Program-made: the position numbers and the translations under genes | Source: Pseudomonadota bacterium | GTDB taxonomy: Bacteria; Myxococcota_A; Polyangia; Polyangiales; Polyangiaceae | NCBI GenBank assembly: GCA_023418705.1 | Contig: JAEZYZ010000062.1 | Span: 17,875 to 81,874, forward strand | Direction of reading: 5' to 3' | Length of the DNA stretch: 64,000 nt | The notes under the pieces: model-generated | What the model was told of the DNA's origin: nothing | Database searches by the model: none | Seen by the model: only the letters and a program-made list of their open reading frames with translations | Shown: positions 1 to 64,000 of the stretch, one piece after another | Position numbering within the stretch: the stretch's first letter is position 1 | How the letters are laid out: every line of letters begins with the position of its first letter

Positions 1-272
1 GTCGCCTGCAGCAAGCGATCCAGCCAGAAGAGCACCGGGTAGTCCGTAGGCCGGAGCTCCCCCAACTCGTCTTGATACATCGACGCGGGCTCCGGCTGGT
101 CGTAGCCGCTGCGGCGATGGACGGGGATGGACGCGGCTGCGTCGGCGAACGAGGCGTAGACCCCGCGGAACAGATGACACTCGGTGGCAGACTGGAAGTA
201 ACGGCGATACCGCTCCTCGAGCAGGTTCTTGACCACCGGGAGTTGGCGCAATTTCTCGATGCGGTTCGACAT
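1..272 (-). CDS. hypothetical protein, 5-prime fragment (gene continues past the left edge)
   Basis: ATG at 272-270 opens a frame that stays open to nt 1 (MSNRIEKLRQLPVVKNLLEERYRRYFQSATECHLFRGVYASFADAAASIPVHRRSGYDQPEP...). Third codon positions are GC-rich. It starts 33 nt downstream of the hydrolase stop on the same strand. It is absent from the ORF track because it has no in-window stop. The FxGVYxSFxxA...GYD start recalls small methyltransferase-like proteins of sugar clusters, from memory only. Confidence 0.35.
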   Translation of the reverse strand, partial: MSNRIEKLRQLPVVKNLLEERYRRYFQSATECHLFRGVYASFADAAASIPVHRRSGYDQPEPASMYQDELGELRPTDYPVLFWLDRLLQA

Positions 273-305
273 GGTCGGATACGTTCGGTCGGGGCGATGG
301 CGGCG

Positions 306-1238
306 TCAGCGGGAGGTCGCCGCTCGCGACTCCGGCGCCACCAGTACGGAGAAAAACTCTCTCAAGCGGCGGGTGTACTCGCCGGTGGCCACTTTAGCGT
401 AGTCGCCATGGGCGGCCGACGGAAAAACGAGCAGCTGCTTCGGCTCTTCGGCAGCCGCGTAGAGGCGCTGCACCATGCTCGGCAGCACGACCTCGTCGCG
501 TGCTCCGCCGATGACCAGCACGGGGCGCGGAGCGAGCTTCGAAACCACGCGCACCGCCTTGTCCTCGTCGGGCTCGTAGCCGAGGAGCCGCTGCGACCAC
601 AGGGCGGGCAGCACGCTGAATGGCCCCCACCGCCGATACTCCCAGCGCGTTTGTTCGGTGACGTCGGCGGGGGTCCCGGCCAGCACGACGGCGCGCAGCC
701 GGGGGTCGACCGCGGCGACCTGGGCTACGATGTAGCCGCCCATGGAGAAGCCGAAGACGCCGATGCGCTCCGCGTCGACGTCGGGTCGACGTGCGATCCA
801 ATCGGTGGCGGCCCGGAGCGCCTCGCGCTCGGCGGCGCCCCATTCCACGACGCCGTCACTGTGACCGTGGCCGGGCCAATCGAACGCGAGCACCCCGTAG
901 CCGGCGTCCGCCAAGATACGGATTTCGGGGCCGAGCTCGCTGCGATCGCCCATCGAGCCGTGCGTGAGGATCACCGCGGCGCCGTTGTTCGAGGGCGCGA
1001 ACCACCCGCTGAGCTCGGAGCCGTTCGCGACCGGGATGCGGACGTCCTCGAGCCGCGAGACGCCCACGCTCGAACGATCGTGCTGCAGCGTGCCCCGGGG
1101 CGGGTGCAGGTAGGAACGTTCCTTGAGGTAGATGCGAACCCCCATCAACAGCCACACCCCGAGCGGCGCCGCCCCCAGCGTCAGCAGGGCGCCGCAGACC
1201 CAGCGCCTGCGGCTGAAGAGCTTCGAGAGGGCCTTCAA
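306..1238 (-). CDS. membrane-anchored alpha/beta-fold hydrolase
   Basis: 310-aa ORF with a basic N-terminus followed by a hydrophobic helix (WVCGALLTLGAAPLGVWLLMGV). HG motif (ILTHGSMGD), nucleophile elbow GFSMGG and a C-terminal His (SAAHGDY). The TTG start overlaps the TGA stop of the upstream megasynthase (TTGA). Confidence 0.8.
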   Translation of the reverse strand: MKALSKLFSRRRWVCGALLTLGAAPLGVWLLMGVRIYLKERSYLHPPRGTLQHDRSSVGVSRLEDVRIPVANGSELSGWFAPSNNGAAVILTHGSMGDRSELGPEIRILADAGYGVLAFDWPGHGHSDGVVEWGAAEREALRAATDWIARRPDVDAERIGVFGFSMGGYIVAQVAAVDPRLRAVVLAGTPADVTEQTRWEYRRWGPFSVLPALWSQRLLGYEPDEDKAVRVVSKLAPRPVLVIGGARDEVVLPSMVQRLYAAAEEPKQLLVFPSAAHGDYAKVATGEYTRRLREFFSVLVAPESRAATSR

Positions 1239-4200
1239 GGCGCGTCGACCTTGACGTACTTCGAAGGGTTCTGCGGGTGCGGTACGAACCAGGCGGGGTT
1301 GCCGCTGCGGTCACGCCCGAGCCGAGCGCCTGGAACCGGAGGCGCCTTCGGGTCGAAGAGGATCCGCTCCGGCTCCGAACGTCCCGGCAAGAACTCGGCC
1401 GCTTGAAGCTCAGCGACGGCGTCCTTGAAGGCCTGAACGATGGCAGCGACGTCCGCATCCGAATGCGCGGTGGTCAAAAAGCACGGGAACAGATCGAGGA
1501 TGTGGATGCCCTTCTCGCGCAGCGAATAAAACAGCAAATCTCCGTAGGGTTGCTCCTGCTTCCAGAACACCTTCCACAGCGACGCGAAGTGCCGGATTTC
1601 TAGCGGAGCGCCCACGGCTTCGAAGTGTGCGTTCAGCTCGGCGGCGAGCGCGGAGGTCTTCGCGTTGAGGGTCTCCTGCAACCTGGGCCCTTGCTCCTTC
1701 AAGTGAAGGAGCGCCGCCTTGGCCGCGGCGAGCGCCAGCGGGTGACGGCAGAAGGTCCCGGCGAAGTAGGTCACGCCGACCGTGGGCTTCGAGTCATCCC
1801 CGTACTGCCAGTGGCCCCCGTCGAGCGCATCCATGTACGGCCGCTTGCCGGCGATCACGGCGAACGGGTAGCCGCCGCCGATGACCTTGCCATAGCTGGC
1901 GAGGTCTGCCTGCACGCCAAAGTACGCTTGCGCACCACCCGGGTGGCAGCGGAAACCGGTGATGACCTCGTCGAAGATGTACACGGCGCCGGAGCGGTCC
2001 GCGATCCCCCTGAGCTCGTGCAGGAAGTCGCGAGGCTGGAGGTCCGGGCGGCGGCTCTGCACCGGCTCGACCATGATGGCGGCGAGCTCGTCGCCGCGTG
2101 CACGTAGGATCTCGAGCGCCTCGGGGCTGCCGTACTCCAGCACGAGGACGTTCTGTGCGGTGGAGGGGAGGATGCCCGGCGCCGCGGGGACCGCCCGGAG
2201 CTTCTTGGTTCCGCGCACGATCACCTCGTCGAAGATGCCGTGGTACGAGCCATTGAAGATGGCGATCGTGTCCCGACCAGTGACCGTTCGCGCGATGCGC
2301 ATGCAGCCCATGACCGCTTCGGAGCCGGTGTTGCAGAACGCGGCGCGCTCGGCCCCCGTCATGTCACAGATGAGGTCGGCCACCTCCGCCGCCAGCGGCG
2401 TCATGGGACCGATTTCGTGGCCGATGTCGATCTGCCGGATGACGGCCTCGTTGACGAAATCCGGCTGCCAGCCGAACAGGTTGCAACCAAACCCGCTCAG
2501 CGTGTCGATGTACTCGTTGCCATCCAGGTCCCACATGTGGGAGCCCTTCGAGCGCTCGATCACGATCTGATAGACGAGCTCCTTGAGTTGCGGCCGAAAG
2601 CCGGTGACCGCTCGGGGATCGGAGAGCCGCGAGCGGTGCTCCTGCGTGTACTCCTTGGAGCGGCGGGTGCGCGCCGTGTAGCGCTGGATGAAGGCATCCA
2701 GGCGCGCGCGCTGTCCCGGCGTCAGATCGTCGGTGCCGCTGGTGTTGATGCGCGCGATGGCGCCGAACGCCTTCTTGACGTCGTACGTCCTTTGGTATTC
2801 GGTCTCGCTCGAAGCGGCGTCGACGCCGTTGCTCGGCGCGGCCGGCGCCGCGGCAGCGGCCGGCGCTGCCGGCTGGAGAGCTGGCGCTGGCGCCTGGGGT
2901 TGGGCGACGGCAACGCTGGCAGGGGCCGAAACCGCGGGCGCGCTGGCAGACCGCCCCGCCAAGAGCTGCAGCTGCTGCTGCATCAGCAGCAGCTGTTGGT
3001 CGATGACGCGCTGAAGGTCACCGGCCGGACCGGCGACGATGGGCGCTGGGACGAGCGCCGCCGGTGCGACGGCGACGGGCGCTGCGGCGGTGATGGGCGC
3101 CGTGGCGGCCGCGGGCGCAGCGGTCGCTGCCGGCGGGGCTTGGGGATCCGGCGGTAGTTGTTGGTCCATGTGGTCTCCCAATCTGTCCAAACTCGGGAAC
3201 GCTTCCATCAGCTCACGGAACGTGATCTTGACGCGGAAAGTCTTTTGCAGCTGCTGCGCGACCTGGGTCAGCGACAAAGAGTCCAGCCCGAGCTCGAGGA
3301 ACGTGGCGTGGACGTCAACGTCACGCATCTCGAGCCCGGAAATGTCTTCGAAGACCTCGCGCAGCTGAGCCACCAGGCGGTCCTTGCGACCGGCTGCGGC
3401 GGGGGCGGATTCGGGCATGGGAACACTCATTGGAAACGTTGGGATGGGTTCGATCGGTAGTGCCGTCCCGGCGCCGTTCGAGGCGGGGGCCGGTTGGGGG
3501 AGGAGGTTGCCGTCAAGGGCCTGCGCGGGCCTGTCGGACCTCGGCAGCGGGTCGAGCCAGTAGCGCTTGCGCTCGAAAGGATACGTCGGCAGCGGTACGC
3601 GGCGGCGCCGCTCATCCGCGAAGAGGTTGCTCCAGTCGACCTCCACGCCGGCGCTCCAGAGCTGTCCGAGCGCGGCGAGCAGCGCCTTCCACTCCCCGTC
3701 GACGCTGCCCGAGTCCCCGAGCGTCGGGGTCGCCACCAAGCGGTCCCGGAGCTTCGATTGCTGCCGCGCCAGCGCCGTCAGGGTCGCCCGAGGGCCCACC
3801 TCGAGCAGAACGCGGTGCTCGTCCTTCAAGAGCTCCGCCGCCGCCTCTCGGAAGCGGACGCGCTCGCGCAGGTGCTTGGCCCAGTAGCGAGGATCGCAGG
3901 CCTGCTCCTCGGTGATCCAGGTCCCGGTCAGGGTGGAGACGAAGGGCACCTGCGGCGCCGACAGCCGGACCTTGCCCACCATCTCCGCGAAGGGCTCGAC
4001 CACCGGGTCCATCATGGGCGAATGGAAGGCGTGGGAGGTCAAAAGAGCACGGCACACCGTCCCCTCGGCTTCGAGAGCGCGCTGCAGCTCCGCCACGGCC
4101 TCGGTCGAGCCGGCAACGACGCAGAGCGAGGGCCCGTTGTCCGACGCGATGGCGAGGTCTTTTGGCAGCCGTCGTTCGAGGTCTGCGGCCGGCAGCCGCA

Positions 4201-7200
4201 CGGACAGCATGGAGCCGCCAGGGAGGTCTTGCATCAGACGCCCGCGGGCCGCCACCAGCGACAGGGCGTCCGGCAGCGACAGGACCCCCGCCAACACCGC
4301 GCTGACGAACTCGCCGATGCTGTGCCCGATCATGGCGGACGGTCGAATGCCCCACCCGAGCAGCACCTGCGCGACGGCGTACTCCACGACGAACAGCGCG
4401 GGCTGAGTGAACGCCGTGTTGCGGAGCGCCTCGGCGGCGTCGTCGGTCTGCGTGTCGGCGGGGAAGAGCAGCTCGCGCAGGTCCCGTCCGAGATCGGGCT
4501 TCAGGCGCTCCGCGCAGTCATCGACCACCGCTCGGAACACCGGATCGACGGTGTACAGGCCGAGCCCCATGTTGGGTGCCTGCGCGCCCTGCCCCGGGAA
4601 GAGGAACGCCACGTTGGCGCGCCCACCGTCGTAGCTGCGCGTCGCCGCTCGCTGAGGCTCCGACAGCTGGGCGATGGCCTCGGCGTGGCTGCTCGCGACG
4701 ACGAAGCGCCGCTCACGAAAGCCGCGCCGGCCCAATGCCAGCGTGTAGGCCACATCGGCGAGCGCGACGTCACCAGCGCCGCGCAGGTGTTCGGCGAGGT
4801 TCGTCGTTGCCTGGTTCAGCGCGTCGCGGGAGCGGGCTGACAGCAGCAACAGCTCACACGGACGAACGCTGGGTGTCGTCGCCGGTGCCGGCGGTTCCTC
4901 GAGCACGACGTGTGCGTTGGTCCCGCCCACGCCAAAGGAGCTCACCCCGGCGCGCCGGGGCCCGTCGCCGCGCGGCCACTCCGACAGCCGGTCGGCGACG
5001 TAGAACGGGGTGGACTCGAAGCCTATCTTGGGGTTCGGTCGGCGGAAATGCGCGGTCGGGGCGATGACCCCGTCGCGGAGGCAGAGCGCGGTCTTGATCA
5101 ACCCCGCGGCGCCCGCGGCCGACACGATGTGTCCGATGTTGCTCTTGACCGACGAGATGGCGCAGTACTGCCGATCCTGGGTGGTCTCGCGGAACGCCTC
5201 GGTCAGGGCCTCGACCTCGATGGGGTCGCCGAGCGGGGTCGCCGTCCCGTGCGCTTCGACGTACCCGATGGAGCGCGCGTCGATCCCGGCGACCTCTTGG
5301 GCCATCCGGACCACCGTGGCTTGCCCCTCAACGCTGGGCGCCGTGAAGCTGGCCTTGTTGCCCCCGTCGTTGTTGGCGGCAGCGCCGCGGATGACGCCGT
5401 AGATCGTGTCGCCGTCGGCCTGCGCGTCCGCCAAGCGTTTGAGGACGACGACGGCGACCCCGTCGTTGAAGGTGGTGCCCGTCGCGTCGGCGTCGAAGCT
5501 GCGGGTGTAGCCGTCGGCCGACAGCATGGCGCCTTCCTGATACAGATACCCGCTGCGCGGTGGGCAGGTCAGGGAGGCTGCGCCCGCGATGGCGACGTCA
5601 CACTGACCCGTTCGAAGGCTCCAAAAGGCCTCGACCACAGCGACCAGCGAGGTCGAGCACGCGGTGTGCACACTGACGGCGGGACCCCGAAGGTTCAACT
5701 TGTGCGCGATCCGCGTCGCGACGTAGTCCTTCTCGTTTTGCAGGAGCAGGCTGATGTCGTCCAGCGGACCCTGGTACTCCGGGCGCGACAAGATGTGATA
5801 GGTCAGGTAGCTGTTGCTGTAGACGCCCGCGTACACGCCGACGAGGCCGTCGATGGTCTCCGGGGCGTAACCGGCGTGCTCGAGAGCCTCCCAGACCACC
5901 TCGAGCATCAACCGATGCTGCGGGTCCAGGACCCGTGCTTCGCCCGGCGTGATGCCGAAAAAACCTGCGTCGAACTGGTCGAACCCCTCGACGATGCCGC
6001 GCGCCTTGACGTAGTTCGGCGCGTTCACCAGGTCCTTCGGGAGGCTCGGGTCCAGCTCGTCGTCGGAGAAGCGGTGCAGGGCCGCCTCGCCGCTTTTCAC
6101 GAGCGACCAAAAGGCGTCGACGTCATTGGCGCCGGGGAAGCGGCCCGCCATCCCTACGATGGCGACGTCGTCGGCGCCTTCGGTGCGCCGCCGCTGGCGA
6201 GTCCGCTGCTGCGCACCGGCGGCGCCGCTGCGGCGCGCCAGATAGCCGTCGAGATCGCGCGCGGACGGGTGCTGGAAAAAGCGGGCTACCGGGACGTCGA
6301 GCCCGTATTGCTCACGCAGGCGGGTCAGCACCTTCATCGCCAGCAGCGAGCTGCCACCGAGCTCGAAGAAATTGTCCTCGGCGCCGATCGGCTCGAAGCC
6401 CAGCACCTCCGCAAAGATCGCGCACACCGCGCGCTCGATGTCGGTACTCGGCGGCACCGGTGGCGAGCCCGTGTCCGGCCGCTCGCGCGGCGGCGCTGGC
6501 AGCGCCTTGCGATCGAGCTTGCCGCTCGGGTTGATCGGCAAGGCGACCAACCAGACGAAGTGCGCGGGCACCATGAACTCCGGCAAGCTGCGTGTCAGCC
6601 AGCCGCGAAGCTCGCCGCCGGTCGGGCGCTCCGCCTCGTCGCCGACCAAGTAGGCGACGAGGCGATCGTCGCCTTGGTCATTTCGCAAAGCTACCGCCGC
6701 CTGGGTCACGGCCGGATGGGTGAGCAGCACGGCCTCGATCTCGCCGAGCTCGACGCGGAAGCCGCGCAGCTTGACCTGGAAGTCGATGCGGCCGAGGTAT
6801 TCGACCTGCTGGTCGTGCGTGACGCGCGCCAGATCGCCGGTCTTGTAGAGGCGGGCGCCCGGCTTTGAAGAAAATGGATCGGGGACGAACCGCTCCGCCG
6901 TCAGCTCCGGGCGGTTGAGGTAGCCGCGCCCGACCTGAGCGCCGCCGATGTACAGCTCACCCGGGACGCCGACGGGCAGGGGGCGCAGCCGCTCGTCCAA
7001 GATGTGGATCTGAGTATTGGCGACCGGCTTCCCGATGACGACCCGCGCCGACCCGGGCTCGCAGTCCCAGTAGGTGACGTTGACGGTCGCTTCGGTGGGT
7101 CCGTACAGGTTGTGCAACGAAGCGCCGAGCTTGGAGAAAAACGCCTCCATCAGCTCTGGCGTCAACGCCTCGCCGCCGCAGGTGACCCTCCGCAAGCTCG

Positions 7201-8719
7201 AGCAACGCGTGGCCTCGGGGTGCGCCAGAAAGACGCGCAGCATCGACGGGACGAAGTCGATCACCGTGATGCGTTCACGCTGGATCGTCTCGATCAGGTA
7301 CTCGACGTTCTTGTGGCCGCCCGGTTCGGCCAAGACGATCTGCGCACCTGCCAACAGTGGCCAGAACAGCTCGCAGATCGAGGCGTCGAAGCTGTAGGGC
7401 GTCTTTTGCAGGAAGCGATCGGCGGGGCTGAGCTGGTAGTGGTGCTGCATCCAGAAGAGGCAAGCGACCAGCTGGCGATGCTCGATCATTCCCCCCTTGG
7501 GGCGACCGGTGGAGCCGGAGGTGTAGATCACGTAGGCGAGATCCGCGGGAGACACCGTGACGGACGGCGGCGACTCCGCAGCGCCCTGGGTGAGCTCGGG
7601 ATCGTCGAGCAGCAGCACGCGCCCAGCGAAGCTGCTCGGCAGCTTCGGCGCGGTCCGGCTCTGCGCCAAAACGAGCCGCGCCGCCGTGTCCTCCAGCATG
7701 AACTCGAGGCGCTCCGCAGGGTAGTCGGGATCGAGGGGAACGTAGGCGGCGCCCGCCTTCAAGATGGCCAACAGCGCGACCATCATCTCGAACGACCGCT
7801 CGACGCACAGCCCCACCAGCGTCTCGCGGCCGACCCCCTCGCGCAGCAGGACGTGGGCGAGCTGGTTCGCGCGAGCGTCGAGCTCGGCGTAGCTCAGCGA
7901 CCGGTCGCCGGAGAACACCGCGGGCGCTTGCGGGGTGCGCCGCACCTGAGCCTCGATCAGGTCGTGCAGGCATGCCGACGGGTAGTCGAGCTCAGCGGCG
8001 TTCAACCCTGCGATGAGCTCGGCGTCTTTGGGCTCCGAGAGGTCGACGTCGCAGAGCGCCAGGTCGGGGTTGGTCGCAAGCGCGGTGAGGGCCGCGCGCA
8101 GGTGCCGGAGCGCGCGCTCGGCGGCGTCGCGGCTCAGCCGCTCGGGGTCGAAGCGGGCGCAGAGCTGCTCGAAATCCGGGGTCAACTCGAGGCGCAGGGG
8201 GGCGCCCTCCGATGGCGTGGCATCGCCTCCGCCGAACGCCACCACCGTCTGGCAAATCGGCACGCTATCGGGCCACTCGAGCCAGGCCCGCAGCGCTTGC
8301 AGATCCGGGCGCTGCTGCGAGCGCTGCGCGCGATCGGCGTCGATCGCACGCAGCCAGTCGCCCGCCGTCGCCTGCGGCAGGACGGACACGGGCGCCGGCA
8401 GCAGCGTCGAAGGCGCGTCCAGAGACACGCTGCCGAACAAGACGTCGGGCTCTCGCTGGTGGCGGCTCGCTACGAGCGCCCAGGCGCCCTCGAGCAAGCT
8501 CGACGGCTGAATTCCCAGGGACTGCACGGCGGAGCGCAGGGCGGCGCCCTGCTCGGAGGTCGGCAGATCCACCGACGTGGGGGCGGTGCACTGCGACGTT
8601 CGGCCGGGGGCCGCGTCGTCGAGCAGCGGCGTGGGCTGGCTGAAGCCGCGAAGGCGCTGGACCCAGTAATCCCGGCTCGTGCCTTCGGAGCTGGGCGCGG
8701 CGAGAAACGTCTCTGTCAC
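1235..8719 (-). CDS. hybrid NRPS-PKS: condensation C-lobe only / A / PCP / KS / AT(malonyl-type) / ACP / class-III aminotransferase
   Basis: 2494-aa ORF with a GTG start preceded by GAGGA. Domains by motif:
- Condensation-like C-terminal lobe without HHxxxDG (aa 1-235, nt ~8015-8719).
- A domain ([67 protein letters not shown]; nt ~6485-7972).
- PCP (FFELGGSS; nt ~6230-6457).
- KS (TACSTS, EAHGTAT, SNIGH; nt ~4895-6172).
- AT (GHSIGE, HAFHS; nt ~3620-4618).
- ACP (LGLDSLS; nt ~3170-3388).
- Ala/Pro/Gln-rich linker (nt ~2825-3157).
- GSA-aminomutase-like PLP aminotransferase (SGSEAV, DEVITGFR, SYGKVIGGG; nt ~1400-2617). Confidence 0.95.
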   Translation of the reverse strand: MTETFLAAPSSEGTSRDYWVQRLRGFSQPTPLLDDAAPGRTSQCTAPTSVDLPTSEQGAALRSAVQSLGIQPSSLLEGAWALVASRHQREPDVLFGSVSLDAPSTLLPAPVSVLPQATAGDWLRAIDADRAQRSQQRPDLQALRAWLEWPDSVPICQTVVAFGGGDATPSEGAPLRLELTPDFEQLCARFDPERLSRDAAERALRHLRAALTALATNPDLALCDVDLSEPKDAELIAGLNAAELDYPSACLHDLIEAQVRRTPQAPAVFSGDRSLSYAELDARANQLAHVLLREGVGRETLVGLCVERSFEMMVALLAILKAGAAYVPLDPDYPAERLEFMLEDTAARLVLAQSRTAPKLPSSFAGRVLLLDDPELTQGAAESPPSVTVSPADLAYVIYTSGSTGRPKGGMIEHRQLVACLFWMQHHYQLSPADRFLQKTPYSFDASICELFWPLLAGAQIVLAEPGGHKNVEYLIETIQRERITVIDFVPSMLRVFLAHPEATRCSSLRRVTCGGEALTPELMEAFFSKLGASLHNLYGPTEATVNVTYWDCEPGSARVVIGKPVANTQIHILDERLRPLPVGVPGELYIGGAQVGRGYLNRPELTAERFVPDPFSSKPGARLYKTGDLARVTHDQQVEYLGRIDFQVKLRGFRVELGEIEAVLLTHPAVTQAAVALRNDQGDDRLVAYLVGDEAERPTGGELRGWLTRSLPEFMVPAHFVWLVALPINPSGKLDRKALPAPPRERPDTGSPPVPPSTDIERAVCAIFAEVLGFEPIGAEDNFFELGGSSLLAMKVLTRLREQYGLDVPVARFFQHPSARDLDGYLARRSGAAGAQQRTRQRRRTEGADDVAIVGMAGRFPGANDVDAFWSLVKSGEAALHRFSDDELDPSLPKDLVNAPNYVKARGIVEGFDQFDAGFFGITPGEARVLDPQHRLMLEVVWEALEHAGYAPETIDGLVGVYAGVYSNSYLTYHILSRPEYQGPLDDISLLLQNEKDYVATRIAHKLNLRGPAVSVHTACSTSLVAVVEAFWSLRTGQCDVAIAGAASLTCPPRSGYLYQEGAMLSADGYTRSFDADATGTTFNDGVAVVVLKRLADAQADGDTIYGVIRGAAANNDGGNKASFTAPSVEGQATVVRMAQEVAGIDARSIGYVEAHGTATPLGDPIEVEALTEAFRETTQDRQYCAISSVKSNIGHIVSAAGAAGLIKTALCLRDGVIAPTAHFRRPNPKIGFESTPFYVADRLSEWPRGDGPRRAGVSSFGVGGTNAHVVLEEPPAPATTPSVRPCELLLLSARSRDALNQATTNLAEHLRGAGDVALADVAYTLALGRRGFRERRFVVASSHAEAIAQLSEPQRAATRSYDGGRANVAFLFPGQGAQAPNMGLGLYTVDPVFRAVVDDCAERLKPDLGRDLRELLFPADTQTDDAAEALRNTAFTQPALFVVEYAVAQVLLGWGIRPSAMIGHSIGEFVSAVLAGVLSLPDALSLVAARGRLMQDLPGGSMLSVRLPAADLERRLPKDLAIASDNGPSLCVVAGSTEAVAELQRALEAEGTVCRALLTSHAFHSPMMDPVVEPFAEMVGKVRLSAPQVPFVSTLTGTWITEEQACDPRYWAKHLRERVRFREAAAELLKDEHRVLLEVGPRATLTALARQQSKLRDRLVATPTLGDSGSVDGEWKALLAALGQLWSAGVEVDWSNLFADERRRRVPLPTYPFERKRYWLDPLPRSDRPAQALDGNLLPQPAPASNGAGTALPIEPIPTFPMSVPMPESAPAAAGRKDRLVAQLREVFEDISGLEMRDVDVHATFLELGLDSLSLTQVAQQLQKTFRVKITFRELMEAFPSLDRLGDHMDQQLPPDPQAPPAATAAPAAATAPITAAAPVAVAPAALVPAPIVAGPAGDLQRVIDQQLLLMQQQLQLLAGRSASAPAVSAPASVAVAQPQAPAPALQPAAPAAAAAPAAPSNGVDAASSETEYQRTYDVKKAFGAIARINTSGTDDLTPGQRARLDAFIQRYTARTRRSKEYTQEHRSRLSDPRAVTGFRPQLKELVYQIVIERSKGSHMWDLDGNEYIDTLSGFGCNLFGWQPDFVNEAVIRQIDIGHEIGPMTPLAAEVADLICDMTGAERAAFCNTGSEAVMGCMRIARTVTGRDTIAIFNGSYHGIFDEVIVRGTKKLRAVPAAPGILPSTAQNVLVLEYGSPEALEILRARGDELAAIMVEPVQSRRPDLQPRDFLHELRGIADRSGAVYIFDEVITGFRCHPGGAQAYFGVQADLASYGKVIGGGYPFAVIAGKRPYMDALDGGHWQYGDDSKPTVGVTYFAGTFCRHPLALAAAKAALLHLKEQGPRLQETLNAKTSALAAELNAHFEAVGAPLEIRHFASLWKVFWKQEQPYGDLLFYSLREKGIHILDLFPCFLTTAHSDADVAAIVQAFKDAVAELQAAEFLPGRSEPERILFDPKAPPVPGARLGRDRSGNPAWFVPHPQNPSKYVKVDAP

Positions 8720-8774
8720 GGTTTCCTCAGTCAGGAGAGAGGTTTCGCGGGGGCGTCGTGCGAAGAGGACGGCT

Positions 8775-9746
8775 CTAAAGCTGCCCGCTCTGGAGCACCG
8801 CCAGGCGCTCCTTGAAATCGGCGATGGTGCGCTTCAACCCTTCCTTGAGCGAGATCGTCGGTTGAAAGCCGATGAGCTCGCTGGCGAGGGTGATGTCCGG
8901 CCGGCGCTGCTTGGGATCGTCGGTGGGCAGCGGGTGGTGCTCGATGCGGGTATCGGCGCCGACGAGCTCCCGAACGATATTGGCAAGCTCGATCATCGTG
9001 AACTCACCGGGGTTGCCGATGTTCACGGGGCCATCGAGGGACGGCAGGCGCGAGACGCGGATGAAGCCCTCGAGCAGGTCGTCGACGTAGCAGAACGAAC
9101 GCGACTGCTTGCCATCTCCGAAGATCGTCAGCGGCTCCCGCTTGAGGGCCTGGGTGATGAAGTTCGACACCACCCTGCCGTCGTTGAACGCCATGCGTGG
9201 GCCGTAGGTGTTGAAGATGCGGACGATCCGCGTGTCGACACCCCACGAGCGCTTCGCGTCCATCAAGAGCGTCTCCGCCCCCCGCTTGCCCTCGTCATAG
9301 CAAGAGCGCGGTCCGATCGGGTTCACGTTGCCCCAATAGGACTCCGGCTGAGGGTGCACGGTCGGATCGCCATACACCTCCGAGGTCGAGGCGTGGATGA
9401 TGGTGCATTTCCGCCCGCGCGCCATTTCGATCAGCCGCTGCGCGCCGAGCACGCTGGTCGTGAAGGTGGCGTAGGGGTCGTGCTGGTAGTGCACGGGGGA
9501 CGCGGGGCAGGCGAAGTTGAACACCATCTCCGCGTAGACGTGGATCGGCTCGCGCACGTCGCCAGCCTGGAAGTGGAAATGCGGGTTTCTCGCGGCCCGA
9601 GCCAGGTTCGTCAGATCGCCTGTCATCAAGCTGTCGAGGCCGACGACCTCGAAGCCTTCGTCGAGCAACCTGTCGACCAGGTGAGAACCGAGAAAACCCG
9701 CGGCACCAGTGACCAATACCGTCCGGCGGACTGAACCGAGACCCAT
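8775..9746 (-). CDS. UDP-glucuronate decarboxylase (UDP-xylose synthase), SDR family
   Basis: 323 aa. VLVTGAAGFLGSHL Rossmann motif, ASTSEVYGDP, catalytic YDEGKR, NTYGPRM, GDGKQSRSFCYVDDL. This motif set is typical of UXS-type extended SDRs. ATG start at 9746. Confidence 0.9.
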   Translation of the reverse strand: MGLGSVRRTVLVTGAAGFLGSHLVDRLLDEGFEVVGLDSLMTGDLTNLARAARNPHFHFQAGDVREPIHVYAEMVFNFACPASPVHYQHDPYATFTTSVLGAQRLIEMARGRKCTIIHASTSEVYGDPTVHPQPESYWGNVNPIGPRSCYDEGKRGAETLLMDAKRSWGVDTRIVRIFNTYGPRMAFNDGRVVSNFITQALKREPLTIFGDGKQSRSFCYVDDLLEGFIRVSRLPSLDGPVNIGNPGEFTMIELANIVRELVGADTRIEHHPLPTDDPKQRRPDITLASELIGFQPTISLKEGLKRTIADFKERLAVLQSGQL

Positions 9747-10018
9747 CAGGCCATCCCCTTGTTTGTGCTTTTGAAATCGAGGACCACAGTCCCAGGTATC
9801 AGTTTTGCGCCCGCACGTCTAGAACGCTCTTCGGTGGCTTTGGCGAGCTCGCCTCTCGCTCTTGCCATTGCCATTGCCCCATCCGGGCGTCGCGCGAGTT
9901 TCAGGCACAGAAGAAACGAAGGGCGCCGCGCCGTTCTTACGTTTGGGGTGCGGTCCTATGACGCCGAGCCAACTCCCCGGTGCTATAATGATCGATTTGG
10001 CTTCTTCGCGGGGAAATG

Positions 10019-11221
10019 TCAGAGATCGAGCGGCCTTGGCGAGAGCGTCAGACCGACGAAGCCCGCCCAGATCGGCTCGAACCCTTGGTCGTCGAGGACG
10101 CCGCCGATCTCGAAGTCCTGCCAGACCACCGATAGGCCGGTGTCCACGGAGAGCTCTGGGGCAATCTGGTAGATGGCGCCGACGGAGGCGCCGTAGCTGG
10201 TGAGCGAGACCTCGCTGTTGCCGCCCAGCGAGCGTGTCCCGGAGGTCGAGCCAACCAGGGTCCAAAAGCCACGGGTGCGGCTCACCGCGGCGCTCCACAG
10301 CACCCGCTGGTCGACGCCGCCCGTCGTTCGATCGACGACGGGGGACACGCTGACGTTGAAGGTCAGGCCGAACCGATCGAGCTCGCGCGCCACCGAATAA
10401 TCCATGCCGGCGCTGCCCGCCGGAAGGAGCTGAGTGTCGCCGCCGGGGAGATCGTCGTCCTCGAACCGGGTCCACGCCAGCCCGGCACCGACCGACCCGG
10501 TCCAGGTCGTGCTGAAGCGGTGCGACCAGACCTCCTCCAGGCTCACGATGACGGCCTTCTCGTCCGGCTCGGTCACCGAGTAGCGCCCGTCGAGTCGCGT
10601 CGACAGGCCGTCGTTACGGCTGAGCGCGTAGCCGAGCCCGACGCCGCCGTAGCCCTGCCGCTGCAGCGGGTAGGCCGCGCGGGAGACGTTGTTCAGGCCG
10701 CCGCTGACCGAATACCCAACGAACTCCGACAGCCCCCAGCGGCGCGACAGCACGTGGCTGAGGCCGAGGGAAGTGTTCGAGGAGCCGATGCGCACCACCT
10801 GGTCGACCGCGCGGGTCTGGGTGACCGACGGATCGGGGGGCGGCGTGGTGGGATCGGGGCTCTCGGCGGGTGCTTCGGGGGCGGAGAGCGTCAGCGCGTC
10901 GAGCCGCAGGTTGCGGCGCCCATAGCCCGCCGACTGCATGAGCGAGAGGGTCGTCCTGCGGAAGCGGAGGTTGGCGGCCGCCGTCAGGTTGTGGAACACC
11001 ACGAGCTCGGCGTCGGGATCCTGGAACGAGAACAGCGTGATCGTCGGCGCGTAGGTGAGGGAGTACGAGGTTCGGGGCGTGGTGAGCGCCAGGGTCACCG
11101 AAGGGCTCGTCTGGGCGTCGAAGTCGAGCTCACCATCGAATTCACGCCCGCGCAGCTCCGTGCGGTCTGCGGCGCCAAGCGTCAGCGCCTGCGCCAAGAT
11201 GGGAGCGAAGAGCGGCAGCAT
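10019..11221 (-). CDS. predicted outer-membrane beta-barrel protein, partner of the adjacent short OPX protein
   Basis: 400 aa. Signal-peptide-like start (MLPLFAPILAQALTLGA), then about 380 aa of alternating beta-strand-like segments rich in G/S/T/Y/R (YSLTYAPTITLFSF, GVGLGYALSRNDGLSTRLDGRYSV, TSYGASVGAIYQIAPELSVDTGLSVVWQDF). No enzyme motifs. It starts 20 nt after the OPX stop. Confidence 0.6.
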   Translation of the reverse strand: MLPLFAPILAQALTLGAADRTELRGREFDGELDFDAQTSPSVTLALTTPRTSYSLTYAPTITLFSFQDPDAELVVFHNLTAAANLRFRRTTLSLMQSAGYGRRNLRLDALTLSAPEAPAESPDPTTPPPDPSVTQTRAVDQVVRIGSSNTSLGLSHVLSRRWGLSEFVGYSVSGGLNNVSRAAYPLQRQGYGGVGLGYALSRNDGLSTRLDGRYSVTEPDEKAVIVSLEEVWSHRFSTTWTGSVGAGLAWTRFEDDDLPGGDTQLLPAGSAGMDYSVARELDRFGLTFNVSVSPVVDRTTGGVDQRVLWSAAVSRTRGFWTLVGSTSGTRSLGGNSEVSLTSYGASVGAIYQIAPELSVDTGLSVVWQDFEIGGVLDDQGFEPIWAGFVGLTLSPRPLDL

Positions 11222-11241
11222 CGGGTGCTCCCGGCGGCCGA

Positions 11242-11841
11242 CTACTCGGCAACGACGACGTCGCCCGACTGCAGCTTGAAGCGCTGGACGTGCTGCGCTC
11301 CGCGCAGAATGTCCACGTAGTCGAAGCGAATGCGCTGTCCGTCACGCAAGACGTACACGGCCGTCTCGTCGGCGAACTCGGTCAAGCCGCCGGCCTCGGC
11401 CATGGCGTCGATCAGGCGCGCGGGGGGCGGCAGCGCGAAGCGCCCGGTCTCTCGCACTTCCCCGAGCACGGTGACCTGAACGGTCGACTCCTCGATCACG
11501 ACGATGACGTGGGGCTCCGCCACGAACGGCTTCAGCAGCTGCTCGAGCTCGCGAGCGGCGGCCGACGGGAGCTTGCCCGCGAGCTGCTGCTCGCCCAGAA
11601 GCGGGATGGCCACGAGCCCGTCGCTTCGGACCCGCGCTCGCACGGACATGGGCTCCTGACCGAAGACGCGGACGCTCACGACGTCTCCAGGGCGGATGAC
11701 CTCGGGGTGGATGGGCGCCGCCGCGGGCTGATAGCTCTCCGCGCGGACGTAGGTGCCGCTGCCGCGGCAAGCCGCCATGAAAAACGCGGCGCCCGCCACC
11801 AACAAGAGAAGGCCGTGCCGGAGTCGAAGCTGGTGACGCAT
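11242..11841 (-). CDS. short outer-membrane polysaccharide export (OPX, Wza-like) lipoprotein
   Basis: Poly_export-type segment (VIRPGDVVSVRVFGQEP...[33 protein letters not shown]) and one SLBB-like segment (VTVLGEVRETGRFALPPPARLIDAMAEAGGLTEFAD). Lipobox FFMAAC. At only ~200 aa it has no Wza-type C-terminal membrane helix. Three in-frame ATGs (11880, 11853, 11841); the last gives the best signal peptide. Confidence 0.85.
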   Translation of the reverse strand: MRHQLRLRHGLLLLVAGAAFFMAACRGSGTYVRAESYQPAAAPIHPEVIRPGDVVSVRVFGQEPMSVRARVRSDGLVAIPLLGEQQLAGKLPSAAARELEQLLKPFVAEPHVIVVIEESTVQVTVLGEVRETGRFALPPPARLIDAMAEAGGLTEFADETAVYVLRDGQRIRFDYVDILRGAQHVQRFKLQSGDVVVAE

Positions 11842-12128
11842 GCGAAATTCCATCGTGGCTGATCGGGCGGATGAAAACATGGAATCGCGGCGTGGGCAAT
11901 CGCCCGGAGGGCGCGCCGGAGCCGATCGTTCGGGCGGTCTCGAGCTCCCGAGCCGGGTCGGGGAACCGGCCCGCCCGCGCTCATCCGGAGGCGGCTCCGC
12001 GCCGCCCGAGAGCGCGCCCGAGCATCACCCGAGCATCAGGGGGATCGCTTTGCCTCGCCTTCGAGCGTGATCTAGCGTTTACTGTTTTGGGGGCACGCGT
12101 CTCCCGCCACCCTGAGCCCGACCCATCG

Positions 12129-13313
12129 ATGTTAGCTCTCGACGTCCTGCTGATGGCTGCCAGCGCGCCTCTCGTGTGCTTCGCGGCCTACCTGTGCCTG
12201 CTCGCGCTCCTGGCTCGCAGAAATCCCGAAGCGTCCGGCTCGGGAACGACCCGCTTCGCCGTCGTCGTGCCGGCACACGACGAGGAGCTCGGCATCACGC
12301 GTACCGTCGAGAGCCTCTTGGCGCTCGACTACGACGCGGACCGGTTCGAAATCGTGGTGGTGGCCGACAACTGCAGCGATCGGACGGCCGAGCTCGCCGC
12401 GGCGGCCGGCGCCCGGGTCCTCGTTCGGCAGCACGCCACCGAGCGGGGCAAGGGCTACGCGCTGAACTTCGCCTTCGAGCGGTTGATGGAGGAGCAGCGG
12501 TTCGATGCCTTCGTGGTCGTCGACGCGGACACGGGCGTCTCGCCGAACTTGCTCACCGCGGTCGCCGCTCGGCTGGAGCGAGGCGCCCACGCCGTGCAGG
12601 CGCATTACCGGGTCCAGAACCCGATGGATTCCTGGCGCACGCGCCTGATGGTGCTCGCCCTGGCGCTGTTTCACGACGTGCGGTCGCTGGCGCGGGAGCG
12701 GCTCGGGCTCTCGGTGGGGCTGCGCGGCAACGGCATGGCGTTCTCCAGAGCGCTCTTGGAGCGAGTGCCGCACACGGCGTTCTCGATCGTGGAAGATCTG
12801 GAGTACGGCATCCGCATCGGTATGGAGGGCTACCGCGTCCACTACGCCGAGGAGGCGGCCGTCTTCGGCGACATGGTGGCGGGCGAGCGGGACTCTCGAT
12901 CGCAGCGAGAGCGCTGGGAGGCCGGGCGGCGCGCCATCCGCCGGCAGCTCGCCGGACCCTTGCTGGTGCGCGCGCTGAAGACGCGCGACCCGGTGCTCTT
13001 CGACCTGGCGATGGACCTCCTGGTGCTCCCGCTGGCGGCGCTGGCGGGCTGGGTCGCGCTCGGCCTCGGCGCGGCGGGGGCGTCGGTGGCGCTGCTCGCG
13101 CGCCCGGTGTGGCTGATCGCGCCTTGGGCGGCGGCCGCGGCGGCGATGACCGTGTATGTCGGGCGCGGCATCTCGATCTCCGGCTTGGGGATGCGGGGGG
13201 TCGCGGCCTTGCTGTGGGCTCCCGTCTACCTGATCTGGAAAGTGGCCTTGCGCATCCGTAGCCTGGGTGCGTCGCAGCGCGAGTGGGTCCGGACGGCACG
13301 CGCAGGGAAGTAG
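12129..13313 (+). CDS. membrane-embedded family-2 glycosyltransferase with processive-synthase motif set
   Basis: N-terminal TM helix, then VVVPAHDEE (D), VVVDADTG (DxD), SIVEDLEYG (ED) and SQRERWEAG (QRxRW), followed by 3-4 C-terminal TM helices. ATG at 12129 chosen. The track ORF starting at 11871 adds an Arg/Pro-rich, non-protein-like leader. Confidence 0.85.
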   Translation: MLALDVLLMAASAPLVCFAAYLCLLALLARRNPEASGSGTTRFAVVVPAHDEELGITRTVESLLALDYDADRFEIVVVADNCSDRTAELAAAAGARVLVRQHATERGKGYALNFAFERLMEEQRFDAFVVVDADTGVSPNLLTAVAARLERGAHAVQAHYRVQNPMDSWRTRLMVLALALFHDVRSLARERLGLSVGLRGNGMAFSRALLERVPHTAFSIVEDLEYGIRIGMEGYRVHYAEEAAVFGDMVAGERDSRSQRERWEAGRRAIRRQLAGPLLVRALKTRDPVLFDLAMDLLVLPLAALAGWVALGLGAAGASVALLARPVWLIAPWAAAAAAMTVYVGRGISISGLGMRGVAALLWAPVYLIWKVALRIRSLGASQREWVRTARAGK

Positions 13314-13322
13314 GCGCGGGGC

Positions 13323-14858
13323 ATGGCGGCGGTCACGGCGGCGCTGGGAGCGGCACGCGCACGGAGCATCCCGCGGGACGCGTTCTTGTGGCCGTCCATC
13401 CTGATCGTGCTGCTGATCTTCGTCGGGTGTTGGATCGCCGATCAGGTCGGGTCCAACGTCCTCATCTTCGCGGTCCTCTGGGGACCTTTGCTGTATCGCT
13501 ACGTCCTGGCGGCGCCCGTGCACCTGTCGGCGCGGGTGATGTTCCTGCTCGCGCTGGTGCTGGAGCCGCCCGCGGAGCAGCCCGGCTACGGCTACTGGAC
13601 GTCGGTGCTCGCGCCGGCCAGCCAGATCTACTACGACGCCCTCAAGGCCTGGGCGGGGATCCCCGGCCTGTCGTTTTCGCTCTACACGCTGCTGTGCCTG
13701 GTGCTGTACTTCCGGGCGACGCGCGGCCGCAAGGCGCCGGGGTATGTCGCGCCGCCGCCGGAGGCGGTGAAGGCCGTCAAGCTCTGGTTGCTCGCGCTGA
13801 CGCTGCTCTTGATCTGGGGCCTGATCCGCGGCGGCAACGGCAAGGCCGCGTTTTTCCAGCTTCAGCACCTGTACACGCTGGGGTTTTGCGCGCTGGCGTT
13901 CTTGCACGCGCTGCGCGGTCCGGCAGATCTGCGAGCCCTCGGGACGATCGTGGTGGTGGCGGCCATCACCAAGGGTCTGCTGGTCGGGTGGGTGTACTAC
14001 GTCGTCTGCGCCCCGATGGGGTTGAAGCCGTTTTACGCCACGACCCACTCCGACTCGGTGACCTTCGCGATGTGCATCATCATCCTGGCCACGCGCTTGT
14101 TCGAAGAGCGCGACGGGCGGAGCCTGCGCCTGTTCCTGTGCATCGTGCCGTTCATCGTGATGGCGATCGTGATGAACAACCGGCGCCTCGCCTTCGTCGG
14201 CGTGGGCTTCGGGGTGGTGACGACCTACGCGGTGATGAAATCAGGCCGCCTCAAGCGAAAGATCGCGCGCATCGCCCTGGCGCTCGCCCCGCTGGTGGTC
14301 GTCTACGTGAAGGTGGGCGGCCACTCGACGAACCCGCTGTTTGCGCCGGCGGCGATGGTCAACTCCGCCCTCAGCGGGACCGACAGCTCGTCGATCACCC
14401 GCGACATCGAGAACTACAACCTGATCTTCACCATGAACCAGCAGGGCCGGATCTTGGGCACGGGGTTCGGTCACGAGTACATCGAAGCCGTCCGGGCCGA
14501 CGACATTTCCCAGGCCTTCGCGCTTTATCGCTACATCCCGCACAACAGCGTGCTCTGGCTGTGGAGCTTCGGCGGGCTGATCGGGTTCACGGCGCTGTGG
14601 ATGGTCTACCCGCTCTTGGCGTACTTCGGGGCGCGGGGCTACCACGGCAGCCTGGATCCGATCGAGCGCGCCGCGGGGCTGACGACGCTGGCCGGCGCCA
14701 TGACCCTGATGGCGCAAAATTGGGGGGACATGGGCTTGCAGAGCTACACGAGCCTGACGGTGTTCGGCATCTGCTACGCGGTGGCGGCCAAGTTGTGCAT
14801 GGCCGCCGACAGCCGCCGCGCCAGCGCGCCCGCCGCCACGGCGAGCGTCGCGCGTTGA
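13323..14858 (+). CDS. Wzy-like polymerase / O-antigen-ligase-family polytopic membrane protein
   Basis: 511 aa with at least 10 hydrophobic helices. Large loop followed by ILGTGFGHEY...YRYIPHNSVLWLWSFGGLIGF, resembling the Wzy_C / O-antigen ligase signature. It starts 10 nt after the GT2 stop. Confidence 0.7.
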   Translation: MAAVTAALGAARARSIPRDAFLWPSILIVLLIFVGCWIADQVGSNVLIFAVLWGPLLYRYVLAAPVHLSARVMFLLALVLEPPAEQPGYGYWTSVLAPASQIYYDALKAWAGIPGLSFSLYTLLCLVLYFRATRGRKAPGYVAPPPEAVKAVKLWLLALTLLLIWGLIRGGNGKAAFFQLQHLYTLGFCALAFLHALRGPADLRALGTIVVVAAITKGLLVGWVYYVVCAPMGLKPFYATTHSDSVTFAMCIIILATRLFEERDGRSLRLFLCIVPFIVMAIVMNNRRLAFVGVGFGVVTTYAVMKSGRLKRKIARIALALAPLVVVYVKVGGHSTNPLFAPAAMVNSALSGTDSSSITRDIENYNLIFTMNQQGRILGTGFGHEYIEAVRADDISQAFALYRYIPHNSVLWLWSFGGLIGFTALWMVYPLLAYFGARGYHGSLDPIERAAGLTTLAGAMTLMAQNWGDMGLQSYTSLTVFGICYAVAAKLCMAADSRRASAPAATASVAR

Positions 14859-14875
14859 ATGTCGCCAGGCGCCCG

Positions 14876-15046
14876 TCAGTGCAGCCGCGGGTACAAGTAC
14901 AAGAGGCCAAACAGGTAGAAGGCGCAGTACGCCGTCATCCACTTGAGCGTGAACTTGAACCCATCCTGCCGGCGTTCGAAGCGCGCTGCCCGGATCGGGA
15001 TGATCAGCGCCATGAACATGATCGAGAGCAAGAGGAGCTTCTGCAT
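14876..15046 (-). CDS. small two-helix membrane protein (56 aa), below the ORF-track cutoff
   Basis: ATG at 15046-15044 to TGA at 14878-14876. Sequence: MQKLLLLSIMFMALIIPIRAARFERRQDGFKFTLKWMTAYCAFYLFGLLYLYPRLH. Two hydrophobic helices with a basic loop. Convergent with the Wzy-like gene. Confidence 0.3.
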   Translation of the reverse strand: MQKLLLLSIMFMALIIPIRAARFERRQDGFKFTLKWMTAYCAFYLFGLLYLYPRLH

Positions 15047-15135
15047 GGCTGGCGACCGTGATCATGACGTCAGCGCGGGTCGACGGCAACGGTCTCCTTG
15101 GCGACGGCAGCGCGATGAGCGCTGCTTGATTTTCG

Positions 15136-15430
15136 TTCACAGGAAGGAACGGAAGGACGGAAGATTCTGGGAGTTCGGACCGACGACGTCGGCCCCCCCT
15201 TCCGAGCTTCCGCTCTCCTATGAAAACGAGGTCCGAAGTACGCACCACGAGCGCCCTTGAATTTTTCACAGGAAGGGCGGAAGAGCAGAAGATTTTGGGA
15301 TTGGGGATGAGGTCCGAAGCGGGCGTGGGTGCGTGGGTCGTCACAGCGATTCACGTCGCGCCGGTCGAATCGACGCCGATCGGGGACCGACGACCTCGGT
15401 CCCCCTTCCGATCTTCCGACCTTTCTGTAA
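15136..15430. repeat. cluster of purine-rich direct and inverted repeats in a 537-bp intergenic region
   Basis: - TTCACAGGAAGG..GGAAG...GAAGATTYTGGGA occurs at 15136-15172 and 15265-15300, with an inverted version at 15400-15430.
- GGACCGACGAC(G/C)TCGG(C/T)CCCCC..TTCCGA.CTTCCG occurs at 15177-15212 and 15384-15418.
- GAGGTCCGAAG occurs twice (about 15228 and 15309).
- Embedded palindrome CCGACGACGTCGG. Confidence 0.6.
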
Positions 15431-15583
15431 ACAATCTCCGAGCCAGACTGGTCGACACAGCTCGCTGTCTCGGTCGTGAAATCCGTTTTTCACCGACTCG
15501 AGGTGGGCCGAAGGCCCTGATGGTCTTCCTGTGCTGATCTCCGATCGAGACCCTCGACGCACCTCGCTGTCTCAGCGAGGCGC

Positions 15584-18500
15584 TCACGGCCGCCGGCGGC
15601 GATCGAGCATGGCCTGGCGCAGCCGCTGTCGCTCGGCGCCGCGCTCGGCGCTTTGGTCGAGCGCCCCGGTCGAGGCGGCGTCGCCTTCGGCCAGAAAGCG
15701 CGCCAGACCCCGGATCGTGGGGTACCGGAACAGGTCGACCAGCTGCAGCGGGCGGCTGACCTTCGGCTTCAACTTGCCGAGCAGCTGGACGGTGAGCAGG
15801 GAGTGGCCGCCGAGATCGAAGAAGTTGTCGTCCACGCCCACCGCGGGCAGCTTCAGCACCTCGCGCCACATCTCGGCGATGAGCAGCTCGTGCTCGCTGC
15901 TCGGCCGCTCGCGCTCCGCCAGCGGCGCCTTCTGTTGCTGCTCGGGTGCCGGCAGGGCGTTGCGATCGAGCTTCTTGTTGGGCGTCTGCGGGAACGCGGT
16001 CATCGGCACGATCGCGGCCGGCAGCATGTAGTCCGGGAGGCGCTCGGCCAGGTGTTGCTTGAGCGCGCTCGTGTCGACGCCGCCGCCGTCGGGGATGACG
16101 TAGGCCACCAGGCGCTTGTCGCCTTGCGTGTCCTCTCGGGCGAGCACGACCGCCTGACGCACCGCCGGGTGCTCGGTCAACAGGGCCTCGATCTCGCCGA
16201 GCTCGATCCGGTAGCCGCGGATCTTGACCTGGTGGTCGGCTCGACCGCGGTAGCGTAGAACGCCGCTTGGATCGACGGTCGCGACGTCTCCCGTGCGGTA
16301 GGCGCGCGCGCCCGGGCGGAAGGGGTGGGCGACGAACCGGCTCGCCGTGAGCTCGGGCCGGCCGAGGTAGCCGCGGGTCACGCCGTCGCCGGCGATCAAG
16401 AGCTCGCCGTCTTCGCCGGGGGGCAGCAGGTTGCCGCAGCGGTCGACCACGAACGCCTCTTGATTGTGCAAGGGGCGTCCAATCGGGATGTCGGTCGAGG
16501 ACTCGGTGACCTCGTGCGAGGTCGACCACACCGTCGTCTCGGTCGGACCGTAGACGTTGATGAGCCTGCCTGGGAGCGCTCGCCGCAGGTCAGCAGCCAG
16601 CGCGCCGCCGAGCGCCTCCCCGCCGACCAGCAGCGTCTGCAGCTCCCCCAAGCGCGCGCGCGTCTCGTCGTCGCCGACCAACATGCTGGCCATCGAGGGC
16701 GTGCACTGCAGGTGGGTGACGCCATGCCGCTCGATGAGCTCCGCCAGCGTGGCATCCGCTTCGTCCACGTCGCTGTTGCAGCGAGCGTGCACCTCCGCCA
16801 AAAGCGGCAGGTTCTGCAGCACCTGATCGGTGGGGACCCCGAAGTCGATCAGGCAGGCGATTTCGTCGACGTCGGATCGCCGCACGGCGTCGACGATGCC
16901 GAGCGCCGATTCCACGCTGCCGAACAGCCCGCTGGTCGCGTAATACCGCTCGAAGGCATGATCGAGCAGCGCGTCCATCTCCTCGGCGCTGAGGTTGTCG
17001 GTGGTGAAGGAGCCGCCGTCGAGCCGGTGTTTGAAGGCCGGGAACGACCAGGCGGCTTCTTTGATCAAGCCGACGGAGGTCCGCAGGTACTGCTTCATGG
17101 GCTCGCGGACCGCGCGCTTCACCGCCTCGTCGCTCTCCCCCACGAAGGTGTGGAGCATGAGCGACACGGTGCCGCGCCCGGGGTGACCCGCTTCGGTCCA
17201 GGCCTTGCGATAGATCCGAACCTTCTCGGTCAAATCGGCGAACGACTGACCGAGCAAGTGGGTCAACAGGTTGGCGCCGATGCGCCCCGCTCGCTCGAAC
17301 GTCTCGGGGCTGCCTGCCGCGGTCACCCAGACGGGCAGCTCCTTCTGCACCGGGCGGGGCAGCGTGCCGATGACCACCTCGCGCCCCTCTCCATTTCGGA
17401 AGGGCAACCGCTCTCCGCGCCAGAGGCGGCGCACCGTCTCGATCGCCTCGAACATGCCGTCTTTGCGGTCGGCAAACCCCTCCGGGCGGATGCAGAAATC
17501 ATTCGGCTGCCAGCCCGAGGCGAACGAAATCCCGACGCGGCCGTTCGACAGGTTGTCCACCAGCGCCCAGTCCTCCGCGATGCGGATCGGCGAGTGCAGC
17601 GGCGAGACACAGCTGCCGGCCCGCAGCGCCACGCGCTTGGTGATCATCGCCAGCGCCGCGTTCGTCACGGCGGGGTTCGGATAGAGGCCGCCGAAGGCGT
17701 GGAAGTGCCGCTCTGGCGTCCACACGGCGACAAACCCGTTTTCGTCGGCGAAGCGCGCCCCTTCGGTCAACAGCCGATAGCGATCGCCGCCTTGGGCGTT
17801 CTCGTCGGCGGAGAAGTAGAACGCCGAGAAGTCGACGCGGCGCGCGTTCTTGGCCCCCGCGGACACCGTGCCCGAGGAGACGACCACGTGAAAGCCGTGG
17901 GTCAACGTCCAGAGCAGCTCGAGCACCGAGATGTCGAAGGACAGGCTCGTGACCGCCAGCCAGGTCCCCGGCTTCTCGGGCCGGAGCACCTCATCCATGC
18001 CGCGGAAGAAGTTGACCACGTTGCGGTGCTCCACCATTACGCCCTTGGGGCGCCCCGTGGAGCCCGACGTGTAGATGACGTAGGCCAGGTGATGGCCTTC
18101 GACGCCGCTCTGGGGCGGGCTCGCTGCACCGTCGTCGACGCTCCCGTCGTCCACGACGATCTTGTCCAGGCGACCCAGACCGCTCCGGCCTTGGTGCGCT
18201 CGGTCGGTCAGCAAGAGCGTGAGCGCTGCGTCTTCGATCACCAGCCGGAGGCGCTCCTCGGGGTAGCGCGGATCCAGCGGGACGTACGCGCCGCCTGCCT
18301 TGTGGATGGCCAGGAGGCTCACCAGCAGGTGCACGCTCCGATCCATGAAGACGCCGACCAGCGTGTCGGGCCCGACCCCGCGCTGCTGCAGCCGATGCGC
18401 CAAGGCGTTGGCGCGGGCGTCGAGCTCGGCGTAGGTCAGGGTCACGCCGCGGGCGGTCACCGCCGGTCGATCCGGCGTCCGCGCGGCTTGCGCGGCGATC

Positions 18501-20137
18501 AGCACGTGCAGGCACGCGGGACCGTCGAGCGGCTCGGCAGGAGGGTTGAGCTGTCGTAGCAGCGCCGCTTCCTCCTCGCTGACGAGTGGCACAGCCGAGA
18601 GCGGGACATTGGCCGTCGGCGCGTGCTCGAGGAAGACCCCGAGGCGCGCGGCGATCGAGCGGAGGCGCGCCTCCGAGCAGCGCGCCACGAGGCGCAGCCG
18701 CCCAGCTTTCGTGTTCACGCAGAGCAAGAGATCCCGTGTCGCGTCCGGCGGCTCGGGATCGACATCGACGAGCACCGCGACAGCGAGCGGCGCCGGGGCT
18801 TGTCCGCTCCTCAGCGCCAGGTCCACCGGATGCGGCTCGGTTTGGCTGAGCCGCAGCCGCTCGCGTTCGATGCTCTCGACGGCGGCTCCGACGCCGAGGG
18901 TCGGCGATAGGCTCAGGCGCAGCGGGGACGCGCCAGCGAGCAAGCGGGGCGCCATGGCTTGCTTGTCGCGCAGGGCCGGATCGGCATAGGCGACGTCGAG
19001 CTCGAAGCACTGGCAATAGCGCGCCAAAAAGGCGAGGCCGAAGGCCGCGGCGTGGGACGCCGGTACGCCCGGCGCAAGGGGCACCTCGATCGAACGTTCG
19101 GGGGCGGCCGGGTCTGGGTTGAGGTCGAGCGACGGATTGTTCGGCGCCCGCAAGATCGCGGCAAAGCGCGGCTCGTGCCGGGCGGCGGCCTTGGCGGCCG
19201 CTTCGAAGCGCGCTTTGAGCTCCGCGTCGACGAGCGGGAGCTTGCTGCCCACCTCGATGCCGGCGGCGCGCAACGCCTCGGCCGTGAGCGGCTGCCCGTC
19301 GGTCAGGCGCAGCCCGGAGAGCCGAACGCCGGTGGTCGAGCTGGCGACCACCAGCGCGTCGCCGTCCACCTGGAGGACGGTCCCCGGCGTCCCCGTCGAA
19401 GCTTCGGGATGGGCTCGGGACACGAGCAGGACGCCGCTGGGGGTGAGCAGCTTGGCGCACCCGACGGGGTTTGGATACGTGCCAAAGTCGAGCGCGCGCA
19501 CGACGCGGACGATCGCGTCGGCCGCTTCGTCGAAGCAGAGCACGCCGGCGGCCGGCGGTCGCTCGGAGGCCCCGAAATAGGTGCGCTGCGAAGGGTCCTG
19601 AGCCTTCGGCTCCAGCGTGCCGGAGACGATGGCCTCGGTGAGGTCCCGGAAGCTCTCGATCCCGGCCGTGAAGCATTTGGCGTTGAGGCTGAACGCGGTC
19701 TCGTCCGCGGCGACCTCGAACGACCGCTGGATGAAAATGCGCCCGGCGTCCGCCTGCGCCGTCATCTCGTGCCAGGTCACGGCGTGCGTCGGCTCGCCGT
19801 TGAGCAGCGCCCAGACCGGGGCGTTGAGGCCGGCATACCGGGGCAGCGGCCCGTCGTGGAAGTTCACCGCGAAGCGCCGCGCCCGCTCGAGCAGCTCCGC
19901 CGGCAGGATGCGGAAGTTGACCACCGAGAACAGCACATCGAAGGGCTCCGCCGCGGCCGCGCTCGTCAGCTCGCCGGGATCGATGACCCGCAGCCGTTGC
20001 TCGCGAGCCCACTCGACGACGGTGGGTTCGCGGCTGGCGATGCCGCGGATCCGCTGTCCGGCGTGCTGCCAGATCTCGACCGCCTGAATCAGCAGCGTGG
20101 CTTCACCGACGAACCAGGCTTCAAGCGGGCTCTGCAT
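15584..20137 (-). CDS. NRPS: formyltransferase-like / condensation C-lobe only / A domain (Gly-type code) split by luciferase-like monooxygenase / PCP
   Basis: 1517 aa. ATG at 20137 overlaps the PKS stop by 17 nt. Domains by motif:
- Fmt-like domain (aa 1-300, nt ~19238-20137) with [13 protein letters not shown] and ...ADAGRI, so the N/H/D triad is present.
- C-lobe-like segment without HHxxxDG (aa ~320-530, nt ~18548-19180).
- A-domain motifs A1-A4 ([35 protein letters not shown]; nt ~17873-18520).
- LLM insert of ~355 aa ([10 protein letters not shown]...[12 protein letters not shown]...[19 protein letters not shown]; nt ~16778-17845).
- A5-A10 ([38 protein letters not shown]; nt ~15938-16765).
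- PCP (FFDLGGHS; nt ~15683-15904).
There is no C-terminal release domain. Confidence 0.95.
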
Positions 20138-23100
20138 GGGATGACCTCGATACGGGCGGCAAGGGTCCGGGCGCCTCTTCGAGAGCGCGCTTCAGGTGCG
20201 CCGTCAGCACGCTCACGTTTGGCTCCAGGATCAGGCTATCGTGGGTGCCGGGGACCTCGACGATCTCGAGCCCCGGCAAGAGGCCGTCCCAACCGAGGGT
20301 CGGCCCGACATGTTGAAACACCTCCGCGACGCGGTCGGCGCGGAACAGGATCACGCGACCTTCGTAGCGGCGCGCGCGGTAGCGCGCCGAGGCTTCGTAG
20401 AAGCTGCGCGTCAGCTGCAGCTCTCGGAGCTCCAGCGGCAGCGGCTGCTGCTGGCTGAGGTAGAAGCGGAGCTTGAGCTCGGCGGACAGCTCGTTCAGGT
20501 GACGGGACCACTTGGCCCGGCTGCGCTCGGACAGGTACGCGGTGCCGCCCTGGAGCAGCTTGGTGATCCGATCGGCGAGGGCGGGCTTGCGCGGGCGGGT
20601 CGAGGGCTCGAACGTGTCGAACAGCACGACGAGCCGCACCTGCTTGCCCTGGGCGATCAGCTGGTGGGCCATCTCGAGCGCCACCACCCCGCCCCCGGAA
20701 TAGCCGCCGAGCACGTACGGTCCCGAGTGGTCGATTTGCGATAGCTGCTCGACGTACAAACGGCCCATGTCCTCGATGGTCTGAAGGGGCGTCTCCCCGT
20801 TCACGCCCAGCGCCTGCAGCCCGTAAAACGCCTGATTCGAGGGGAGCCGCCGCGCCAGGTCGTAGAAGTTCAACACGTTGCCGCCCGCGCCGTGGACGCA
20901 GATGAACGGCGGTCGTTCCGGGCTGCCCTTTTGGATCAAGACCAGGGGGTTGAAGCCGTCGTGGGCTGCGGGACGCCCGTTCGGGCGCTCCGGCGCGGCG
21001 CGGCCGTTCTTCGGGACCTCGAGGGTCTTGCCGAGCCGCTCGCGCAGGATGTCGGCGCACTGCTCGATGGTCGGCGCCTGGAAGAGCACGGCGAGCGAGA
21101 GATCGACCCCGTGCGTCTTCTTGATCCGCGAAAATAGCCTCACCGCGATCAGGGAATGCCCGCCGAGCTCGAAGAAGTTGTCGTGAATGCCGACGCTGGA
21201 GACGCCGAGCAAGGCGCACCACATCTCCGCCAGGCTCCGCTCGATCTCGTCGCGCGGGGCATCCTCCCGCTGCGCTTCCGCCGTCGGGGCGCTGGGGCGC
21301 GCCTCGACGCGCGCTGGCTTCAGATCGGCGGCGAGGGTCTCGAGCGGAACGGGCGTGGCGACGACTTCGCCGCGCCAGCCGCTTCGCAGCACGCGATCGA
21401 CGACCCGGAGGCCCTCTTCCAGGGTGAGCCCCTCCTCGAACCAGCGCTCGAGCGGCGAGGGGGCCGTGGCGGGGGCAGCTGGGGCGGTGAGCGCGCGGGC
21501 GGGCATGCTCTTGGTCACATAGCCGTCGATGGTGGCGACGACCTTCCCGTCGAGGTCCGCCAGCTGCAGGTCGAAGACGGCGACGCCGTCGGACCCGGGC
21601 GCCGATCTCAGCCGCACGTGGCTCATCAGCTCGGCGGGCAGCGGGGCGCGGATCGTCAAGCGCTCGTACGAGAGGGGGATCCGCAGCAGGTCTGCCGCGT
21701 CGCCCGTGTCCGCCAGCGAGAAGGCGAACCCCGACGCCATGTCGAGCAGGCCGGGGTGCAGCGCGTAGTTCGCCTGCTCCCCGCGGAGCTCCTCGGGCAG
21801 ACGCAAGAGGGCGAGCGCCTCGTCCGTCCCGAAGTGCATCTCGCGGATCACCTGCCAGTGCCGACCGAGGGCCAGGTGGCGGTCCTGAGGCAGCTCCTGG
21901 CGCTCCTCGAAACGCTGGCTTCGGTGGCCGCAGCGGCGGCGGATGGCGTCGAGATCGAGCGGCGCCGGCGCCGGCGCCTGGTCGACGCGCAGGCTCCCTC
22001 GAGCGTGCTCGACCGCGCTCGGCTCGCCCTTCCCACGGCTCGAGATGGTCACGGTCACCGTCGCCGGCTCGGAGCGCACGTCGGTCACCACCTCCAGCTG
22101 CCGCTCGGCGCCGTCCGGGATCGACAGCGGGCGCGCAAACAGCAGATCGCTGAGCTCGAGCGCGGCGGCGTCGGGCAAACCGAGCGCCCGGGCGCCCGCA
22201 GCGCGAACGATCTCCACGAAGCCGGTGCCGGGCAGCACGGCCGTGCCACCCCGCACGCGGTGCTGATCCATCACCCACAGCGCGCGCGGGGAGTAGGTAG
22301 CCCGAAACCCGAGCTGGTCCATGCGCTCGCGGTGCAGGCGGCCTAGCAGCGGGTGTCCCACGACGTCACCTTCGGCGGGCGCCTCGACGCGCGAGAGCGC
22401 GCGCGCCGCCATCCCCACCTCCTTCCAGACGCCGAAGCCCAGGCTGAGCACGCGCGTCCCGGCTTCGGAGTAGCGCCGGGCGAGCTCCCGTCCGAGCGCG
22501 TTGAGGTAGCTGTTGGCGGCGGCGTAGTCGATCTGCCCGGGAGGGCCGAGCACCGCGCTCGTCGAAGAGATGAGCAGCAGCAGCGCGGGCGGATCTTGGG
22601 CGAGCGCCTCGACCAGGTGGCGGCTGGCGTCGAGCTTCGGGGCGAGGACAGCGCGGGCCGCGGCGCGCGTCTTCACCGCGAGGGGCGCGTCGTCGAGGAC
22701 GCCGGCCGCCTGCACGACGACGTCGACGCGACCGAAGCGGGCCTTCACCCGGTCGAGCAGGGCATCGGTCTCCGCCCGGGAGGCGAGGTCGCCACTCTCG
22801 ACGACCACCTCATGGCCCGCTGCGCTGAGCTCGAGCAACAGCTTGAGCTTGCCGGCGAGCGGATCGCTCGAGCCGAGCTCCTCGAGCACCTCGGCCCAGT
22901 GTTCTCGCTCCGGAAACGGATGGCGTGTGACAAGGACCAGGCGAGCGTTCAGCGTGTCCGCGAAGTGCTTGGCCAAGGTGCTGCCGATGCCGCCGAGGCC
23001 GCCAGCGATCAGGACGATGGGCTCGGGGGGCAGGGGAGCGCCGGCGTCCGAAGCCGGGGCGTGGGTGAAGATCTGGGCGAGGCGCCGTCCGTCGCGTTCG

Positions 23101-26100
23101 GTCGTGACCTCGTGAACCTCCGACGCCGCGGCCTCGAGCAGGACGGAGCGCGCGGTGGCCTCGCTGTCTTGCAGGGCCGGCACCTCGAACAGGACGGCCC
23201 TGACCTCCGGCAGCTCCTTGGGGATGACCCGCACCGGGCCCTCCGCCAGCGCCGCCAGGGCGCCCGAGCTGCCGCCGCCGTCGTCGAAGACCCCCGAGCA
23301 AGCCACCAGCAGGCGCGTGTCGGGATGCAGGCTCTCGCGGGCGAGCGCTTGAGCCAGGTGCAAGAGCGAATAAAAACAGCGGTCGAGCGCGGGCTCGAGG
23401 GGAGCTTCGGGGGATCGCAGCTCGGGGGACAGGCAGAGCGTGTGCACGATCCGGGCGGGGACTCCGGCGTCGCTGACGACGTGCTGAAGCAGCGTCTCGT
23501 AGTCTTCCGGATGGGCGAGCCTCAGCTGATACCGTCCCCGTTCGAGCCGCTCGGTCGTGGCTCCGGGCGTCACGATCGCGGGTTTTATACCGCGCGCGCG
23601 CAGCTCGAGCTCGAGCGCCCGGCAGAGCGGCCCTTCGTCGGCGAACAGCAGCCACACCTCGGCCGGATCGAAGGTCGTGGCTCCGCGATCCGCTTCGGAG
23701 AAGCTCGGCTGGAAAAACCATTTGGAGGCGTCGGGCTCCCGCCGAGCGGAGGGCGCGTCCTCGGCGGCGCCAAAGTAGCCCTTGCCCGGCTCGATCCAGT
23801 AGGGCTCGTGCTCGAAGGGCGTCGCCGGCAGCGGAACGATCGTCCGCGGGGTGTTCAGCAAGCGCTCGAAATCGACGCTCCCACCGTGGGCTGCGATCCG
23901 GCCGACGCTCGTGACCAGGGTCGTCACATCCGATGAGCGATCCTTCGCGTGCGGAGAGACCGGGACCACCGGGCGCTGTTGGTTCGCGCGCAGGGTGGAG
24001 GTCAGGGTCTGGCCTGGACCGACCTCGACGAAGATCGCGTCCGGGTGACGCTCGAGCACACCGGCGACCCCGGCGGCGAAGCGAACGGTCTCTCTCAGGT
24101 GACGGACCAGGTAGCGCGCGTCGATCTCTGCCGCTTCGGGGAAACGGCCGCTCAAGTTGGACACGAAGGGGATGCGCGGCGCGTGAAAGGTCACGCCGGT
24201 CAGCGCCGCCGCGAACTCATCGAGGATCGGATCGAGCAGCGGCGAGTGGGCGGGCACGTCGATGCGCAGGCGCGTGGGGTGCACGTCCTGGGCGAGCAGA
24301 TCGCGCTCCAGGCGCTCGAGCGCCTCCGAGCTGCCGGAGACGACGCAGAGGTCGGGGGCGTTGATGGCGGCGATCGACAGCTCGCCCTCGAGCAAGGGGG
24401 CGAGCTGTTCACTCGGCATCGGCACCGACAGCATGCCGCCGCGCCGAACCTTCTCGAACAGGCGACCCCGGCAGCAGACGACGGCCAGCGCTGCGCCCAG
24501 CTCCAGGACCCCGGAAAGGTGGAGCGCGGCGTACTCCCCCAGCGAGTGGCCGATCAAGGCCGCCGGGCGCACTCCCCAGTGATCGAGCAGGCGCGCGTAG
24601 GCGATCTCGATCGAGAACAGGGCCGGCAGCGCCAGGGAGGGACGCTCGAGCTCCCGCGCCGCGGCCGATACGTCCCCATCCACGAAGAGCAGGGGACGAA
24701 GATCGATGTTTTCTTGCCGCTCGAGGACGCTCAAGCATTCGTCGAGCGCGTCGCGAAAAACGGCTTCGCTCTCGTAGACCTCGCGGGCCATGTTGGGGTA
24801 TTGCGCGCCCCCGCCCGGAAACACGAACACCACGCTAGCGGCTTCACCTGGGGCGTGCACATCGAAGACGCGCGCCGTGTCCGGCCGGGCCAAGAGCTCA
24901 GCGGCCTCCGACGAGCTCTTGGCGGCGAGCACCCGCCGGTGAGCGAAGCGGCGCCGGCCGCGGAGCAAGGTCGAGCTCACCTCGGACAGCACCAGGTCCG
25001 GATGCTCGGCGAGGTGCGCGCTCAGGCGCGCGGCGTACTCGTCGAGGGACCCCTGGCTGCGCGCCGCGAGCAACAAAAGCTGCGGCTTGTCACTCGCGGC
25101 GGGTGACCGCCGCCGCGGCGCTTCTTCGAGGATGGCGTGCGCGTTGGTGCCGCCGACGCCGAGCGAGCTGACGCCGGCGCGTCGTGGCCCGGTGCCCTTC
25201 GGCCACGGCGCCCGCTCGTGCACCACGTAGAACGGGCTCGCCGCGAAGTCGATCTGCGGGTTGGGTCGCTCGAAATGCAGGGTCGGGGCGAGCTGCTCGT
25301 GCTCCAGCATTTGAGCGACCTTGATCAAGCTCGCGACGCCCGCCGCGGTGTCCAGGTGGCCGATGTTCGACTTGACCGACCCGACGCCGCAGTAGCCGCG
25401 GTCGTCGTTCGTGCGGGAGAAGGCGCGCGTGAGCGCCGTCAGCTCGATGGGATCGCCCACCGGCGTCCCGGTGCCGTGGCATTCGACGTAGGAAATGTCG
25501 CGGGCAGTTAGCCCCGCCACCTGGAGCGCTTCGACCACGCACTCCGCCTGACCATCGACCGATGGTGCCAGGTAGCCGATCTTGCGGCTGCCGTCGTTGT
25601 TGACCGACGTGCCCTTGATGAGCGCGTGGATGTAGTCACCGTCGGCGATGGCGTCCGCCAGGCGCTTCAGGACGACGACCCCCGCACCGGATCCGAACAC
25701 GGTTCCTTTGGAGCGCTCTTCGAAGGGGCGGCAGTGGCCGTCGGGCGAGAGGATTTCACCCTCTTCGTAGAAGTAGCCGCGGCCGTGGGGCAGCTCGAGC
25801 GTCACGCCCCCGGCCAGCGCCACGCCGCATTCTCCGGAGAGCAGGCTCTGGCAGGCCATGTGAACGGCCACCAGCGAGGTCGAGCAGGCGGTCTGGACGT
25901 TGATGGACGGCCCCTTCAGATCGAGGCAGTAGGAGACCCGGGTGGCCAGAAAGTCCTTGTCGTTGCCGGTGTGCCGGACGAGGAACAACCCCATCGACTG
26001 CATGAGGTCGGGGTTGGTGAACAGGTGGTAGGGCAGGTAGGCGTTCATGCCAGAGCCGGCGAACAAGCCGATCGGGATCGCCGCGGCCTCGGGCAGGATG

Positions 26101-26444
26101 CCGGCGCTCTCGAGCGCCTCCCAGCACACCTCCAGGAAATGGCGGTGCTGCGGATCCAGCACGCTGGCTTCGCGCGGAGAGAAGCCGAAAAACTTGGGAT
26201 CGAACAGCGAGAGGCCGTCGATCGGCGCCGTCGCCCTCACGTAGCGAGGATCGGTGAGGTGCGCGTCGGGCACGCCGGCGCGGCGCAGCGCCTCGGCGCT
26301 CGGGAACTGGATGCTCTCCACTCCGTCGCGCAGGTTCGCCCAGAAGCGGAACACGTCCGGCGCTCCTGGGAACCGAGCTGCCATGCCCACGATGGCGATG
26401 TCCGTACTCTGTAGTTGATCGTCGTCGACGTCGTATGCGCCCAT
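20121..26444 (-). CDS. type I PKS: KS / AT / KR / DH / PCP-type carrier / thioesterase
   Basis: 2107 aa, ATG at 26444. Domains by motif:
- KS (TACSTS, ECHGTGT, SNIGH; nt ~25125-26405).
- AT (GHSLGE, with VPAHS where HAFH/YASH normally sits; nt ~23865-24833).
- KR ([13 protein letters not shown] in [16 protein letters not shown]; nt ~22395-23732).
- DH ([23 protein letters not shown]; nt ~21501-22361).
- Carrier (FFELGGHS; nt ~21030-21251).
- TE (GYSGGG, PGTHDS; nt ~20175-20957). Confidence 0.95.
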
Positions 26445-26508
26445 TCAGCGTCCTGATCCAGCAAAGGACCGGTCGGTAGCGACTGCGGGCTGGACCGCAG
26501 CCGCCGTG

Positions 26509-27927
26509 TCAGTACGCGTTGCTGCGAACTTTGCGCCCGAACACGGTCAAGAAAATGATGCGCAGATCCAGTCCGAGGTCCCAGTTCTGGATGTAGTAGA
26601 GGTCGTGCTCGAGGCGCTTCTCCATCTTGTCGAGCGTCTCGGTCTCTCCGCGCCAGCCGTTCACCTGCGCCCAGCCGGTGATGCCCGGCTTGACCTTGTG
26701 GCGCAGCATGTAGCGGTAGATCTGGGAGCGGTAGAGCTCGTTGTGGGCGACGGCGTGCGGCCGCGGACCGACGATCGACATCTGCCCTGCCAGCACGTTG
26801 AAGAACTGCGGCAGCTCATCGAGCGAGGTGCGCCGCAAGAACGCGCCGAGCGGGGTGATGCGGCTGTCGCCCTTCTTGGCCTGACGTACCGTGTCGCCGT
26901 CTTCGCAGACGGTCATGGTACGAAACTTCAGCACGGGGATTTCTTTGCCGTTCAGGCCGTAGCGCCGCTGAACGAAAAATACCGGCCCCGGCGACGTGAG
27001 CTTGATCAGGATGGCGATGACGACCATCGGCAGGCTGATCAGCAGCAGGATCAACGTCCCGAGCACGATGTCTTCCAGCCGCTTCACCCACCCGCCGAGA
27101 CCATGAAACGGGGTGTGTTGGATCGCGACCACGGGAACGTCCCCGAGGCTCGACCATTGCGCTTGCAACAGATCGAACACGAAAAAATCGCCCACGACGA
27201 AGACCGACGCGGTCGTGTCCGACAGGCGCTGCAACAGGTCGTTGATCCGAGACTCGGCGCGCAGGGGCAGCGCGATGTAGACGTAGTCGACCGGGTTGTC
27301 CTTCATGTGGACGAGCAGCTCGTCGAACCCACCTTTGAACTCGGCGTATTGCTCGCTCATCTTGTGGCGGCGCGACTCGATACGATCGTCGTAGAACCCG
27401 ACTACCTGCATACCGACAGCGGGATCGGCCATGTGCTCGCAAAGGCGCTCGGCCGCGCGGGTCATGCCCAGGATGGCGACGGTGCGCGAGTTGCGGCCGC
27501 GCCGGCGCAGCTCCTGCAGAAAGAAGCGGACCGCCAGCCGCCAGACGGCCAGCAAGTTGGGGGTCAGCAGGAACCAGCCCACGGTGATGACGCGTGAGAA
27601 GTTCTCCGTTTGTTTGGTCGCGAACCCCAGAAACAGCAAGACTGGAATGACGCAGACCCACGTCAGGACCACCTGGGTCAGCTCACTGACCACCGGATCT
27701 CCCCGCCAGGCGCGGTAGAGGCCGTTCAACTCGGACGCCAGGTAGAAGGCGATCACGGCCACGCAGCTGGCGACCGTGTCCTCGAGCCGCCAGCCCTGGT
27801 CGTATCCCCAAACCAGGGCGTACAGGCCGACGACGATGAAAATGGCGTCTGTGATGCGCTGCCCCATCGTGATGAGGGGCGCGTAGGTTTTCAGGAAGCC
27901 GTCTTTGATGCCGCGCTGCTCAGTCAT
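26509..27927 (-). CDS. polyprenyl-phosphate hexose-1-phosphate transferase (WcaJ/WbaP-type priming glycosyltransferase)
   Basis: N-terminal TM helices, then the C-terminal bacterial sugar transferase domain: SPGPVFFVQRRYGLNGKEIPVLKFRTM, SLDELPQFFNVLAGQMSIVGPRP, KPGITGWAQVNG. ATG at 27927 preferred over the TTG at 27942. Confidence 0.9.
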   Translation of the reverse strand: MTEQRGIKDGFLKTYAPLITMGQRITDAIFIVVGLYALVWGYDQGWRLEDTVASCVAVIAFYLASELNGLYRAWRGDPVVSELTQVVLTWVCVIPVLLFLGFATKQTENFSRVITVGWFLLTPNLLAVWRLAVRFFLQELRRRGRNSRTVAILGMTRAAERLCEHMADPAVGMQVVGFYDDRIESRRHKMSEQYAEFKGGFDELLVHMKDNPVDYVYIALPLRAESRINDLLQRLSDTTASVFVVGDFFVFDLLQAQWSSLGDVPVVAIQHTPFHGLGGWVKRLEDIVLGTLILLLISLPMVVIAILIKLTSPGPVFFVQRRYGLNGKEIPVLKFRTMTVCEDGDTVRQAKKGDSRITPLGAFLRRTSLDELPQFFNVLAGQMSIVGPRPHAVAHNELYRSQIYRYMLRHKVKPGITGWAQVNGWRGETETLDKMEKRLEHDLYYIQNWDLGLDLRIIFLTVFGRKVRSNAY

Positions 27928-28260
27928 CTGACACTCGTGCAACTTCGACCAAAGCGCGAGAAGTCGCTCACTCTTATCTACCGAAATCGGGGTCTGGGGT
28001 AAATAGTGGACTCACACCGGCACCTCGGGATTGTCTCGGATTCAGCTCCTTTTTGTTTCCCCGGTCTCGTGTCGACCTGGGGTCGGCCGGTCTCCGCCGG
28101 CCTAGTTCAAGCCGCGGCTTGGGCTTTGTTCTTCCTTTTTTCGCGCCGCAGCGCGGCCTAGCTAAATGCGCCCGGGCGCTCGGCGCCCGCGAAGAAACGA
28201 CCTCCGAGCGGATCGTTCACGATGGGACCGCGGCCTTGCCGTGTCGAGTTCGGGGTGGAC

Positions 28261-28307
28261 CCCACCCCAATCCCGCGCCCAAGCCCAACCCAACCCCAAG
28301 CCCCCCC
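28261..28307 (-). repeat. G-tract / TTGGG-like microsatellite (G-rich on the minus, gene-sense strand)
   Basis: The minus strand reads GGGGGGGCTTGGGGTTGGGTTGGGCTTGGGCGCGGGATTGGGGTGGG. That is at least 8 G-runs of 3 or more separated by 1-4 nt. It lies in the 434-bp spacer between the PhzF-like gene and the priming transferase. Confidence 0.5.
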
Positions 28308-28376
28308 TTTCAAAGCGAGGAGCGCGGCGATTTCACCCACTTTGTAAGTGCGAGGGCAGGGACGGCGCGACGAGAT

Positions 28377-29288
28377 TCAGACGTGCACGACCCCTTCGCC
28401 CACGACACGGCACTGGCCCCCGACGCGCAGCTCGGTCAGAGCACCATTGGCGTGCGCCAGGCTCACGTGCAGGATGCTCGGGCGGCCAAGCTCCGTTCCT
28501 TGCTCGATCGCGAGGCTCGCCGCCGGGGGGAGGTCTAGCAGGCCATGCCTGACGGCATAGCCCACGACCGGGCCGCAGGCGGATTCGGACGCGGGCTCCT
28601 CGTCCTCGGTGTCCTCCGGGGAGAACACACGGATTTTTAGCCGGGTGTCCTTGCGGCTCGTTTGTACGGAGAAGGCGAGCAGGTTCGGTGCTTCGAAGCG
28701 CTGCAGCGTCCGCTCCCAGATGCTGCGCCGAAAGGCAATGCTCTCCAAGGTCTGGCGGTTCTTGAGCGCGACGATCAGGTACGGAACACCCGAGGAGACG
28801 GCTTGTAGCGGTGCGTCATCCAGGAAGTGCTCACGCCGCAGCGAGAGCATCGCGGCCACGGCTTCGGGTTCCGGGTATTGCCTGCCGAAGACGGGCAAGT
28901 CCTGTTTGACGGTCAGCAAGGGGGCGAACACGGCCACGGAAACCGGGCCGTCCCGCTCTTCGAGCACGATGCGCCGCTGCGCGGCGGGCGGACGGCTCCC
29001 CTTCTGCTGCAGGTCGAGGGCGAAGACGGTCGCGATGGTCGGCAAGCCCGCCCGTGGCAGCTCGCGCGTCGGAGTGAACACCCGGATTTTGGCGTGCGCC
29101 TGCGGATCCGAAGACGGAAAAACGAAGCTGCACTGAGGCAAGCTGAGCTCCCGGGCGATGGCGGCCATCTGTTCATCCGCCAGCCCGGTGGCGTCGGTGA
29201 AAACCGCAACGCGCTTGCCGGCGAATGGGCGTTCGGCAAACACGTTGACCAGCTTGTACCCGTAGCTGAGCATGAGACCCGAGTCCAT
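28377..29288 (-). CDS. PhzF-family (DapF-fold) isomerase-like protein, divergent active-site positions
   Basis: 303 aa. KLVNVFAERPFAGKRVAVFTD...MAAIARELSLPQCSFVF...IRVFTPTRELPRAGLPTIAT matches the PhzF/YddE N-terminal pattern, and the two-domain length is right. Confidence 0.75.
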   Translation of the reverse strand: MDSGLMLSYGYKLVNVFAERPFAGKRVAVFTDATGLADEQMAAIARELSLPQCSFVFPSSDPQAHAKIRVFTPTRELPRAGLPTIATVFALDLQQKGSRPPAAQRRIVLEERDGPVSVAVFAPLLTVKQDLPVFGRQYPEPEAVAAMLSLRREHFLDDAPLQAVSSGVPYLIVALKNRQTLESIAFRRSIWERTLQRFEAPNLLAFSVQTSRKDTRLKIRVFSPEDTEDEEPASESACGPVVGYAVRHGLLDLPPAASLAIEQGTELGRPSILHVSLAHANGALTELRVGGQCRVVGEGVVHV

Positions 29289-29328
29289 TGTCTCAGCTAC
29301 CTACGGGAACGTCTCGTAAAGGACAAGC

Positions 29329-29350
29329 CCGATCCGCGAAATCGGATCGG
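29329..29350 (-). terminator. possible terminator hairpin after the kinase-like gene
   Basis: CCGATCCG-cgaaat-CGGATCGG (8-bp stem), 118 nt downstream of the stop. On the minus strand it is followed by GCTTGTCCTTTACG, which is only weakly T-rich. Confidence 0.3.
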
Positions 29351-29467
29351 CGTCGCCGGCCGCGGGCCTTCGGGCCTTCAGGCCTTCTCCGATGGATCCA
29401 ACCCGAGCGTGCCGCCCGCGCGGGTCTCGCGCCGGCTCGGGCTAGTCCCGAGCTGGTCCCAAGCTCG

Positions 29468-31603
29468 TCACCAGGGCCGCAAGAGCAAGATCAGCGCCAG
29501 CAGCGTCGCCACCGCGAGCATGGCGTAGATGATCCCTCGTCGCTTGACGCTTCGCGCGGTCTTCTGGCGGTCTTTCGCGCTCGCGAGCTCGTCCGAGACG
29601 CCAGCGCCGAGCGCGCCGCTCGCCGCCGCAGGCGGGCGCTCGGAGTCTCGGAGCGCCAGCGCCCTGAGCTGCAGGCTCTTCCCGACCGCCGCCAACACGC
29701 AGGCGGAAATTTCGGTGCGCGACGCCAACCAGCCCTCACGGCTGCCGATGCGCTCGAGCTCATCGGCGAACTGCTCCGCCGTTGGAAAGCGGTCCGCCGG
29801 GCTCAGCGCCAAGGCCTTCGCGCAGAGGGCGTCGAAGCAAGCGGGTGGACGGTTGCCGATTGAGCTCGGCGGAGGCAGTGGGCGGTGCAGCTGGTTGTGG
29901 AGCACGTCCACCACGGCTTCGCTGCCGCCGAACGGAGGGGTGCCCGTCAGCGCGGCGTACAAAACCGCTCCCATCGAGAACACGTCGGCGCGGGCGTCCA
30001 GAGGCAAACCGCGCAGCTGCTCGGGTGAGCGAAAGGCTGCCGCGAGCGTGCTCAGGTCATCGCCGGGGGCGTTGCGGGGGGCGAGGCCTGCCAGACGGCA
30101 GCCGCCGTCGGTTCCGATCAAGAGGGCGCGGGGAGTGATGTTGCCGTGGACCAGGGGCTGGTTGAGCCGGCTCCCCAAGGCGTGCAAGGCGTGAAGCCCG
30201 CGCAAGGCTTCGATGATCGGCGGCAGCAGCAAGGCGGGGGAGCTCCAGCGGGCAGCCAGGAGGTCGCCCAGCGTGCCGCCCTCGACGTAAGCCATCGCTA
30301 AATACGGATTTTCCAGCGGCCCCACGTCGAGGACGTCGACCAGATTCGGGTGCAGCCCGCTGGGCACCTGTCGAACTTGGCTCAGAAAAATCTCGAGCGG
30401 CTGCGGGCTGTCGGGCGACGCGAACACCTTGATCGCGACCAGGGGGCGCACGCTCGTCGTCGCGCGCTGGCGCGCCAGGTAGACGGCCGACGCACCGGCG
30501 TTCTCCAGACACACTCCAAGCTCGTACTTCTCTGGATTCTTCGGGGCGACGATCGTGTTGCGAGGGGGCGCGCTGGGCCGGGAGCCGTCGCTCGCCGGCT
30601 CTTCGAGCTGCGGAGAGAGGTTCCTCAGCACCGGCGTTGCCGCCTCGGCTGGAGCGTGGACGATCGCGGCAGTCTGTTCCGTTGGCTCCGAAATCCGGCG
30701 GAAAAAATCTGCCTCGGTGGCTGGAGCCTGCGAGGGGAGGCTGCCCTCGGGTTCCGGCCAGCCCCGAATCGTGTCGGGGGGGCGCCGGCGCTCCGCGGTG
30801 GGCGTCCTGGCGCCGTTCGAGCCGGAGATGCTGATCACCGGGGCGGCCGTCAGCTTCTCGAAGGTCGGTGTCGGGCTCTGGCCGATCGGGCTCTGGCCGG
30901 TCGGGCTCTCGACGGGAGAAAACCCGGTGAGGGTCCTTGGGTAGCGGGAGCGCTGCGGGGAGCGGTAGAACGAAACGGGTTGGAAGTCTTTGAGCGTCGT
31001 CGTGCGCTCCACCGGCGGCGGGCGCGCCGCCGCGCCGTTCGGGGCGGTGGCTTCGACGCCGTTCGCCTCGCCAAGCGAGCGGCCTCCGCCGCGTTCGAGC
31101 AGCCCCCGGACCAGCAGGTCTCCGATGTCCCGGAGGGCGGCCACGGTGCCGACGTTGGTGGCGCCGAGCACCTGCCAGAGCGTGCGCTGTCCGTCGCAGG
31201 CCGCGAGCAGCGCTCGCTGCCTCTCCGACAGGCTCTGGGACGCAGGACCGCTCTTGCGGGCGAGGACCCCGTCGAGCGGCGGGCACGCCTTCAAGCGCTT
31301 CGTCCAGGGCTCGACCCGCGTGGCGTGCAGCGCGAACAGGCGCCGCGCCCGCTTCTTGAACGCGCCGCCGACGGCAGCGTCCGGTGGTGCGAGCTCGAAG
31401 CTGCCACGATTCAGCGCCAGCACGCGGTAGAGGGCCTTTTCTCCGCGGAACGTCCCGAAGGCGGCGTCGACGAGATCGCCGTGGCGCAGCGAGATGCTGG
31501 CGCGCATGCGGTCGCACTCGATCAACACTTCGGCGCTCAGGCTCGCCGCCTCGAGCGTCAGCAAAAGCTCCGCGAGGCCGCCGGGTGACAAGGTTTCGCG
31601 CAT
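29468..31603 (-). CDS. DUF4388-like N-domain + Ser/Thr-kinase-like domain (predicted pseudokinase) + C-terminal TM anchor
   Basis: 711 aa. The N-terminus (GGLAELLLTLEAASLSAEVLIECDRMRASISLRHGDLVDAAFG...GEKALYRVLAL) has a DUF4388-like pattern. Kinase fold at aa ~359-620 with VAIK, SPE, DVFSMGAVLY and a late Arg. HRDLKPxN is replaced by HGNITPRA and DFG is absent (CRLAGLAP). C-terminal helix IIYAMLAVATLLALILLL. Confidence 0.8.
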   Translation of the reverse strand: MRETLSPGGLAELLLTLEAASLSAEVLIECDRMRASISLRHGDLVDAAFGTFRGEKALYRVLALNRGSFELAPPDAAVGGAFKKRARRLFALHATRVEPWTKRLKACPPLDGVLARKSGPASQSLSERQRALLAACDGQRTLWQVLGATNVGTVAALRDIGDLLVRGLLERGGGRSLGEANGVEATAPNGAAARPPPVERTTTLKDFQPVSFYRSPQRSRYPRTLTGFSPVESPTGQSPIGQSPTPTFEKLTAAPVISISGSNGARTPTAERRRPPDTIRGWPEPEGSLPSQAPATEADFFRRISEPTEQTAAIVHAPAEAATPVLRNLSPQLEEPASDGSRPSAPPRNTIVAPKNPEKYELGVCLENAGASAVYLARQRATTSVRPLVAIKVFASPDSPQPLEIFLSQVRQVPSGLHPNLVDVLDVGPLENPYLAMAYVEGGTLGDLLAARWSSPALLLPPIIEALRGLHALHALGSRLNQPLVHGNITPRALLIGTDGGCRLAGLAPRNAPGDDLSTLAAAFRSPEQLRGLPLDARADVFSMGAVLYAALTGTPPFGGSEAVVDVLHNQLHRPLPPPSSIGNRPPACFDALCAKALALSPADRFPTAEQFADELERIGSREGWLASRTEISACVLAAVGKSLQLRALALRDSERPPAAASGALGAGVSDELASAKDRQKTARSVKRRGIIYAMLAVATLLALILLLRPW

Positions 31604-31745
31604 GGCTGGATGGTGAGGGTTTGGGGAACGATACCGATAGCACGGACGCGCGCCCGTTCAGCGGGCGATTTGCGTCGGCGCGAAGCTCCGCGCCCTTCCG
31701 AATCTCGTTGCCGCGCGAGCGCCTTCCGCTACCCTCCCGGGCGCC

Positions 31746-32816
31746 ATGCCCGCGCCAACGCTGCTCCTGCGCCAGCCGTCGTCGCTGCTGGTGACCGGCG
31801 GCTCCGGGTTCATCGGCTCTGCGTTCGTCCGTCGCTTGTTCACCGAGCTCGGCTTCACCGGCAAGCTCGTGAACCTCGACGCCCTGACGTATGCGGGCAA
31901 CCCGGAGAACGTCGCGGGCGCCGTCCCCGAGGATCGCTATACGTTCGTCCAGGGGGACATCCGCGATCAAGAGCTCGTCGGACGCATTTGTGACGAACAC
32001 GCGGTGGACGCCATCGTCAACTTCGCCGCAGAGAGCCACGTCGATCGCAGCATCCACGGTCCCGGCGTCTTCATCCAGACGAACGTGGTCGGGACGTTCT
32101 CACTCCTGGAGGTCGTGCGAGCGCGGCCGTCGATCCACTTCCACCACGTCTCCACCGACGAGGTGTATGGGTCGCTCGGGCCCGAAGGCCTCTTTCACGA
32201 GACGACGCCCTATTCGCCGAATTCGCCGTACTCGGCCTCCAAGGCCGCGTCCGATCACCTGGTGCGGGCCTACGCGCACACCTACGGCCTGAGCGTCACC
32301 CTCTCCAACTGCAGCAACAACTACGGGCCCTATCAGTTCCCCGAGAAGCTCATCCCGTTGATGCTGCTCAACATGTTGGAGGGCAAGCCCCTGCCGGTCT
32401 ACGGCGACGGCTCCAACGTGCGCGACTGGCTCTATGTCGACGACCACGTCGAGGCGCTGTGGATCGTGCTGCGTTCGGGCCGCTCCGGTGAGACGTACAA
32501 CGTGGGCGGGGAGAGCGAGCGCACGAACCTGGCGCTATTGCACGAGCTGATCGACGCGGTCGCCGACGTCGCGGGGCGTGACGCGGCACGCCTGCGTGAG
32601 CTCATCACCTTCGTCAAGGATCGCCCCGGGCACGACCAGCGCTACGCCATCGACTGCACCAAGATCAAACGCGAGCTCGGCTGGACGCAGCGCCATGACC
32701 TGGCCGCCGGGCTCCGGGACACCGTCCGCTGGTACCTCGAAAACCCGAGCTGGGTCGAGCGCGTGCGGTCCGGGGAGTACAGGAGCTGGATGGAGAAGAA
32801 TTACACGACCCGTTGA
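31746..32816 (+). CDS. rmlB: dTDP-glucose 4,6-dehydratase
   Basis: 356 aa. VTGGSGFIGS, NFAAESHVDRS, HVSTDEVYG, YSASKAASDHL, SNNYGPYQFPEKLIP, GDGSNVRDWLYVDDH. Confidence 0.95.
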   Translation: MPAPTLLLRQPSSLLVTGGSGFIGSAFVRRLFTELGFTGKLVNLDALTYAGNPENVAGAVPEDRYTFVQGDIRDQELVGRICDEHAVDAIVNFAAESHVDRSIHGPGVFIQTNVVGTFSLLEVVRARPSIHFHHVSTDEVYGSLGPEGLFHETTPYSPNSPYSASKAASDHLVRAYAHTYGLSVTLSNCSNNYGPYQFPEKLIPLMLLNMLEGKPLPVYGDGSNVRDWLYVDDHVEALWIVLRSGRSGETYNVGGESERTNLALLHELIDAVADVAGRDAARLRELITFVKDRPGHDQRYAIDCTKIKRELGWTQRHDLAAGLRDTVRWYLENPSWVERVRSGEYRSWMEKNYTTR

Positions 32817-32855
32817 CCCCTTAGACCTGTCACGAGTCACTTACTGGTCGAGCTC

Positions 32856-34247
32856 ATGTTTCATCGACTCTGGCAACGGCGGCGGTACGGCTGGATGCTG
32901 GTCGCCTTGGCAGTGCCGCTCTTTGCCATGGTCGCCCCGCCGATGGAGGGGCTGAGCCAGCCGGGTCAAATCGCGCTTGGGGTCTTCGCGATGGCCGCCA
33001 TCCTGTGGGTGAGCGGGGCGCTGCCGCTCGCGGTGACCGGTCTGATGATCTTGGCCTCGCTGCCGTTCTTCGGCGCCCTGGATTCGCAGCGCGCCTACGC
33101 GCTGTTCGGCAACCCCGCCGTGTTCTTCATCCTCGGCGCGCTGGTGCTGGCGGCGGCGCTGATGACCACCGGGCTCAGCCGGCGCGTCTCGCTGTTCCTG
33201 CTCTGGCGCTTCGGGGGCTCGGCGCGGCAGCTCGCGCTCGGCATCCTGGTGTCCTGCGCGCTTTTGTCCTGGTTCATGCCGGAGCACGCCGTAGCGGCCA
33301 TCGTGTTCCCGACCGTCGCCACCATCACCCAGGCGTTGGAGCTGCAGCCGCGCAGCAGCCGGCTGGCGATCTTGCTGTACCTGTCGATGGCGTGGGGCTG
33401 CATCACCGGCGGCATCGCGACCTTGCTCGGCGGCGCGCGGGCGGCTCTGGCGATCGGCATCCTGACCGAGACGTCCGGACACTCGCTGTCTTTCACCGAG
33501 TACAGCTTGGCCGCAGCGCCCGTCTCCCTGGTGCTGACGCTGGTGGCCGGCGTGCTGCTCCAGCTCTGCTTCAAACCCGAGATCAAGGACGTGAGCGCGG
33601 CGCGCGAGCGGCTCCGCGAGCAGGTGCGCGAGGCCGGGCGCTGGAGCAAGAACGAGGTGCGGGCCGCGGTGATCGCCGCGCTGGCGATCACCTCGTGGAT
33701 CTTGTTCGGGCATTCGGTTGGGCTGGCGACCCTCGCCTTGCTGTGCGCCTCGGCTCTGTTCGCCGTGAACGTGGTGACCTGGGCGGAGGTGGAGCAGAGC
33801 GTCAACTGGGGCGTGTTCTTGCTCTACGGCGGGGCCATCGCGCTGGGGACCTCTCTGACCGAGACCGGGGCCACTCAATGGGTGGCCGACGCGGTGCCCT
33901 CGGTGCTGCCCGCCTCGCCCACGCTGGCGCTGGTGGCGTTCGGCGCGATCGCCTTCGTATTGACCGAGTTCATCAGCAATGCCGCGACCGTGGCGGTCCT
34001 GTTGCCGCTCGCCCTCTCGGTCAGCCCGGCGTACGGACTCGATCCGCGGCTGGTCACCGTGGCCATCGCGGTGCCGGCCGGGTTGGCGTTCACGCTGCCC
34101 GTCGGGACGCCCCCGAGCACCATCGCCTTCTCATCGGGCTACTACGACGTGCCGACCGTCCTGGTGCCCGGGCTGGTGATGACGCTGTGCTCCCTGGTCG
34201 TCTTTGCCATCGCCTGCAGTCTGCTGTGGCCTCTGCTACCATGGTGA
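32856..34247 (+). CDS. DASS/SLC13-type anion (sulfate/dicarboxylate) symporter
   Basis: 463 aa, polytopic. ILWVSGALPLAVTGL..., FGNPAVFFILGALVLAAAL, FISNAATVAVLLPLA and TLPVGTPPSTIAF hairpin-type motifs in both halves. Confidence 0.8.
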   Translation: MFHRLWQRRRYGWMLVALAVPLFAMVAPPMEGLSQPGQIALGVFAMAAILWVSGALPLAVTGLMILASLPFFGALDSQRAYALFGNPAVFFILGALVLAAALMTTGLSRRVSLFLLWRFGGSARQLALGILVSCALLSWFMPEHAVAAIVFPTVATITQALELQPRSSRLAILLYLSMAWGCITGGIATLLGGARAALAIGILTETSGHSLSFTEYSLAAAPVSLVLTLVAGVLLQLCFKPEIKDVSAARERLREQVREAGRWSKNEVRAAVIAALAITSWILFGHSVGLATLALLCASALFAVNVVTWAEVEQSVNWGVFLLYGGAIALGTSLTETGATQWVADAVPSVLPASPTLALVAFGAIAFVLTEFISNAATVAVLLPLALSVSPAYGLDPRLVTVAIAVPAGLAFTLPVGTPPSTIAFSSGYYDVPTVLVPGLVMTLCSLVVFAIACSLLWPLLPW

Positions 34248-34690
34248 GGATGACGCCAGTGGTCGCTTCCCCGCCGGTGTTGGCCCTCTTCTCCGGCCTC
34301 GATCTCGAACCCGCGGTGTTCGAGCGCGGGGTCGCGGAAGCTCGCCAGCGCCAGGTCCCACTGGTGCTCCTGAACGTGCGCCACCAGCAGCAGGCGGAGC
34401 GCCTCGCCGAGGCGCTCACGTCCAACTCGTTCATGGGTCGGGGCGCGGTCGAGCAGCTCAAGCGTCAGATCAAAGATCAGCGCAGCGAGCTGGTGCGCAA
34501 GACGCTCGAGACCATGGCCGCCGAGGCCCGCTCGCTCGGCTTGGACGTGGTGACGCGCTGGGAGAAAGGCGATCTCTCGGCGATCGTCGCGGCGCAGATC
34601 GCGGAGCTCAAGCCCGCGCTCGTCGTCACCGATTGCAAATATCCGGGCGCCTTGCCCAAAGACGTTCAGGTCATCTGCGTCGCCGCCTGA
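34241..34690 (+). CDS. universal-stress-protein-like small protein
   Basis: 149 aa. The ATG overlaps the transporter stop (ATGGTGA). USP-like topology (VLALFSG...VPLVLLNV...GDLSAIVAAQIAELKPALVVTD), but no clear ATP-binding Gly motif. Only the last 150 codons of track ORF 33005-34690 are accepted. Confidence 0.45.
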   Translation: MVRMTPVVASPPVLALFSGLDLEPAVFERGVAEARQRQVPLVLLNVRHQQQAERLAEALTSNSFMGRGAVEQLKRQIKDQRSELVRKTLETMAAEARSLGLDVVTRWEKGDLSAIVAAQIAELKPALVVTDCKYPGALPKDVQVICVAA

Positions 34691-34714
34691 CGGGCGACCG
34701 CGGCCCGACGCCGG

Positions 34715-36046
34715 TCAACCGGACGCCAACAGCGTGAAGGTGTCGCCGCCGTCGGCCGCGTCGTCGTCGTTGATGTCGTCCCACTCGTAGACGTACCAGC
34801 TGTCGGTGTAGGTCGCGAGGTTCGGCAAGATGTCCTGCTCGAACAGCCACACGGCCGCGTGCGTCCCCTCAGCGGTCAGCCCGTAGATGACCAGCCCCAG
34901 GGTCCCGGTCAGGGCGTCGCGGTACACCTCGAAGAGCAGCAGGTCTTTGTCGTCCAGGTCGTCGAGCAAGATGGTCGCGACCTCCTGGTCGTCCGAGCTC
35001 CGCCAGATCCCGTAGGCGTCGTCTCCCGAAGGGCCGCCATAGAGCGGCGCGAGGCGGTTGCTTTCCATCAGCGAGACGGTCGGGTTGCCGTAGCCGCCCC
35101 CCGCCAGGACGACCAGCTCCCCGCCGCCCCCCACGAGCTGCCCGGTCTGGGGATTGATGACGTCGGCCTGCTCTTGGGGCACCACCCGCGTGGTGGGCGC
35201 GGGCGAACACCCGTTCGAGAGCACGGCGATCAGATCTTCCACGGCCGGCCCGTCTCCGGACAGACCGTTGTCGATGGCGACCGCGCGCGCGTTGTTGCAG
35301 ACCTCGGCCAGCACCGCGGGTGCGCAGCCCACCGTGTCGCCGCCGGTCGCGCAGAACTCGGTCGCGGCGCAGGCGACGCCGCAGCCGCCGCAGTGATCGA
35401 TGTCGCGCCCGGCGTCGACGCACCGGCTGCCGCAACAGCTGAAGTCGGCCGGGCACCCTGGCTCCTCCGCCGCTGCGTCACAGGTCGCGTGGCATGTCCC
35501 GCTGCCGCACAGCCGCCCTTCGGCGCACTCCGCGTCGGCCGTGCAGCGATCGCAGTCGTGGTCTTCGCTGCAGACGCCGCTGGCGCAGCTCCCGCCGGTC
35601 TTGCAGCCCGGCACGCACTCGCCGGCGCTGCAGTACGTTCCGTCGGGACACTGATCGTCGTTCTCGTCGCAAGGTCCGTCGCCGCCGCCACCGGCGCCGC
35701 CCTGGCCGCCGCTGCCACCGGCGCCGCCGGTCGCCATCCCCCCACTGCCGCCGTTCCCGGTGCCCGCGCTGCCACCGGCGCCTCCCGCTGGTGTGCCCGC
35801 GCTGCCGCCGTCTCCCGCGCTGCCGCCGTCTCCCGCGCTGCCGCCGCTCGCCGCGGCCCCGGCGCCCGCCGAGCCTCCGCTGCTGGCGTTGCCCGATCCC
35901 GCGGCTCCCCCGCTAGTGCTCCCGGCGGCCCCCGCGTCGTTCCCCGCTCCCCCGGTTTCGCCGAAGGGATCCTGTTCTTCGGACCCGCAGCGCAGGCTGA
36001 CGACGGCGCACCCCAGAAGCACGAAACGACTGATCCAAGTCCTCAT
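34715..36046 (-). CDS. secreted lipoprotein with Gly/Ser/Ala repeat linker and Cys-rich module
   Basis: ATG at 36046 preceded by GGAGG. Lipobox VLLGC. About 100 aa of GGSAG-type repeats (GGSAGDGGSAGDGGSAGTPAGGAGGSAGTGNGGSGG). About 110 aa with about 20 Cys in CxxGxC-like spacing. Acidic C-terminal globular domain of unknown function. Confidence 0.7.
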   Translation of the reverse strand: MRTWISRFVLLGCAVVSLRCGSEEQDPFGETGGAGNDAGAAGSTSGGAAGSGNASSGGSAGAGAAASGGSAGDGGSAGDGGSAGTPAGGAGGSAGTGNGGSGGMATGGAGGSGGQGGAGGGGDGPCDENDDQCPDGTYCSAGECVPGCKTGGSCASGVCSEDHDCDRCTADAECAEGRLCGSGTCHATCDAAAEEPGCPADFSCCGSRCVDAGRDIDHCGGCGVACAATEFCATGGDTVGCAPAVLAEVCNNARAVAIDNGLSGDGPAVEDLIAVLSNGCSPAPTTRVVPQEQADVINPQTGQLVGGGGELVVLAGGGYGNPTVSLMESNRLAPLYGGPSGDDAYGIWRSSDDQEVATILLDDLDDKDLLLFEVYRDALTGTLGLVIYGLTAEGTHAAVWLFEQDILPNLATYTDSWYVYEWDDINDDDAADGGDTFTLLASG

Positions 36047-36157
36047 ATCAAGCACCTCCGAGCATCCCCCACACAGCCTCTCGGTCGCCCCCCACAGTAA
36101 CGCCTCTTCGCGGCTGTCGCGAGCGAATTTCGTTTCCCCTGTGAAACAACGCCGGCG

Positions 36158-36328
36158 CTAGAGCACCGATCCGTTCGCCAGAGCGGAGATCCCGAAGCAT
36201 CGGGGCCCCCATCCCGGTGAGGGCCCCGATCCTTTGGGAAACCCTCTCGTCTGCTCACGGCTCGGTGCTCTAGAGGGTCTCATTTTCCGCGACAAACGGC
36301 TTGCTCCGCAAACCGTTTGTCGCCCTAG
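36158..36328 (-). mobile_element. CTAG-bounded hairpin element, copy A (MITE/REP-like, full length, inverted relative to copies B and C)
   Basis: The core at 36270-36328 is 57/59 identical to the reverse complement of 47041-47099. Hairpin GCGACAAACGG (36289-36299) / CCGTTTGTCGC (36313-36323) with an inner TTGC/GCAA stem. Second hairpin ATCGGGGCCC/GGGCCCCGAT. Ends are CTAGAGC...CCCTAG. It lies 26 nt downstream of the rmlD stop. Confidence 0.6.
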
Positions 36329-36353
36329 GTGACGAGCCGTCGCTCGGTTGGCG

Positions 36354-37232
36354 CTAGCGCCCAGATTCGGCGGCAAGCTCCCCGAGCATGCCGCGGAGCC
36401 CCGCGCGCCAGTGGAGGGACTTGGCGCCGAGGATTTCCCAGGTGCTGGTCTTGTCGAGCACGCTGTACGCCGGACGGCGCGCGGGCGTGGGGTAGTCTTC
36501 GGTTCGGATGGGCTCGACCGCCACCGCGCGTTCGAGGACCCCCAAAGAGAGGGCCTCCTCGGCGATGGCCACGGCGAAGTCGTACCAGCTGGCGACCCCG
36601 GCGTCGGACCAATGCTGGACACCCGCTGCGTCCGGTGCCCGCGCGAGACTCCAGAGCGCGGTCGCCAAACCCCGGGCCCAGGTCGGGGTGCCGACCTGAT
36701 CGCTGATGACCCGCAGCTGATCGCGCTCTCGCATCAGGCGCAGCATGGTCTTGACGAAGTTATGCCCGTGCGAGGAGTAAAGCCAAGAGGTGCGGACCAC
36801 CAGCGCTCGGCCCGCCGTCGCTGCCAAGACGAGCTGCTCGCCCGCGAGCTTGCTCTGCCCGTAGACCCCGAGCGGCGCGGTCGTGTCATCGGGCCGGTAG
36901 GGGCGGTTCGCTTCACCCGAGAACACGAAGTCTGTCGACACGTGCACCACCCGCGCCCCAACTTCGCGACCGGCGAGCGCGACCGACTCGGCGCCCGTCG
37001 CGTTCACGGCGAAGGCGGCCTCCCGATTCGATTCGGCGGCGTCGACGGCCGTGTAGGCGGCCGCGTTGAAGAGGATCGCCGGCCGCTCGGTCGTCACCGC
37101 ACGGAAAACGGCGGCGCGGTCTTTGATGTCGAGCTCCGCTTCGGTTCGACACGCAAGCGTCACGCCGGCGGGCGCGCTGCGGGCGAGCTCGGAGCCGAGC
37201 TGACCCGAGGCACCAACGATCAACGCCTTCAC
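36354..37232 (-). CDS. rmlD: dTDP-4-dehydrorhamnose reductase
   Basis: KALIVGASGQLG, NAAAYTAVDAAE, VHVSTDFVFSG, YGQSKLAGE, TSWLYS, DQVGTPTW. The GTG at 37232 overlaps the rmlC stop (GTGA). The track start at 37313 would overlap rmlC by 85 nt. Confidence 0.9.
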   Translation of the reverse strand: MKALIVGASGQLGSELARSAPAGVTLACRTEAELDIKDRAAVFRAVTTERPAILFNAAAYTAVDAAESNREAAFAVNATGAESVALAGREVGARVVHVSTDFVFSGEANRPYRPDDTTAPLGVYGQSKLAGEQLVLAATAGRALVVRTSWLYSSHGHNFVKTMLRLMRERDQLRVISDQVGTPTWARGLATALWSLARAPDAAGVQHWSDAGVASWYDFAVAIAEEALSLGVLERAVAVEPIRTEDYPTPARRPAYSVLDKTSTWEILGAKSLHWRAGLRGMLGELAAESGR

Positions 37233-37774
37233 GGATACACCTCCGCCCCCGACAGAAGGGGCGCCGCGGCGTCTTTGGAGCTCAAGAGCAGCTCGTCCCG
37301 CAAGAGCGGCCACTCGATCCCGATCTCCGGGTCATCCCAGCGGATCGACCGCTCGTGCTCCGGGGCGTAGACGTCGGTGCACGCATAGAGAATGGTGGCG
37401 AAGGCGCTCGTGACATAAAAGCCGTGCGCGAAGCCTGGGGGGACGTACAGCGCGCGCCGATTCTGCGCCGAGAGCGCGCAGCCGAACCACTTGCCGAAAT
37501 GCGGGGAGCTCTTGCGCACGTCGACGGCGACGTCGAAGACCTCGCCGTCCAGCGCCCGTACGAGCTTCCCTTGAGCCTTCTGTATCTGGTAGTGCAGGCC
37601 GCGGAGCACCCCGCGGCGGGAGCGGCTCTCGTTCTCCTGAACGAAGCGGGCGTCGATCCCGGCAGCGGCGAAGCGCTGGGCGTGCCACGCCTCCATGAAG
37701 TAACCCCGGTCATCGCCGAACACCTTGGGCTCGACGAGGAACACACCCGGTAGGGACGTCTGTTCGATGTTCAT
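37229..37774 (-). CDS. rmlC: dTDP-4-dehydrorhamnose 3,5-epimerase
   Basis: 181 aa. FGDDRGYFMEAW, RGLHYQ, KLVRALDGEVFDVAVDVR, YVPPGFAHGF. Confidence 0.95.
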   Translation of the reverse strand: MNIEQTSLPGVFLVEPKVFGDDRGYFMEAWHAQRFAAAGIDARFVQENESRSRRGVLRGLHYQIQKAQGKLVRALDGEVFDVAVDVRKSSPHFGKWFGCALSAQNRRALYVPPGFAHGFYVTSAFATILYACTDVYAPEHERSIRWDDPEIGIEWPLLRDELLLSSKDAAAPLLSGAEVYP

Positions 37775-37807
37775 GCTGAAGGCCTCGGATTTCGCGTCCC
37801 TGGCGGC

Positions 37808-38707
37808 TCAGGGGCGGCCGCCATCGCGCAGCAAGCCTAGCAGATACTCCCCGTAGCCGCTTTTGCACAGCGGCTCGGCGAGCCGCTCGAGCTCGCCGGC
37901 GCCGATGAACCCCATCCGATAGGCGATCTCTTCGGGACACGCGATCTTCAGCCCCTGACGCTGTTCGATCACGCGAACATAGTTGGCGGCGTCGAGCAGT
38001 GACTCGTGCGTGCCAGTGTCCAGCCATGCGAAGCCTCGTCCGAGCAGCTCGACCCGCAGCCGTTTCCGATCGAGGTACGTCTGGTTCACGCTGGTGATCT
38101 CGAGCTCGCCCCGGCTCGACGGGCGGATCTCGCCGGCGATCGAGACCACGTCGTTGTCGTAGAAGTAAAGCCCGATCACGGCCCAGTTCGATTTGGGGTT
38201 GCGGGGCTTCTCCTCGATGCCGCGCGGCGCTCCGTGCTCGTCCAGGTCCACCACCCCGTAGCGCTCCGGGTCGCGCACGTAGTAGCCGAAGATGGTGGCG
38301 CCGGTGGTGCGCTCGCTCGCGGAGCGCAGCTTGCCCGGCAGGCCGTGGCCGAAGAAGATGTTGTCGCCGAGGACCAACGCGCACGGATCGCGACCGATGA
38401 ATTCCTTGCCGATGAGGAACGCTTGCGCGAGCCCTTCGGGCCGGGGCTGCTCCGCGTAGCGGATCGAAATACCCCACTGCGAGCCGTCCTCGAGCAAGCG
38501 CTGAAACTGGGGTCCGTCTTCCGGTGTCGTGATGATCAGGACGTCGCGAATGCCAGCCAGCATCAAGGTCGACAAGGGATAGTAGATGAGCGGCTTGTCG
38601 TAGACGGCTGCCAGTTGCTTGCTGATGGCCCGGGTGATGGGATAGAGGCGGGTGCCGGAGCCGCCGGCCAGGATGATGCCTTTTCTGTGGTGCACGGGCG
38701 GCATCAT
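37808..38707 (-). CDS. rmlA: glucose-1-phosphate thymidylyltransferase
   Basis: 299 aa. [72 protein letters not shown]. Confidence 0.95.
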
Positions 38708-39026
38708 ACAGCGCTGGCCCTACATCGGAAACCAGCAACGACGGCGACCAATGGCGCACGGGGAGAGCCGCTCGGAGTCCGAAGTGGGCGCCCCGCGCAG
38801 GGATGGACCACTCCGAACGATGACAGCCGCTGTCGATCGGCGTGATTTGCAATTGCCCGATCATCGCATTGAGCTAGAAGAGGGGCACGATTGGTTTTCG
38901 TGCGCTGACGCGTGACTCATGACGTCACCTGCGAGCGTGTCATCGATCGGGGCCGTGCTCCCTACCTCGGAGCGGGGCCGATCGCCGATGCGTCAGGCGG
39001 CGAACACCTCTAGCGACGAGGATGGA

Positions 39027-40802
39027 ATGCAGAAACGATCCTGTTTGATGTGGTTGTGCGGGGCGGCGGTGGCGCTGCTGGGCTGCTCGGCGCCCGCCGG
39101 CTCGGACGAATCCCTGGCTCGAGCCCAAACGCCGCTCGCCGGCGCCGCCGCTTCTGGCGTCGTGCCCGCGGGGCTGCCGGCGCGCCTGGGCGTCGGGCTG
39201 TTCTCCGACCACGGGGACACCTGGATGCGCGACAGCGGGGTCCGCTGGGATTTGCGCTACCGCTACTTCACCAAAGGCTGGGTGAACAACTGGGGATGGA
39301 GCGACAGCGACGGATCCTGGGGGCTGTCGTACCTGCGGGAGTGCGACCAGCAGGGGTTCATCCCGGCGATTCAGTACTACCAGATGAACGGTGAACCCGG
39401 CGGCGGTGAGGCGCAGTTCTACGAAAAGACGCGCAACGCCGGGACGATGCGCTCGTACTTCGGTGACTTCAAAATCTTGATGCAGCGGGTCAAAGACTTC
39501 GGCAAGCCCGTGGTGGTGCTGCTCGAGGCGGACGGCTACGCGTTCATCCAGCAGCAGAGCGGGGACAACCCTGGCGCCTACGCGGCGGTCGCGGACACCG
39601 GGATGCCCGAGCTCGCCGGTTTGTCGAACAGCGCCGCGGGTTGGGGTCAGGCGTTCTTGCAGATCCGCAAGAGCGTCGGCGCGAACAACGCGATCCTGGG
39701 GATCCACGTGTCCGCCTGGGCGAGTGGGAAAGACATCGCCCATTTCAATGTCACCGACCCGCTCGAGCCGGAAGTCAGCAAGGTCTACACGTTCCTCTCG
39801 AAGCTCGGGCTCGGCCCGAACCCGACGGGCGAAACGTACGACGTGTTGGTTGGCGATCCGCTCGATCGCGACGCCGACTACTATCGGCTCGAGCACGGCC
39901 AAGATCGCTGGTGGGATCCGAGCGATGGCGCGTCCATCCACTCGAAGAGCTTCAACCGCTACGCCGAGTGGTTGCGGCTTTGGAACGAGACGGCGAGCCG
40001 CCGCTGGGTTCTCTGGCAGCTGCCGCTCGGCAACTCGAGCCACCTGAACGTACCGAACAACGGCGGACCGCGGCAAGGCTATCGCGACAACCGGGTCGAG
40101 TACTTCTTCGGCAACGGGACGGCGCACCTGACCAAGTTCGCCGATGCCGGCGTCATCGCTCTCTTGTTCGGCGCAGGGGCCTCCGGTCAATCCTCGTACA
40201 CGAACGATCTGCACACCGACGGGCAGCCCTACCTGAAGGGCCGCGCGGGGAGCATCCTGAACGCTGGCGGCGTCGCGATCGCGACCGGCAGGGGAGGCGG
40301 CGACCCGGGCACCGGCGGCAGCGGTGGCAGCGGCGGCAGCGGTGGCACCGGCGGTGGGTCCGGCAACACCGTGGACTACTCGTTCGAGAGCGGCGTGCAG
40401 GGATGGACGGCCACCGGCGGTCTCATTCGGTCGATCGCAAGCTCGACCGATCAGGCGTTCGACGGCGCCCGTTCGCTGCGCATCTCCCTGAACGGATCGG
40501 GGACCGAGCGCGTGCGGGTGAGCGCGCCGGCCGTCCCCGCCGGAGCGCGCGTCACCTTCCAGCTCTACGTCCCCGCGGGAGTGTCTCTGGTCTCGGTGCA
40601 GCCGTATGGCCTGCAGGGCGCGGCCGGTGGCTGGACGTGGACGGGCAGCTGGACCTCCGGAGCCGAGCTGCGCGCCGGATGGAACACGCTCTCGTTCACC
40701 GTGCCGGCCGAGGCGACGACACCGCTCTACGAGATCGGGCTGGAGATCTCGGCGAATCGGATCCGCAGCCGGTCCATCTATCTCGACGCCGTCGACTGGT
40801 GA
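39027..40802 (+). CDS. secreted lipoprotein; N-terminal glycan-hydrolase-like domain, GGS linker, C-terminal CBM-like beta-sandwich
   Basis: ATG at 39027 preceded by GAGGA. Lipobox ALLGCS. About 400 aa rich in W/Y/D/E (WDLRYRYFTKGWVNNWGW, VVVLLEADGYAF, VLWQLPLGNS). (GGS)n linker. About 150-aa C-terminal module (DYSFESGVQGWTATGG...SLRISL...IYLDAVDW), typical of carbohydrate-binding modules. The function is inferred, not established. Confidence 0.55.
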   Translation: MQKRSCLMWLCGAAVALLGCSAPAGSDESLARAQTPLAGAAASGVVPAGLPARLGVGLFSDHGDTWMRDSGVRWDLRYRYFTKGWVNNWGWSDSDGSWGLSYLRECDQQGFIPAIQYYQMNGEPGGGEAQFYEKTRNAGTMRSYFGDFKILMQRVKDFGKPVVVLLEADGYAFIQQQSGDNPGAYAAVADTGMPELAGLSNSAAGWGQAFLQIRKSVGANNAILGIHVSAWASGKDIAHFNVTDPLEPEVSKVYTFLSKLGLGPNPTGETYDVLVGDPLDRDADYYRLEHGQDRWWDPSDGASIHSKSFNRYAEWLRLWNETASRRWVLWQLPLGNSSHLNVPNNGGPRQGYRDNRVEYFFGNGTAHLTKFADAGVIALLFGAGASGQSSYTNDLHTDGQPYLKGRAGSILNAGGVAIATGRGGGDPGTGGSGGSGGSGGTGGGSGNTVDYSFESGVQGWTATGGLIRSIASSTDQAFDGARSLRISLNGSGTERVRVSAPAVPAGARVTFQLYVPAGVSLVSVQPYGLQGAAGGWTWTGSWTSGAELRAGWNTLSFTVPAEATTPLYEIGLEISANRIRSRSIYLDAVDW

Positions 40803-40835
40803 GCGGTCATGCGTGGGCCAACCCCGCCCGCGCGC

Positions 40836-41555
40836 TCAGCCTGCGGGCGGGCCCTTGCCGGGTCCGCCCGCGCCGAGCTGGCGCTCCAACTCGGCGCAGC
40901 GGCTGGCGACGCGCGTGAGCACCCGGCAGAGCTCCTCGGCCGCGTAGGGGTCGAGGGCGTCGCAACGTTCGGGTGCTGTTTCGAGCAAACGCTCGAGCTC
41001 GCGCGCCCACTTCAGCGGCTTCGGCAGCGGGCGCCGCCCTCTTCGCCGATCCCGCGGGCGGCGCGCCACCTCGAGCTCGAGGCGGCGTTTGGTCCAACGC
41101 TCCTCGGCGGCGCGCTGCAACAGCGCCCGCTGCTCTTCCAGCGCGAGCCCCGCCACGGCTCGAAAATGGCTGACCCCGAGCTCGGTGCGCTCGAAGAGCT
41201 GGGGGAAGCGCAACGACATCTCATAGACCGAGAGCGCTCGCCACAGGGTGGTGAGCTTGACGCCCACGTCGGGGTGCGCTGCCAGTTGCCGCAAGGAGGC
41301 CGTGCTCTGCCCCTGCCTGGGGCGTGTCCGGCGTCCTTGGTAGAGCTCGCGAAAGATCGTCTCCCCGATCTGCAGCACCTGGTTCAAGGTTTCGCCGTTG
41401 CCGATCGCCTTCAGGCGGGCGGCGACCCGTTCGACGAGGACCTCGGCCACCGGCGCTGGCTCCTCCGCGCGCAAGAGCTCGCTGATGTCGGAGGGGCGAT
41501 CGGCCGAGCCGTCTTCGAGCTCTGGGCCGGGCTGTTCGTCGGGGGCGGCGGGCAT
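40836..41555 (-). CDS. hypothetical protein with ParB-like helix-turn-helix segment
   Basis: ATG at 41555 preceded by GGAGG. LRQLAAHPDVGVKLTTLWRALSVYEM...LGVSHFRAVAGLALEEQRALLQRAAEERWTKRRLE resembles the ParB/Spo0J HTH region. Basic Arg-rich tract RRPRDRRRGRRPLPKP. Confidence 0.4.
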   Translation of the reverse strand: MPAAPDEQPGPELEDGSADRPSDISELLRAEEPAPVAEVLVERVAARLKAIGNGETLNQVLQIGETIFRELYQGRRTRPRQGQSTASLRQLAAHPDVGVKLTTLWRALSVYEMSLRFPQLFERTELGVSHFRAVAGLALEEQRALLQRAAEERWTKRRLELEVARRPRDRRRGRRPLPKPLKWARELERLLETAPERCDALDPYAAEELCRVLTRVASRCAELERQLGAGGPGKGPPAG

Positions 41556-41732
41556 GCGGAAAGCCTCCGAAGCGGATGGCGCGGGTTCACGGGAGCGCCG
41601 AACGACCTGGCGAGGGCGCGCAGCGATTCCGACCAGCATACGACGCTCGGCGGCGAAATTTAAGCGCTTGCCACGACGCCGGAGGCTTTGAGCCAGGGCG
41701 GAAACACCGGAGGCCGCGGCGCCGAAGCGGCG

Positions 41733-42959
41733 TCACTCGGCGGCGGCGTGCCGTACCCCGCGGCGCTCCTTTGAGAGGCCGCTCTCTTCGAGGATGCGCC
41801 GACTATGGGCTTCCCACGTATAGCGGGCCTCGACCTCTGCACGCGCGGCGCGTCCCAGCCTTCGCGCCAAGGCTTCGTCGGTGAGAGCGGCCGTGATGGC
41901 CTCACCCAGCCCGCGTCCGCTCGCGTCGAAGATCAACCCCGTGCGGCCGTGCTCGAGCACGTCGAGGATGGGCTCGGTCCCAGGCGCCACGACGGGTTTG
42001 CTGGCCGCCATGTACTCGAACATTTTGATCGGCGATCGGAAGGCGTTCGATTGCGGGATCACGGTCACCTGGCACAGCTCGATCAGGCGGCGCACCTCCG
42101 GGTGGCTGACGCGCCCGGTGAAGCGCAGCGCCTGGCGGACGCCGAGGCGCTCGGCGTGGGCCTCGATGGTCCTGCGCTCGCGACCGTCACCGACGATCAA
42201 CAGGACGGCCCGCGGGACCCGCGCGCGTGCCTGCTGGAACGCCTGGAGCAGGAGCGGGAAGTTGTGCCATTCGATCAACGCGCCGACGAAGCCGACGACC
42301 GGCTCGTCCCCGAGCCCGACGCGCTGCCGGAGCGCTGCGAGCTCCGGCTCCGGGATCTTTGCCTCGAGCCACTCCCGACCCACGGCGTTGGGGATCGTGA
42401 TGGCCGGCACCCGACCCTCCGTCAGCTCGCGCACCCGCTCCGTCAGAAAATCGGACACGCACACCACGAGCCGAGCGCGCTGAAACACGAAGCGCTCGGC
42501 GCGCTGCGCCAGGCCGACCAGCTTCTGGTCCCGGGCGCGCTCGTAGCCCGAGAGCTCGTTCACCTCCACCACGTGCGGGATCTTGCGCCGGCTGGCCGCG
42601 ATCGAGCCGGCGACATTGAAGAACGCGTGGCGCTCGTACAAAAGCTCAGGCTGCCAGCGCGTTAGCGCGCGCAGCAGCCGTGGCACGGCGACCGCGTTGT
42701 AAGCGATCTCGAGCGCTTCGAAAGCCAGCTGCGGCGCGTGATCGGCGAGTCCGTGCAGCAGTCGAACCCACGCTGGGCTCGCGTGCTGGGGGGTGGTCGT
42801 TGCCGCTGGCACTGGCGCTGGCGCTCGCAATGGGTCGATGCCGGAGGGCGACACGAACTGCACGTCGTGGCCGAGCTGCGCCCATCCGCCGGCGATCCCC
42901 GCGATATGCACCGCTTCCGCGCCGATCCCGCGGACACGGAAGTGATAGACGATGTTCAC
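41733..42959 (-). CDS. GT-B fold glycosyltransferase (family 4-like)
   Basis: 408 aa, GTG start. C-terminal VVGFVGALIEWHNFPLLLQAF, LLIVGDGRER, FTGRVSHPEV, and an EX7E-like FEYMAASKPVVAP...E. Confidence 0.85.
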   Translation of the reverse strand: MNIVYHFRVRGIGAEAVHIAGIAGGWAQLGHDVQFVSPSGIDPLRAPAPVPAATTTPQHASPAWVRLLHGLADHAPQLAFEALEIAYNAVAVPRLLRALTRWQPELLYERHAFFNVAGSIAASRRKIPHVVEVNELSGYERARDQKLVGLAQRAERFVFQRARLVVCVSDFLTERVRELTEGRVPAITIPNAVGREWLEAKIPEPELAALRQRVGLGDEPVVGFVGALIEWHNFPLLLQAFQQARARVPRAVLLIVGDGRERRTIEAHAERLGVRQALRFTGRVSHPEVRRLIELCQVTVIPQSNAFRSPIKMFEYMAASKPVVAPGTEPILDVLEHGRTGLIFDASGRGLGEAITAALTDEALARRLGRAARAEVEARYTWEAHSRRILEESGLSKERRGVRHAAAE

Positions 42960-43225
42960 CTTGCCTCCTTAGGGTTCCGGACAACCGGTGGGATGGGCCC
43001 AAGCAAGCGGTGTGCCTCCTGGCGGGAGGTCGCGACGACCCGGGACCACGCGGTCGTGGGCGTGCCCTGGCGCCACTGCGTGGCGCCTCGCCTCGCGACA
43101 GCTCAGGCAGGCGGCGGTGCGGTCGAAGCCGCAACCCCCGTGCTTGCCTCGGGAAGTGACGCAGGCCTTGGCGGGCGAGGCCGCGATCACAGATCGTGGA
43201 ACGCGGCTTGCCTCGCGCCTGCGAC

Positions 43226-44167
43226 ATGAAGTGGCAGCTCAAGGCCGCGCTTCAGGGCGTGCTCGGGCGCGTGCCCTATGGACGGCGTGTGAATCTCGCC
43301 TTTCAGGAGCGCCACGGCGAAATCCGGCGCTTCGACGCGCCTCGGGTGGTCGGCGCGATGGTCGAGCACTTCATCGCGCCAGCGGCGGAACAGCTGGGTG
43401 GCATCGAACAGCGCCGCGTGCTCGAGATCGGCACCGGCTGGTTGCCGACCCTCCCTTGCCTGTTCGCGGCGCTCGGGGCAGAGGTGTCGACCTTCGACAT
43501 CGCCAGGCACCTGAGCGCCGAGCGCGGCCGAAACGTCTGGGACGCTGTCCAGAAAGAGCTGCCGAGCGCGCTGTCGGCCCACGGATTGAGCTTGCCCATC
43601 CTTCGCCACGGGGCCGCCGCGGACGGACAGCGCCCGCGCGAGGTGCTCGCGCCGCTCGGGATCCAGTACACCGCGCCGGCCGACACCACCCGCCTGCCCG
43701 TCGCGTCCGCGTCCCAGGATCTCGTCATCTCGAACCTGACCTTGCAACACATCCCCCCGAAGGTCTTGCCAGCGGTGCTCCGCGAGCTCACGCGCGTGCT
43801 GCGTCCGGGAGGCATCGCCATCCACCGCGTCAACCTGCACGACGAGTACGCCTCCGTCGACCCCAGCGTGAGCGCCATCAATTTTTTGAGATACCCCGAT
43901 TGGTTTTGGGAGAGCTTCGGCAACAATCCCATCAAATACGTCAACCGCGAACGCTACCCCTGGTACCTCGAGCAGCTCGCAGACAGCGGCGTCGAGTGCC
44001 TGCACCTCCGGCGCCGTGAAGACGCGCGCGCGCTGCCCGCGCTCAGGGGCAAGCCGCTCGCAGCGCGGTTCCAGAAATACTCGGCCAGTGAGCTTTCCAC
44101 CGTCGGCATCCACGTGCTGCTACGCAAACCGGCCCGAGACGCCGCGGCGGATCTCGCGGCGGAGTAG
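43226..44167 (+). CDS. class I SAM-dependent methyltransferase
   Basis: VLEIGTGWLP (motif I), an acidic residue after the beta2-like strand STFDI, LVISNLTLQHIPP, LRPGGIAIH. ATG at 43226 (MKWQLKAALQGVLGRVPYG). Confidence 0.75.
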   Translation: MKWQLKAALQGVLGRVPYGRRVNLAFQERHGEIRRFDAPRVVGAMVEHFIAPAAEQLGGIEQRRVLEIGTGWLPTLPCLFAALGAEVSTFDIARHLSAERGRNVWDAVQKELPSALSAHGLSLPILRHGAAADGQRPREVLAPLGIQYTAPADTTRLPVASASQDLVISNLTLQHIPPKVLPAVLRELTRVLRPGGIAIHRVNLHDEYASVDPSVSAINFLRYPDWFWESFGNNPIKYVNRERYPWYLEQLADSGVECLHLRRREDARALPALRGKPLAARFQKYSASELSTVGIHVLLRKPARDAAADLAAE

Positions 44168-44490
44168 CCACAGGTTGGCATCCCAGCGCCCTGCTTGTTT
44201 GGGTTCGTGCGCATCAGCACCCACCGTCGAGTGTTCACGCACCCATTGCCTGTCGATGACGCCATCGCTCGTGTTCGCAGGTGGCTCGAGCAACCGAATG
44301 TCACTTTCCTGGCGCCAGGCGCTCGCTATTCAGAGGTAGCGTTCGGCCTGCTCTCAGAGCTCGGTGCCGGCGCAAACCAACTGCCGACGTGCAGCTCGCA
44401 GCACACGCCATCGAGTGTAACGGGGAGGTGCACTCGAACGATGGCGACTTTGCTCGCATTCAAGGCCTGCGATGGGTCAACCCCCTCCGC
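44168..44490 (+). pseudogene. PIN-domain (VapC-type) toxin remnant: 5-prime truncated and frameshifted
   Basis: The first frame reads VGIPAPCLFGFVRISTHRRVFTHPLPVDDAIARVRRWLEQPNVTFLAPGARYSEVAFGLLSELGAGANQLP. After a 1-nt shift near 44386-44388 it continues as DVQLAAHAIECNGEVHSNDGDFARIQGLRWVNPL. The N-terminal ~50 aa with the first PIN Asp are missing, because the frame begins right after the methyltransferase stop. No antitoxin gene is present. Confidence 0.65.
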
Positions 44491-45098
44491 GGGCTGACCG
44501 CCCCCGCGCTCCCGCCCTTGCCGCTCAGTGCGCGGGCCCGATCTATTCCGCAGGGGAAGGCTCCATGGGGTAGACGCAACCCGGCACGACCTTGAGCACG
44601 CGGGTGTAGACGTTCGTCTGTGTCACCAGCCACAGCGTATCATCCCCGCCGCTCACCAGGTGCATCTCGCGGAAATCTCTAACCACCCCGTTCTCCGATG
44701 GGTCGATCTCCACAAGGGCCCCAGTGCGACAGCGACATCGTGTGCCTCGCCTCACGAACACCACGGGCCGGAGATGGCGACGGTAGTGGTGGAGAAATGG
44801 GTGCAGCGGGCGCCGGTGGGGTGCTCCAGCCTGGCGGTTCGGGAAACGAGACGAGTGGAGTGGCTGGAAGTCTCGGCTCACACGACGGCGCCGGAAGGGC
44901 CGGGAGTGCGTCCGGTTCGGAAGGCGATTCCGGTGGCGAAAGGGACGCGGAGCCCGGGCATGCCTTGAGCGAGAGCCCTGCCTGCATGATCGGATATCGA
45001 CGTGTCTCGACGACGAGGTATCTACCGGTTGTTCTCAGTATTCTCGGGGTGGGGGCGTGCGTCCGGCGCAAGCGGCGGTTTATGGTTGCTCGCTTTCC

Positions 45099-45740
45099 AT
45101 GAAGACGTGCTTGCTCTTGCTGATCGCACTCACCGGATGTGGTTCCCGTGGGATCGGAACCGATCCAGCCACCTGCTCGAACTCTGAACAGCAGTGCGCG
45201 GGGACCCGACTTTGCTACTCGGGCTGCTATTGTCGAACGGGTGTGCATGACCGCTGCCTTTCGGCTTGTTCCCTTCAGGGCGACGAGCCGCTCGTAGCGT
45301 ATCCGCCGCCGGTTGCCCCTGCCAATCTCGACCTCGCGCGCGAGCTCGTCGCGTACATCAACGAGCTGCGCCGCTCACCGCCGTCCTGCGACGGCAGCCA
45401 GCCCCCCGAAGGGTTGGTGGATCTCGAATACGATGAGCGGCTGACTCTGGCCGCGGGACGGCACGCCACCGATATGGTCGGGCGAGGCTACTTCGGGCAT
45501 CACAGCCCGGAGGAGGCGAACGTCGTCGATCGCGCTCGAGCCGCCGGCTACCGCGGCTGCGCCGGGGGGGAGAACCTCGCCCGGGGTCACCTCGAACCGA
45601 AGGCGGTAGTGACCGCCAGGCTCGCAAGTCCTTCGCACCGCGAGAACCTCATCGGGTCTGAGTACCAGGCGGCTGGTGTCGCGGTGACCTTCGATGGCGA
45701 GACGCCGCTGTGGGTGTTGACCCTCGGAGACCAGCGTTGA
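45099..45740 (+). CDS. CAP/SCP (YkwD-like) domain lipoprotein with Cys-rich N-terminal segment
   Basis: MKTCLLLLIALTGCGS lipobox. The CAP pattern is YINELRRS..., LEYDERLTLAAGRHATDM, YFGHHSPE, GGENLARG, SPSHRENL. Confidence 0.75.
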   Translation: MKTCLLLLIALTGCGSRGIGTDPATCSNSEQQCAGTRLCYSGCYCRTGVHDRCLSACSLQGDEPLVAYPPPVAPANLDLARELVAYINELRRSPPSCDGSQPPEGLVDLEYDERLTLAAGRHATDMVGRGYFGHHSPEEANVVDRARAAGYRGCAGGENLARGHLEPKAVVTARLASPSHRENLIGSEYQAAGVAVTFDGETPLWVLTLGDQR

Positions 45741-45800
45741 CGTGGCCAGCGGCGGACTGTCCTGCTTTCCGCCTCACGGCCATGAACAAACCTAGCGAAT

Positions 45801-47033
45801 GTGCCACCATGCGTCACCGTGAGCGCTGAACACGCGGACGTGGCCGTCATCGGCGCGGGCATCGTGGGGCTCGCGACAGCCTTTCAGCTGCTGCGGCGCG
45901 AGCCAGCGCTATCGGTGCTCGTGGTGGAGAAGGAGCCCGCGGTTGCTCGGCACCAGACCGGGCGCAACTCCGGTGTCCTCCACTCCGGTGTCTACTACGC
46001 GCCCGGTTCACTCAAGGCGCGCAACTGTCGTGAAGGCAAGCAGCGGATGGAGGACTTCTGCCGCGCAGAGGGCATCCCGTTCGAGCTCTCCGGCAAGGTC
46101 ATCGTGGCCACCGCCGAATCGGAGCTGCCGCGTCTGGCGGAGCTCGCGCGCCGCGGGCGAGCCAACGGCGTCGCCGTGGAGCTCATCGGTGCCGACGCCC
46201 TGCGGCGGCTCGAACCCCACGCCGCGGGCCTGCAGGCGCTGCACGTGCCGGAGGCGGGCGTGGTCGACTTTGCGAGAGTGGCGCGGCGGCTGGCGGAGCG
46301 CATCGCCGAGCGGCCCGGTTGCGGCGTGCGCCTTGGCGCCAAGGTGGAAGGCCTCGAGGTGAGGGGAGGCCACGCCACGTTGACCACTTCAGCCGGCCGT
46401 TTCGAAGCGGGCTACCTCGTCAACTGCGCTGGTGTTTACGCCGATCGCGTCGCGCGCCTCACCGGCCGCGAGCCGCCCGCCCGCATTGTTCCCTTTCGCG
46501 GTGAGTACTACCGGCTGCGTCGGGAGGCGTCGTCGCTCGTCCGCCATCTGATCTACCCCGTGCCCGACCCGGCGTTTCCGTTCTTGGGTGTTCACCTGAC
46601 GCGCCGGATCGACGGCAGCGTCGAGTGCGGGCCAAACGCGGTGCTCGCCCTGGGCCGCCAAGCGTACGCGCGGCGCCAGATCGATCGCCAGGACCTGCTC
46701 GAGCTGGCGCGGGACGCCGGCTTTCGGCGCTTCGCGCGGCATCATTGGAAGACCGGGCTCTTCGAGCTCGGGCGATCTTACAGCAAGCGTGTGTTCGCCC
46801 GCGCTTTGCAGCGCCTCGTGCCCGCCGTCCGTCCCGAGCACCTCGAACCGGCGCCCGCCGGCATCCGCGCCCAGGCCCTCGCCCCCGACGGCACCCTCGT
46901 CGACGACTTCCTGTTCGACGAGGATGAGCGGATCCTCAACCTGTGCAACGCGCCGTCCCCGGCGGCGACGGCGTCGTTGAACATCGGGAGGGTGATCGCG
47001 GAGCGGGTGCTCGGGCGGGTCTTGGTGAGGTGA
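45801..47033 (+). CDS. lhgO: L-2-hydroxyglutarate oxidase-type FAD oxidoreductase
   Basis: DVAVIGAGIVGLA, VVEKEPAVARHQTGRNSGVLHSGVYYAPGSLKA, then a DAO-family body. The start is uncertain (GTG at 45801 or GTG at 45819). Confidence 0.8.
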   Translation: MPPCVTVSAEHADVAVIGAGIVGLATAFQLLRREPALSVLVVEKEPAVARHQTGRNSGVLHSGVYYAPGSLKARNCREGKQRMEDFCRAEGIPFELSGKVIVATAESELPRLAELARRGRANGVAVELIGADALRRLEPHAAGLQALHVPEAGVVDFARVARRLAERIAERPGCGVRLGAKVEGLEVRGGHATLTTSAGRFEAGYLVNCAGVYADRVARLTGREPPARIVPFRGEYYRLRREASSLVRHLIYPVPDPAFPFLGVHLTRRIDGSVECGPNAVLALGRQAYARRQIDRQDLLELARDAGFRRFARHHWKTGLFELGRSYSKRVFARALQRLVPAVRPEHLEPAPAGIRAQALAPDGTLVDDFLFDEDERILNLCNAPSPAATASLNIGRVIAERVLGRVLVR

Positions 47034-47040
47034 GCTTCGC

Positions 47041-47126
47041 CTAGAGCGACAAACGGTTTGCGGAGCAAGCCGTTTGTCGCGGAAAATGAGACCATCTAGA
47101 TCTAGAGTCGGCTCGTCGGTGTCTAG
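47041..47126 (+). mobile_element. CTAG-bounded hairpin element, copy B (internally deleted)
   Basis: CTAGAGCGACAAACGGtTTGCggaGCAAgCCGTTTGTCGCGGAAAATGAGACCATCTAG followed by ATCTAGAGTCGGCTCGTCGGTGTCTAG. It starts 8 nt after the lhgO stop and lies 45 nt from the truncated GNAT gene. Confidence 0.6.
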
Positions 47127-47170
47127 GATCCCGGGTCGCGGGCAAGTGGCGTTTGCGGGCGCACGGCCGC

Positions 47171-47479
47171 TCAATGCCCGATTTCCTTGGCTCGCTTGAT
47201 GGCCTGGATCGGAGGCCACATCGGCGTGGGAAGCGGACGCGCCCCCGACTGGCCCTCAAGAAGGTCGAACTGAGCCAAATCCTCGATTTCGAGGTGACGA
47301 GGTGCCACGGTGGCGAAGCCAAGGACGGGATCGCCGTCCACGGCGACGTAGGTGACGCCGAGGTAATGCCGAAACTGATTCTGGCCAGCGTACCGATGGA
47401 AGAAGCGGTCGAGCGCTTCGTCGCCAGATTGGAAGGCCGAGCGATCGTCGTTCGGGCGGAGCGCCCTAATCTCCATCAC
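47171..47479 (-). pseudogene. GNAT-type acetyltransferase toxin (TacT-like), C-terminally truncated
   Basis: MEIRALRPNDDRSAFQSGDEALDRFFHRYAGQNQFRHYLGVTYVAVDGDPVLGFATV matches the N-terminal half of GNAT toxins paired with RHH antitoxins. The ORF stops at 102 aa, before the acetyl-CoA-binding Q/RxxGxG region. From memory the family is about 160-175 aa. Confidence 0.5.
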
Positions 47480-47681
47480 GCATCAGTTCGCGCAACGCGG
47501 GTGTCGGCTCGGTAGCCTCGGCATTGCGGAGCATCGTTTCGCCGGTCTTTCGAGAGACGACGATGCGCGGGTGGATGATGTACTCGGCCGGTATCTCGTC
47601 GAGCGCCTGCAAGTGGTGCAGGAGCACTTGCTCGATCAGATGCCCTTTCTTGACCCCGGTCTGACGGACGTGCCTCTCCAT
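47466..47681 (-). CDS. ribbon-helix-helix antitoxin-like protein (N-terminus uncertain or degraded)
   Basis: 71-aa ORF overlapping the GNAT gene by 14 nt. Sequence: ...ELMERHVRQTGVKKGHLIEQVLLHHLQALDE. The in-frame upstream codons (RISQTTREL) look like the RHH beta-strand but have no ATG. Confidence 0.45.
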   Translation of the reverse strand: MERHVRQTGVKKGHLIEQVLLHHLQALDEIPAEYIIHPRIVVSRKTGETMLRNAEATEPTPALRELMRDGD

Positions 47682-48046
47682 CAGCTCGCGCGTCGTCTGG
47701 GAAATACGTCGCCAACTTCGGTGACGACTTCGCCCGAGCGGCGCTGTCGGACGGCAGCGATTACGACGCCGGTCGCAAAGCGTTCAAGGTCGTCAGCACG
47801 GCGATGGCGTTGACGGGCGCCGTGCTCGGCGCCCGGGCCGCGATCGCGAAGCCGAAGAGCAAGCGCACCATCGCGACCGACGGAAGGACTGCTCGGGGAT
47901 GTGCTCGGAGGCGGCCGTCCGGCAGTGCCGGCGGGAGGCTCGACGTCGTTACCAGCTACCAGCAGAGCGAGGAGGGACTTGTCGACCATCGGGCCCGTAA
48001 TCGGGAGTGGCGCGCGAGGCGGCGCGAGCAGGCAATGCCGGTGTGA

Positions 48047-49453
48047 TCACTCAGCGGCGGCCGAGGGTCGCGCCAGCCCGTGCTCTCTCACCTGCGCGGC
48101 GACTTCTCCCATCAGCTGCTCGATATCCTCCATTGCGTTGTGCAGCGAGACGGTGAAGCGTAGGCCTGCGTGGTTGCGTGGTACGGCCGGGAACACGCTG
48201 GGGCACACGTAAAGATGCCGCTCTCGCAACGCCTGGACGACACGGAACGCGAGCTGGGAGCGCCCGCAGCGCACGAAGAAGATGGGCGTGCGGGCCCAGG
48301 TCGTCAGGGGGACGTGAAGCTCGCGCGCGAGCTCGAGCACCCGATCGATGCGGTCGGCGAGGCGCCGCTGAAGCAGAGGGAGCTCCGGGGTCTGGTGCAG
48401 CTTCGCTGAGGCCAGGGCGGCGGCGAGCATCGGCGGTTGGATGGGGCCCGAGAACAACATCGGGCCGCCGCAGCGGCGGACCCGATCGCGGAGCCGTGCG
48501 TCGGGGAACACGAGCGCCCCTCCCGCCGCCGAGAAGCACTTGTTCAGCGACAGGGCCACGACGGCTCGGCTCGTGTCGGCGAGCTGCTCGAGGGCTCGAC
48601 CGCGACCGTGCACGCCGCACCAGGAGGTCGCGTGCGCGTCATCGACATACAGGTAGAGCTGAGGGTGCTGCTCCAGCAAGGCCGAGAGCTCCTCGAAGGG
48701 AGCGAAATCTCCATGCATCGAATACAGCCCGTCGAGCACGTACCAGATCCGCCGGTGCGAGCGGGAGAGTTCGACGAGCTTGGCAGACAGGGCCGAGATC
48801 TTGCTGTGCCGGACCGGCAGCACGTGGGCCTGGTGAAGCAGGCCCGCCGCCGTGTGCAGGCTCGCGTGGGCGAACTGATCGATGACGACGGCATCACCGG
48901 GCTCGACCAGCACCGGCAGGGCCGCGATGTGCCCGAGCGTCGTCGAGGCTGAGACGACGACGGGCCTGTCGGTGATGTGCTCTAGCTCGCTCTCCAGCTC
49001 CGGGTAGAGCGAGGACGTCAAGTAGGCGCGGGAGAACGAGAACTGGGTGCCGTAGCGCCGCACGGCGTCGCTGACGGCGGCTTTCAGCTCGGGCCGGAGC
49101 TCGAGGCCGAGATAGCTGCAGCCGCCGAAGTTCAGCAGCCGCTGCGCGCCGATCTCCACATGCCTTCCCGTATATGGAGATGTCGAAATGCTCTGCCGGA
49201 TGACGCCAGCCTGCTCCGCTTCGAGCACGCTCTGCTCGATCGGATCCACGAAAGGAGCCGGATCGAGGCGACGAGCGCTCGAGTCGATCTTGGGTGTGCG
49301 CCGGGGGGGTTCGGCCGCGCCTTTCGGGGCGCCGGCGGAGGGGCTTCCGTTCAACATGCAGACCCCTTCGACCGCTCCCGGGTCGAAGTTTAGGCGTCTT
49401 GGGTCACTTGGATCCCCAGGTATGACAGCGATCATGACCTGAGGGCTGGGCAC
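48047..49453 (-). CDS. PLP-dependent alpha-oxoamine synthase family enzyme (AONS/SPT/KBL-like)
   Basis: LLNFGGCSYLGLE, GTQFSFSRAY, SASTTLGHIAALP, GDAVVIDQFAHASL, YVDDAHATSW, Schiff-base Lys in SLNKCFSAAGG. The start is uncertain (several in-frame Met). There are up to ~90 aa of extension before the conserved core. Confidence 0.85.
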   Translation of the reverse strand: MPSPQVMIAVIPGDPSDPRRLNFDPGAVEGVCMLNGSPSAGAPKGAAEPPRRTPKIDSSARRLDPAPFVDPIEQSVLEAEQAGVIRQSISTSPYTGRHVEIGAQRLLNFGGCSYLGLELRPELKAAVSDAVRRYGTQFSFSRAYLTSSLYPELESELEHITDRPVVVSASTTLGHIAALPVLVEPGDAVVIDQFAHASLHTAAGLLHQAHVLPVRHSKISALSAKLVELSRSHRRIWYVLDGLYSMHGDFAPFEELSALLEQHPQLYLYVDDAHATSWCGVHGRGRALEQLADTSRAVVALSLNKCFSAAGGALVFPDARLRDRVRRCGGPMLFSGPIQPPMLAAALASAKLHQTPELPLLQRRLADRIDRVLELARELHVPLTTWARTPIFFVRCGRSQLAFRVVQALRERHLYVCPSVFPAVPRNHAGLRFTVSLHNAMEDIEQLMGEVAAQVREHGLARPSAAAE

Positions 49454-49609
49454 GTGTCGAAGCGCGCAAAGCCTGCTTCATGAGCGTAGAGTCGACGTAG
49501 AATCTGCGTAGGTCGCCTCGCGTCGTCGCGACCCGATGCAGGATTGTTGCCTCGACGCACGTCTGGCGTACTTGTTGCTGATCGAACCGCTTCGGAGCGA
49601 CCCCCAATC

Positions 49610-50113
49610 ATGAAAACATCCCATGTGCTGTACGGCGACGATGGGGTCATCGTCGCTGAAGTTGGCGCCATCTGCGTCGTGATCTGGCGCAAGGACGTAG
49701 TCGAGCACCGGTTTCGCGAGCAGGCCACCGGTCTCGCGCAAGTGGTGCGCAACCATCGAGGAGGCGACGCGGCGTTCCTCTGCATCATCGAGTCCACGTG
49801 CAGACCGCCGGACGACCAGCTGCGGCGGGCGTCGATCGACATGGTCGCCGCCCACGACGGGGATCTGAGCTGCGTCGCTTGCGTCGTCGAAGGCTCGGGG
49901 TTCCGAGCGGCGGTGGGCCGCAGCGTGCTCTCGGGCATGTCGCTCATCTTCTCCGGACGCAAAGCGCCGGTCTCGGTGTTCGCGAGCGTGCCGTCCGCCG
50001 TCGACTGGATGAGCGAGCGTTGCCGCGTGTCGCCCGCCTTGCCCGCGACCGTGGAGCGGTTGCGGTTGCTGTTCGAGTCCAACGCAACGCAGCCATCCAA
50101 GGCGTTGCGCTGA
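49610..50113 (+). CDS. hypothetical protein, SpoIIAA/STAS-like pattern
   Basis: MKTSHVLYGDDGVIVAEVGAICVVIWRKDV...AFLCIIESTCRPPDDQLRRA...VACVVEGSGFRAAVGRSVLSGMSLIF...VFASVPSAVDWM. ATG at 49610. Confidence 0.5.
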   Translation: MKTSHVLYGDDGVIVAEVGAICVVIWRKDVVEHRFREQATGLAQVVRNHRGGDAAFLCIIESTCRPPDDQLRRASIDMVAAHDGDLSCVACVVEGSGFRAAVGRSVLSGMSLIFSGRKAPVSVFASVPSAVDWMSERCRVSPALPATVERLRLLFESNATQPSKALR

Positions 50114-50133
50114 CGTGCACCCGGAGGATCCTC

Positions 50134-51315
50134 ATGAATCGTCGTCATCTTCTCGTCCTCGCCCTCGCCCTGACCGGATGCGGAGCAGATCCGCAGGTGG
50201 AGGGAGCGGCGTCCGAAGAGCTCCGGGCCGCCTCCGCGGAGCTCATCGAGATCGGCTCCCGCTCAATCAGCTATGATTATGCCCGCCTGGATCTGTTGCC
50301 GGCCGGGGTCGCGGGTGGAAAGAAGGTCGTGTTCGTCGGCGATCCGCTCGGAGGACGGGTCGTGGCGCTCGATCGCTTCACCTCCGCGCGCATCGGCGAG
50401 CTGCCGCCGCCGCCGGACGGGTTTCTGCTGCCGTTCATCGTCCACGCGATCGGTCCGAACCGCGTCGCGGTCCTGGACGCCGGGGGCCTACCGAGCCCGG
50501 ATCCGTTCGTTCCGGCGAACCCCACGATCTACGAGTACGAGTACGGGTGTGGCGCCGGCGCTGGGCTCGCGGCCTCCCTGGTGAAGACCATCAGCTTCTC
50601 GTCGGCCTTCATCGGCTTCGCCGAGGACTTCGTGAAGCTCGCCGACGGTCGCTACGTGCTCTCCGATGCGGTCCTGGGCGGCCTGTGGATAGCGACCCCC
50701 GACGGCGACATCGAGCCCGGGATCGTGCCGGCGAGCCTCGAGCCGGAGGACCAAATTCCCGAGCTCGCCGTTTGCCCGGAGATGCCGATGATCGATGTTG
50801 GCGGGGTGCCGTTTCTGTTCTCCGGCGCCACCCTGCCGGGCGCCTCGCCGCTCGGCTTGGCCGAGCGCGCGGGCCTGCTGTACTTCTATTCGCCCTGCGC
50901 CGAGGGGTTGTACGCCGTCCCCCTCGCCGCGCTGGCGGACACGCGGGCGCCGCACGAGCGGGCGGCGGACATCCGCCTGGTCGCCGCCAAGCCTGCAGAT
51001 GTGCCCGTCGAGCAGCTGCTCGGGCTCACCTTCAACCCGTTCTCACCTTGGGACCGCTGGCTCTATGCCGCAGATTCCCTACAGCTGCGCATCATCCGTA
51101 TCGACGTAGCCACAGGTAGGCGGCAAGTCGTCGCGGACCACCCGGATCTCTTCAACTTCCCGTCGTCGCTAGCGTTCTTGCCGCCCGTGCTCGGCGTGAG
51201 CCCGCTCGCGGTCGTCTCGAACCAGCAGCATCGCCTGACCCTCACGAACGCCGCCATCAGCGAGGATCTGGCGGCGCCGCCGTTCATCATCGCGAAGGTC
51301 TTCGCGCTGCCGTGA
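50134..51315 (+). CDS. lipoprotein, possibly beta-propeller-like, unknown function
   Basis: GGAGGA 5 nt upstream of ATG 50134. MNRRHLLVLALALTGCGA lipobox. Repeated strand-like blocks (VVFVGDPLGGRVVALD, RVAVLDAGG, YVLSDAVLGGLWIATPDG, LLYFYSPCAEGLYAV, WLYAADSLQLRIIRID). Confidence 0.6.
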   Translation: MNRRHLLVLALALTGCGADPQVEGAASEELRAASAELIEIGSRSISYDYARLDLLPAGVAGGKKVVFVGDPLGGRVVALDRFTSARIGELPPPPDGFLLPFIVHAIGPNRVAVLDAGGLPSPDPFVPANPTIYEYEYGCGAGAGLAASLVKTISFSSAFIGFAEDFVKLADGRYVLSDAVLGGLWIATPDGDIEPGIVPASLEPEDQIPELAVCPEMPMIDVGGVPFLFSGATLPGASPLGLAERAGLLYFYSPCAEGLYAVPLAALADTRAPHERAADIRLVAAKPADVPVEQLLGLTFNPFSPWDRWLYAADSLQLRIIRIDVATGRRQVVADHPDLFNFPSSLAFLPPVLGVSPLAVVSNQQHRLTLTNAAISEDLAAPPFIIAKVFALP

Positions 51316-51381
51316 AGGGAGGCCTCCGCCTGCACGAAGCACGCCCGTCGGGCAGACCGCGCGCGCCCCGTGGGTGCTCGC

Positions 51382-51888
51382 TCAGCGCCAGCTCGGCTTC
51401 TTGGTGTCGATCAGCGGCCAGGTTTGGTTGATGGCCTCTTCGACCTGCCGACGCTCGCTGCGTGTCAGGCCGAGGTGCTCGTAGGCCGCCTCCACTTCCG
51501 AGCTCTGAAAGGCCCGATGTCCCTGGTTGAACAGCGCGACGCCCGCCGAGATGAAGCGCATCTTGAGGCTGTCGGAGACGACGGCGACGGGGACGGGCCC
51601 CCCGGAGAGAGCCTGCTCGAGCTTCTTGCGTTGCCTGCCGTCCGGACCCCCGCCCTCGGTGACCACCAGGACGCGGACGCGCCGGTGCTGTTCGCGGATT
51701 TCCTTCAGCATTCGGAGGCACTCTTGCCACTCGAGATCGGTTGGAGAGTCGTTGTTTTGTACGAGAATGAGAACGTCACCGACACTTCGCGTGACAAGAC
51801 GCTTACCTTCGTTGGCACTATTGCGGAAGCTCACGACATTTTCCCTGATTTGCGCGCCGCCCGCGCCCTTCGCGGACCAGCTTGGCAT
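51382..51888 (-). CDS. hypothetical protein, STAS-like pattern (distant paralog style of 49610-50113)
   Basis: 168 aa. VGDVLILVQNNDSPTDLEWQECLRMLKEI...VRVLVVTEGGGPDGRQRKKLEQAL...VAVVSDSLKMRFISAGVALFN...FQSSEVEAAYEHL. Confidence 0.5.
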   Translation of the reverse strand: MPSWSAKGAGGAQIRENVVSFRNSANEGKRLVTRSVGDVLILVQNNDSPTDLEWQECLRMLKEIREQHRRVRVLVVTEGGGPDGRQRKKLEQALSGGPVPVAVVSDSLKMRFISAGVALFNQGHRAFQSSEVEAAYEHLGLTRSERRQVEEAINQTWPLIDTKKPSWR

Positions 51889-52067
51889 TGATACCCTAGA
51901 AGGGCGCCCATGATACAGTCAAATGCGCTGACAACGGTCGTGATGCCGGCTGCCGCAGCGTTTCCGATGGGCGAACGCCCTACAGCGGGCCACCTACGCG
52001 CACTGGCCATCACCATGGGGTCGCACGGTGGACAAGCCCGCACTGGTCGAGCGCTCCACTCGGGTGA

Positions 52068-52234
52068 CTAGAGCGACAAACGGATTGCAGCGCAAACCGT
52101 TTGTCGCGAAAGGAGACCATCCAGCGCACCGGGCCGTGAGCGCGCAGCGGGAATCTCGATGCGTCGGGGCCCTCACCCAAGAGGGGTCGCCGATTCACCG
52201 GAATTTCGGTCTGGCAGACGGAGCGGCGCTCTAC
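52068..52234 (+). mobile_element. CTAG-bounded hairpin element, copy C (full length, diverged)
   Basis: CTAGAGCGACAAACGGaTTGCagcGCAAaCCGTTTGTCGCGAAAGGAGACCATCCAG, then about 110 nt collinear with copy A (GCACCGGGCCGTGAGC, TCGGGGCCCTCACC, CTGGCAGACGGAGCGGCGCTCTAC). The last 4 nt overlap the stop codon of the di-iron enzyme gene. Confidence 0.55.
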
Positions 52235-52983
52235 TCGGCAGGCGGCGCCGCGGCTGCAGGACCCGCGACCTTGCCGGGTCGGTCAGCCGGGAACCCTTTC
52301 TTCGAGACCGCTAGCTCGAAGGTTTCGTCGACGAAGCCCTGGAAGCGGGCGAAAACGTCGTCGACGATCGCGCAGAGCCGCTGGCACTTCGCATCGTCGA
52401 GCGCCACTCGCAGCAGGGAGCTGTGAACGTCGTCCTGTTCGACGGTGTGCTGCCGCTCCGTGTCGAGGTGATGCCCACCGAAGTAGATGAGCGAGCGTCC
52501 GTTGTCCAGCTTGACCTTGTTCCCGGTGGGAACCGACGCCTCGAGTCCAACGCGGCCGGTTGCTTCGATCGCCTGGATCATGACGAGCTTTTCCAGCGAG
52601 TCCATCCCGGCGGTCATCTTGCAGATCTCGTAGGCCAGGCGGCGCGTGTTGATCGTCGAGTCGCCCCAGATGAAGCGGAGGGTATCGGTGAGCCGGAGCG
52701 ACGGATCCAGGTCGAGCTCGGTGAGGTCCTTCAAGTACCACTTCCAGTGGCTGCCCTCCTCCGAGAGGTGTGTGTTCGCCAGCACCTCATACTCGTCCTT
52801 AGGTTCATCGGTCGTCAGGAAGAAGTGATACAGGTCGGCGAACGTCATCACGAAGTGCGCGATGTGCGGGATGAACTGGAGCCGATCGCGAGGGGACAAG
52901 CTCTCGTCTTTCAGGTAGACGAAGAGCGGTCGCTGGGTAAACTCTCGGGATTTGTCCTGAATGTGATCGAAGACACGTTTCAT
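52231..52983 (-). CDS. heme-oxygenase-like fold di-iron (HDO / iron-containing redox enzyme family) protein
   Basis: ATG at 52983 preceded by GAGGAG. 250 aa, all-helical pattern. Candidate ligand motifs are FIPHIAHF, NTHLSEEGSHWKWYLKDL (ExxH), VMIQAIEATG and GGHHLDTERQH (ExxH). The track start at 53136 adds an unlikely leader. GC is visibly lower than in the flanks. Confidence 0.6.
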   Translation of the reverse strand: MKRVFDHIQDKSREFTQRPLFVYLKDESLSPRDRLQFIPHIAHFVMTFADLYHFFLTTDEPKDEYEVLANTHLSEEGSHWKWYLKDLTELDLDPSLRLTDTLRFIWGDSTINTRRLAYEICKMTAGMDSLEKLVMIQAIEATGRVGLEASVPTGNKVKLDNGRSLIYFGGHHLDTERQHTVEQDDVHSSLLRVALDDAKCQRLCAIVDDVFARFQGFVDETFELAVSKKGFPADRPGKVAGPAAAAPPAE

Positions 52984-53002
52984 CTGGATCTCCTCTTGCG
53001 GG

Positions 53003-54106
53003 TCAGGGACCTCGACGGCGGTACTTGCCCGACGCTGGTCGGCTTGGAGGGCTTGTTTCAGCACTGGTGTCGTAGAGCTGTGGGGCCAAATAGACGGTGA
53101 GGCGCGTCCCGACCCCCTTCGCACGAACCGAGCCATACGTGATGAGGCCGCGGTCTTGCGACAGGCTGCGGGTGCTGATCGCCGCGACCGCTCGCCTCAG
53201 ACGCTCCGCGTTCATGTCGTCGAGCAGGCCGGAGATGCGCTGGAGCGCCTCGTCGTCGCTTCGGACGTGGCACCGGATCGGAACGTGAACCGTGAGCTCT
53301 GGCGCCTTCGAGCCCTTGCGAAACGAGAAGCAGCTCAGGATTGGACGTGAAGCGGCCGCACGGCGCGGCCCCATCAGGTGATCGGCCGAGGCGAGAGCCT
53401 GTTCGAGCGAGCGCGTCGACGACGCAGGCGCGATCGCTCGAAGGTGGTCGATATCGTCCTGCCCAGGAACGTAGAGCTTGACCCGCGCCGACTCCGTGGT
53501 TTCCAGATCGAGCGCGAAATAGCTCGTGGAGTCCTTTATGAAAGGATGCGCCCCCTCGATGCCCAGGCGGCGCATGGCCTCGTGCAGCAGCTCCGGAGCG
53601 CGCTCTCGACCGTGCACTTGGGGGTTCAAATACACTTTGAACAAGGGCTTCGGATCGCGCAGCACGGCAGCGACCCAGAATAGGAATCGAACCGGCTCGT
53701 TGGACTTCGGTGCGAAGAGATCTCGAACGGCGTCGAAGCGATCGACGTCCACCCCACGATGATTGCGGAGACGCTGAATGAGACGAAGCCCGGCTTCCCA
53801 GCTCGACGTCGGGGTAATGGGCATGATCTGCGGCTCCAAGAGCATTCGTAGCTCTGGGCGGCCGTCATCGAAGGCGATCGAGAACTCGAAGGGGCTGCCG
53901 TCGTCGCAGATGTCGTTCGCCCACATGGGTTCTCCGCCGGTTGGCCAGAGGCCCCACGGATCACTCAGCAGGTCGAAGACGTCCTGCGCCTGGATCAGCG
54001 TGGTGTCGCTGTGGTCGATAGCTTCGCAGAGGGCGGTGAGACGTAGCAGCGCGGCGTCCCGCAATGGCGCGGAGCCGGAGCGTTTTGTCGAGGGAGGCGA
54101 CGTCAT
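53003..54106 (-). CDS. ABBA-fold aromatic prenyltransferase, DMATS (tryptophan dimethylallyltransferase) type
   Basis: 367 aa. WANDICDDGSPFEFSIAFDDGRPELRMLLEP (the DMATS DDGxPxExS pattern). Repeated basic-x-aromatic strands: LFKVYLNP, RVKLYVPG, ELTVHVP, RLTVYLAP. The size is typical of bacterial indole prenyltransferases. Confidence 0.7.
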   Translation of the reverse strand: MTSPPSTKRSGSAPLRDAALLRLTALCEAIDHSDTTLIQAQDVFDLLSDPWGLWPTGGEPMWANDICDDGSPFEFSIAFDDGRPELRMLLEPQIMPITPTSSWEAGLRLIQRLRNHRGVDVDRFDAVRDLFAPKSNEPVRFLFWVAAVLRDPKPLFKVYLNPQVHGRERAPELLHEAMRRLGIEGAHPFIKDSTSYFALDLETTESARVKLYVPGQDDIDHLRAIAPASSTRSLEQALASADHLMGPRRAAASRPILSCFSFRKGSKAPELTVHVPIRCHVRSDDEALQRISGLLDDMNAERLRRAVAAISTRSLSQDRGLITYGSVRAKGVGTRLTVYLAPQLYDTSAETSPPSRPASGKYRRRGP

Positions 54107-54332
54107 GAAAGCACCTCGGGTGACATACCTTGTGCGATGCCTGGTTTAGGAGCGCCCGATCGCGCCTTGCGCCTCAACGGCCGCACTCGAGGATTCTTAA
54201 GACGCAAAAGTACGAGGCCGCCTCATTGGCCCAGGGGCCAATGCTGCAGTCCGTACCACGCCGTGCTGCCACCGCTCATGGCCGGCGCGGTGCACGCCGG
54301 GACCGGGCGCGGCGACGCGCGTGACGACCGCT

Positions 54333-55784
54333 CTAAAAGATGTCCGGACCAGGCGTCAGGATGCAGGCGGGATCGTAGCGACGCTTCTGTCGAACGAACC
54401 AGGGGAACGTCTCGCCGTAGTGGCGGATCCAGTCGACCTTCGAGAACGGCGTCGAGCCGATCGGGTACCGGTAACCGCCCACGCTCCGCGCCTTTTCGTA
54501 CAGACGACGGTTGCGCTTGAGCATGCGGGCCTCGAAGGCTGGATCGGGACCGGGGGCCGGTGCGGAGGTGAGGATGTCGAACAGGAAGACCCATTCACCT
54601 CGGGGAACTCGGAACAGCGGACGGGCGTGTCCGTGCCGCTTGAAGGCAAACAAAAGGAGGAACCCCGTCATGCCGACGTCATCTGGCTGCAAAGAAGGTA
54701 TCACCTCGCCGACATACCGTTCGACCGCCTTCTCCGGCAGAAAGACATCGAACCAGGGGTGCCTAACATTGTCCCACAGCCCGATACTTCTAAAGAAATC
54801 GATCGCAACGTCGACGGTGAGGGCATACTGGAGGAACGGTTGATCTTGGATGCTCAACAATGAAGCATCGAAGTTGAGACCGCGCAGCAGGTGGTTGTCG
54901 TGGGGTGTCGCGCCTGGGCCGTGAAACTTGACGGCGTTGAGCTGATAAAGCCACCCACCTGCCCCATCTGGAAACCAGAGGGTAAACAGGTCGTCGAACT
55001 CGCCGCGTGCGAGCAGCTTGCGCAGATCGCGGAAGAACGTGGCGTTGTCGACGTAGTGCAGCAGGTAGGTGCGCGCCTGCTCCGGCGCTGGCACCAGGTC
55101 GACCTCGGCGCGGGTGATGATCCCGCATTGACCGAGACCCGCGAGCGCCGCTTCGAAGAGATCGCGGTGGCGATGCACGGAGCACTCGACCAGGTCCCCT
55201 TTTCCGGTGACGACCTCCAGGCGGCGCACGTGATCGACCTGGACTCCGCGCCGGTTGCCCGATGAGACTCCGCCGACGGACAGCGTGCCGCCGATGGAGA
55301 GACCGAGATAGCCAGTTAGTACTGGCGGCATGAGGCCGTGCTGCAGCGTCTCTTCGAGCAGGCTATTCCAGCGCAGGCCAGCATCGACCTCGGCGGAGCG
55401 GTGGCCGATCTTGTGGATCTGGCCGAGGGGGGCCATCTCGATCATGAGCCCGCCGCGCACCAGCGACTGGCCGTACGTCGTGTGACCCTGACCGCGGGCG
55501 GAGACCTTGATGCGAAACTTCTTGGCGAAGCGCACCATCTTGACGATGTCTTCGACCGAGCCGGGGCGCAGCAGGGCGAGCGGGGTCTCATGAACGGTGT
55601 TGCCCACGTCGCTCGAGTAGGCGGCGAGCACGGCCGGGTCGAAGATGAGCTCCCCGTCCAGCCGGGGGACGGAGGAGTGGCCGTGGGCAGCCGCGGCTTC
55701 GGAGACCCAGCGCCCCGTCACCGGATTGAAACCAACCACCGTGGCGGCCGCAAGGCCGGAGATCACTTGCCGTCGACTGATCAT
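54333..55784 (-). CDS. Tat-exported FAD-linked oxidase of the cytokinin dehydrogenase (CKX) type
   Basis: 483 aa. Twin-arginine signal MISRRQVISGLAAATVVG. PCMH FAD domain with ARGQGHTTYGQS (His at the covalent-FAD position). LSIGGTLSVGGVS. CKX-type C-terminus RYDPACILTPGPDIF. Confidence 0.8.
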   Translation of the reverse strand: MISRRQVISGLAAATVVGFNPVTGRWVSEAAAAHGHSSVPRLDGELIFDPAVLAAYSSDVGNTVHETPLALLRPGSVEDIVKMVRFAKKFRIKVSARGQGHTTYGQSLVRGGLMIEMAPLGQIHKIGHRSAEVDAGLRWNSLLEETLQHGLMPPVLTGYLGLSIGGTLSVGGVSSGNRRGVQVDHVRRLEVVTGKGDLVECSVHRHRDLFEAALAGLGQCGIITRAEVDLVPAPEQARTYLLHYVDNATFFRDLRKLLARGEFDDLFTLWFPDGAGGWLYQLNAVKFHGPGATPHDNHLLRGLNFDASLLSIQDQPFLQYALTVDVAIDFFRSIGLWDNVRHPWFDVFLPEKAVERYVGEVIPSLQPDDVGMTGFLLLFAFKRHGHARPLFRVPRGEWVFLFDILTSAPAPGPDPAFEARMLKRNRRLYEKARSVGGYRYPIGSTPFSKVDWIRHYGETFPWFVRQKRRYDPACILTPGPDIF

Positions 55785-55886
55785 AGTTAGCGCTCCCGTG
55801 TGACTTGCTCGAACAATCCCCAGCCCAACCGGGGATTATCCAGGAAGGAAGCGCGCCCGTCAATCCGGCGCATCACAGATTGTTCG

Positions 55887-56915
55887 TCAGGCCGCGTCCG
55901 CGAGCGACGGCAACGCGAGCATGCCGCGGAAGTATGACATTGGGAGATGGTATTCCATCGAGATGCGGCGCAGGTCGAGCGGATCGTAGCCGCCCCGCAC
56001 CCGCGTGAGGCCGCTACAGTTCGAGAAGCCGAGCTCGTAGCCGGCGTCGGCGACGGCATCGCGGATGTGGGGGAACTGGGTGATGGGGCGACCTACCGGG
56101 TAGGACACGCTGCTCACCCTCTCGTTCAACTGGTCTTCGAGATCCTCGCGGGCGCCGCCGAGCTCCGACGCGAGATCCGAGGCGTCGATGGTTTGGAGGA
56201 TGCGGTGCGTGCGGGTGTGAGAATGGATCTCCATGCCGGCGTGGCGCAGGGCGCGGACCTGGTCCCAGCTCATCACGAGCTGGTCGGCGAAGTGCCGCTC
56301 GATGTCCGGGTCCCAGGGAGCGCCGGACGCGGCGGTCAGCTCTTCGACGAAACGTTCCAGGTCTAGGCTGTGAAACGACTTCACCAGATTCAGAAGGTAG
56401 CGCAGCGTCCGCTCTGGCTCGCGTGCGATGTCGAGCGTGATCGTGAATGGATACCGTAGCTCGACGTGCTCGTGCCGCGCGTTGCGGACCGCGTAGCTGA
56501 TGCGGTCCCACCAAAACAGCTTGCGGCGGGTGACGTAGCTGGTCGCGATGAAGAAGGTGGCCTTCACGCCGTGTTTCTGCAACACGGGCAGGGCCACGTC
56601 GTGGCACGTTCGGTAGCCGTCGTCGAAGGTGACGATCGCTGGGTTCTCTGGCAGCCGGCCGCCGTTTCTATGCTCGAGCAGCTCCTCGATGCCGATCACG
56701 GTGAAGTACTGCTTCAGCGTTCGGATCTGGAGGTCGAAGTCGGCGGGCGACGCATCGATGACGCCAGGGTCGAAGGGCTGCCCCTCGGGGTCGTCGGCGA
56801 TGCGGTGGTAGGTCAGCACCGTAAGCCAAGGGGAGCGCGATTTTGAGCGTGCTCGGAGGATGGGTTCCAGCGCGCCGGTGACGTCAAGCAGGTGGCAAAG
56901 ATCTCGTCGGGACAC
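55887..56915 (-). CDS. polysaccharide deacetylase (NodB-homology, CE4) family protein
   Basis: LTVLTYHRI, IVTFDDGYRTCHDVALPVLQKHGVKATFF, MEIHSHTRTHR, VSYPVG. The start is uncertain; GTG at 56915 is chosen. The track start at 57269 would overlap glmS and adds an Arg/Pro-rich leader. Confidence 0.75.
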   Translation of the reverse strand: MSRRDLCHLLDVTGALEPILRARSKSRSPWLTVLTYHRIADDPEGQPFDPGVIDASPADFDLQIRTLKQYFTVIGIEELLEHRNGGRLPENPAIVTFDDGYRTCHDVALPVLQKHGVKATFFIATSYVTRRKLFWWDRISYAVRNARHEHVELRYPFTITLDIAREPERTLRYLLNLVKSFHSLDLERFVEELTAASGAPWDPDIERHFADQLVMSWDQVRALRHAGMEIHSHTRTHRILQTIDASDLASELGGAREDLEDQLNERVSSVSYPVGRPITQFPHIRDAVADAGYELGFSNCSGLTRVRGGYDPLDLRRISMEYHLPMSYFRGMLALPSLADAA

Positions 56916-57246
56916 GCGGCTCGAACCAGCAATGCACGTGCCGCTCACGAACACGCCGGGGACCTGCTCGGGAATCCAGGGGACCGCGGCCAACCCCACC
57001 AAAAACGGGGCCGCAGCGGATGCAAGCTTTGCGGCTCCGTGCAACCGCTGCGAACGCCTGGGGCGCCGTGCGTGCCACGCCGCCACATCGCGTCGGCGCG
57101 GTGGCGTGTCTCGCAACGGCCCGCTCGGGCGCGGTCCGGAAAAAAACCCGATCCATCCGGCCCGGGGGTGTCGACGGCGCGTTGGCATGTGCGTTGCTGA
57201 ATCGCTTGCGCATCGTCGTCGGTCCTCACGGACGGGAGATTTGCTT

Positions 57247-59082
57247 ATGTGCGGAATCGTTGGATACATCGGAGAAAAGCCGGCGTCGCCGGTGCTGTTG
57301 GAGTGCCTGCGCCGGCTGGAGTATCGCGGCTACGACAGCGCCGGGATCGCGCTGGTGCCCTCGGACGGTCCTGTGCGCATCACACGGGCCTCGGGCAAGC
57401 TGAACAACCTGGCCCAGAAGCTCGACACGAGCGACCAGACGCCCCTCGGTATCGGCCACACGCGCTGGGCGACGCACGGACGACCGACGGAGCAGAACGC
57501 GCACCCGCACCGCAGCCAGGACGGCAAGGTGGTGGCGGTGCACAACGGCATCTTCGAAAACTTCCTGGAGCTCCGGGCGGAGCTGCAAAATAGCGGCTGG
57601 ACGCCGAGCAGCGAGACGGACACAGAGTGCTTCCCCGCGCTGGTCTCGCTTTTGATGAGACAGGGGCTCGACTTCGCGCGGGCGTTTCGCGACGCCGTTC
57701 GGCGCCTGCGCGGCATCTACGCCATCGCTTGCGTGCACGCGGACGATCCGGGGCGTGTGCTGGTCGCACGCTCGGGGCCGCCGCTCGTCGTCGGCGTCGG
57801 ACACGGGGAGACGTTCATCGCCTCCGACGTCACCGCGTTGCTCAGCCACACCCGCGACTTCGTGTTCCTGGAGGACGGCGACCTCGCGGAGGTTCGCCGG
57901 GATCGCGTCCGGGTCTTCGACCTCGACGGCAACGCGCTGGACCGCACGGCCCAGCGGGTGAACTGGAAGGCGGGGGACGCCGAGCTCGGCACGCACAAGC
58001 ACTACATGCAGAAGGAGATCTTCGAGCAGCCGCAGGCGCTGGCCAATACCCTGCTCGATCGCCTCCCGGGCGACCCGAACGATCCGATCGAGCTCGACCT
58101 GCCGTTCGCCGCCGAACAGCTCGCCGCGATCGATCGCGTCGTCATCCTGGCGTGCGGCACGTCGCTGCACGCAGGTTTGGTCGGCAAGTTCTTGATCGAG
58201 CAGATCGCCGGGATCTCAGTCGACGTGGACTACGCCTCGGAGTACCGCTACCGCTCGCCGGTGGTGCGCCCGAACACGCTGGCCATCGCCATCACCCAGA
58301 GCGGCGAGACGGCCGACACCCTGGCGGCCATGAAGGAAGCGGCGGCCCGTGGCGCCAAGACGCTCGCTATTTGCAACGTCCAAGGCTCGCAGGCGACCCG
58401 GCAGGCCGACGCGACGCTGCTGACGCACGCGGGGCCGGAGATCGGCGTCGCGTCGACCAAGGCGTTCACCACCCAGCTCGCGGTTCTGACGCTCGTCGCG
58501 CTGCACCTCGGGGAGGTCAAGGGCACGCTCTCGCGGGAGCTGAAGGCGGAGCTCGTGCTCGGCCTGCGAGAGCTGCCGAGCCAGCTCGAGCGCCTGCGCT
58601 GCCTCGAGCCGCAGATCCAAGGCCTGGCGCAGCGCTATCACGGCGCGACCAGCGCGCTCTATCTCGGTCGCGGGCCGATGTATCCGATCGCACTCGAGGG
58701 CGCCCTCAAGATCAAGGAGATCTCGTACATCCACGCCGAAGGGTACCCGGCGGGCGAGATGAAACACGGCCCCATCGCGCTCATCGACGCCTCGCTGCCG
58801 GTGATCGCCCTGATGCCGGACGACCTCCACCATGATCGCACGTTGAGCAACTTGCAAGAAGCGGCCGCGCGCGATGGGCAGATCATCGGCTTCGTTCGCG
58901 AGGGCGATCCGGGGCTGAAGGACATCGCCGCGCACCTGGTGGAGCTGCCGGCGGTGAGCCAATACCTGGCGCCGATCTTGTACGTCGTGCCGCTGCAGCT
59001 CTTCGCCTACTACGTCGCGGCCCTGCGGGGGTGCGACGTCGATCAGCCGCGCAACCTGGCCAAATCCGTCACGGTGGAGTGA
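57247..59082 (+). CDS. glmS: glutamine--fructose-6-phosphate aminotransferase (isomerizing)
   Basis: MCGIVGYIG (N-terminal Cys nucleophile), LEYRGYDSAGIA, HTRWATHG, two SIS domains (ACGTSLHAG, ITQSGETADT), C-terminal DQPRNLAKSVTVE. Confidence 0.97.
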   Translation: MCGIVGYIGEKPASPVLLECLRRLEYRGYDSAGIALVPSDGPVRITRASGKLNNLAQKLDTSDQTPLGIGHTRWATHGRPTEQNAHPHRSQDGKVVAVHNGIFENFLELRAELQNSGWTPSSETDTECFPALVSLLMRQGLDFARAFRDAVRRLRGIYAIACVHADDPGRVLVARSGPPLVVGVGHGETFIASDVTALLSHTRDFVFLEDGDLAEVRRDRVRVFDLDGNALDRTAQRVNWKAGDAELGTHKHYMQKEIFEQPQALANTLLDRLPGDPNDPIELDLPFAAEQLAAIDRVVILACGTSLHAGLVGKFLIEQIAGISVDVDYASEYRYRSPVVRPNTLAIAITQSGETADTLAAMKEAAARGAKTLAICNVQGSQATRQADATLLTHAGPEIGVASTKAFTTQLAVLTLVALHLGEVKGTLSRELKAELVLGLRELPSQLERLRCLEPQIQGLAQRYHGATSALYLGRGPMYPIALEGALKIKEISYIHAEGYPAGEMKHGPIALIDASLPVIALMPDDLHHDRTLSNLQEAAARDGQIIGFVREGDPGLKDIAAHLVELPAVSQYLAPILYVVPLQLFAYYVAALRGCDVDQPRNLAKSVTVE

Positions 59083-59088
59083 ACGAAC

Positions 59089-60318
59089 ATGGAACACAAC
59101 GGTCATTCTTCGATGGGCGGCGACCGCCGGGGGGGCAAGACGCCCGCGGTGCTGCTCGGCGATCTCAACATGCTCCGCTGTTTCGCCGGCACCGACGTGC
59201 CGGTGGAGGTGGCGGCGTCCGATCCCGAGGAGGTCACGCTCAAGTCGCGGCACTGCGCCAAGAGCCGCATCATCGCCCCGTTCGCGGAGGTCGATCGCGT
59301 GCTCGACGATCTCGAGCGGATCGGTCGCGACTACCCGGACAAGCCGGTGCTCTACTACGGCAATGACGCGCAGCTGCTCGTCATCTCGCGCCACCGGCAG
59401 CGGCTCGGGCGCTGGTTTCGCTTTCAGATGCCGGCTCCGGACCTGATCGAGGCGCTGGTCGACAAGAGCCAGTTTGCCGAGCTGGCTCCGCGCGCCGGCA
59501 TCCCGGTGCCCGCCACCGCGAACTCGCGGGAGGCGACCAGCGCCGACCAGATCCTCGAGCGGGTGCCGCTGCCCTGCGTGATCAAGCCGAACTGCCACAT
59601 CGGCTGGTACGCCATGCGGCGCGCGGGCGGTCCCCAGAAGGCGCTGCGCGCGGACACCCCCGAGGAGTTTCGCAGGCTGTACGAAGAAGTGCTGGGGCAC
59701 ACGAACGACTTCGTCGTCCAACAGTTCATCCCGGGCGGCGAGGATCTCATCTATAGCTTCCACGCCTACATCGACGCGAAGGGGCGCTCGTTGGGCCACT
59801 ACGTTGGCAAGAAGATCCGGACCTACCCCATGCAGGCCGGCGTCAGCACCTACCTCGAGCTCATCGAAGACCCGCGTGTCGTCGCGCTCGGCCTCGACAT
59901 CGTGGACAGGCTCGGCTTCTCGGGCCCGGTCAAGATCGACATGAAGCGCGATCCGCGTGACGATCGGTTCTACGTGCTGGAGCTGAACCCGCGCTATAAC
60001 CTGTGGCACTATTTGGGCGCGCGCTCCGGCATCAACCTGCCGCTCGCCGCCCACGCCGACTTGAGCGGGCAGCCCGTCGAGCCCCAAACCGGCTACCGCA
60101 CCGGCGTGCGCTGGCTGTCGTTCGGCAATGACTTCCGCTCGTTCATCCGCGACTACCGCCCCAACGGCGGCGTCTCGATCGGCGACTACCTCGGATCGCT
60201 CCGCAGCGAAAAGGTCTACGACGTGTTCGCTTGGGACGACCCGGTGCCGTGGGCGGCCTCGGTGCTCCAGTACGGCAAGGCGCTCGGCAGTCGGCTGCTC
60301 GGGTCGGCGGGTCGCTGA
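59089..60318 (+). CDS. ATP-grasp family carboxylate-amine ligase-like protein
   Basis: 409 aa, starts 7 nt after the glmS stop. PCVIKPN, VVQQFIPGGEDLIYSFHAY, VKIDMKRDPRDDRFYVLELNPRYNLWH. Confidence 0.7.
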   Translation: MEHNGHSSMGGDRRGGKTPAVLLGDLNMLRCFAGTDVPVEVAASDPEEVTLKSRHCAKSRIIAPFAEVDRVLDDLERIGRDYPDKPVLYYGNDAQLLVISRHRQRLGRWFRFQMPAPDLIEALVDKSQFAELAPRAGIPVPATANSREATSADQILERVPLPCVIKPNCHIGWYAMRRAGGPQKALRADTPEEFRRLYEEVLGHTNDFVVQQFIPGGEDLIYSFHAYIDAKGRSLGHYVGKKIRTYPMQAGVSTYLELIEDPRVVALGLDIVDRLGFSGPVKIDMKRDPRDDRFYVLELNPRYNLWHYLGARSGINLPLAAHADLSGQPVEPQTGYRTGVRWLSFGNDFRSFIRDYRPNGGVSIGDYLGSLRSEKVYDVFAWDDPVPWAASVLQYGKALGSRLLGSAGR

Positions 60319-60322
60319 GCCC

Positions 60323-61156
60323 ATGCGCATCGCATTCATCTCCGACGTGCACGCGAACCTCGAAGCGCTCGAGGCCGCGCTGGGCCGCATCCGGGAGCTG
60401 GATGTCGACCGGGTCGTCTGTTTGGGGGATCTGGTGGGGTACAACGCCGACCCGGACGCTTGCGTGGCGCGACTGCGCGCCCAGGGGGTAACGTGCATCG
60501 CCGGCAACCACGATCAGGCGGCCGCGGGCTTGTTTGAGCCGGTGCAGTTCGGACAAAGGGGCCGGCGCGTCATCCTATGGACGCGCCGGCACGCCTCGCA
60601 CGAGACCCTCGCGTACCTGAAGGAGCTGCCCGTCTTCGTGCGCCTGACCGACGAGAGCTGCGCGGTGCACGCCGCGCTGCACCCGGAGCCGAACACGCGC
60701 TATCACCTCACGCGCCCCGAACGCGTCGCCGCGAGCTTCGAGCGGCTCTGCGTCGATCCCGAAGAAGCTCGCATCTGCTTCTTCGGCCACACGCACCGCC
60801 CCGTGGTCTGGGAGCGAGACAGCGCGGGCATGCGGCAGCGCCTCGGAGCCCCCGAGGGCACCGTCGAGCTCCGCCCCGATGCCTGGTACCTGATCAACCC
60901 CGGCACCATCGGGCAGCCCCGTGAAAACGACCAGCGCGCGGCGTTCGCCGTCTGGGACCAGGCGCGCGCGCTCGTGCATTTCGAGCGCGTCGAGTACGAC
61001 TGGCGGAGCGCCGAGCGAAAGGCGGAGGCCGCGGGGCTCCTGGCCGAGCCGCCGTTGCTCGAACGCTCCATGATGTACCTGACCAACCAGCTCGACACCG
61101 GGCGCGAGCTCGTGGGCCGCGTGGTGCGGCGGGGGCGCGCGGCGCTGAGCGGATGA
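60323..61156 (+). CDS. calcineurin-like metallophosphoesterase (YfcE/MJ0936-like)
   Basis: MRIAFISDVHAN, CLGDLVGY, AGNHD, FFGHTHRP, INPGTIGQPR. It starts 5 nt after the ATP-grasp stop. Confidence 0.85.
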   Translation: MRIAFISDVHANLEALEAALGRIRELDVDRVVCLGDLVGYNADPDACVARLRAQGVTCIAGNHDQAAAGLFEPVQFGQRGRRVILWTRRHASHETLAYLKELPVFVRLTDESCAVHAALHPEPNTRYHLTRPERVAASFERLCVDPEEARICFFGHTHRPVVWERDSAGMRQRLGAPEGTVELRPDAWYLINPGTIGQPRENDQRAAFAVWDQARALVHFERVEYDWRSAERKAEAAGLLAEPPLLERSMMYLTNQLDTGRELVGRVVRRGRAALSG

Positions 61157-61164
61157 GGTAGATT

Positions 61165-61186
61165 CAGCGGAGCAAGAACTCCGCTG
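61165..61186 (+). terminator. possible terminator hairpin after the glmS operon
   Basis: CAGCGGAG-caagaa-CTCCGCTG (8-bp stem) begins 9 nt after the stop. No T-tract follows. Confidence 0.3.
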
Positions 61187-61235
61187 CTACAATGAGTGAC
61201 CGATACCGCGCATGGGGCGTGAGCCAACCGCATTT

Positions 61236-61460
61236 TTAGGCGCGTGGATGACTGATACGCCGGCAGATCGTCATGTAGAGTCCCAACAGGACGAGAGCGC
61301 CAAAGACGCCGACTATGATCCTCCAGGGATCCAACCGCTCGGCCAAGTTGGAGGGGTCCGCTGCAAGACCATCGAGAGAGGGACTGCGCAACCTCTCGTC
61401 GGGCGAACACTGGGTGCGTTGCGTACAGCCATCGTTGGGTCCGGACCTAGCAGATGACAT
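61236..61460 (-). CDS. possible small tail-anchored membrane protein
   Basis: MSSARSGPNDGCTQRTQCSPDERLRSPSLDGLAADPSNLAERLDPWRIIVGVFGALVLLGLYMTICRRISHPRA. One clear C-terminal TM helix. Third-position GC is only moderate. The longer track ORF extends to 61580. Confidence 0.25.
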   Translation of the reverse strand: MSSARSGPNDGCTQRTQCSPDERLRSPSLDGLAADPSNLAERLDPWRIIVGVFGALVLLGLYMTICRRISHPRA

Positions 61461-61622
61461 GTCAACGCAGTACGCGACAAGCTCACTTCCGCGCGCCGTG
61501 AGGGACGTTACTATGGGAGCACTCTCCCGTTCAGGCGCAGTACGCGCCTGCTTCGACGGGGAACAGGCCAGCAATGTCAAGAAATCGCAATCGTTGGGCC
61601 CAGGGTTGAGCCCGGAGGGACC

Positions 61623-62933
61623 ATGGCCGAAGCGAACTCCGCGCTCGCAGGAGAAAGCCCGCCATCGTGTCGGACAACCGATCCAGGCGAGGTCGGGGCA
61701 GCGCGCTGCCGTAGGCGGTTGGCTTCGCTGCTCCCGGCATGGCTTCTGATACTCGCAACGTGCTGGGCGACCGCGGCGTGCGCCGTGGGATCGTGGCTTC
61801 CCGGTCGAAATGCGTCGGGCGCTCCGGAGGGAGAAGGAGTCACTCTAGCAACGCCTGGGGTAAAGACCAAGACCTCCCAAGCGGCGTTACAACGAGACGT
61901 CCAGCGCTTCTCCGACGATTTCGTTTCACGAATATCCGAAGCCATGGACCCCCTTCTGCGCTCGGACCGTGCCGAGGTCCGGCAAGCGGCGATGCACCAG
62001 GTGCTGCTCTACGTCTCATCCTCCACGGACATCGCGACAGGAGCGCAGCCAGAGCTCAGCTTGCTCGACATGATCGTTTTCGTGACGCTGTCCCGCGAAA
62101 CGGTCATTCACCATTGGGTTCCTGACGTCTACGGGGTGGACGGCCGACCCCTCGCGAGTGCGATGGCACACTTGGAAGAGTCCATCTGGGAGATATCAGG
62201 TGGCCTCCTGAGTGCCTCGCAGCAGCAGCATCTCGCCGACGCCATCAGCGATTGGCGTGAGCGGAACCCGGAACGCACTCGGGTCGAGGATGTTCGATTC
62301 CTTCAGTTCTCGGGTGTCGCCGGAGAGATTAGCGAAGAACACGCAAAGCGGGCGAGAGGACTGTTCGCGAGCATCAAACAGGCCTCCGCGGCAGCGGACC
62401 ACGCTGTGCTCCTGGGCGAGCGTGCCGTGTTCCTGGCCAATCGTATGCCCTTCCTCGTGCGCCTTCAGGCGCGTGTCGGCTCTCAGGAGGTGCTCAGGGA
62501 TACCGGAAGAGCCCTGGGGCCGGTGCAGGACTTGCTGCCAAAGGCAGACGAAATAGGACCGGTGGTTCAGGACCTTGCGACGTTGATGGAGCGGGCCACC
62601 CAGGCGGCGCGTGAAGCACGGGAGCTCTCCGAGGCCGTCCGCAAGCTGATGCCCGAGTCCTCCTCGCCAAGCGAGACCGTCGGTGGGCTTCGTGACGTGC
62701 TAGAGCAGCTAGACTCCATAGCAAGGCGAACGGAGAGCGTCGTCGAAGAGCTCAGGGTCATGGCACCCGGTGGAGAGCACGATGTCGTCGATCGCATCGA
62801 CCGTATGGTGCGGGGTTGGCTCCTTGCTTCCTTCGGCGTTGGCGCCATCCTGATCGTCCTTTTCTGGGTTGGCTACTACGCCGTTCGAGAGCGCGGGGCC
62901 GTTCGGGAGCGTGGCGTGGTGCGGCAGCGCTGA
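61623..62933 (+). CDS. hypothetical membrane or lipoprotein, helical, unknown function
   Basis: 436 aa. N-terminal hydrophobic segment ending TAACA. Long helical body. C-terminal TM WLLASFGVGAILIVLFWVGYYAV, followed by the duplicated RERGAVRERGVVRQR. Confidence 0.55.
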   Translation: MAEANSALAGESPPSCRTTDPGEVGAARCRRRLASLLPAWLLILATCWATAACAVGSWLPGRNASGAPEGEGVTLATPGVKTKTSQAALQRDVQRFSDDFVSRISEAMDPLLRSDRAEVRQAAMHQVLLYVSSSTDIATGAQPELSLLDMIVFVTLSRETVIHHWVPDVYGVDGRPLASAMAHLEESIWEISGGLLSASQQQHLADAISDWRERNPERTRVEDVRFLQFSGVAGEISEEHAKRARGLFASIKQASAAADHAVLLGERAVFLANRMPFLVRLQARVGSQEVLRDTGRALGPVQDLLPKADEIGPVVQDLATLMERATQAAREARELSEAVRKLMPESSSPSETVGGLRDVLEQLDSIARRTESVVEELRVMAPGGEHDVVDRIDRMVRGWLLASFGVGAILIVLFWVGYYAVRERGAVRERGVVRQR

Positions 62934-63044
62934 GAGGTGCGCGGAGGCTCGAACCCGACCGCGCCGAGGGAGATGGAAGCGCCACCAGCAACGCCGCGAC
63001 CGTCAAGGCCGCGAGCAGCGGAATTGGGGCGGTGTACAGCCAGC

Positions 63045-64000
63045 TCATGGCGCCGTCGTGGCGTCAGGGTCTCGATCGGGCATCACGCGCCCGATGCTCG
63101 CGCCGGGCTCGAGGTCCGCGAACCGTCCGGAGGGCAGGCTGCGCAAAAGGCGCCGTTCGGAGGCGTTGGCGCCAACGACCTTCAGCTTGACCTTTTGAGC
63201 TTCGAGCGCCTGGCTCAGTTTGTCGATCATGTCGGCGCCCGAGAGGTCCATCATTGGGGACGCCTCCAGATCCAGCACCAGCAGCCGGATCGGCGTGGTG
63301 CTCCGGCGGATCCGCTCCAGCACGTCCTCCTTGACCGTGTGGGCGTTGGCGAACACCAGGCTCGCGTCGATCCGCAGCACCAGCACCCCCTCTTCCGCCT
63401 CGTAGTCAGGGTGACCCTCTCGGTCGGCGTAGGCCTCGGTGCCCGGAATGCGCCTCAGCTCTGCAACGTGAGGGAAGGTCGCCCGCTCGAGCAGATCGAG
63501 CAGCGACAGCACGACCCCCGTCAAGATGCCCCCAAGCATCCCGACCAGCAGCACACTCAAGCCGGTGAGGGCGGCGATCGTGAACTCACGCCTGCTGCGA
63601 GCGAAGATTTGCTTCAACGCGCGCAGGTCGACCAGCTCGACCACCGCGACCAGCACGACGGCGGCCAAAACCGCCTCGGGCAGGTTCGCGAACACCCCGG
63701 TGAAGAACGCCACCACCACGAGCATCACCACACCGCCAACCGCGCCCGACAACTGGGTGCGTGCGCCCGACTCAACGCTGACGGAAGAGCGAGTGAGACT
63801 GCCGCCCACCGGCATGCCCTGAAACAGGCCCGCCATGGCATTGCCTGCGCCGTTGGCCAGCATCTCCTGGTTCGGGTCGACCCGCCCGCCGTGCTTCGCG
63901 GCTAGGCTGCGCGCCGCCGAGACCCCCTCCACGTAGGACAACAAGAACAGCGACAGCCCCAGCGGCACGAGCGCCCCCCAGGTGTCGAGGGCATCGAGCG
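63045..64000 (-). CDS. SulP-family anion permease with C-terminal STAS domain (N-terminus beyond the right edge)
   Basis: NQEMLANGAGNAMAGLFQGMPVGGSLTRSSV. TM segments. STAS: VLVLRIDASLVFANA...LLVLDLEASPMMDLSGADMI. The frame is open to nt 64000. Confidence 0.85.
   Translation of the reverse strand, partial: LDALDTWGALVPLGLSLFLLSYVEGVSAARSLAAKHGGRVDPNQEMLANGAGNAMAGLFQGMPVGGSLTRSSVSVESGARTQLSGAVGGVVMLVVVAFFTGVFANLPEAVLAAVVLVAVVELVDLRALKQIFARSRREFTIAALTGLSVLLVGMLGGILTGVVLSLLDLLERATFPHVAELRRIPGTEAYADREGHPDYEAEEGVLVLRIDASLVFANAHTVKEDVLERIRRSTTPIRLLVLDLEASPMMDLSGADMIDKLSQALEAQKVKLKVVGANASERRLLRSLPSGRFADLEPGASIGRVMPDRDPDATTAP

Follow-up and report, generated by a model that had tools for sequence, protein, structure and literature searches.

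The polyketide synthase (PKS) gene at positions 20121..26444 of the window (the whole 64,000-nucleotide stretch of DNA analysed) forms the PKS half of a widespread orphan cassette of two enzymes, a known family. In a hybrid NRPS-PKS line made up of two proteins and started by N-capped glycine, its product (2107 aa, ATG start) is probably the only module for extension and release. Most likely, the capped glycine is extended by one two-carbon unit to give an unsaturated acid.

We identified the domain order KS-AT-psiKR-KR-DH-PCP-type carrier-TE from the ORF list, translation and Pfam matches, and this architecture is common to 45 full-length homologues. Here and below, all features are on the minus strand. 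The hybrid-type KS (25269..26402, residues 15-392; Pfam E values of 6e-70 and 3e-41), with Cys-His-His intact, is followed by a KS-AT linker (residues 394-519, Pfam) and the AT (23982..24830, residues 539-821; E 2e-47). The KR (22419..23651) comprises a structural subdomain (PF21394, residues 932-1049) and a catalytic subdomain (PF08659, residues 1144-1342; E 2e-36). After it come the DH (21489..22355, residues 1364-1652; PF21089 (PKS_DH_N) and PF14765 (PS-DH)), a PP-binding carrier (21051..21236, residues 1737-1798) and the TE (20205..20909, residues about 1846-2080; Pfam Thioesterase match over 1846-1949, E 2e-25). By the Pfam boundaries, the gap between AT and psiKR is about 108 residues, too short to conceal a DH of about 280 aa before the KR, and residues 929-1347 align with the MlnE and AmphB KR crystal-structure sequences. 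Thus, the KR-before-DH order is real, as the first-pass annotation had proposed (KS-AT-KR-DH-carrier-TE). Its caveat, that the KR N-terminal subdomain might be a different domain that restores the canonical order, is countered by the PF21394 match and the same alignment.

All of the motifs listed here are conserved in the 45 full-length homologues. The KS contains TACSTS, HGTGT and NIGHL. The best matches in a KS-only PDB search were 7zma (630 bits), 4wky (531), ClbC (414), 'Hybrid NRPS/PKS' 6mhl (389) and ClbK (366), with CurL at 352 bits and DEBS at about 310; the top-ranked matches are KSs of hybrid or trans-AT lines. The KS is closest to those of hybrid NRPS-PKS lines, i.e., those that follow NRPS modules. 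The KR (GVLDDAP and DYAAANS, giving a B-type xDD and Ser-Tyr-Asn) aligns with the MlnE, PksJ and AmphB KR structures, and the DH (GHPLLG and HPGLLD, with its Asp) matches the DHs of MAS, PksJ, CurK, CurF, CurJ and GphF in the PDB. Both are similar to ordinary modular domains. The DH motifs HPLLG and HPGLLD were annotated correctly at first pass, but HxxxGxxxxP was not: the real His motif is HxxxGxxxxxP, one residue longer than canonical and unchanged across the family. No catalytic residue is missing from the xDD KR or the DH, which supports the earlier suggestion of an alpha,beta-unsaturated acyl product. The carrier (FELGGHSL) had been called PCP-like from its GGHS, and indeed NRPS PCPs (AB3403, PvdL, LgrA and SrfA-C) head its PDB matches; the PCP of the partner NRPS also cross-matches it (41-48% identity). 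The TE (GGYSGGG plus Asp and His) matches the AB3403, Pks13 and EntF TEs, and conservation of the Ser/Asp/His triad supports the proposed release through this domain. Carrier and TE together are nearest to an NRPS PCP-TE. The AT has GHSLGE and the conserved Arg, with VPAH in place of HAFH/YASH and LALPALF upstream. These last two, noted earlier as atypical, are family-wide (consensus vaAHS and LaLPAl). As they correspond to neither the malonyl nor the methylmalonyl standard signature, the extender is called only 'malonyl-type' in our model.

A KR ahead of a DH also occurs in PfaA-type PUFA synthases and in the enediyne PKSE, and the PKS had been interpreted as an iterative enzyme of this kind. 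It would then build a polyene or unsaturated acyl chain in several rounds from an acetate or glycyl starter, with the TE setting chain length and the KR-DH order reflecting kinship with PfaA/PKSE. KR and DH without an ER would permit a polyene, a TE is present, and single-module bacterial PKSs (e.g., polycyclic tetramate macrolactam synthases) can iterate. We nevertheless consider this unlikely. The KS, whose phylogenetic placement had been proposed as a test, ranks nearest to hybrid NRPS-PKS KSs in the KS-only PDB search, and the best 60 matches of that search include no chain of a PUFA or enediyne synthase. With the PfaA model TIGR02813, the PKS scored 336 bits (cutoff 1010), and the match covered only the KS-AT part. 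Whereas PfaA and PKSE have one or more carriers between AT and KR, this PKS has a single PCP-type carrier after the DH; Pfam detected neither a carrier between AT and KR, nor tandem ACPs, nor a C-terminal PPTase domain. Genes of a pfaBCD-like or enediyne cassette were not found among the scanned window ORFs. Moreover, the KR-then-DH block is found in assembly lines that are multimodular or hybrid (P0010, P0013, P0292, P0335 and P0349), and probably represents an ordinary module type. In view of this block, the TIGR02813 score, the hybrid-type KS and the modular-type KR and DH, kinship with PfaA/PKSE is not supported. Conservation of a dedicated glycine loader likewise argues against iteration.

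That loader is the NRPS-like partner (15584..20137, 1517 aa), in which Pfam and NCBIfam identify a formyltransferase (F) domain, a condensation-domain remnant, a glycine-type A domain split by a monooxygenase, and a PCP. Its start overlaps the PKS stop by 17 nt (20121-20137), as noted at first pass, and agrees with homologue N-termini (MSSSAWFVGD and MTTVASAWFVGE). The F domain (19253..20137, residues 1-295) has Asn92-His94-Asp130 intact, and this triad is kept in 12 loci. Its AF2 model (pLDDT 90.6) has Fmt and ArnA as top Foldseek matches (TM up to 0.84), and a PDB sequence search gave 72 bits to the ArnA formyltransferase domain versus 23 bits to the LgrA F domain. Because it is nearer to ArnA/Fmt than to LgrA, tethered glycine is only its presumed acceptor. 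The C remnant (18518..19186, residues about 318-540) had no match in the Pfam search, but aligns to template columns 209-478 of a C-domain alignment (hhalign probability 98.3%, E 1e-14). It retains the C-terminal lobe only and lacks HHxxxDG. Thus, we infer that the protein loads without condensing and, given that the PKS ends in a TE, that the PKS is last in the line.

The A domain (15971..18496, residues 548-758 and 1122-1389) is interrupted between A4 (FDxS) and A5 (NxYGPTE) by a MupA/Atu3671-family luciferase-like monooxygenase (LLM; residues 770-1116; TIGR04020 506.6 bits, cutoff 244). Its specificity code, read manually with GrsA numbering, is DILQLGVVWK, and the glycine-type pattern DILQ[LMF]G[MV][IV]W[KM] is conserved in 12/12 loci. 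The PCP (15692..15880) is followed by a basic tail with a net charge of +5, compared with -5 for the PKS N-terminus. A basic NRPS tail and acidic PKS head occur in 12/12 loci, whatever the gene order.

The PKS and the F-A(LLM)-PCP protein occur as a pair in all four protein-anchored contexts and in all related loci examined, the genes being either translationally coupled or separated by a short interval. They are found together in Myxococcota (M. xanthus DK1622 among them), Chloroflexota, Rhodobacterales, Burkholderiales (Methylibium) and Sphingomonadales. The NRPS gene comes first in L005, L011, L013 and L017, so the earlier emphasis on the TE-containing gene being transcribed first is not justified. 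This conservation across phyla, together with the complementary terminal charges, makes it very unlikely that the two genes act independently, with the PKS primed by another carrier and the NRPS-like protein modifying a sugar or other substrate. A candidate primer is encoded in the same polysaccharide locus (1235-8833; A-PCP-KS-AT-PCP-aminotransferase), and the F domain is similar to formyltransferases that act on sugar nucleotides, such as ArnA; however, none of the other loci with the pair contains this second hybrid megasynthase.

The window cassette lies in a polysaccharide locus, 64 nt behind a gene for a polyprenyl-phosphate sugar-phosphate transferase (26509..27942; CoA_binding_3 and Bac_transf, Pfam) that is 42% identical to one flanking the cassette in Sphingobium (L017). 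Homologues of this transferase adjoin the cassette in L017 and L019, and in seven other loci the gene immediately after the PKS is a GT2. Polysaccharide or glycan neighbors are absent at L001 (M. fulvus HW-1), L002 and L004. The idea that the TE offloads onto a sugar or amine thus has its support in neighboring genes: as sugar-transfer genes recur nearby, release is possibly onto a glycan. An alpha/beta hydrolase gene (306..1310, Pfam), about 14 kb from the cassette, is 45-49% identical (tblastn) to the hydrolase adjoining the cassette in L002 and L003, and may be an accessory gene.

In the proposed route, flow would be from the loader to the PKS. The A domain would activate glycine and place it on the loader PCP, the F domain would add a formyl cap to the amine, and the LLM would oxidize the tethered unit, perhaps by alpha-hydroxylation. 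Docking of the loader PCP on the PKS may involve the basic tail and acidic head. The KS would accept the (N-formyl)glycyl unit and the AT would bring the extender for a single round. The KR would form a 3-hydroxy intermediate and the DH a 2-enoyl group, so that the carrier would hand a 4-substituted but-2-enoyl thioester to the TE. The TE would then hydrolyze the thioester or pass the acyl group to a nucleophile, which might be a sugar from the polysaccharide pathway encoded around the cassette.

The starter might be changed by the LLM. In the biosynthesis of myxothiazol and melithiazol, C-alpha is hydroxylated by MOx domains located within glycine A domains, and in MtaG/MelG this leads, after N-C-alpha cleavage, to carrier-bound glyoxylate (PMC11342130). 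By this precedent, the F domain would provide the minimal N-acyl group for C-alpha hydroxylation, the adduct might collapse to formamide and glyoxylyl-PCP, and the PKS would form 4-oxobut-2-enoyl (fumaraldehydoyl), a reactive electrophile that would be released or become attached to an amine or sugar. Retention of the C-lobe remnant suggests that the NRPS descends from a C-A(MOx)-PCP module, and F and LLM occur together wherever the loader is F-type (12 loci). Both are absent in L006 and L009, which have a simple A(Gly)-PCP loader and, directly upstream of it, a carbamoyltransferase gene. These two loci suggest that starting from N-capped glycine is what the systems share. As these loci also lack any monooxygenase, a product that bears nitrogen is the simpler shared outcome. 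N-formyl hemiaminals can also be stable enough to persist. Glyoxylate priming is therefore improbable, and we retain N-capped glycine as the starter.

The MtaG and MelG terminal modules (C-A(MOx)-PCP-TE) share the monooxygenase-split, glycine-type A domain with the loader (PMC11342130). The window loader differs in that its C domain is cut down to one lobe, it carries a fused N-terminal formyltransferase domain, and the module begins a line rather than ends one; the PCP-TE pair is on the PKS.

LgrA (F-A-PCP) and the OzmO/conglobatin-type starters have, like the loader, an N-terminal formyltransferase fold (Asn-His-Asp) ahead of A-PCP. Passing N-formylglycine to a PKS is the known oxazole route in oxazolomycin and conglobatin. 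Unlike these initiation modules, the window loader has a full Fmt-like C-terminal subdomain, the C-lobe remnant and an embedded LLM, and its F domain is far closer to ArnA/Fmt than to that of LgrA. The cassette has no conserved cyclodehydratase; KR and DH would handle the beta-keto group.

The M. xanthus DK1622 'polyketide/non-ribosomal peptide synthetase' ABF88750.1 (about 2088 aa) has the same architecture as the window PKS, and has orthologues in Myxococcus, Corallococcus and Pyxidicoccus. P0064, representing its 90% cluster, is 48% identical to the window PKS over 99% of its length. We looked for an assigned product for ABF88750.1 and its orthologues and found none. In M. fulvus HW-1, the PKS, hydrolase and F-A(LLM)-PCP genes are adjacent, without the flanking polysaccharide genes of the window.

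Passages in PMC4337385 and PMC5014874, which cite Martens et al. (2007), describe a conserved four-gene Roseobacter PKS/NRPS cluster, found in 28/57 Roseobacter genomes and with its product reported as unknown in 2015-16. Litoreibacter (L012) and Pelagimonas (L069) encode a KS-AT-KR-DH-T-TE PKS and an F-A(LLM)-PCP protein, as in the window, in the gene order PKS, GT2, NRPS; in L012 a PPTase gene comes next. In gene content, this Rhodobacterales form matches the Roseobacter cluster. The window lacks both a GT2 gene directly after the PKS and a PPTase gene, its PKS is about 60% identical in the KS and 30-36% in DH-T-TE, and its cassette is set apart by a polysaccharide setting, with a Bac_transf gene in front of it.

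The PKS gene (ATG at 26444, stop at 20121, minus strand; 2107 aa in the ORF translation) encodes, by Pfam, a KS (residues 15-392), a KS-AT linker (394-519), an AT (539-821), a KR structural subdomain (PF21394, 932-1049), a catalytic KR (1144-1342), a DH (PKS_DH_N plus PS-DH, 1364-1652), a single PP-binding domain after the DH (1737-1798) and a thioesterase (from residue 1846). Thus, the KS-AT-KR-DH-carrier-TE order proposed in the first-pass annotation is real. Residues 929-1347 align with the sequences of the solved KR structures MlnE, AmphB and PksJ, and residues from about 1361 to 1654 with those of solved DHs (MAS, PksJ, CurK/F/J and GphF). The stretch from the AT to the KR structural subdomain is only about 108 residues long, so a DH concealed between AT and KR, which would bring back the canonical order, is ruled out. 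All of the motifs quoted in the first-pass annotation are present, except that the DH His motif is HxxxGxxxxxP, with one residue more than usual. The 17-nt overlap with the NRPS gene (20121-20137) had been called correctly, and the NRPS start fits the N-termini of homologues.

A protein search identified about 45 full-length relatives (2037-2165 aa, 43-58% identical over at least 98% of the query) with the same Pfam content. The closest derive from Polyangiaceae MAGs, and the window protein's own 90% cluster includes a Polyangiaceae fragment. Other hosts are Myxococcus (including M. xanthus DK1622, ABF88750.1), Corallococcus, Pyxidicoccus and Vicinamibacteria. In the alignment of full-length homologues the catalytic residues of KS, AT, KR, DH, carrier and TE are all conserved, as are the atypical AT motifs LaLPAl and vaAHS and the carrier motif GGHS. 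The odd features of this protein (the KR-then-DH order, the PCP-type carrier together with an NRPS-type TE, and the AT motifs) are all conserved family signatures. Ser, Arg and His are retained in the AT, whose GHS[LM]GE, without Gln, is malonyl-like; because of xAAH/VPAH the extender cannot be called firmly. Subtracting KS-only from KS-AT scores leaves about 185-208 bits to the AT plus linker whether the reference AT is malonyl or methylmalonyl, and so gives no clue to specificity.

The KR-then-DH order had been likened to that of PfaA and enediyne PKSE enzymes, and the PKS read as possibly iterative, a kinship that the KS ranking, the PfaA model and the domain layout do not bear out. PDB sequence matches to the KS alone include 7zma (630 bits), 4wky (531 bits), 4oqj (493 bits), 8xjy (463 bits), ClbC (414 bits), 6mhl ('Hybrid NRPS/PKS') and 5elp ('NRPS/PKS', both 389 bits), ClbK (366 bits), CurL (352 bits) and DEBS (about 310 bits). 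By this ranking, which is one of scores and not a phylogeny, the best solved-structure relatives are KSs of hybrid or trans-AT lines, and ClbC, ClbK, 6mhl and 5elp all outscore CurL and DEBS; the KS sides with ordinary modular hybrid KSs, of the kind that takes an aminoacyl or peptidyl chain from a PCP. This is the outcome that the first-pass annotation itself had named as refuting its reading. The best 60 PDB matches to the KS, which reach down to 227 bits, contain no chain of a PUFA or enediyne synthase. The PfaA model TIGR02813 (NCBIfam) matches only the KS-AT region (residues 165-821) and, at 336.5 bits, does not pass its cutoff of 1010.1. Also lacking are the tandem ACPs that PfaA carries between AT and KR (the sole PP-binding domain follows the DH) and, among the 30 window ORFs scanned with Pfam up to about 47 kb, partners of the pfaB/C/D type (KS-CLF, FabA-type DH, ER). 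Unlike the PKSE order, KS-AT-ACP-KR-DH-PPTase, the window PKS has no carrier before the KR and ends in PCP-TE rather than PPTase. Membership in either group is rejected on domain content, TIGR02813 score and KS ranking. Carrier and TE have their nearest relatives among NRPS PCP-TE units (AB3403, PvdL, LgrA, SrfA-C and EntF), with a further match to the ACP-TE of Pks13.

An exhaustive search with the KR-DH block only (residues 1140-1680) found KR and DH as one contiguous stretch in about 62 of the best 150 representatives (50%-identity clusters). Among the proteins recovered in our searches, P0010 and P0013 have a KS-AT-KR-DH-ACP module beside an ordinary KS-AT-KR-ACP module, P0292 is multimodular, P0335 continues from KS-AT-KR-DH-T into C-A, and P0349 has KS-AT-KR-DH-ER-ACP behind an NRPS part. 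The block is thus a regular module layout of hybrid assembly lines, and KR before DH is no marker of iterative PUFA or enediyne enzymes, a point relevant to automated annotation. P0349 (3898 aa, metagenomic) is fully reducing, with its reductive loop in 'reaction order' as opposed to the canonical DH-ER-KR. We found only loose functional listings, and no description of a KS-AT-KR-DH or KR-DH-ACP architecture, in the literature; the layout is a variant, not a new principle. Iteration of the PKS to a polyene, the reading that the domain order had invited, is in our judgment unlikely; modules of this type occur mid-line in P0013, P0292 and P0335, which lends indirect support to a single extension.

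The overlapping downstream NRPS gene (15584-20137, minus strand; 1517 aa) encodes Formyl_trans_N and Formyl_trans_C, a stretch without Pfam assignment, a split AMP-binding domain and a PCP, after which the protein ends with no TE (Pfam). A luciferase-like monooxygenase (LLM, residues 770-1116) splits the AMP-binding domain between FDxS (A4) and NxYGPTE (A5), and scores 506.6 bits against a cutoff of 244 for the MupA/Atu3671 family TIGR04020. An NCBIfam match to SolG, a plain C-A-P protein, was set aside as generic A-PCP similarity. The A-domain code, read by hand in GrsA numbering, is DILQLGVVWK, and conforms to DILQ[LMF]G[MV][IV]W[KM] in 12 loci from five phyla or classes. It corresponds to the glycine signature (DILQLGLIWK or DILQLGMIWK).

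An AlphaFold model of NRPS residues 1-545 is confident (pLDDT 90.6, pTM 0.87). Searched whole with Foldseek, it gave formyltransferase matches and no others; over its first 300 residues it can be superposed on Fmt and on the formyltransferase domain of ArnA (TM up to 0.84). In sequence, this formyltransferase (F) domain matches ArnA with 72 bits, far above the LgrA F domain (23 bits). N92, H94 and D130 align with the catalytic triad of ArnA, and are kept in 12 loci. Residues 300-545 have no Pfam match even at E 10. When a family profile of the same stretch was compared by hhalign with a condensation-domain alignment, it fell on the C-terminal half (98.3%, E 1e-14), placing the C-terminal lobe of a condensation domain at 18518-19186 (minus strand; residues about 318-540), between F and A. 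This remnant is without the part that bears HHxxxDG, so the NRPS cannot condense and can only load. The arrangement points to an origin from a C-A(MOx)-PCP module (MOx, a monooxygenase within the A domain) in which an Fmt/ArnA-like formyltransferase replaced the N-lobe of the C domain.

The two genes travel together. In all four protein-anchored contexts (M. fulvus HW-1 and three metagenomic contigs) the PKS adjoins an F-A(LLM)-PCP gene, and a hydrolase, and often a PPTase, is also present. A scan of genome contigs (DH-T-TE alignment with generic PCP and TE motif patterns, which missed the close myxobacterial relatives but picked up distant loci) combined with tblastn identified the pair, among the matches listed, in Candidatus Leptofilum (Chloroflexota; L005), Tabrizicola (L007 and L010), Litoreibacter (L012), Pelagimonas (L069), Methylibium (L011), Novosphingobium (L013) and Sphingobium Leaf26 (L017). 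The pair is conserved in 12 loci. In four of them (L005, L011, L013 and L017) the NRPS gene is the first of the two; that the TE-bearing gene comes first in the window is thus without functional meaning. Whatever the gene order, the NRPS C-terminal tail is basic (net +2 to +8) and the PKS N-terminal head acidic (-1 to -7) in 12 of 12 loci; in the window these are encoded at 15584-15690 and 26400-26444 (minus strand). Judged by charge pattern, they are likely an electrostatic docking pair that would steer transfer from NRPS to PKS.

On these grounds we favor, with somewhat better than even confidence, a route that runs from NRPS to PKS with a single extension and release of an enoyl product. 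Loading, oxygenation and reduction-dehydration are partly read from sequence, and the other steps are postulated. Glycine would be adenylated and loaded on the NRPS, as its code predicts, and formylated on its amine by the F domain; the LLM may then oxygenate the tethered unit, by precedent at C-alpha. The KS would take over the N-capped glycyl unit and join one malonyl-type extender, and the xDD (B-type) KR followed by the DH would give an (E)-2-enoyl intermediate. The TE would free 4-formamido(-4-hydroxy)but-2-enoyl, with either water or a sugar or amine as the acceptor. In myxothiazol and melithiazol biosynthesis, monooxygenases inside glycine-recruiting A domains hydroxylate C-alpha and leave carrier-bound glyoxylate (PMC11342130). 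By that precedent the hydroxylated N-formylglycine could collapse as in MtaG, so that a glyoxylyl starter would lead to a 4-oxobut-2-enoyl product; we consider this improbable, and prefer retention of the formamido group.

The loader of two loci (L006 and L009) is a plain A-PCP that shares the glycine-type residues and has neither F domain nor monooxygenase. Directly upstream of the A-PCP gene is a carbamoyltransferase gene (2253-4011 in L006, apparently split or frameshifted into two ORFs; 2384-4144 in L009), and carbamoyl may be the alternative N-cap there. Both forms thus seem to share an N-capped glycine starter, the cap being formyl in the first and carbamoyl in the second. Behind the cassette of Candidatus Leptofilum comes an ORF of 3012 aa (12545-21583 in L005) that adds three A-T units; here a longer peptide may be built on the glycine-derived enoyl unit. 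The TE match of the PKS in that locus is partial (111 aa).

The window is a polysaccharide locus, as seen from a Pfam scan of its ORFs. A polyprenyl-phosphate sugar-phosphate transferase gene (Bac_transf, 26509-27942, minus strand) lies 64 nt upstream of the PKS, and Wzy-like, GT2, Poly_export, epimerase, RmlA, RmlB-like, RmlC, GT1 and methyltransferase genes were also identified. In seven loci (L006, L011, L012, L013, L017, L019 and L069) the gene immediately after the PKS encodes a glycosyltransferase (GT2) of about 335 aa. Bac_transf homologues lie beside the cassettes of L017 and L019, ManC is found ahead of the PKS in L012, and the L003 cassette sits among exosortase and EPS genes. Sugar genes are absent in three myxobacterial contexts; thus, the glycan link is recurrent, not universal. 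A broader proposal, which we rate as unlikely, is that the cassette, with hosts in Myxococcota, Roseobacters, sphingomonads, Burkholderiales, Chloroflexota and Acidobacteriota, is a pan-bacterial pathway to a small glycine-derived, N-capped or aldehyde-bearing but-2-enoyl unit that the NRPS-type TE, with GT2 or Bac_transf, would place on a lipid-linked sugar. If so, the pathway would not make a free antibiotic but would decorate a surface polysaccharide or glycolipid with a polyketide/non-ribosomal group, and the long-orphan Roseobacter PKS/NRPS cluster would also be solved.

Several other genes in the window were noted. A second megasynthase of the polysaccharide locus (1235-8833, minus strand) has a weak partial Condensation match at its N-terminus (profile positions 194-277 of 456), A, PCP, KS, AT, a carrier and a class-III aminotransferase; its A code, read by hand, is about DACDTGLVNK. 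This gene is absent from all other loci bearing the PKS/NRPS pair. At 28377-31657 (minus strand), upstream of Bac_transf-PKS-NRPS and on the same strand, are a PhzF-family gene and a Ser/Thr kinase gene with an N-terminal DUF4388 (PatA_N-like). Two ORFs of the polysaccharide locus have strong coding-type GC3: one of 440 aa (10019-11341, minus strand) with no significant Pfam match, and one of 298 aa (40836-41732, minus strand) with only a sub-threshold ParB-HTH match.

The PKS is a fresh member of a large and widespread hybrid NRPS-PKS family that includes model organisms (M. xanthus DK1622, many Roseobacters) and for which we found no characterised chemistry in the literature. For this orphan cassette we now have a testable prediction: glycine starter, N-formyl (in the variant N-carbamoyl) cap, optional oxygenation, one malonate, an enoyl, TE release and a recurrent link to sugar transfer. 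So specific a product prediction for so common a cassette makes an experiment worthwhile.

The loader resembles formylating initiation modules of the LgrA type, in which an F domain with Asn-His-Asp is likewise fused before A-PCP, and formyl transfer to the PCP-bound amino acid is predicted here. Modules of the MtaG/MelG type also have a glycine-type A domain with an inserted monooxygenase, but they carry a working C domain and a TE after the PCP, whereas the window NRPS has the C-terminal lobe only and no TE. A parallel at the level of gene clusters is in Rhodobacterales, where PKS, GT2 and NRPS genes follow one another (in L012 a PPTase gene comes next), exactly as in the four-gene 'conserved Roseobacter PKS/NRPS cluster', which is reported from 28 of 57 genomes with an uncharacterised product (PMC4337385; PMC5014874); our literature search found no characterised product either. 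Unlike that cluster, the window is without the cluster GT2 and PPTase: GT2 queries from L012, L017 and L069 and four PPTase queries from the cluster gave no tblastn match in the window at E 1e-3. The domain queries from the window PKS and NRPS all have matches in L012 and L069, in the same order, with two exceptions: the C-lobe segment, which is poorly conserved, and the PCP of the NRPS, a short query.

Follow-up and report, generated by a model that had tools for sequence, protein, structure and literature searches.

Gene content and composition of the locus

The window analyzed here is the whole stretch of DNA of 64,000 nucleotides, and at 51382-55784 it carries four genes on the minus strand: gene 1 (54333-55784), a CKX-fold flavoprotein of 483 amino acids; gene 2 (53003-54106), a DMATS prenyltransferase of 367 amino acids; gene 3 (52231-52983), an AetD/SktA-family di-iron oxidase of 250 amino acids; and gene 4 (51382-51888), a putative STAS-like accessory protein of 168 amino acids. 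The original prediction had placed the first three of these ORFs at these coordinates and assigned them to CKX-like, DMATS, and heme-oxygenase-like di-iron oxidase (HDO) families; all three genes and all three assignments hold, but its three-gene extent does not, as the fourth conserved gene was overlooked. The region is a real, conserved, and uncharacterized four-gene cassette.

A few non-coding elements accompany the genes, all read on the minus strand. A promoter-like site (TTGACG-17 nt-GATAAT, 55835-55863), some 50 nt ahead of the gene 1 start, has 10 of 12 consensus matches and is the sole match in 6.5 kb, where shuffles average 0.7; this is weak evidence for a candidate promoter of gene 1. 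The 226-nt gap between genes 1 and 2 contains a stem-loop (54195-54260) built around an exact 8-bp hairpin at 54224-54243 (CATTGGCC-4 nt-GGCCAATG), with a folding energy of -29.7 kcal/mol (z = -2.96) that was equaled by one of 200 shuffles. The hairpin had been pointed out before together with a T-rich tract, which amounts only to a weak CTTTTG; the scan likewise listed weak terminator-like sites in this gap. No Rfam match was found for the stem-loop, and conservation of its sequence was not seen in the other cassette loci; it may serve in attenuation, termination, or processing. Gene 3 starts 19 nt after gene 2, and a Shine-Dalgarno sequence (AGAGGAG, 52990-52996) can be read 6 nt before its ATG; a spacing this short suggests that genes 2 and 3 form a tight translational unit.

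The block is mildly depleted in GC. Its 0.637 is the lowest value of any 4.4-kb stretch in the window (0.679 ± 0.017 over all such stretches), and the cassette genes, gene 4 included, have a GC of 0.615-0.643 and a GC3 of 0.76-0.83, compared with means of 0.677 ± 0.028 and 0.84 ± 0.06 for genes across the window. The dip noticed earlier is therefore real, but the hand counts behind it (50-62% versus 75%) overstated its size, and a dip this mild gives weak support to a horizontal origin.

Family assignment of the encoded proteins

Gene 1 matches both domains of cytokinin dehydrogenase (CKX) above the gathering cut-offs in a profile search (PF01565, 5.5e-25; PF09265, 2.1e-20), its nearest solved relatives in the PDB are plant CKX enzymes (E 6e-60), with MaDA-3 as a distant match, and many of its homologs are labeled "cytokinin dehydrogenase" by JGI. 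The features proposed for it earlier are borne out: the N-terminus SRRQVISGLAAATVVG (about 55686-55784) is a twin-arginine signal whose motif is kept in 11 of 13 orthologs, and GHTTYGQS and YDPACILTPGPDIF align, respectively, to the GHS covalent-FAD motif and the CKX C-terminus. The equivalent of CKX H105 is invariant in the orthologs. In place of the catalytic D169, however, 11 of 13 orthologs and at least 101 of 119 close homologs have Gly, and the CKX motifs HFG and PHPWLN read HYG and HPWFD in gene 1. From these residues we predict a CKX-fold oxidase that is exported by Tat, binds FAD covalently, and is missing the catalytic Asp of CKX.

Gene 2 scores 56.8 bits against PF11991 (cut-off 25), as the DMATS call of the original prediction anticipated, and 101.6 bits against TIGR03429, which is below the cut-off of that model (163.85). 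Full-length alignments were obtained with PriB, a Trp C6 prenyltransferase (E 1e-41), and with 6-DMATS enzymes (1e-39 and 2e-30). The catalytic Glu, which is invariant, lies in the DDGSPFEFS segment, and the R/K-x-Y diphosphate ladder is invariant across 18 orthologs, the invariant residues being E74, R87, K157/Y159, R208/K210/Y212, and Y339. The protein is predicted to attach a prenyl group to the benzene ring of L-tryptophan.

AetD had been among the comparators named for gene 3, and this choice proved right: gene 3 is a true AetD-family member, aligned to AetD by phmmer against the PDB at E 5.5e-38 with 31% identity over 220 ungapped residues. Both ExxH motifs noted before are present (E76..H79 and E176..H179), all six di-iron ligands are kept (E76, H79, E140, H172, E176, and H179), and so are the substrate anchors F44, F48, and Y167. 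PF14518 gave no match to gene 3 even at E 10; since phmmer finds AetD so readily, this is a gap in the coverage of the model, and the original prediction, which took a miss by this profile as grounds for rejection, had chosen its criterion badly. In the family tree gene 3 lies in a DMATS-linked subclade of the AetD/SktA family, apart from AetD. The indole clamp of AetD, I146, is Gly in gene 3, and position 146 is G, A, S, or T in 30 of 33 DMATS-linked HDOs versus 24 of 114 elsewhere in the family, which would fit a larger, prenyl-bearing substrate in this clade. Please note that T142 and F214, the residues said to set SktA apart, are the default state of the HDO family, so whether the outcome is of the AetD type (nitrile) or of the SktA type (skatole) cannot be read from the sequence.

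Gene 4 (d168) has no match in Pfam. Its AF2 model (pLDDT 73) gave 2q3l, 1th8, and 1h4y as best Foldseek matches (E about 1e-3), from which a SpoIIAA/STAS-like fold is predicted. Orthologs sharing 40-48% identity with it are present in 10 HDO-sampled loci, four of five CKX-sampled loci, and 9 of 21 well-flanked metagenomic loci, at varying position and strand and only where the CKX-like gene is present. That only about half of the loci carry it counts against the pathway proposed below.

Conservation and linkage of the cassette

The cassette belongs to a widespread, uncharacterized cluster family of uncultured Polyangiaceae-like myxobacteria; all of the carriers are uncultured Myxococcota MAGs, and the host setting is that of uncultured soil myxobacteria. 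DMATS and AetD-like HDO genes are adjacent in 22 of 22 HDO-sampled loci with enough sequence, an adjacency that holds despite differing gene order, strand, and flanking genes, and the two are fused as a single ORF in L019, P0090, P0161, P0094, L084, and L088/L089. The CKX-like gene adjoins DMATS in five of five look-ups and in 20 of the 21 metagenomic loci (de-duplicated). In these 21 loci one slot is variable: it is taken by an AetD-like HDO in nine, by a tryptophanase in eight, by both in none, and by neither in four (Fisher p = 0.0046 for the exclusivity), and the two were together in 0 of 72 groups. The tryptophanase is a true one (NF009709, 556 bits), and it and the AetD-like HDO appear to be alternative ways to remove the tryptophan side chain. 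The constant pair is CKX-like plus DMATS, with the HDO as one of two exclusive side-chain-removing enzymes. The trio of the original prediction is not the invariant unit, since tryptophanase can replace the HDO. The distant loci L020-L023 have DMATS and HDO but no CKX-like gene, which makes the flavoenzyme step optional.

Proposed pathway and alternatives

We consider it fairly probable that the cassette (51382-55784) makes a small prenylated indole metabolite by way of the DMATS, the HDO, and the periplasmic flavoenzyme; we infer the substrates, the step order, the products, and the biological role as follows. The DMATS would transfer the prenyl group of DMAPP to the benzene ring of L-tryptophan, as its closest characterized relatives are Trp C6 prenyltransferases. 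The AetD-family oxidase would then bind the amino-acid end of prenyl-tryptophan at Fe1 and split off the alanyl side chain by oxidation, giving prenyl-indole-3-carbonitrile by AetD-type chemistry, or prenyl-3-methylindole (prenyl-skatole) plus cyanide and CO2 by SktA-type chemistry. The neutral, lipophilic indole would reach the periplasm, where the Tat-exported CKX-fold enzyme may oxidize it, most likely by abstracting a hydride at C1' of the C-prenyl chain, i.e., as the carbon analogue of CKX acting on N6-isopentenyladenine, to a 1,3-diene, an allylic alcohol, or a cyclized product. With no amine to polarize in such a step, the loss of the catalytic Asp would be explained. The STAS-like protein may assist the flavoenzyme step as a chaperone, carrier, or regulator. 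The main idea of the original prediction, a prenylated and oxidatively remodeled Trp-derived indole with periplasmic processing, best fits the comparative genomics, i.e., the DMATS-HDO adjacency and fusion, the AetD membership, and the conserved Tat signal. No match to the predicted structure was found among known natural products.

The order of the first two steps could be reversed, with the HDO converting Trp to indole-3-carbonitrile or to skatole (plus HCN) before the DMATS prenylates the indole. In both characterized pathways, AetD and SktA, ring modification precedes the HDO step, and both enzymes accept unmodified tryptophan (PMC11611611, PMC10654658, PMC11869266). AetD turns over non-brominated Trp, SktA co-purifies with skatole derived from Trp, and neither gene adjacency nor fusion fixes the sequence of steps; PriB and 6-DMATS, however, use L-Trp itself, and the smaller residue 146 in the DMATS-linked clade is what a larger substrate would lead one to expect. 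We regard the reversed order as unlikely; prenylation probably comes before side-chain removal, although AetD and SktA take plain tryptophan and DMATS enzymes are often promiscuous. A somewhat more doubtful possibility concerns the flavoenzyme, whose target could be the pyrrole ring or the substituent at C3, e.g., taking 3-methylindole to an alcohol or aldehyde via methylene-indolenine: the PCMH/VAO superfamily (PF01565) classically oxidizes benzylic methyl groups para to a heteroatom, and SktA-type chemistry would supply the 3-methyl group. The CKX-like clade, however, is found just as much in clusters with tryptophanase (8 of 21), an enzyme that leaves nothing at C3 of its product, and the fold of this clade is that of CKX, with a substrate-binding domain recognizing the isoprenyl chain. 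As HDO and tryptophanase both remove the alanyl side chain, the flavoenzyme should act on the prenyl-indole they share, and by analogy it is probably the prenyl chain that is oxidized rather than the indole ring itself or a methyl group at C3.

That cyanide itself is the functional product, the HDO being an SktA-type cyanogenic lyase for predation and the prenyl-indole a by-product or carrier, strikes us as very improbable. SktA releases HCN stoichiometrically and the Myxococcota carriers belong to a predatory phylum, but the obligate DMATS linkage and the fusion point to the indole moiety as what matters, and the HDO is interchangeable with tryptophanase, which makes no cyanide. Least credible of all is the turnover of cytokinins or N-prenyl amines, raised earlier as an alternative, in which gene 1 would be a true periplasmic cytokinin dehydrogenase and its neighbors either unrelated or makers of a cytokinin-like signal. 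The PF09265 match, the plant CKX relatives, and the JGI label speak for it; against it, Asp169 is replaced by Gly throughout the gene 1 clade, which makes cytokinin turnover unlikely, HFG has become HYG, an Asp-less cyanobacterial homolog showed no CKX activity while the Asp is retained in the sole functional bacterial CKX, and this type of flavoenzyme is tied to DMATS in 20 of 21 loci and not to isopentenyltransferase or purine genes.

Relation to known systems

No description of a combined CKX-like, DMATS, and AetD-type HDO cassette was found in the literature, and the original prediction knew of none either. The closest relatives of gene 3 are the cyanobacterial HDOs that act on halogenated tryptophan, AetD as the aetokthonotoxin nitrile synthase and SktA as the skatole synthase (PMC11611611, PMC10654658, PMC11869266). 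Gene 3 shares their family, the 3-His/3-carboxylate ligands, the open Fe1 site (F48), and the carboxylate anchor (Y167), and it adjoins a gene for an enzyme decorating the tryptophan benzene ring; its partner, however, is a prenyltransferase instead of a halogenase, its host is a myxobacterium instead of a cyanobacterium, and its clade excludes AetD, has a small clamp residue 146, and is sometimes fused to DMATS.

In Streptomyces, the 5-DMATS and flavin monooxygenase pair SCO7467/SCO7468 makes 5-dimethylallylindole-3-acetonitrile. Indole-prenyltransferase/tryptophanase pairs and fusions of the IptA-TnaA type, including a bifunctional enzyme (bioRxiv 10.1101/2024.02.14.580309), lead to 6-dimethylallylindole. 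Both systems follow the logic proposed for the cassette: once Trp has been prenylated by a bacterial DMATS, another enzyme shortens or transforms the alanyl side chain. The IptA-TnaA type is a direct parallel to the tryptophanase flavor of the cluster family (L024, 8 of 21 metagenomic loci). The window differs in that its side-chain enzyme is a di-iron HDO, in the added Tat-exported CKX-fold oxidase and STAS-like protein, and in the Myxococcota lineage.

Like ZmCKX1 and its relatives and FasE/RfCKX1 of Rhodococcus fascians, gene 1 has both CKX domains, the GHS-type His for 8-alpha-histidyl FAD, and the HPW and C-terminal YDP..L.PG..IF motifs, and its presumed substrate carries an isoprenyl group; unlike them, it has the three motif changes described above, the Tat signal, and the genomic tie to a C-prenyltransferase. 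NoCKX1 of Nostoc is an Asp-less and inactive homolog (PMC4574047). Gene 1 shares with NoCKX1 the missing Asp but keeps the flavinylation His, which NoCKX1 does not. C-prenyl groups are oxidized by BBE/VAO-type enzymes such as MaMO of mulberry (prenyl to diene), EasE (the ergot diene step), and THCA synthase. Covalent flavoproteins of the gene 1 superfamily can thus abstract a hydride from an aryl-prenyl benzylic CH2 to give a diene or cyclized product, although these examples are eukaryotic and of the BBE-like subfamily, while gene 1 is CKX-like.

Indiacens A and B from Sandaracinus are 4-(3-methylbuta-1,3-dienyl)indoles (PMC4660955, PMC9306752). These indoles of myxobacterial origin bear the prenyl group on the benzene ring, lack the alanyl side chain, and have the prenyl chain dehydrogenated to a diene. 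With neither a nitrile nor a methyl group at C3, they are not products of the HDO flavor in the window. The genome scan, run with HDO-specific patterns, returned no Sandaracinus loci. An indiacen-like structure is what would be predicted for the tryptophanase flavor of this cluster family acting together with a prenyl-dehydrogenating CKX-like enzyme.

Organization of the cassette

The three minus-strand open reading frames named in the original prediction were all found, i.e., gene 1 for a CKX-like flavoprotein (positions 54333-55784, 483 amino acids), gene 2 for a DMATS prenyltransferase (53003-54106, 367 amino acids), and gene 3 for an AetD-like heme-oxygenase-like di-iron enzyme, or HDO (52231-52983, 250 amino acids). 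Their reading as a trio overlooked a fourth conserved member: directly downstream of gene 3 lies gene 4 (51382-51888, minus strand), which encodes a predicted STAS-like protein of 168 amino acids (d168) with orthologs in other loci, and we use the term cassette here for all four genes (51382-55784). Gene 3 follows gene 2 after a gap of 19 nt and is preceded by an AGAGGAG ribosome-binding site. The hairpin noted between genes 1 and 2 is exact in the sequence at 54224-54243 and forms the core of a stem-loop with a dG of -29.7 kcal/mol (z = -2.96); each gap in the other loci also folds, but a common sequence or structure was not found, and an Rfam search of the cassette gave no match. The proposed lower GC content is a real dip, but only a mild one: the cassette genes have a GC of 0.615-0.643 and a GC3 of 0.76-0.83, compared with means of 0.677 +/- 0.028 and 0.84 +/- 0.06 for the genes of the window, and 51382-55784 (GC 0.637) is the minimum among the window's 4.4-kb stretches. 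Names for the four proteins were found in none of the sources searched.

Just downstream of the cassette are a BioF/Kbl-family PLP acyltransferase gene (48047-49453, minus strand; PRK07505, 241 bits) and an open reading frame of 505 amino acids without a family match (49798-51315, plus strand); conservation of either gene beside the cassette was not found in other genomes. Both, together with a polysaccharide deacetylase and GlmS, were considered as cassette members and set aside because they are not conserved beside the cassette elsewhere. The window also carries three large hybrid PKS/NRPS genes on the minus strand: one with A/FAAL-ACP-KS-AT domains and a class-III aminotransferase (1235-8719), one with a formyltransferase, an adenylation domain split by a luciferase-like monooxygenase and then a PCP (15584-20137), and one with KS-AT-KR-DH-ACP-TE (20121-26444). 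These three genes make up a biosynthetic cluster of their own, which lies 26-50 kb from the cassette and is unlinked to it in other genomes.

Gene 3 belongs to the AetD family

AetD-type enzymes are a recent discovery with two characterized members, AetD and SktA, each from a cyanobacterium and each with halogenated tryptophan as its substrate; the function of all remaining AetD homologs was given as unknown in the SktA paper. In a phmmer search of PDB sequences, AetD was the sole match to gene 3 (E 5.5e-38, residues 1-220), and BLASTP aligned the two with 31% identity and 53% positives over 220 residues without a single gap, so AetD residue numbers transfer directly to gene 3. The 3-His/3-carboxylate iron ligands of AetD are D76, H79, E140, H172, E176, and H179 (PMC10654658), and gene 3 carries E76, H79, E140, H172, E176, and H179 at these positions. 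Across an alignment of 27 sequences, five of the ligand positions never vary, and the sixth, position 76, holds either E or D. In AetD, the hydrophobic F48 replaces a fourth carboxylate on aux helix 2 and leaves Fe1 open for the amino-acid group of the substrate, which is anchored by Y167 (amino-acid anchor) and F44 (stacking residue); F44, F48, and Y167 are likewise invariant in the 27 sequences, as expected of the substrate-triggered architecture. These sequence features make gene 3 a genuine member of the AetD family. The PF14518 (Haem_oxygenas_2) match that had been proposed for it did not materialize, and no Pfam or NCBIfam model matched even at E 10; we attribute this to incomplete coverage by the models and do not take it as counter-evidence to HDO membership, because gene 3 matches AetD directly.

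By an exhaustive profile search the AetD-like family is large, with 746 representative clusters at E <= 1e-3. In a neighbor-joining tree, the DMATS-linked HDOs, all but one fusion, fall into a 33-tip clade that excludes AetD. The indole clamp residue of AetD, I146, is replaced by G, A, S, or T in 30 of the 33 members of the DMATS-linked clade vs 24/114 outside it, and a small residue at this position would fit a bulkier substrate. The wider family also contains tandem two-HDO-domain proteins of about 500-540 amino acids (representatives P0169, P0173, P0180, P0183, P0187, P0191, P0197, P0200, P0205, P0212, and P0235), in several of which the best-scoring copy has an altered ligand pattern.

The two characterized enzymes differ in outcome, AetD yielding a nitrile and SktA yielding skatole, HCN, and CO2, and residues 139, 142, and 214 were proposed as discriminators between them in a 2026 review. 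Gene 3 has I, T, and F at these positions. We attempted a nitrile-vs-skatole prediction from these residues and rejected it: the "SktA-like" T142 and F214 are the family-wide majority, i.e., the default state, with AetD as the outlier, so the product of gene 3 is not predictable from its sequence.

Gene 2 is a divergent DMATS prenyltransferase

Gene 2 matches PF11991 with 56.8 bits against a cut-off of 25; with the stricter TIGR03429 model it scores 101.6 bits, under the cut-off of 163.85, and is therefore a divergent DMATS member. Its alignments with the bacterial Trp prenyltransferases PriB (E 1e-41) and 6-DMATS (1e-39) span the whole protein. Its nearest solved relatives are Trp C6 prenyltransferases (E 1e-41 to 2e-30), which are too distant for the position of prenylation to be assigned. 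In DMATS enzymes a catalytic Glu binds the indole NH and an Arg/Lys/Tyr ladder binds the diphosphate. Both elements of gene 2, the catalytic E74 in PFEFS (aligned with PVEFS of PriB and 6-DMATS) and the ladder R87, K157/Y159, R208/K210/Y212, and Y339, show no variation among 18 orthologs.

Six loci encode a DMATS protein with a C-terminal extension of about 230 amino acids (L006:4292-6082, L011, L012, L016, L017, and L024:11270-13060). The extension has no Pfam match and gives only a faint signal, with an hhalign probability of 11% and in co-linear order, to the N-terminal half of an AetD-like fold; it may be a degenerate HO-like domain.

Gene 1 has a cytokinin oxidase fold without the active-site aspartate

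Gene 1 contains PF01565 (FAD_binding_4, 5.5e-25) and PF09265 (Cytokin-bind, 2.1e-20), both over the gathering thresholds, and among proteins of solved structure its closest relatives are plant cytokinin oxidases (E 6e-60). The defining features of CKX enzymes are the GHS His for covalent FAD (H105 in ZmCKX1), the active-site Asp169, and the motifs PHPWLN and HFG (PMC4574047). The FAD His is retained: the window has GHT, the His is invariant in 13 orthologs, and GH[ST] is found in at least 105 of 119 homologs. The active-site Asp169 is absent, WTDYL of CKX being LTGYL in gene 1; Gly occupies this position in 11 of the 13 orthologs, the remaining two having Asn and Ser, and does so in at least 101 of the 119 close homologs. 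Asp169 polarizes the substrate amine (PMC4574047, PMC10610038), and the sole functional bacterial CKX retains it (PMC4574047); a Nostoc homolog without it was inactive, but that protein also lacked FAD (PMC4574047). The C-terminal motifs depart from CKX as well, with HYG for HFG and HPWFD for PHPWLN, both the consensus of the clade, and the Phe is reported to be crucial for activity (PMC4574047). The substrate-binding Glu381 of CKX aligns with I328 of gene 1, with a conserved D329 one position off, in a region where the alignment is uncertain. A cytokinin dehydrogenase function is thus disfavoured for gene 1, and the JGI label "cytokinin dehydrogenase" for its clade is probably a misannotation.

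The N-terminus of gene 1, MISRRQVISGLAAATVVGF, carries a twin-arginine motif ahead of a hydrophobic stretch. Equivalent motifs occur in 11 of the 13 orthologs and in 85 of the 119 homologs as called, which is consistent with export of a pre-folded flavoprotein. In this N-terminal part of gene 1 (window 55686-55784), directly after the Tat hydrophobic region, a GF[DN]P..R.W motif is strongly conserved in nearly all CKX-like orthologs. Such conservation beside a signal peptide is unusual; the motif might bind a chaperone or belong to the mature fold.

Gene linkage and the wider cluster family

Relatives of the AetD-like gene 3 at 48-67% identity number about 60, and almost all of them come from metagenomes. 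When species-representative genomes were scanned with HDO-specific patterns, this gave 13 loci, all from uncultured Myxococcota MAGs (Polyangiaceae, Labilithrix, and others). By tblastn and HMM, DMATS adjoins the HDO in 22/22 loci with enough sequence (the genome-scan loci and seven looked-up contigs), while gene order, strand, and flanking genes vary. The two are fused into single open reading frames, i.e., in L019 (631 amino acids, L019:6801-8696), P0090, P0161, P0094, L084, and L088/L089. These fusions, of about 600-630 amino acids, occur in several independent lineages, with P0161 outside the main DMATS-linked HDO clade. A CKX-like gene is present at the closer HDO loci; a true one is absent from L007 and L010, which have other PF01565 proteins instead, and from the distant loci L020-L023. 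One Myxococcota MAG, GCA_049324695.1, carries two related loci: the DMATS and AetD-like pair alone (L020), and a CKX-like gene with DMATS, a 787-amino acid FAD-monooxygenase/O-methyltransferase fusion, and d168 (L028).

Close relatives of gene 1 are far more numerous than those of the HDO: over 120 clusters reach >= 57% identity, and the number of clusters at E <= 1e-20 is 1,099. DMATS was adjacent in 5/5 looked-up CKX-like homologs, and the third partners differ. L025 has an AetD-like HDO and L024 a true tryptophanase (NF009709, 556 bits vs a cut-off of 285), whereas the partner is a weak PF14518 protein for L026 and a fused FAD-monooxygenase/methyltransferase for L028. A metagenome scan with the clade alignment then gave 80 loci, which form 72 distinct groups at 95% nucleotide identity, 21 of them well flanked (>= 3 kb on each side). 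DMATS is present in 20 of these 21; an HDO is present in nine, a tryptophanase in eight, neither in four, and both in none (Fisher p = 0.0046). The two do not occur together in any of the 72 groups (0/72), and the window itself has no tryptophanase. The conserved unit is not the trio: the CKX-like gene and DMATS are the constant pair, DMATS and HDO also occur alone (L020-L023), and a larger cluster family has the CKX-like gene as its hub.

Other genes recur around this hub. A GntG-type PLP-dependent aldolase (NF041359, 291 bits) lies beside the CKX-like gene at L019:8788-9771 (minus strand) and also in L037/L038, L044, L047, L050, L060, L073, and L085; it is found in 5/21 well-flanked loci, mostly of the HDO variant, is divergently transcribed in metagenomic loci, and has no counterpart in the window. 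An aldehyde-dehydrogenase-like gene (587 amino acids) accompanies the four-gene module at L017:6043-7794, L018:9538-11301, and L025:2806-4563 (62-70% identity between the three loci), and is absent from the window and the scanned metagenomic loci.

Orthologs of d168 share 40-48% identity in ten independent loci, with variable position and strand; a word-indexed search found only six relatives in databases, and there is no Pfam match. An AlphaFold2 model from a 6-sequence alignment (pLDDT 73, core 80-94) gave many agreeing but weak matches to SpoIIAA/STAS-fold proteins (best E 1.3e-3, TM 0.44-0.62). We rejected an apparent near-constant companionship with the CKX-like gene (14/16), since the larger unbiased sample gave 9/21 well-flanked loci; d168 occurs with either variant and never without a CKX-like gene. 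Candidate roles for d168 are chaperoning the Tat substrate, carrying a ligand, or regulation.

A proposed pathway and its alternatives

We propose a three-step route. In the first step, DMATS would most likely convert L-Trp to dimethylallyl-Trp, because the catalytic Glu and the diphosphate ladder are kept and the nearest characterized relatives use free L-Trp. The second step would be side-chain truncation to a neutral prenyl-indole, which would bear C3-CN or C3-CH3 in the HDO variant of the window, since HDO and tryptophanase are mutually exclusive in one slot and both strip the alanyl chain of Trp. The order of these two steps may be reversed, with the HDO acting before DMATS, as AetD and SktA both accept Trp, and we regard this as quite unlikely. 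A cyanide-centered role for the cassette is disfavoured, as the HDO is interchangeable with tryptophanase.

The third step would fall to the putatively exported CKX-fold enzyme, which should act on a feature common to both variants. Oxidation of a C3 methyl group is disfavoured in view of the tryptophanase variant; cytokinin turnover is also disfavoured, with Asp169 missing and gene 1 linked to DMATS. We favor oxidation at C1' of the C-prenyl chain by analogy: CKX chemistry abstracts a hydride from the CH2 beside an isoprenyl double bond, and BBE-type prenyl oxidases are a precedent for prenyl-chain oxidation. Loss of Asp169 would then be explained, because a carbon substrate has no amine to polarize. 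Indiacens A and B from Sandaracinus are myxobacterial 4-(3-methylbuta-1,3-dienyl)indoles without a C3 substituent (PMC4660955, PMC9306752); this product type is predicted for the tryptophanase variant only. A description of the indiacen gene cluster was not found in the papers examined.

Joining these proposals gives a tentative reading that we hold to be possible though doubtful: the CKX-fold clade would be a new class of periplasmic flavoenzymes dehydrogenating or cyclizing indole C-prenyl groups, the DMATS-linked HDO clade the first AetD-family branch specific for prenylated Trp, the tryptophanase variant the long-missing route to indiacen-type dienyl-indoles, and the STAS-like protein possibly a dedicated partner of the flavoenzyme. 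If so, the DMATS-linked HDOs would yield prenyl-indole nitriles, or prenyl-skatoles and cyanide, and neither kind of prenylated product is a known natural compound. Full-text literature searches found no paper joining AetD with a prenyltransferase, dimethylallyl-tryptophan with HDOs, or an indole prenyltransferase with a CKX-type enzyme, and no prenylated indole-3-carbonitrile.

Each component of the cassette is from a known family, its logic parallels the Streptomyces DMATS/tryptophanase systems, and no principle is overturned by the finding. AetD-type chemistry is remarkable in that one enzyme turns tryptophan into a nitrile, or into skatole and cyanide. Here a separate myxobacterial branch of this type is wired, and sometimes fused, to a prenyltransferase and is swappable with a tryptophanase, which offers a cloneable system to ask what governs product outcome among AetD-type HDOs. 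The cluster family is abundant: one metagenome scan gave 72 distinct loci, and its CKX-like homologs exceed 1,000. It gives the bacterial "cytokinin oxidase" homologs, which annotation pipelines mislabel, a plausible first role outside cytokinin metabolism, and it offers an example of a natural product whose final step is likely extracytoplasmic and a testable genetic hypothesis for myxobacterial prenyl-indole antibiotics, e.g., the indiacens.
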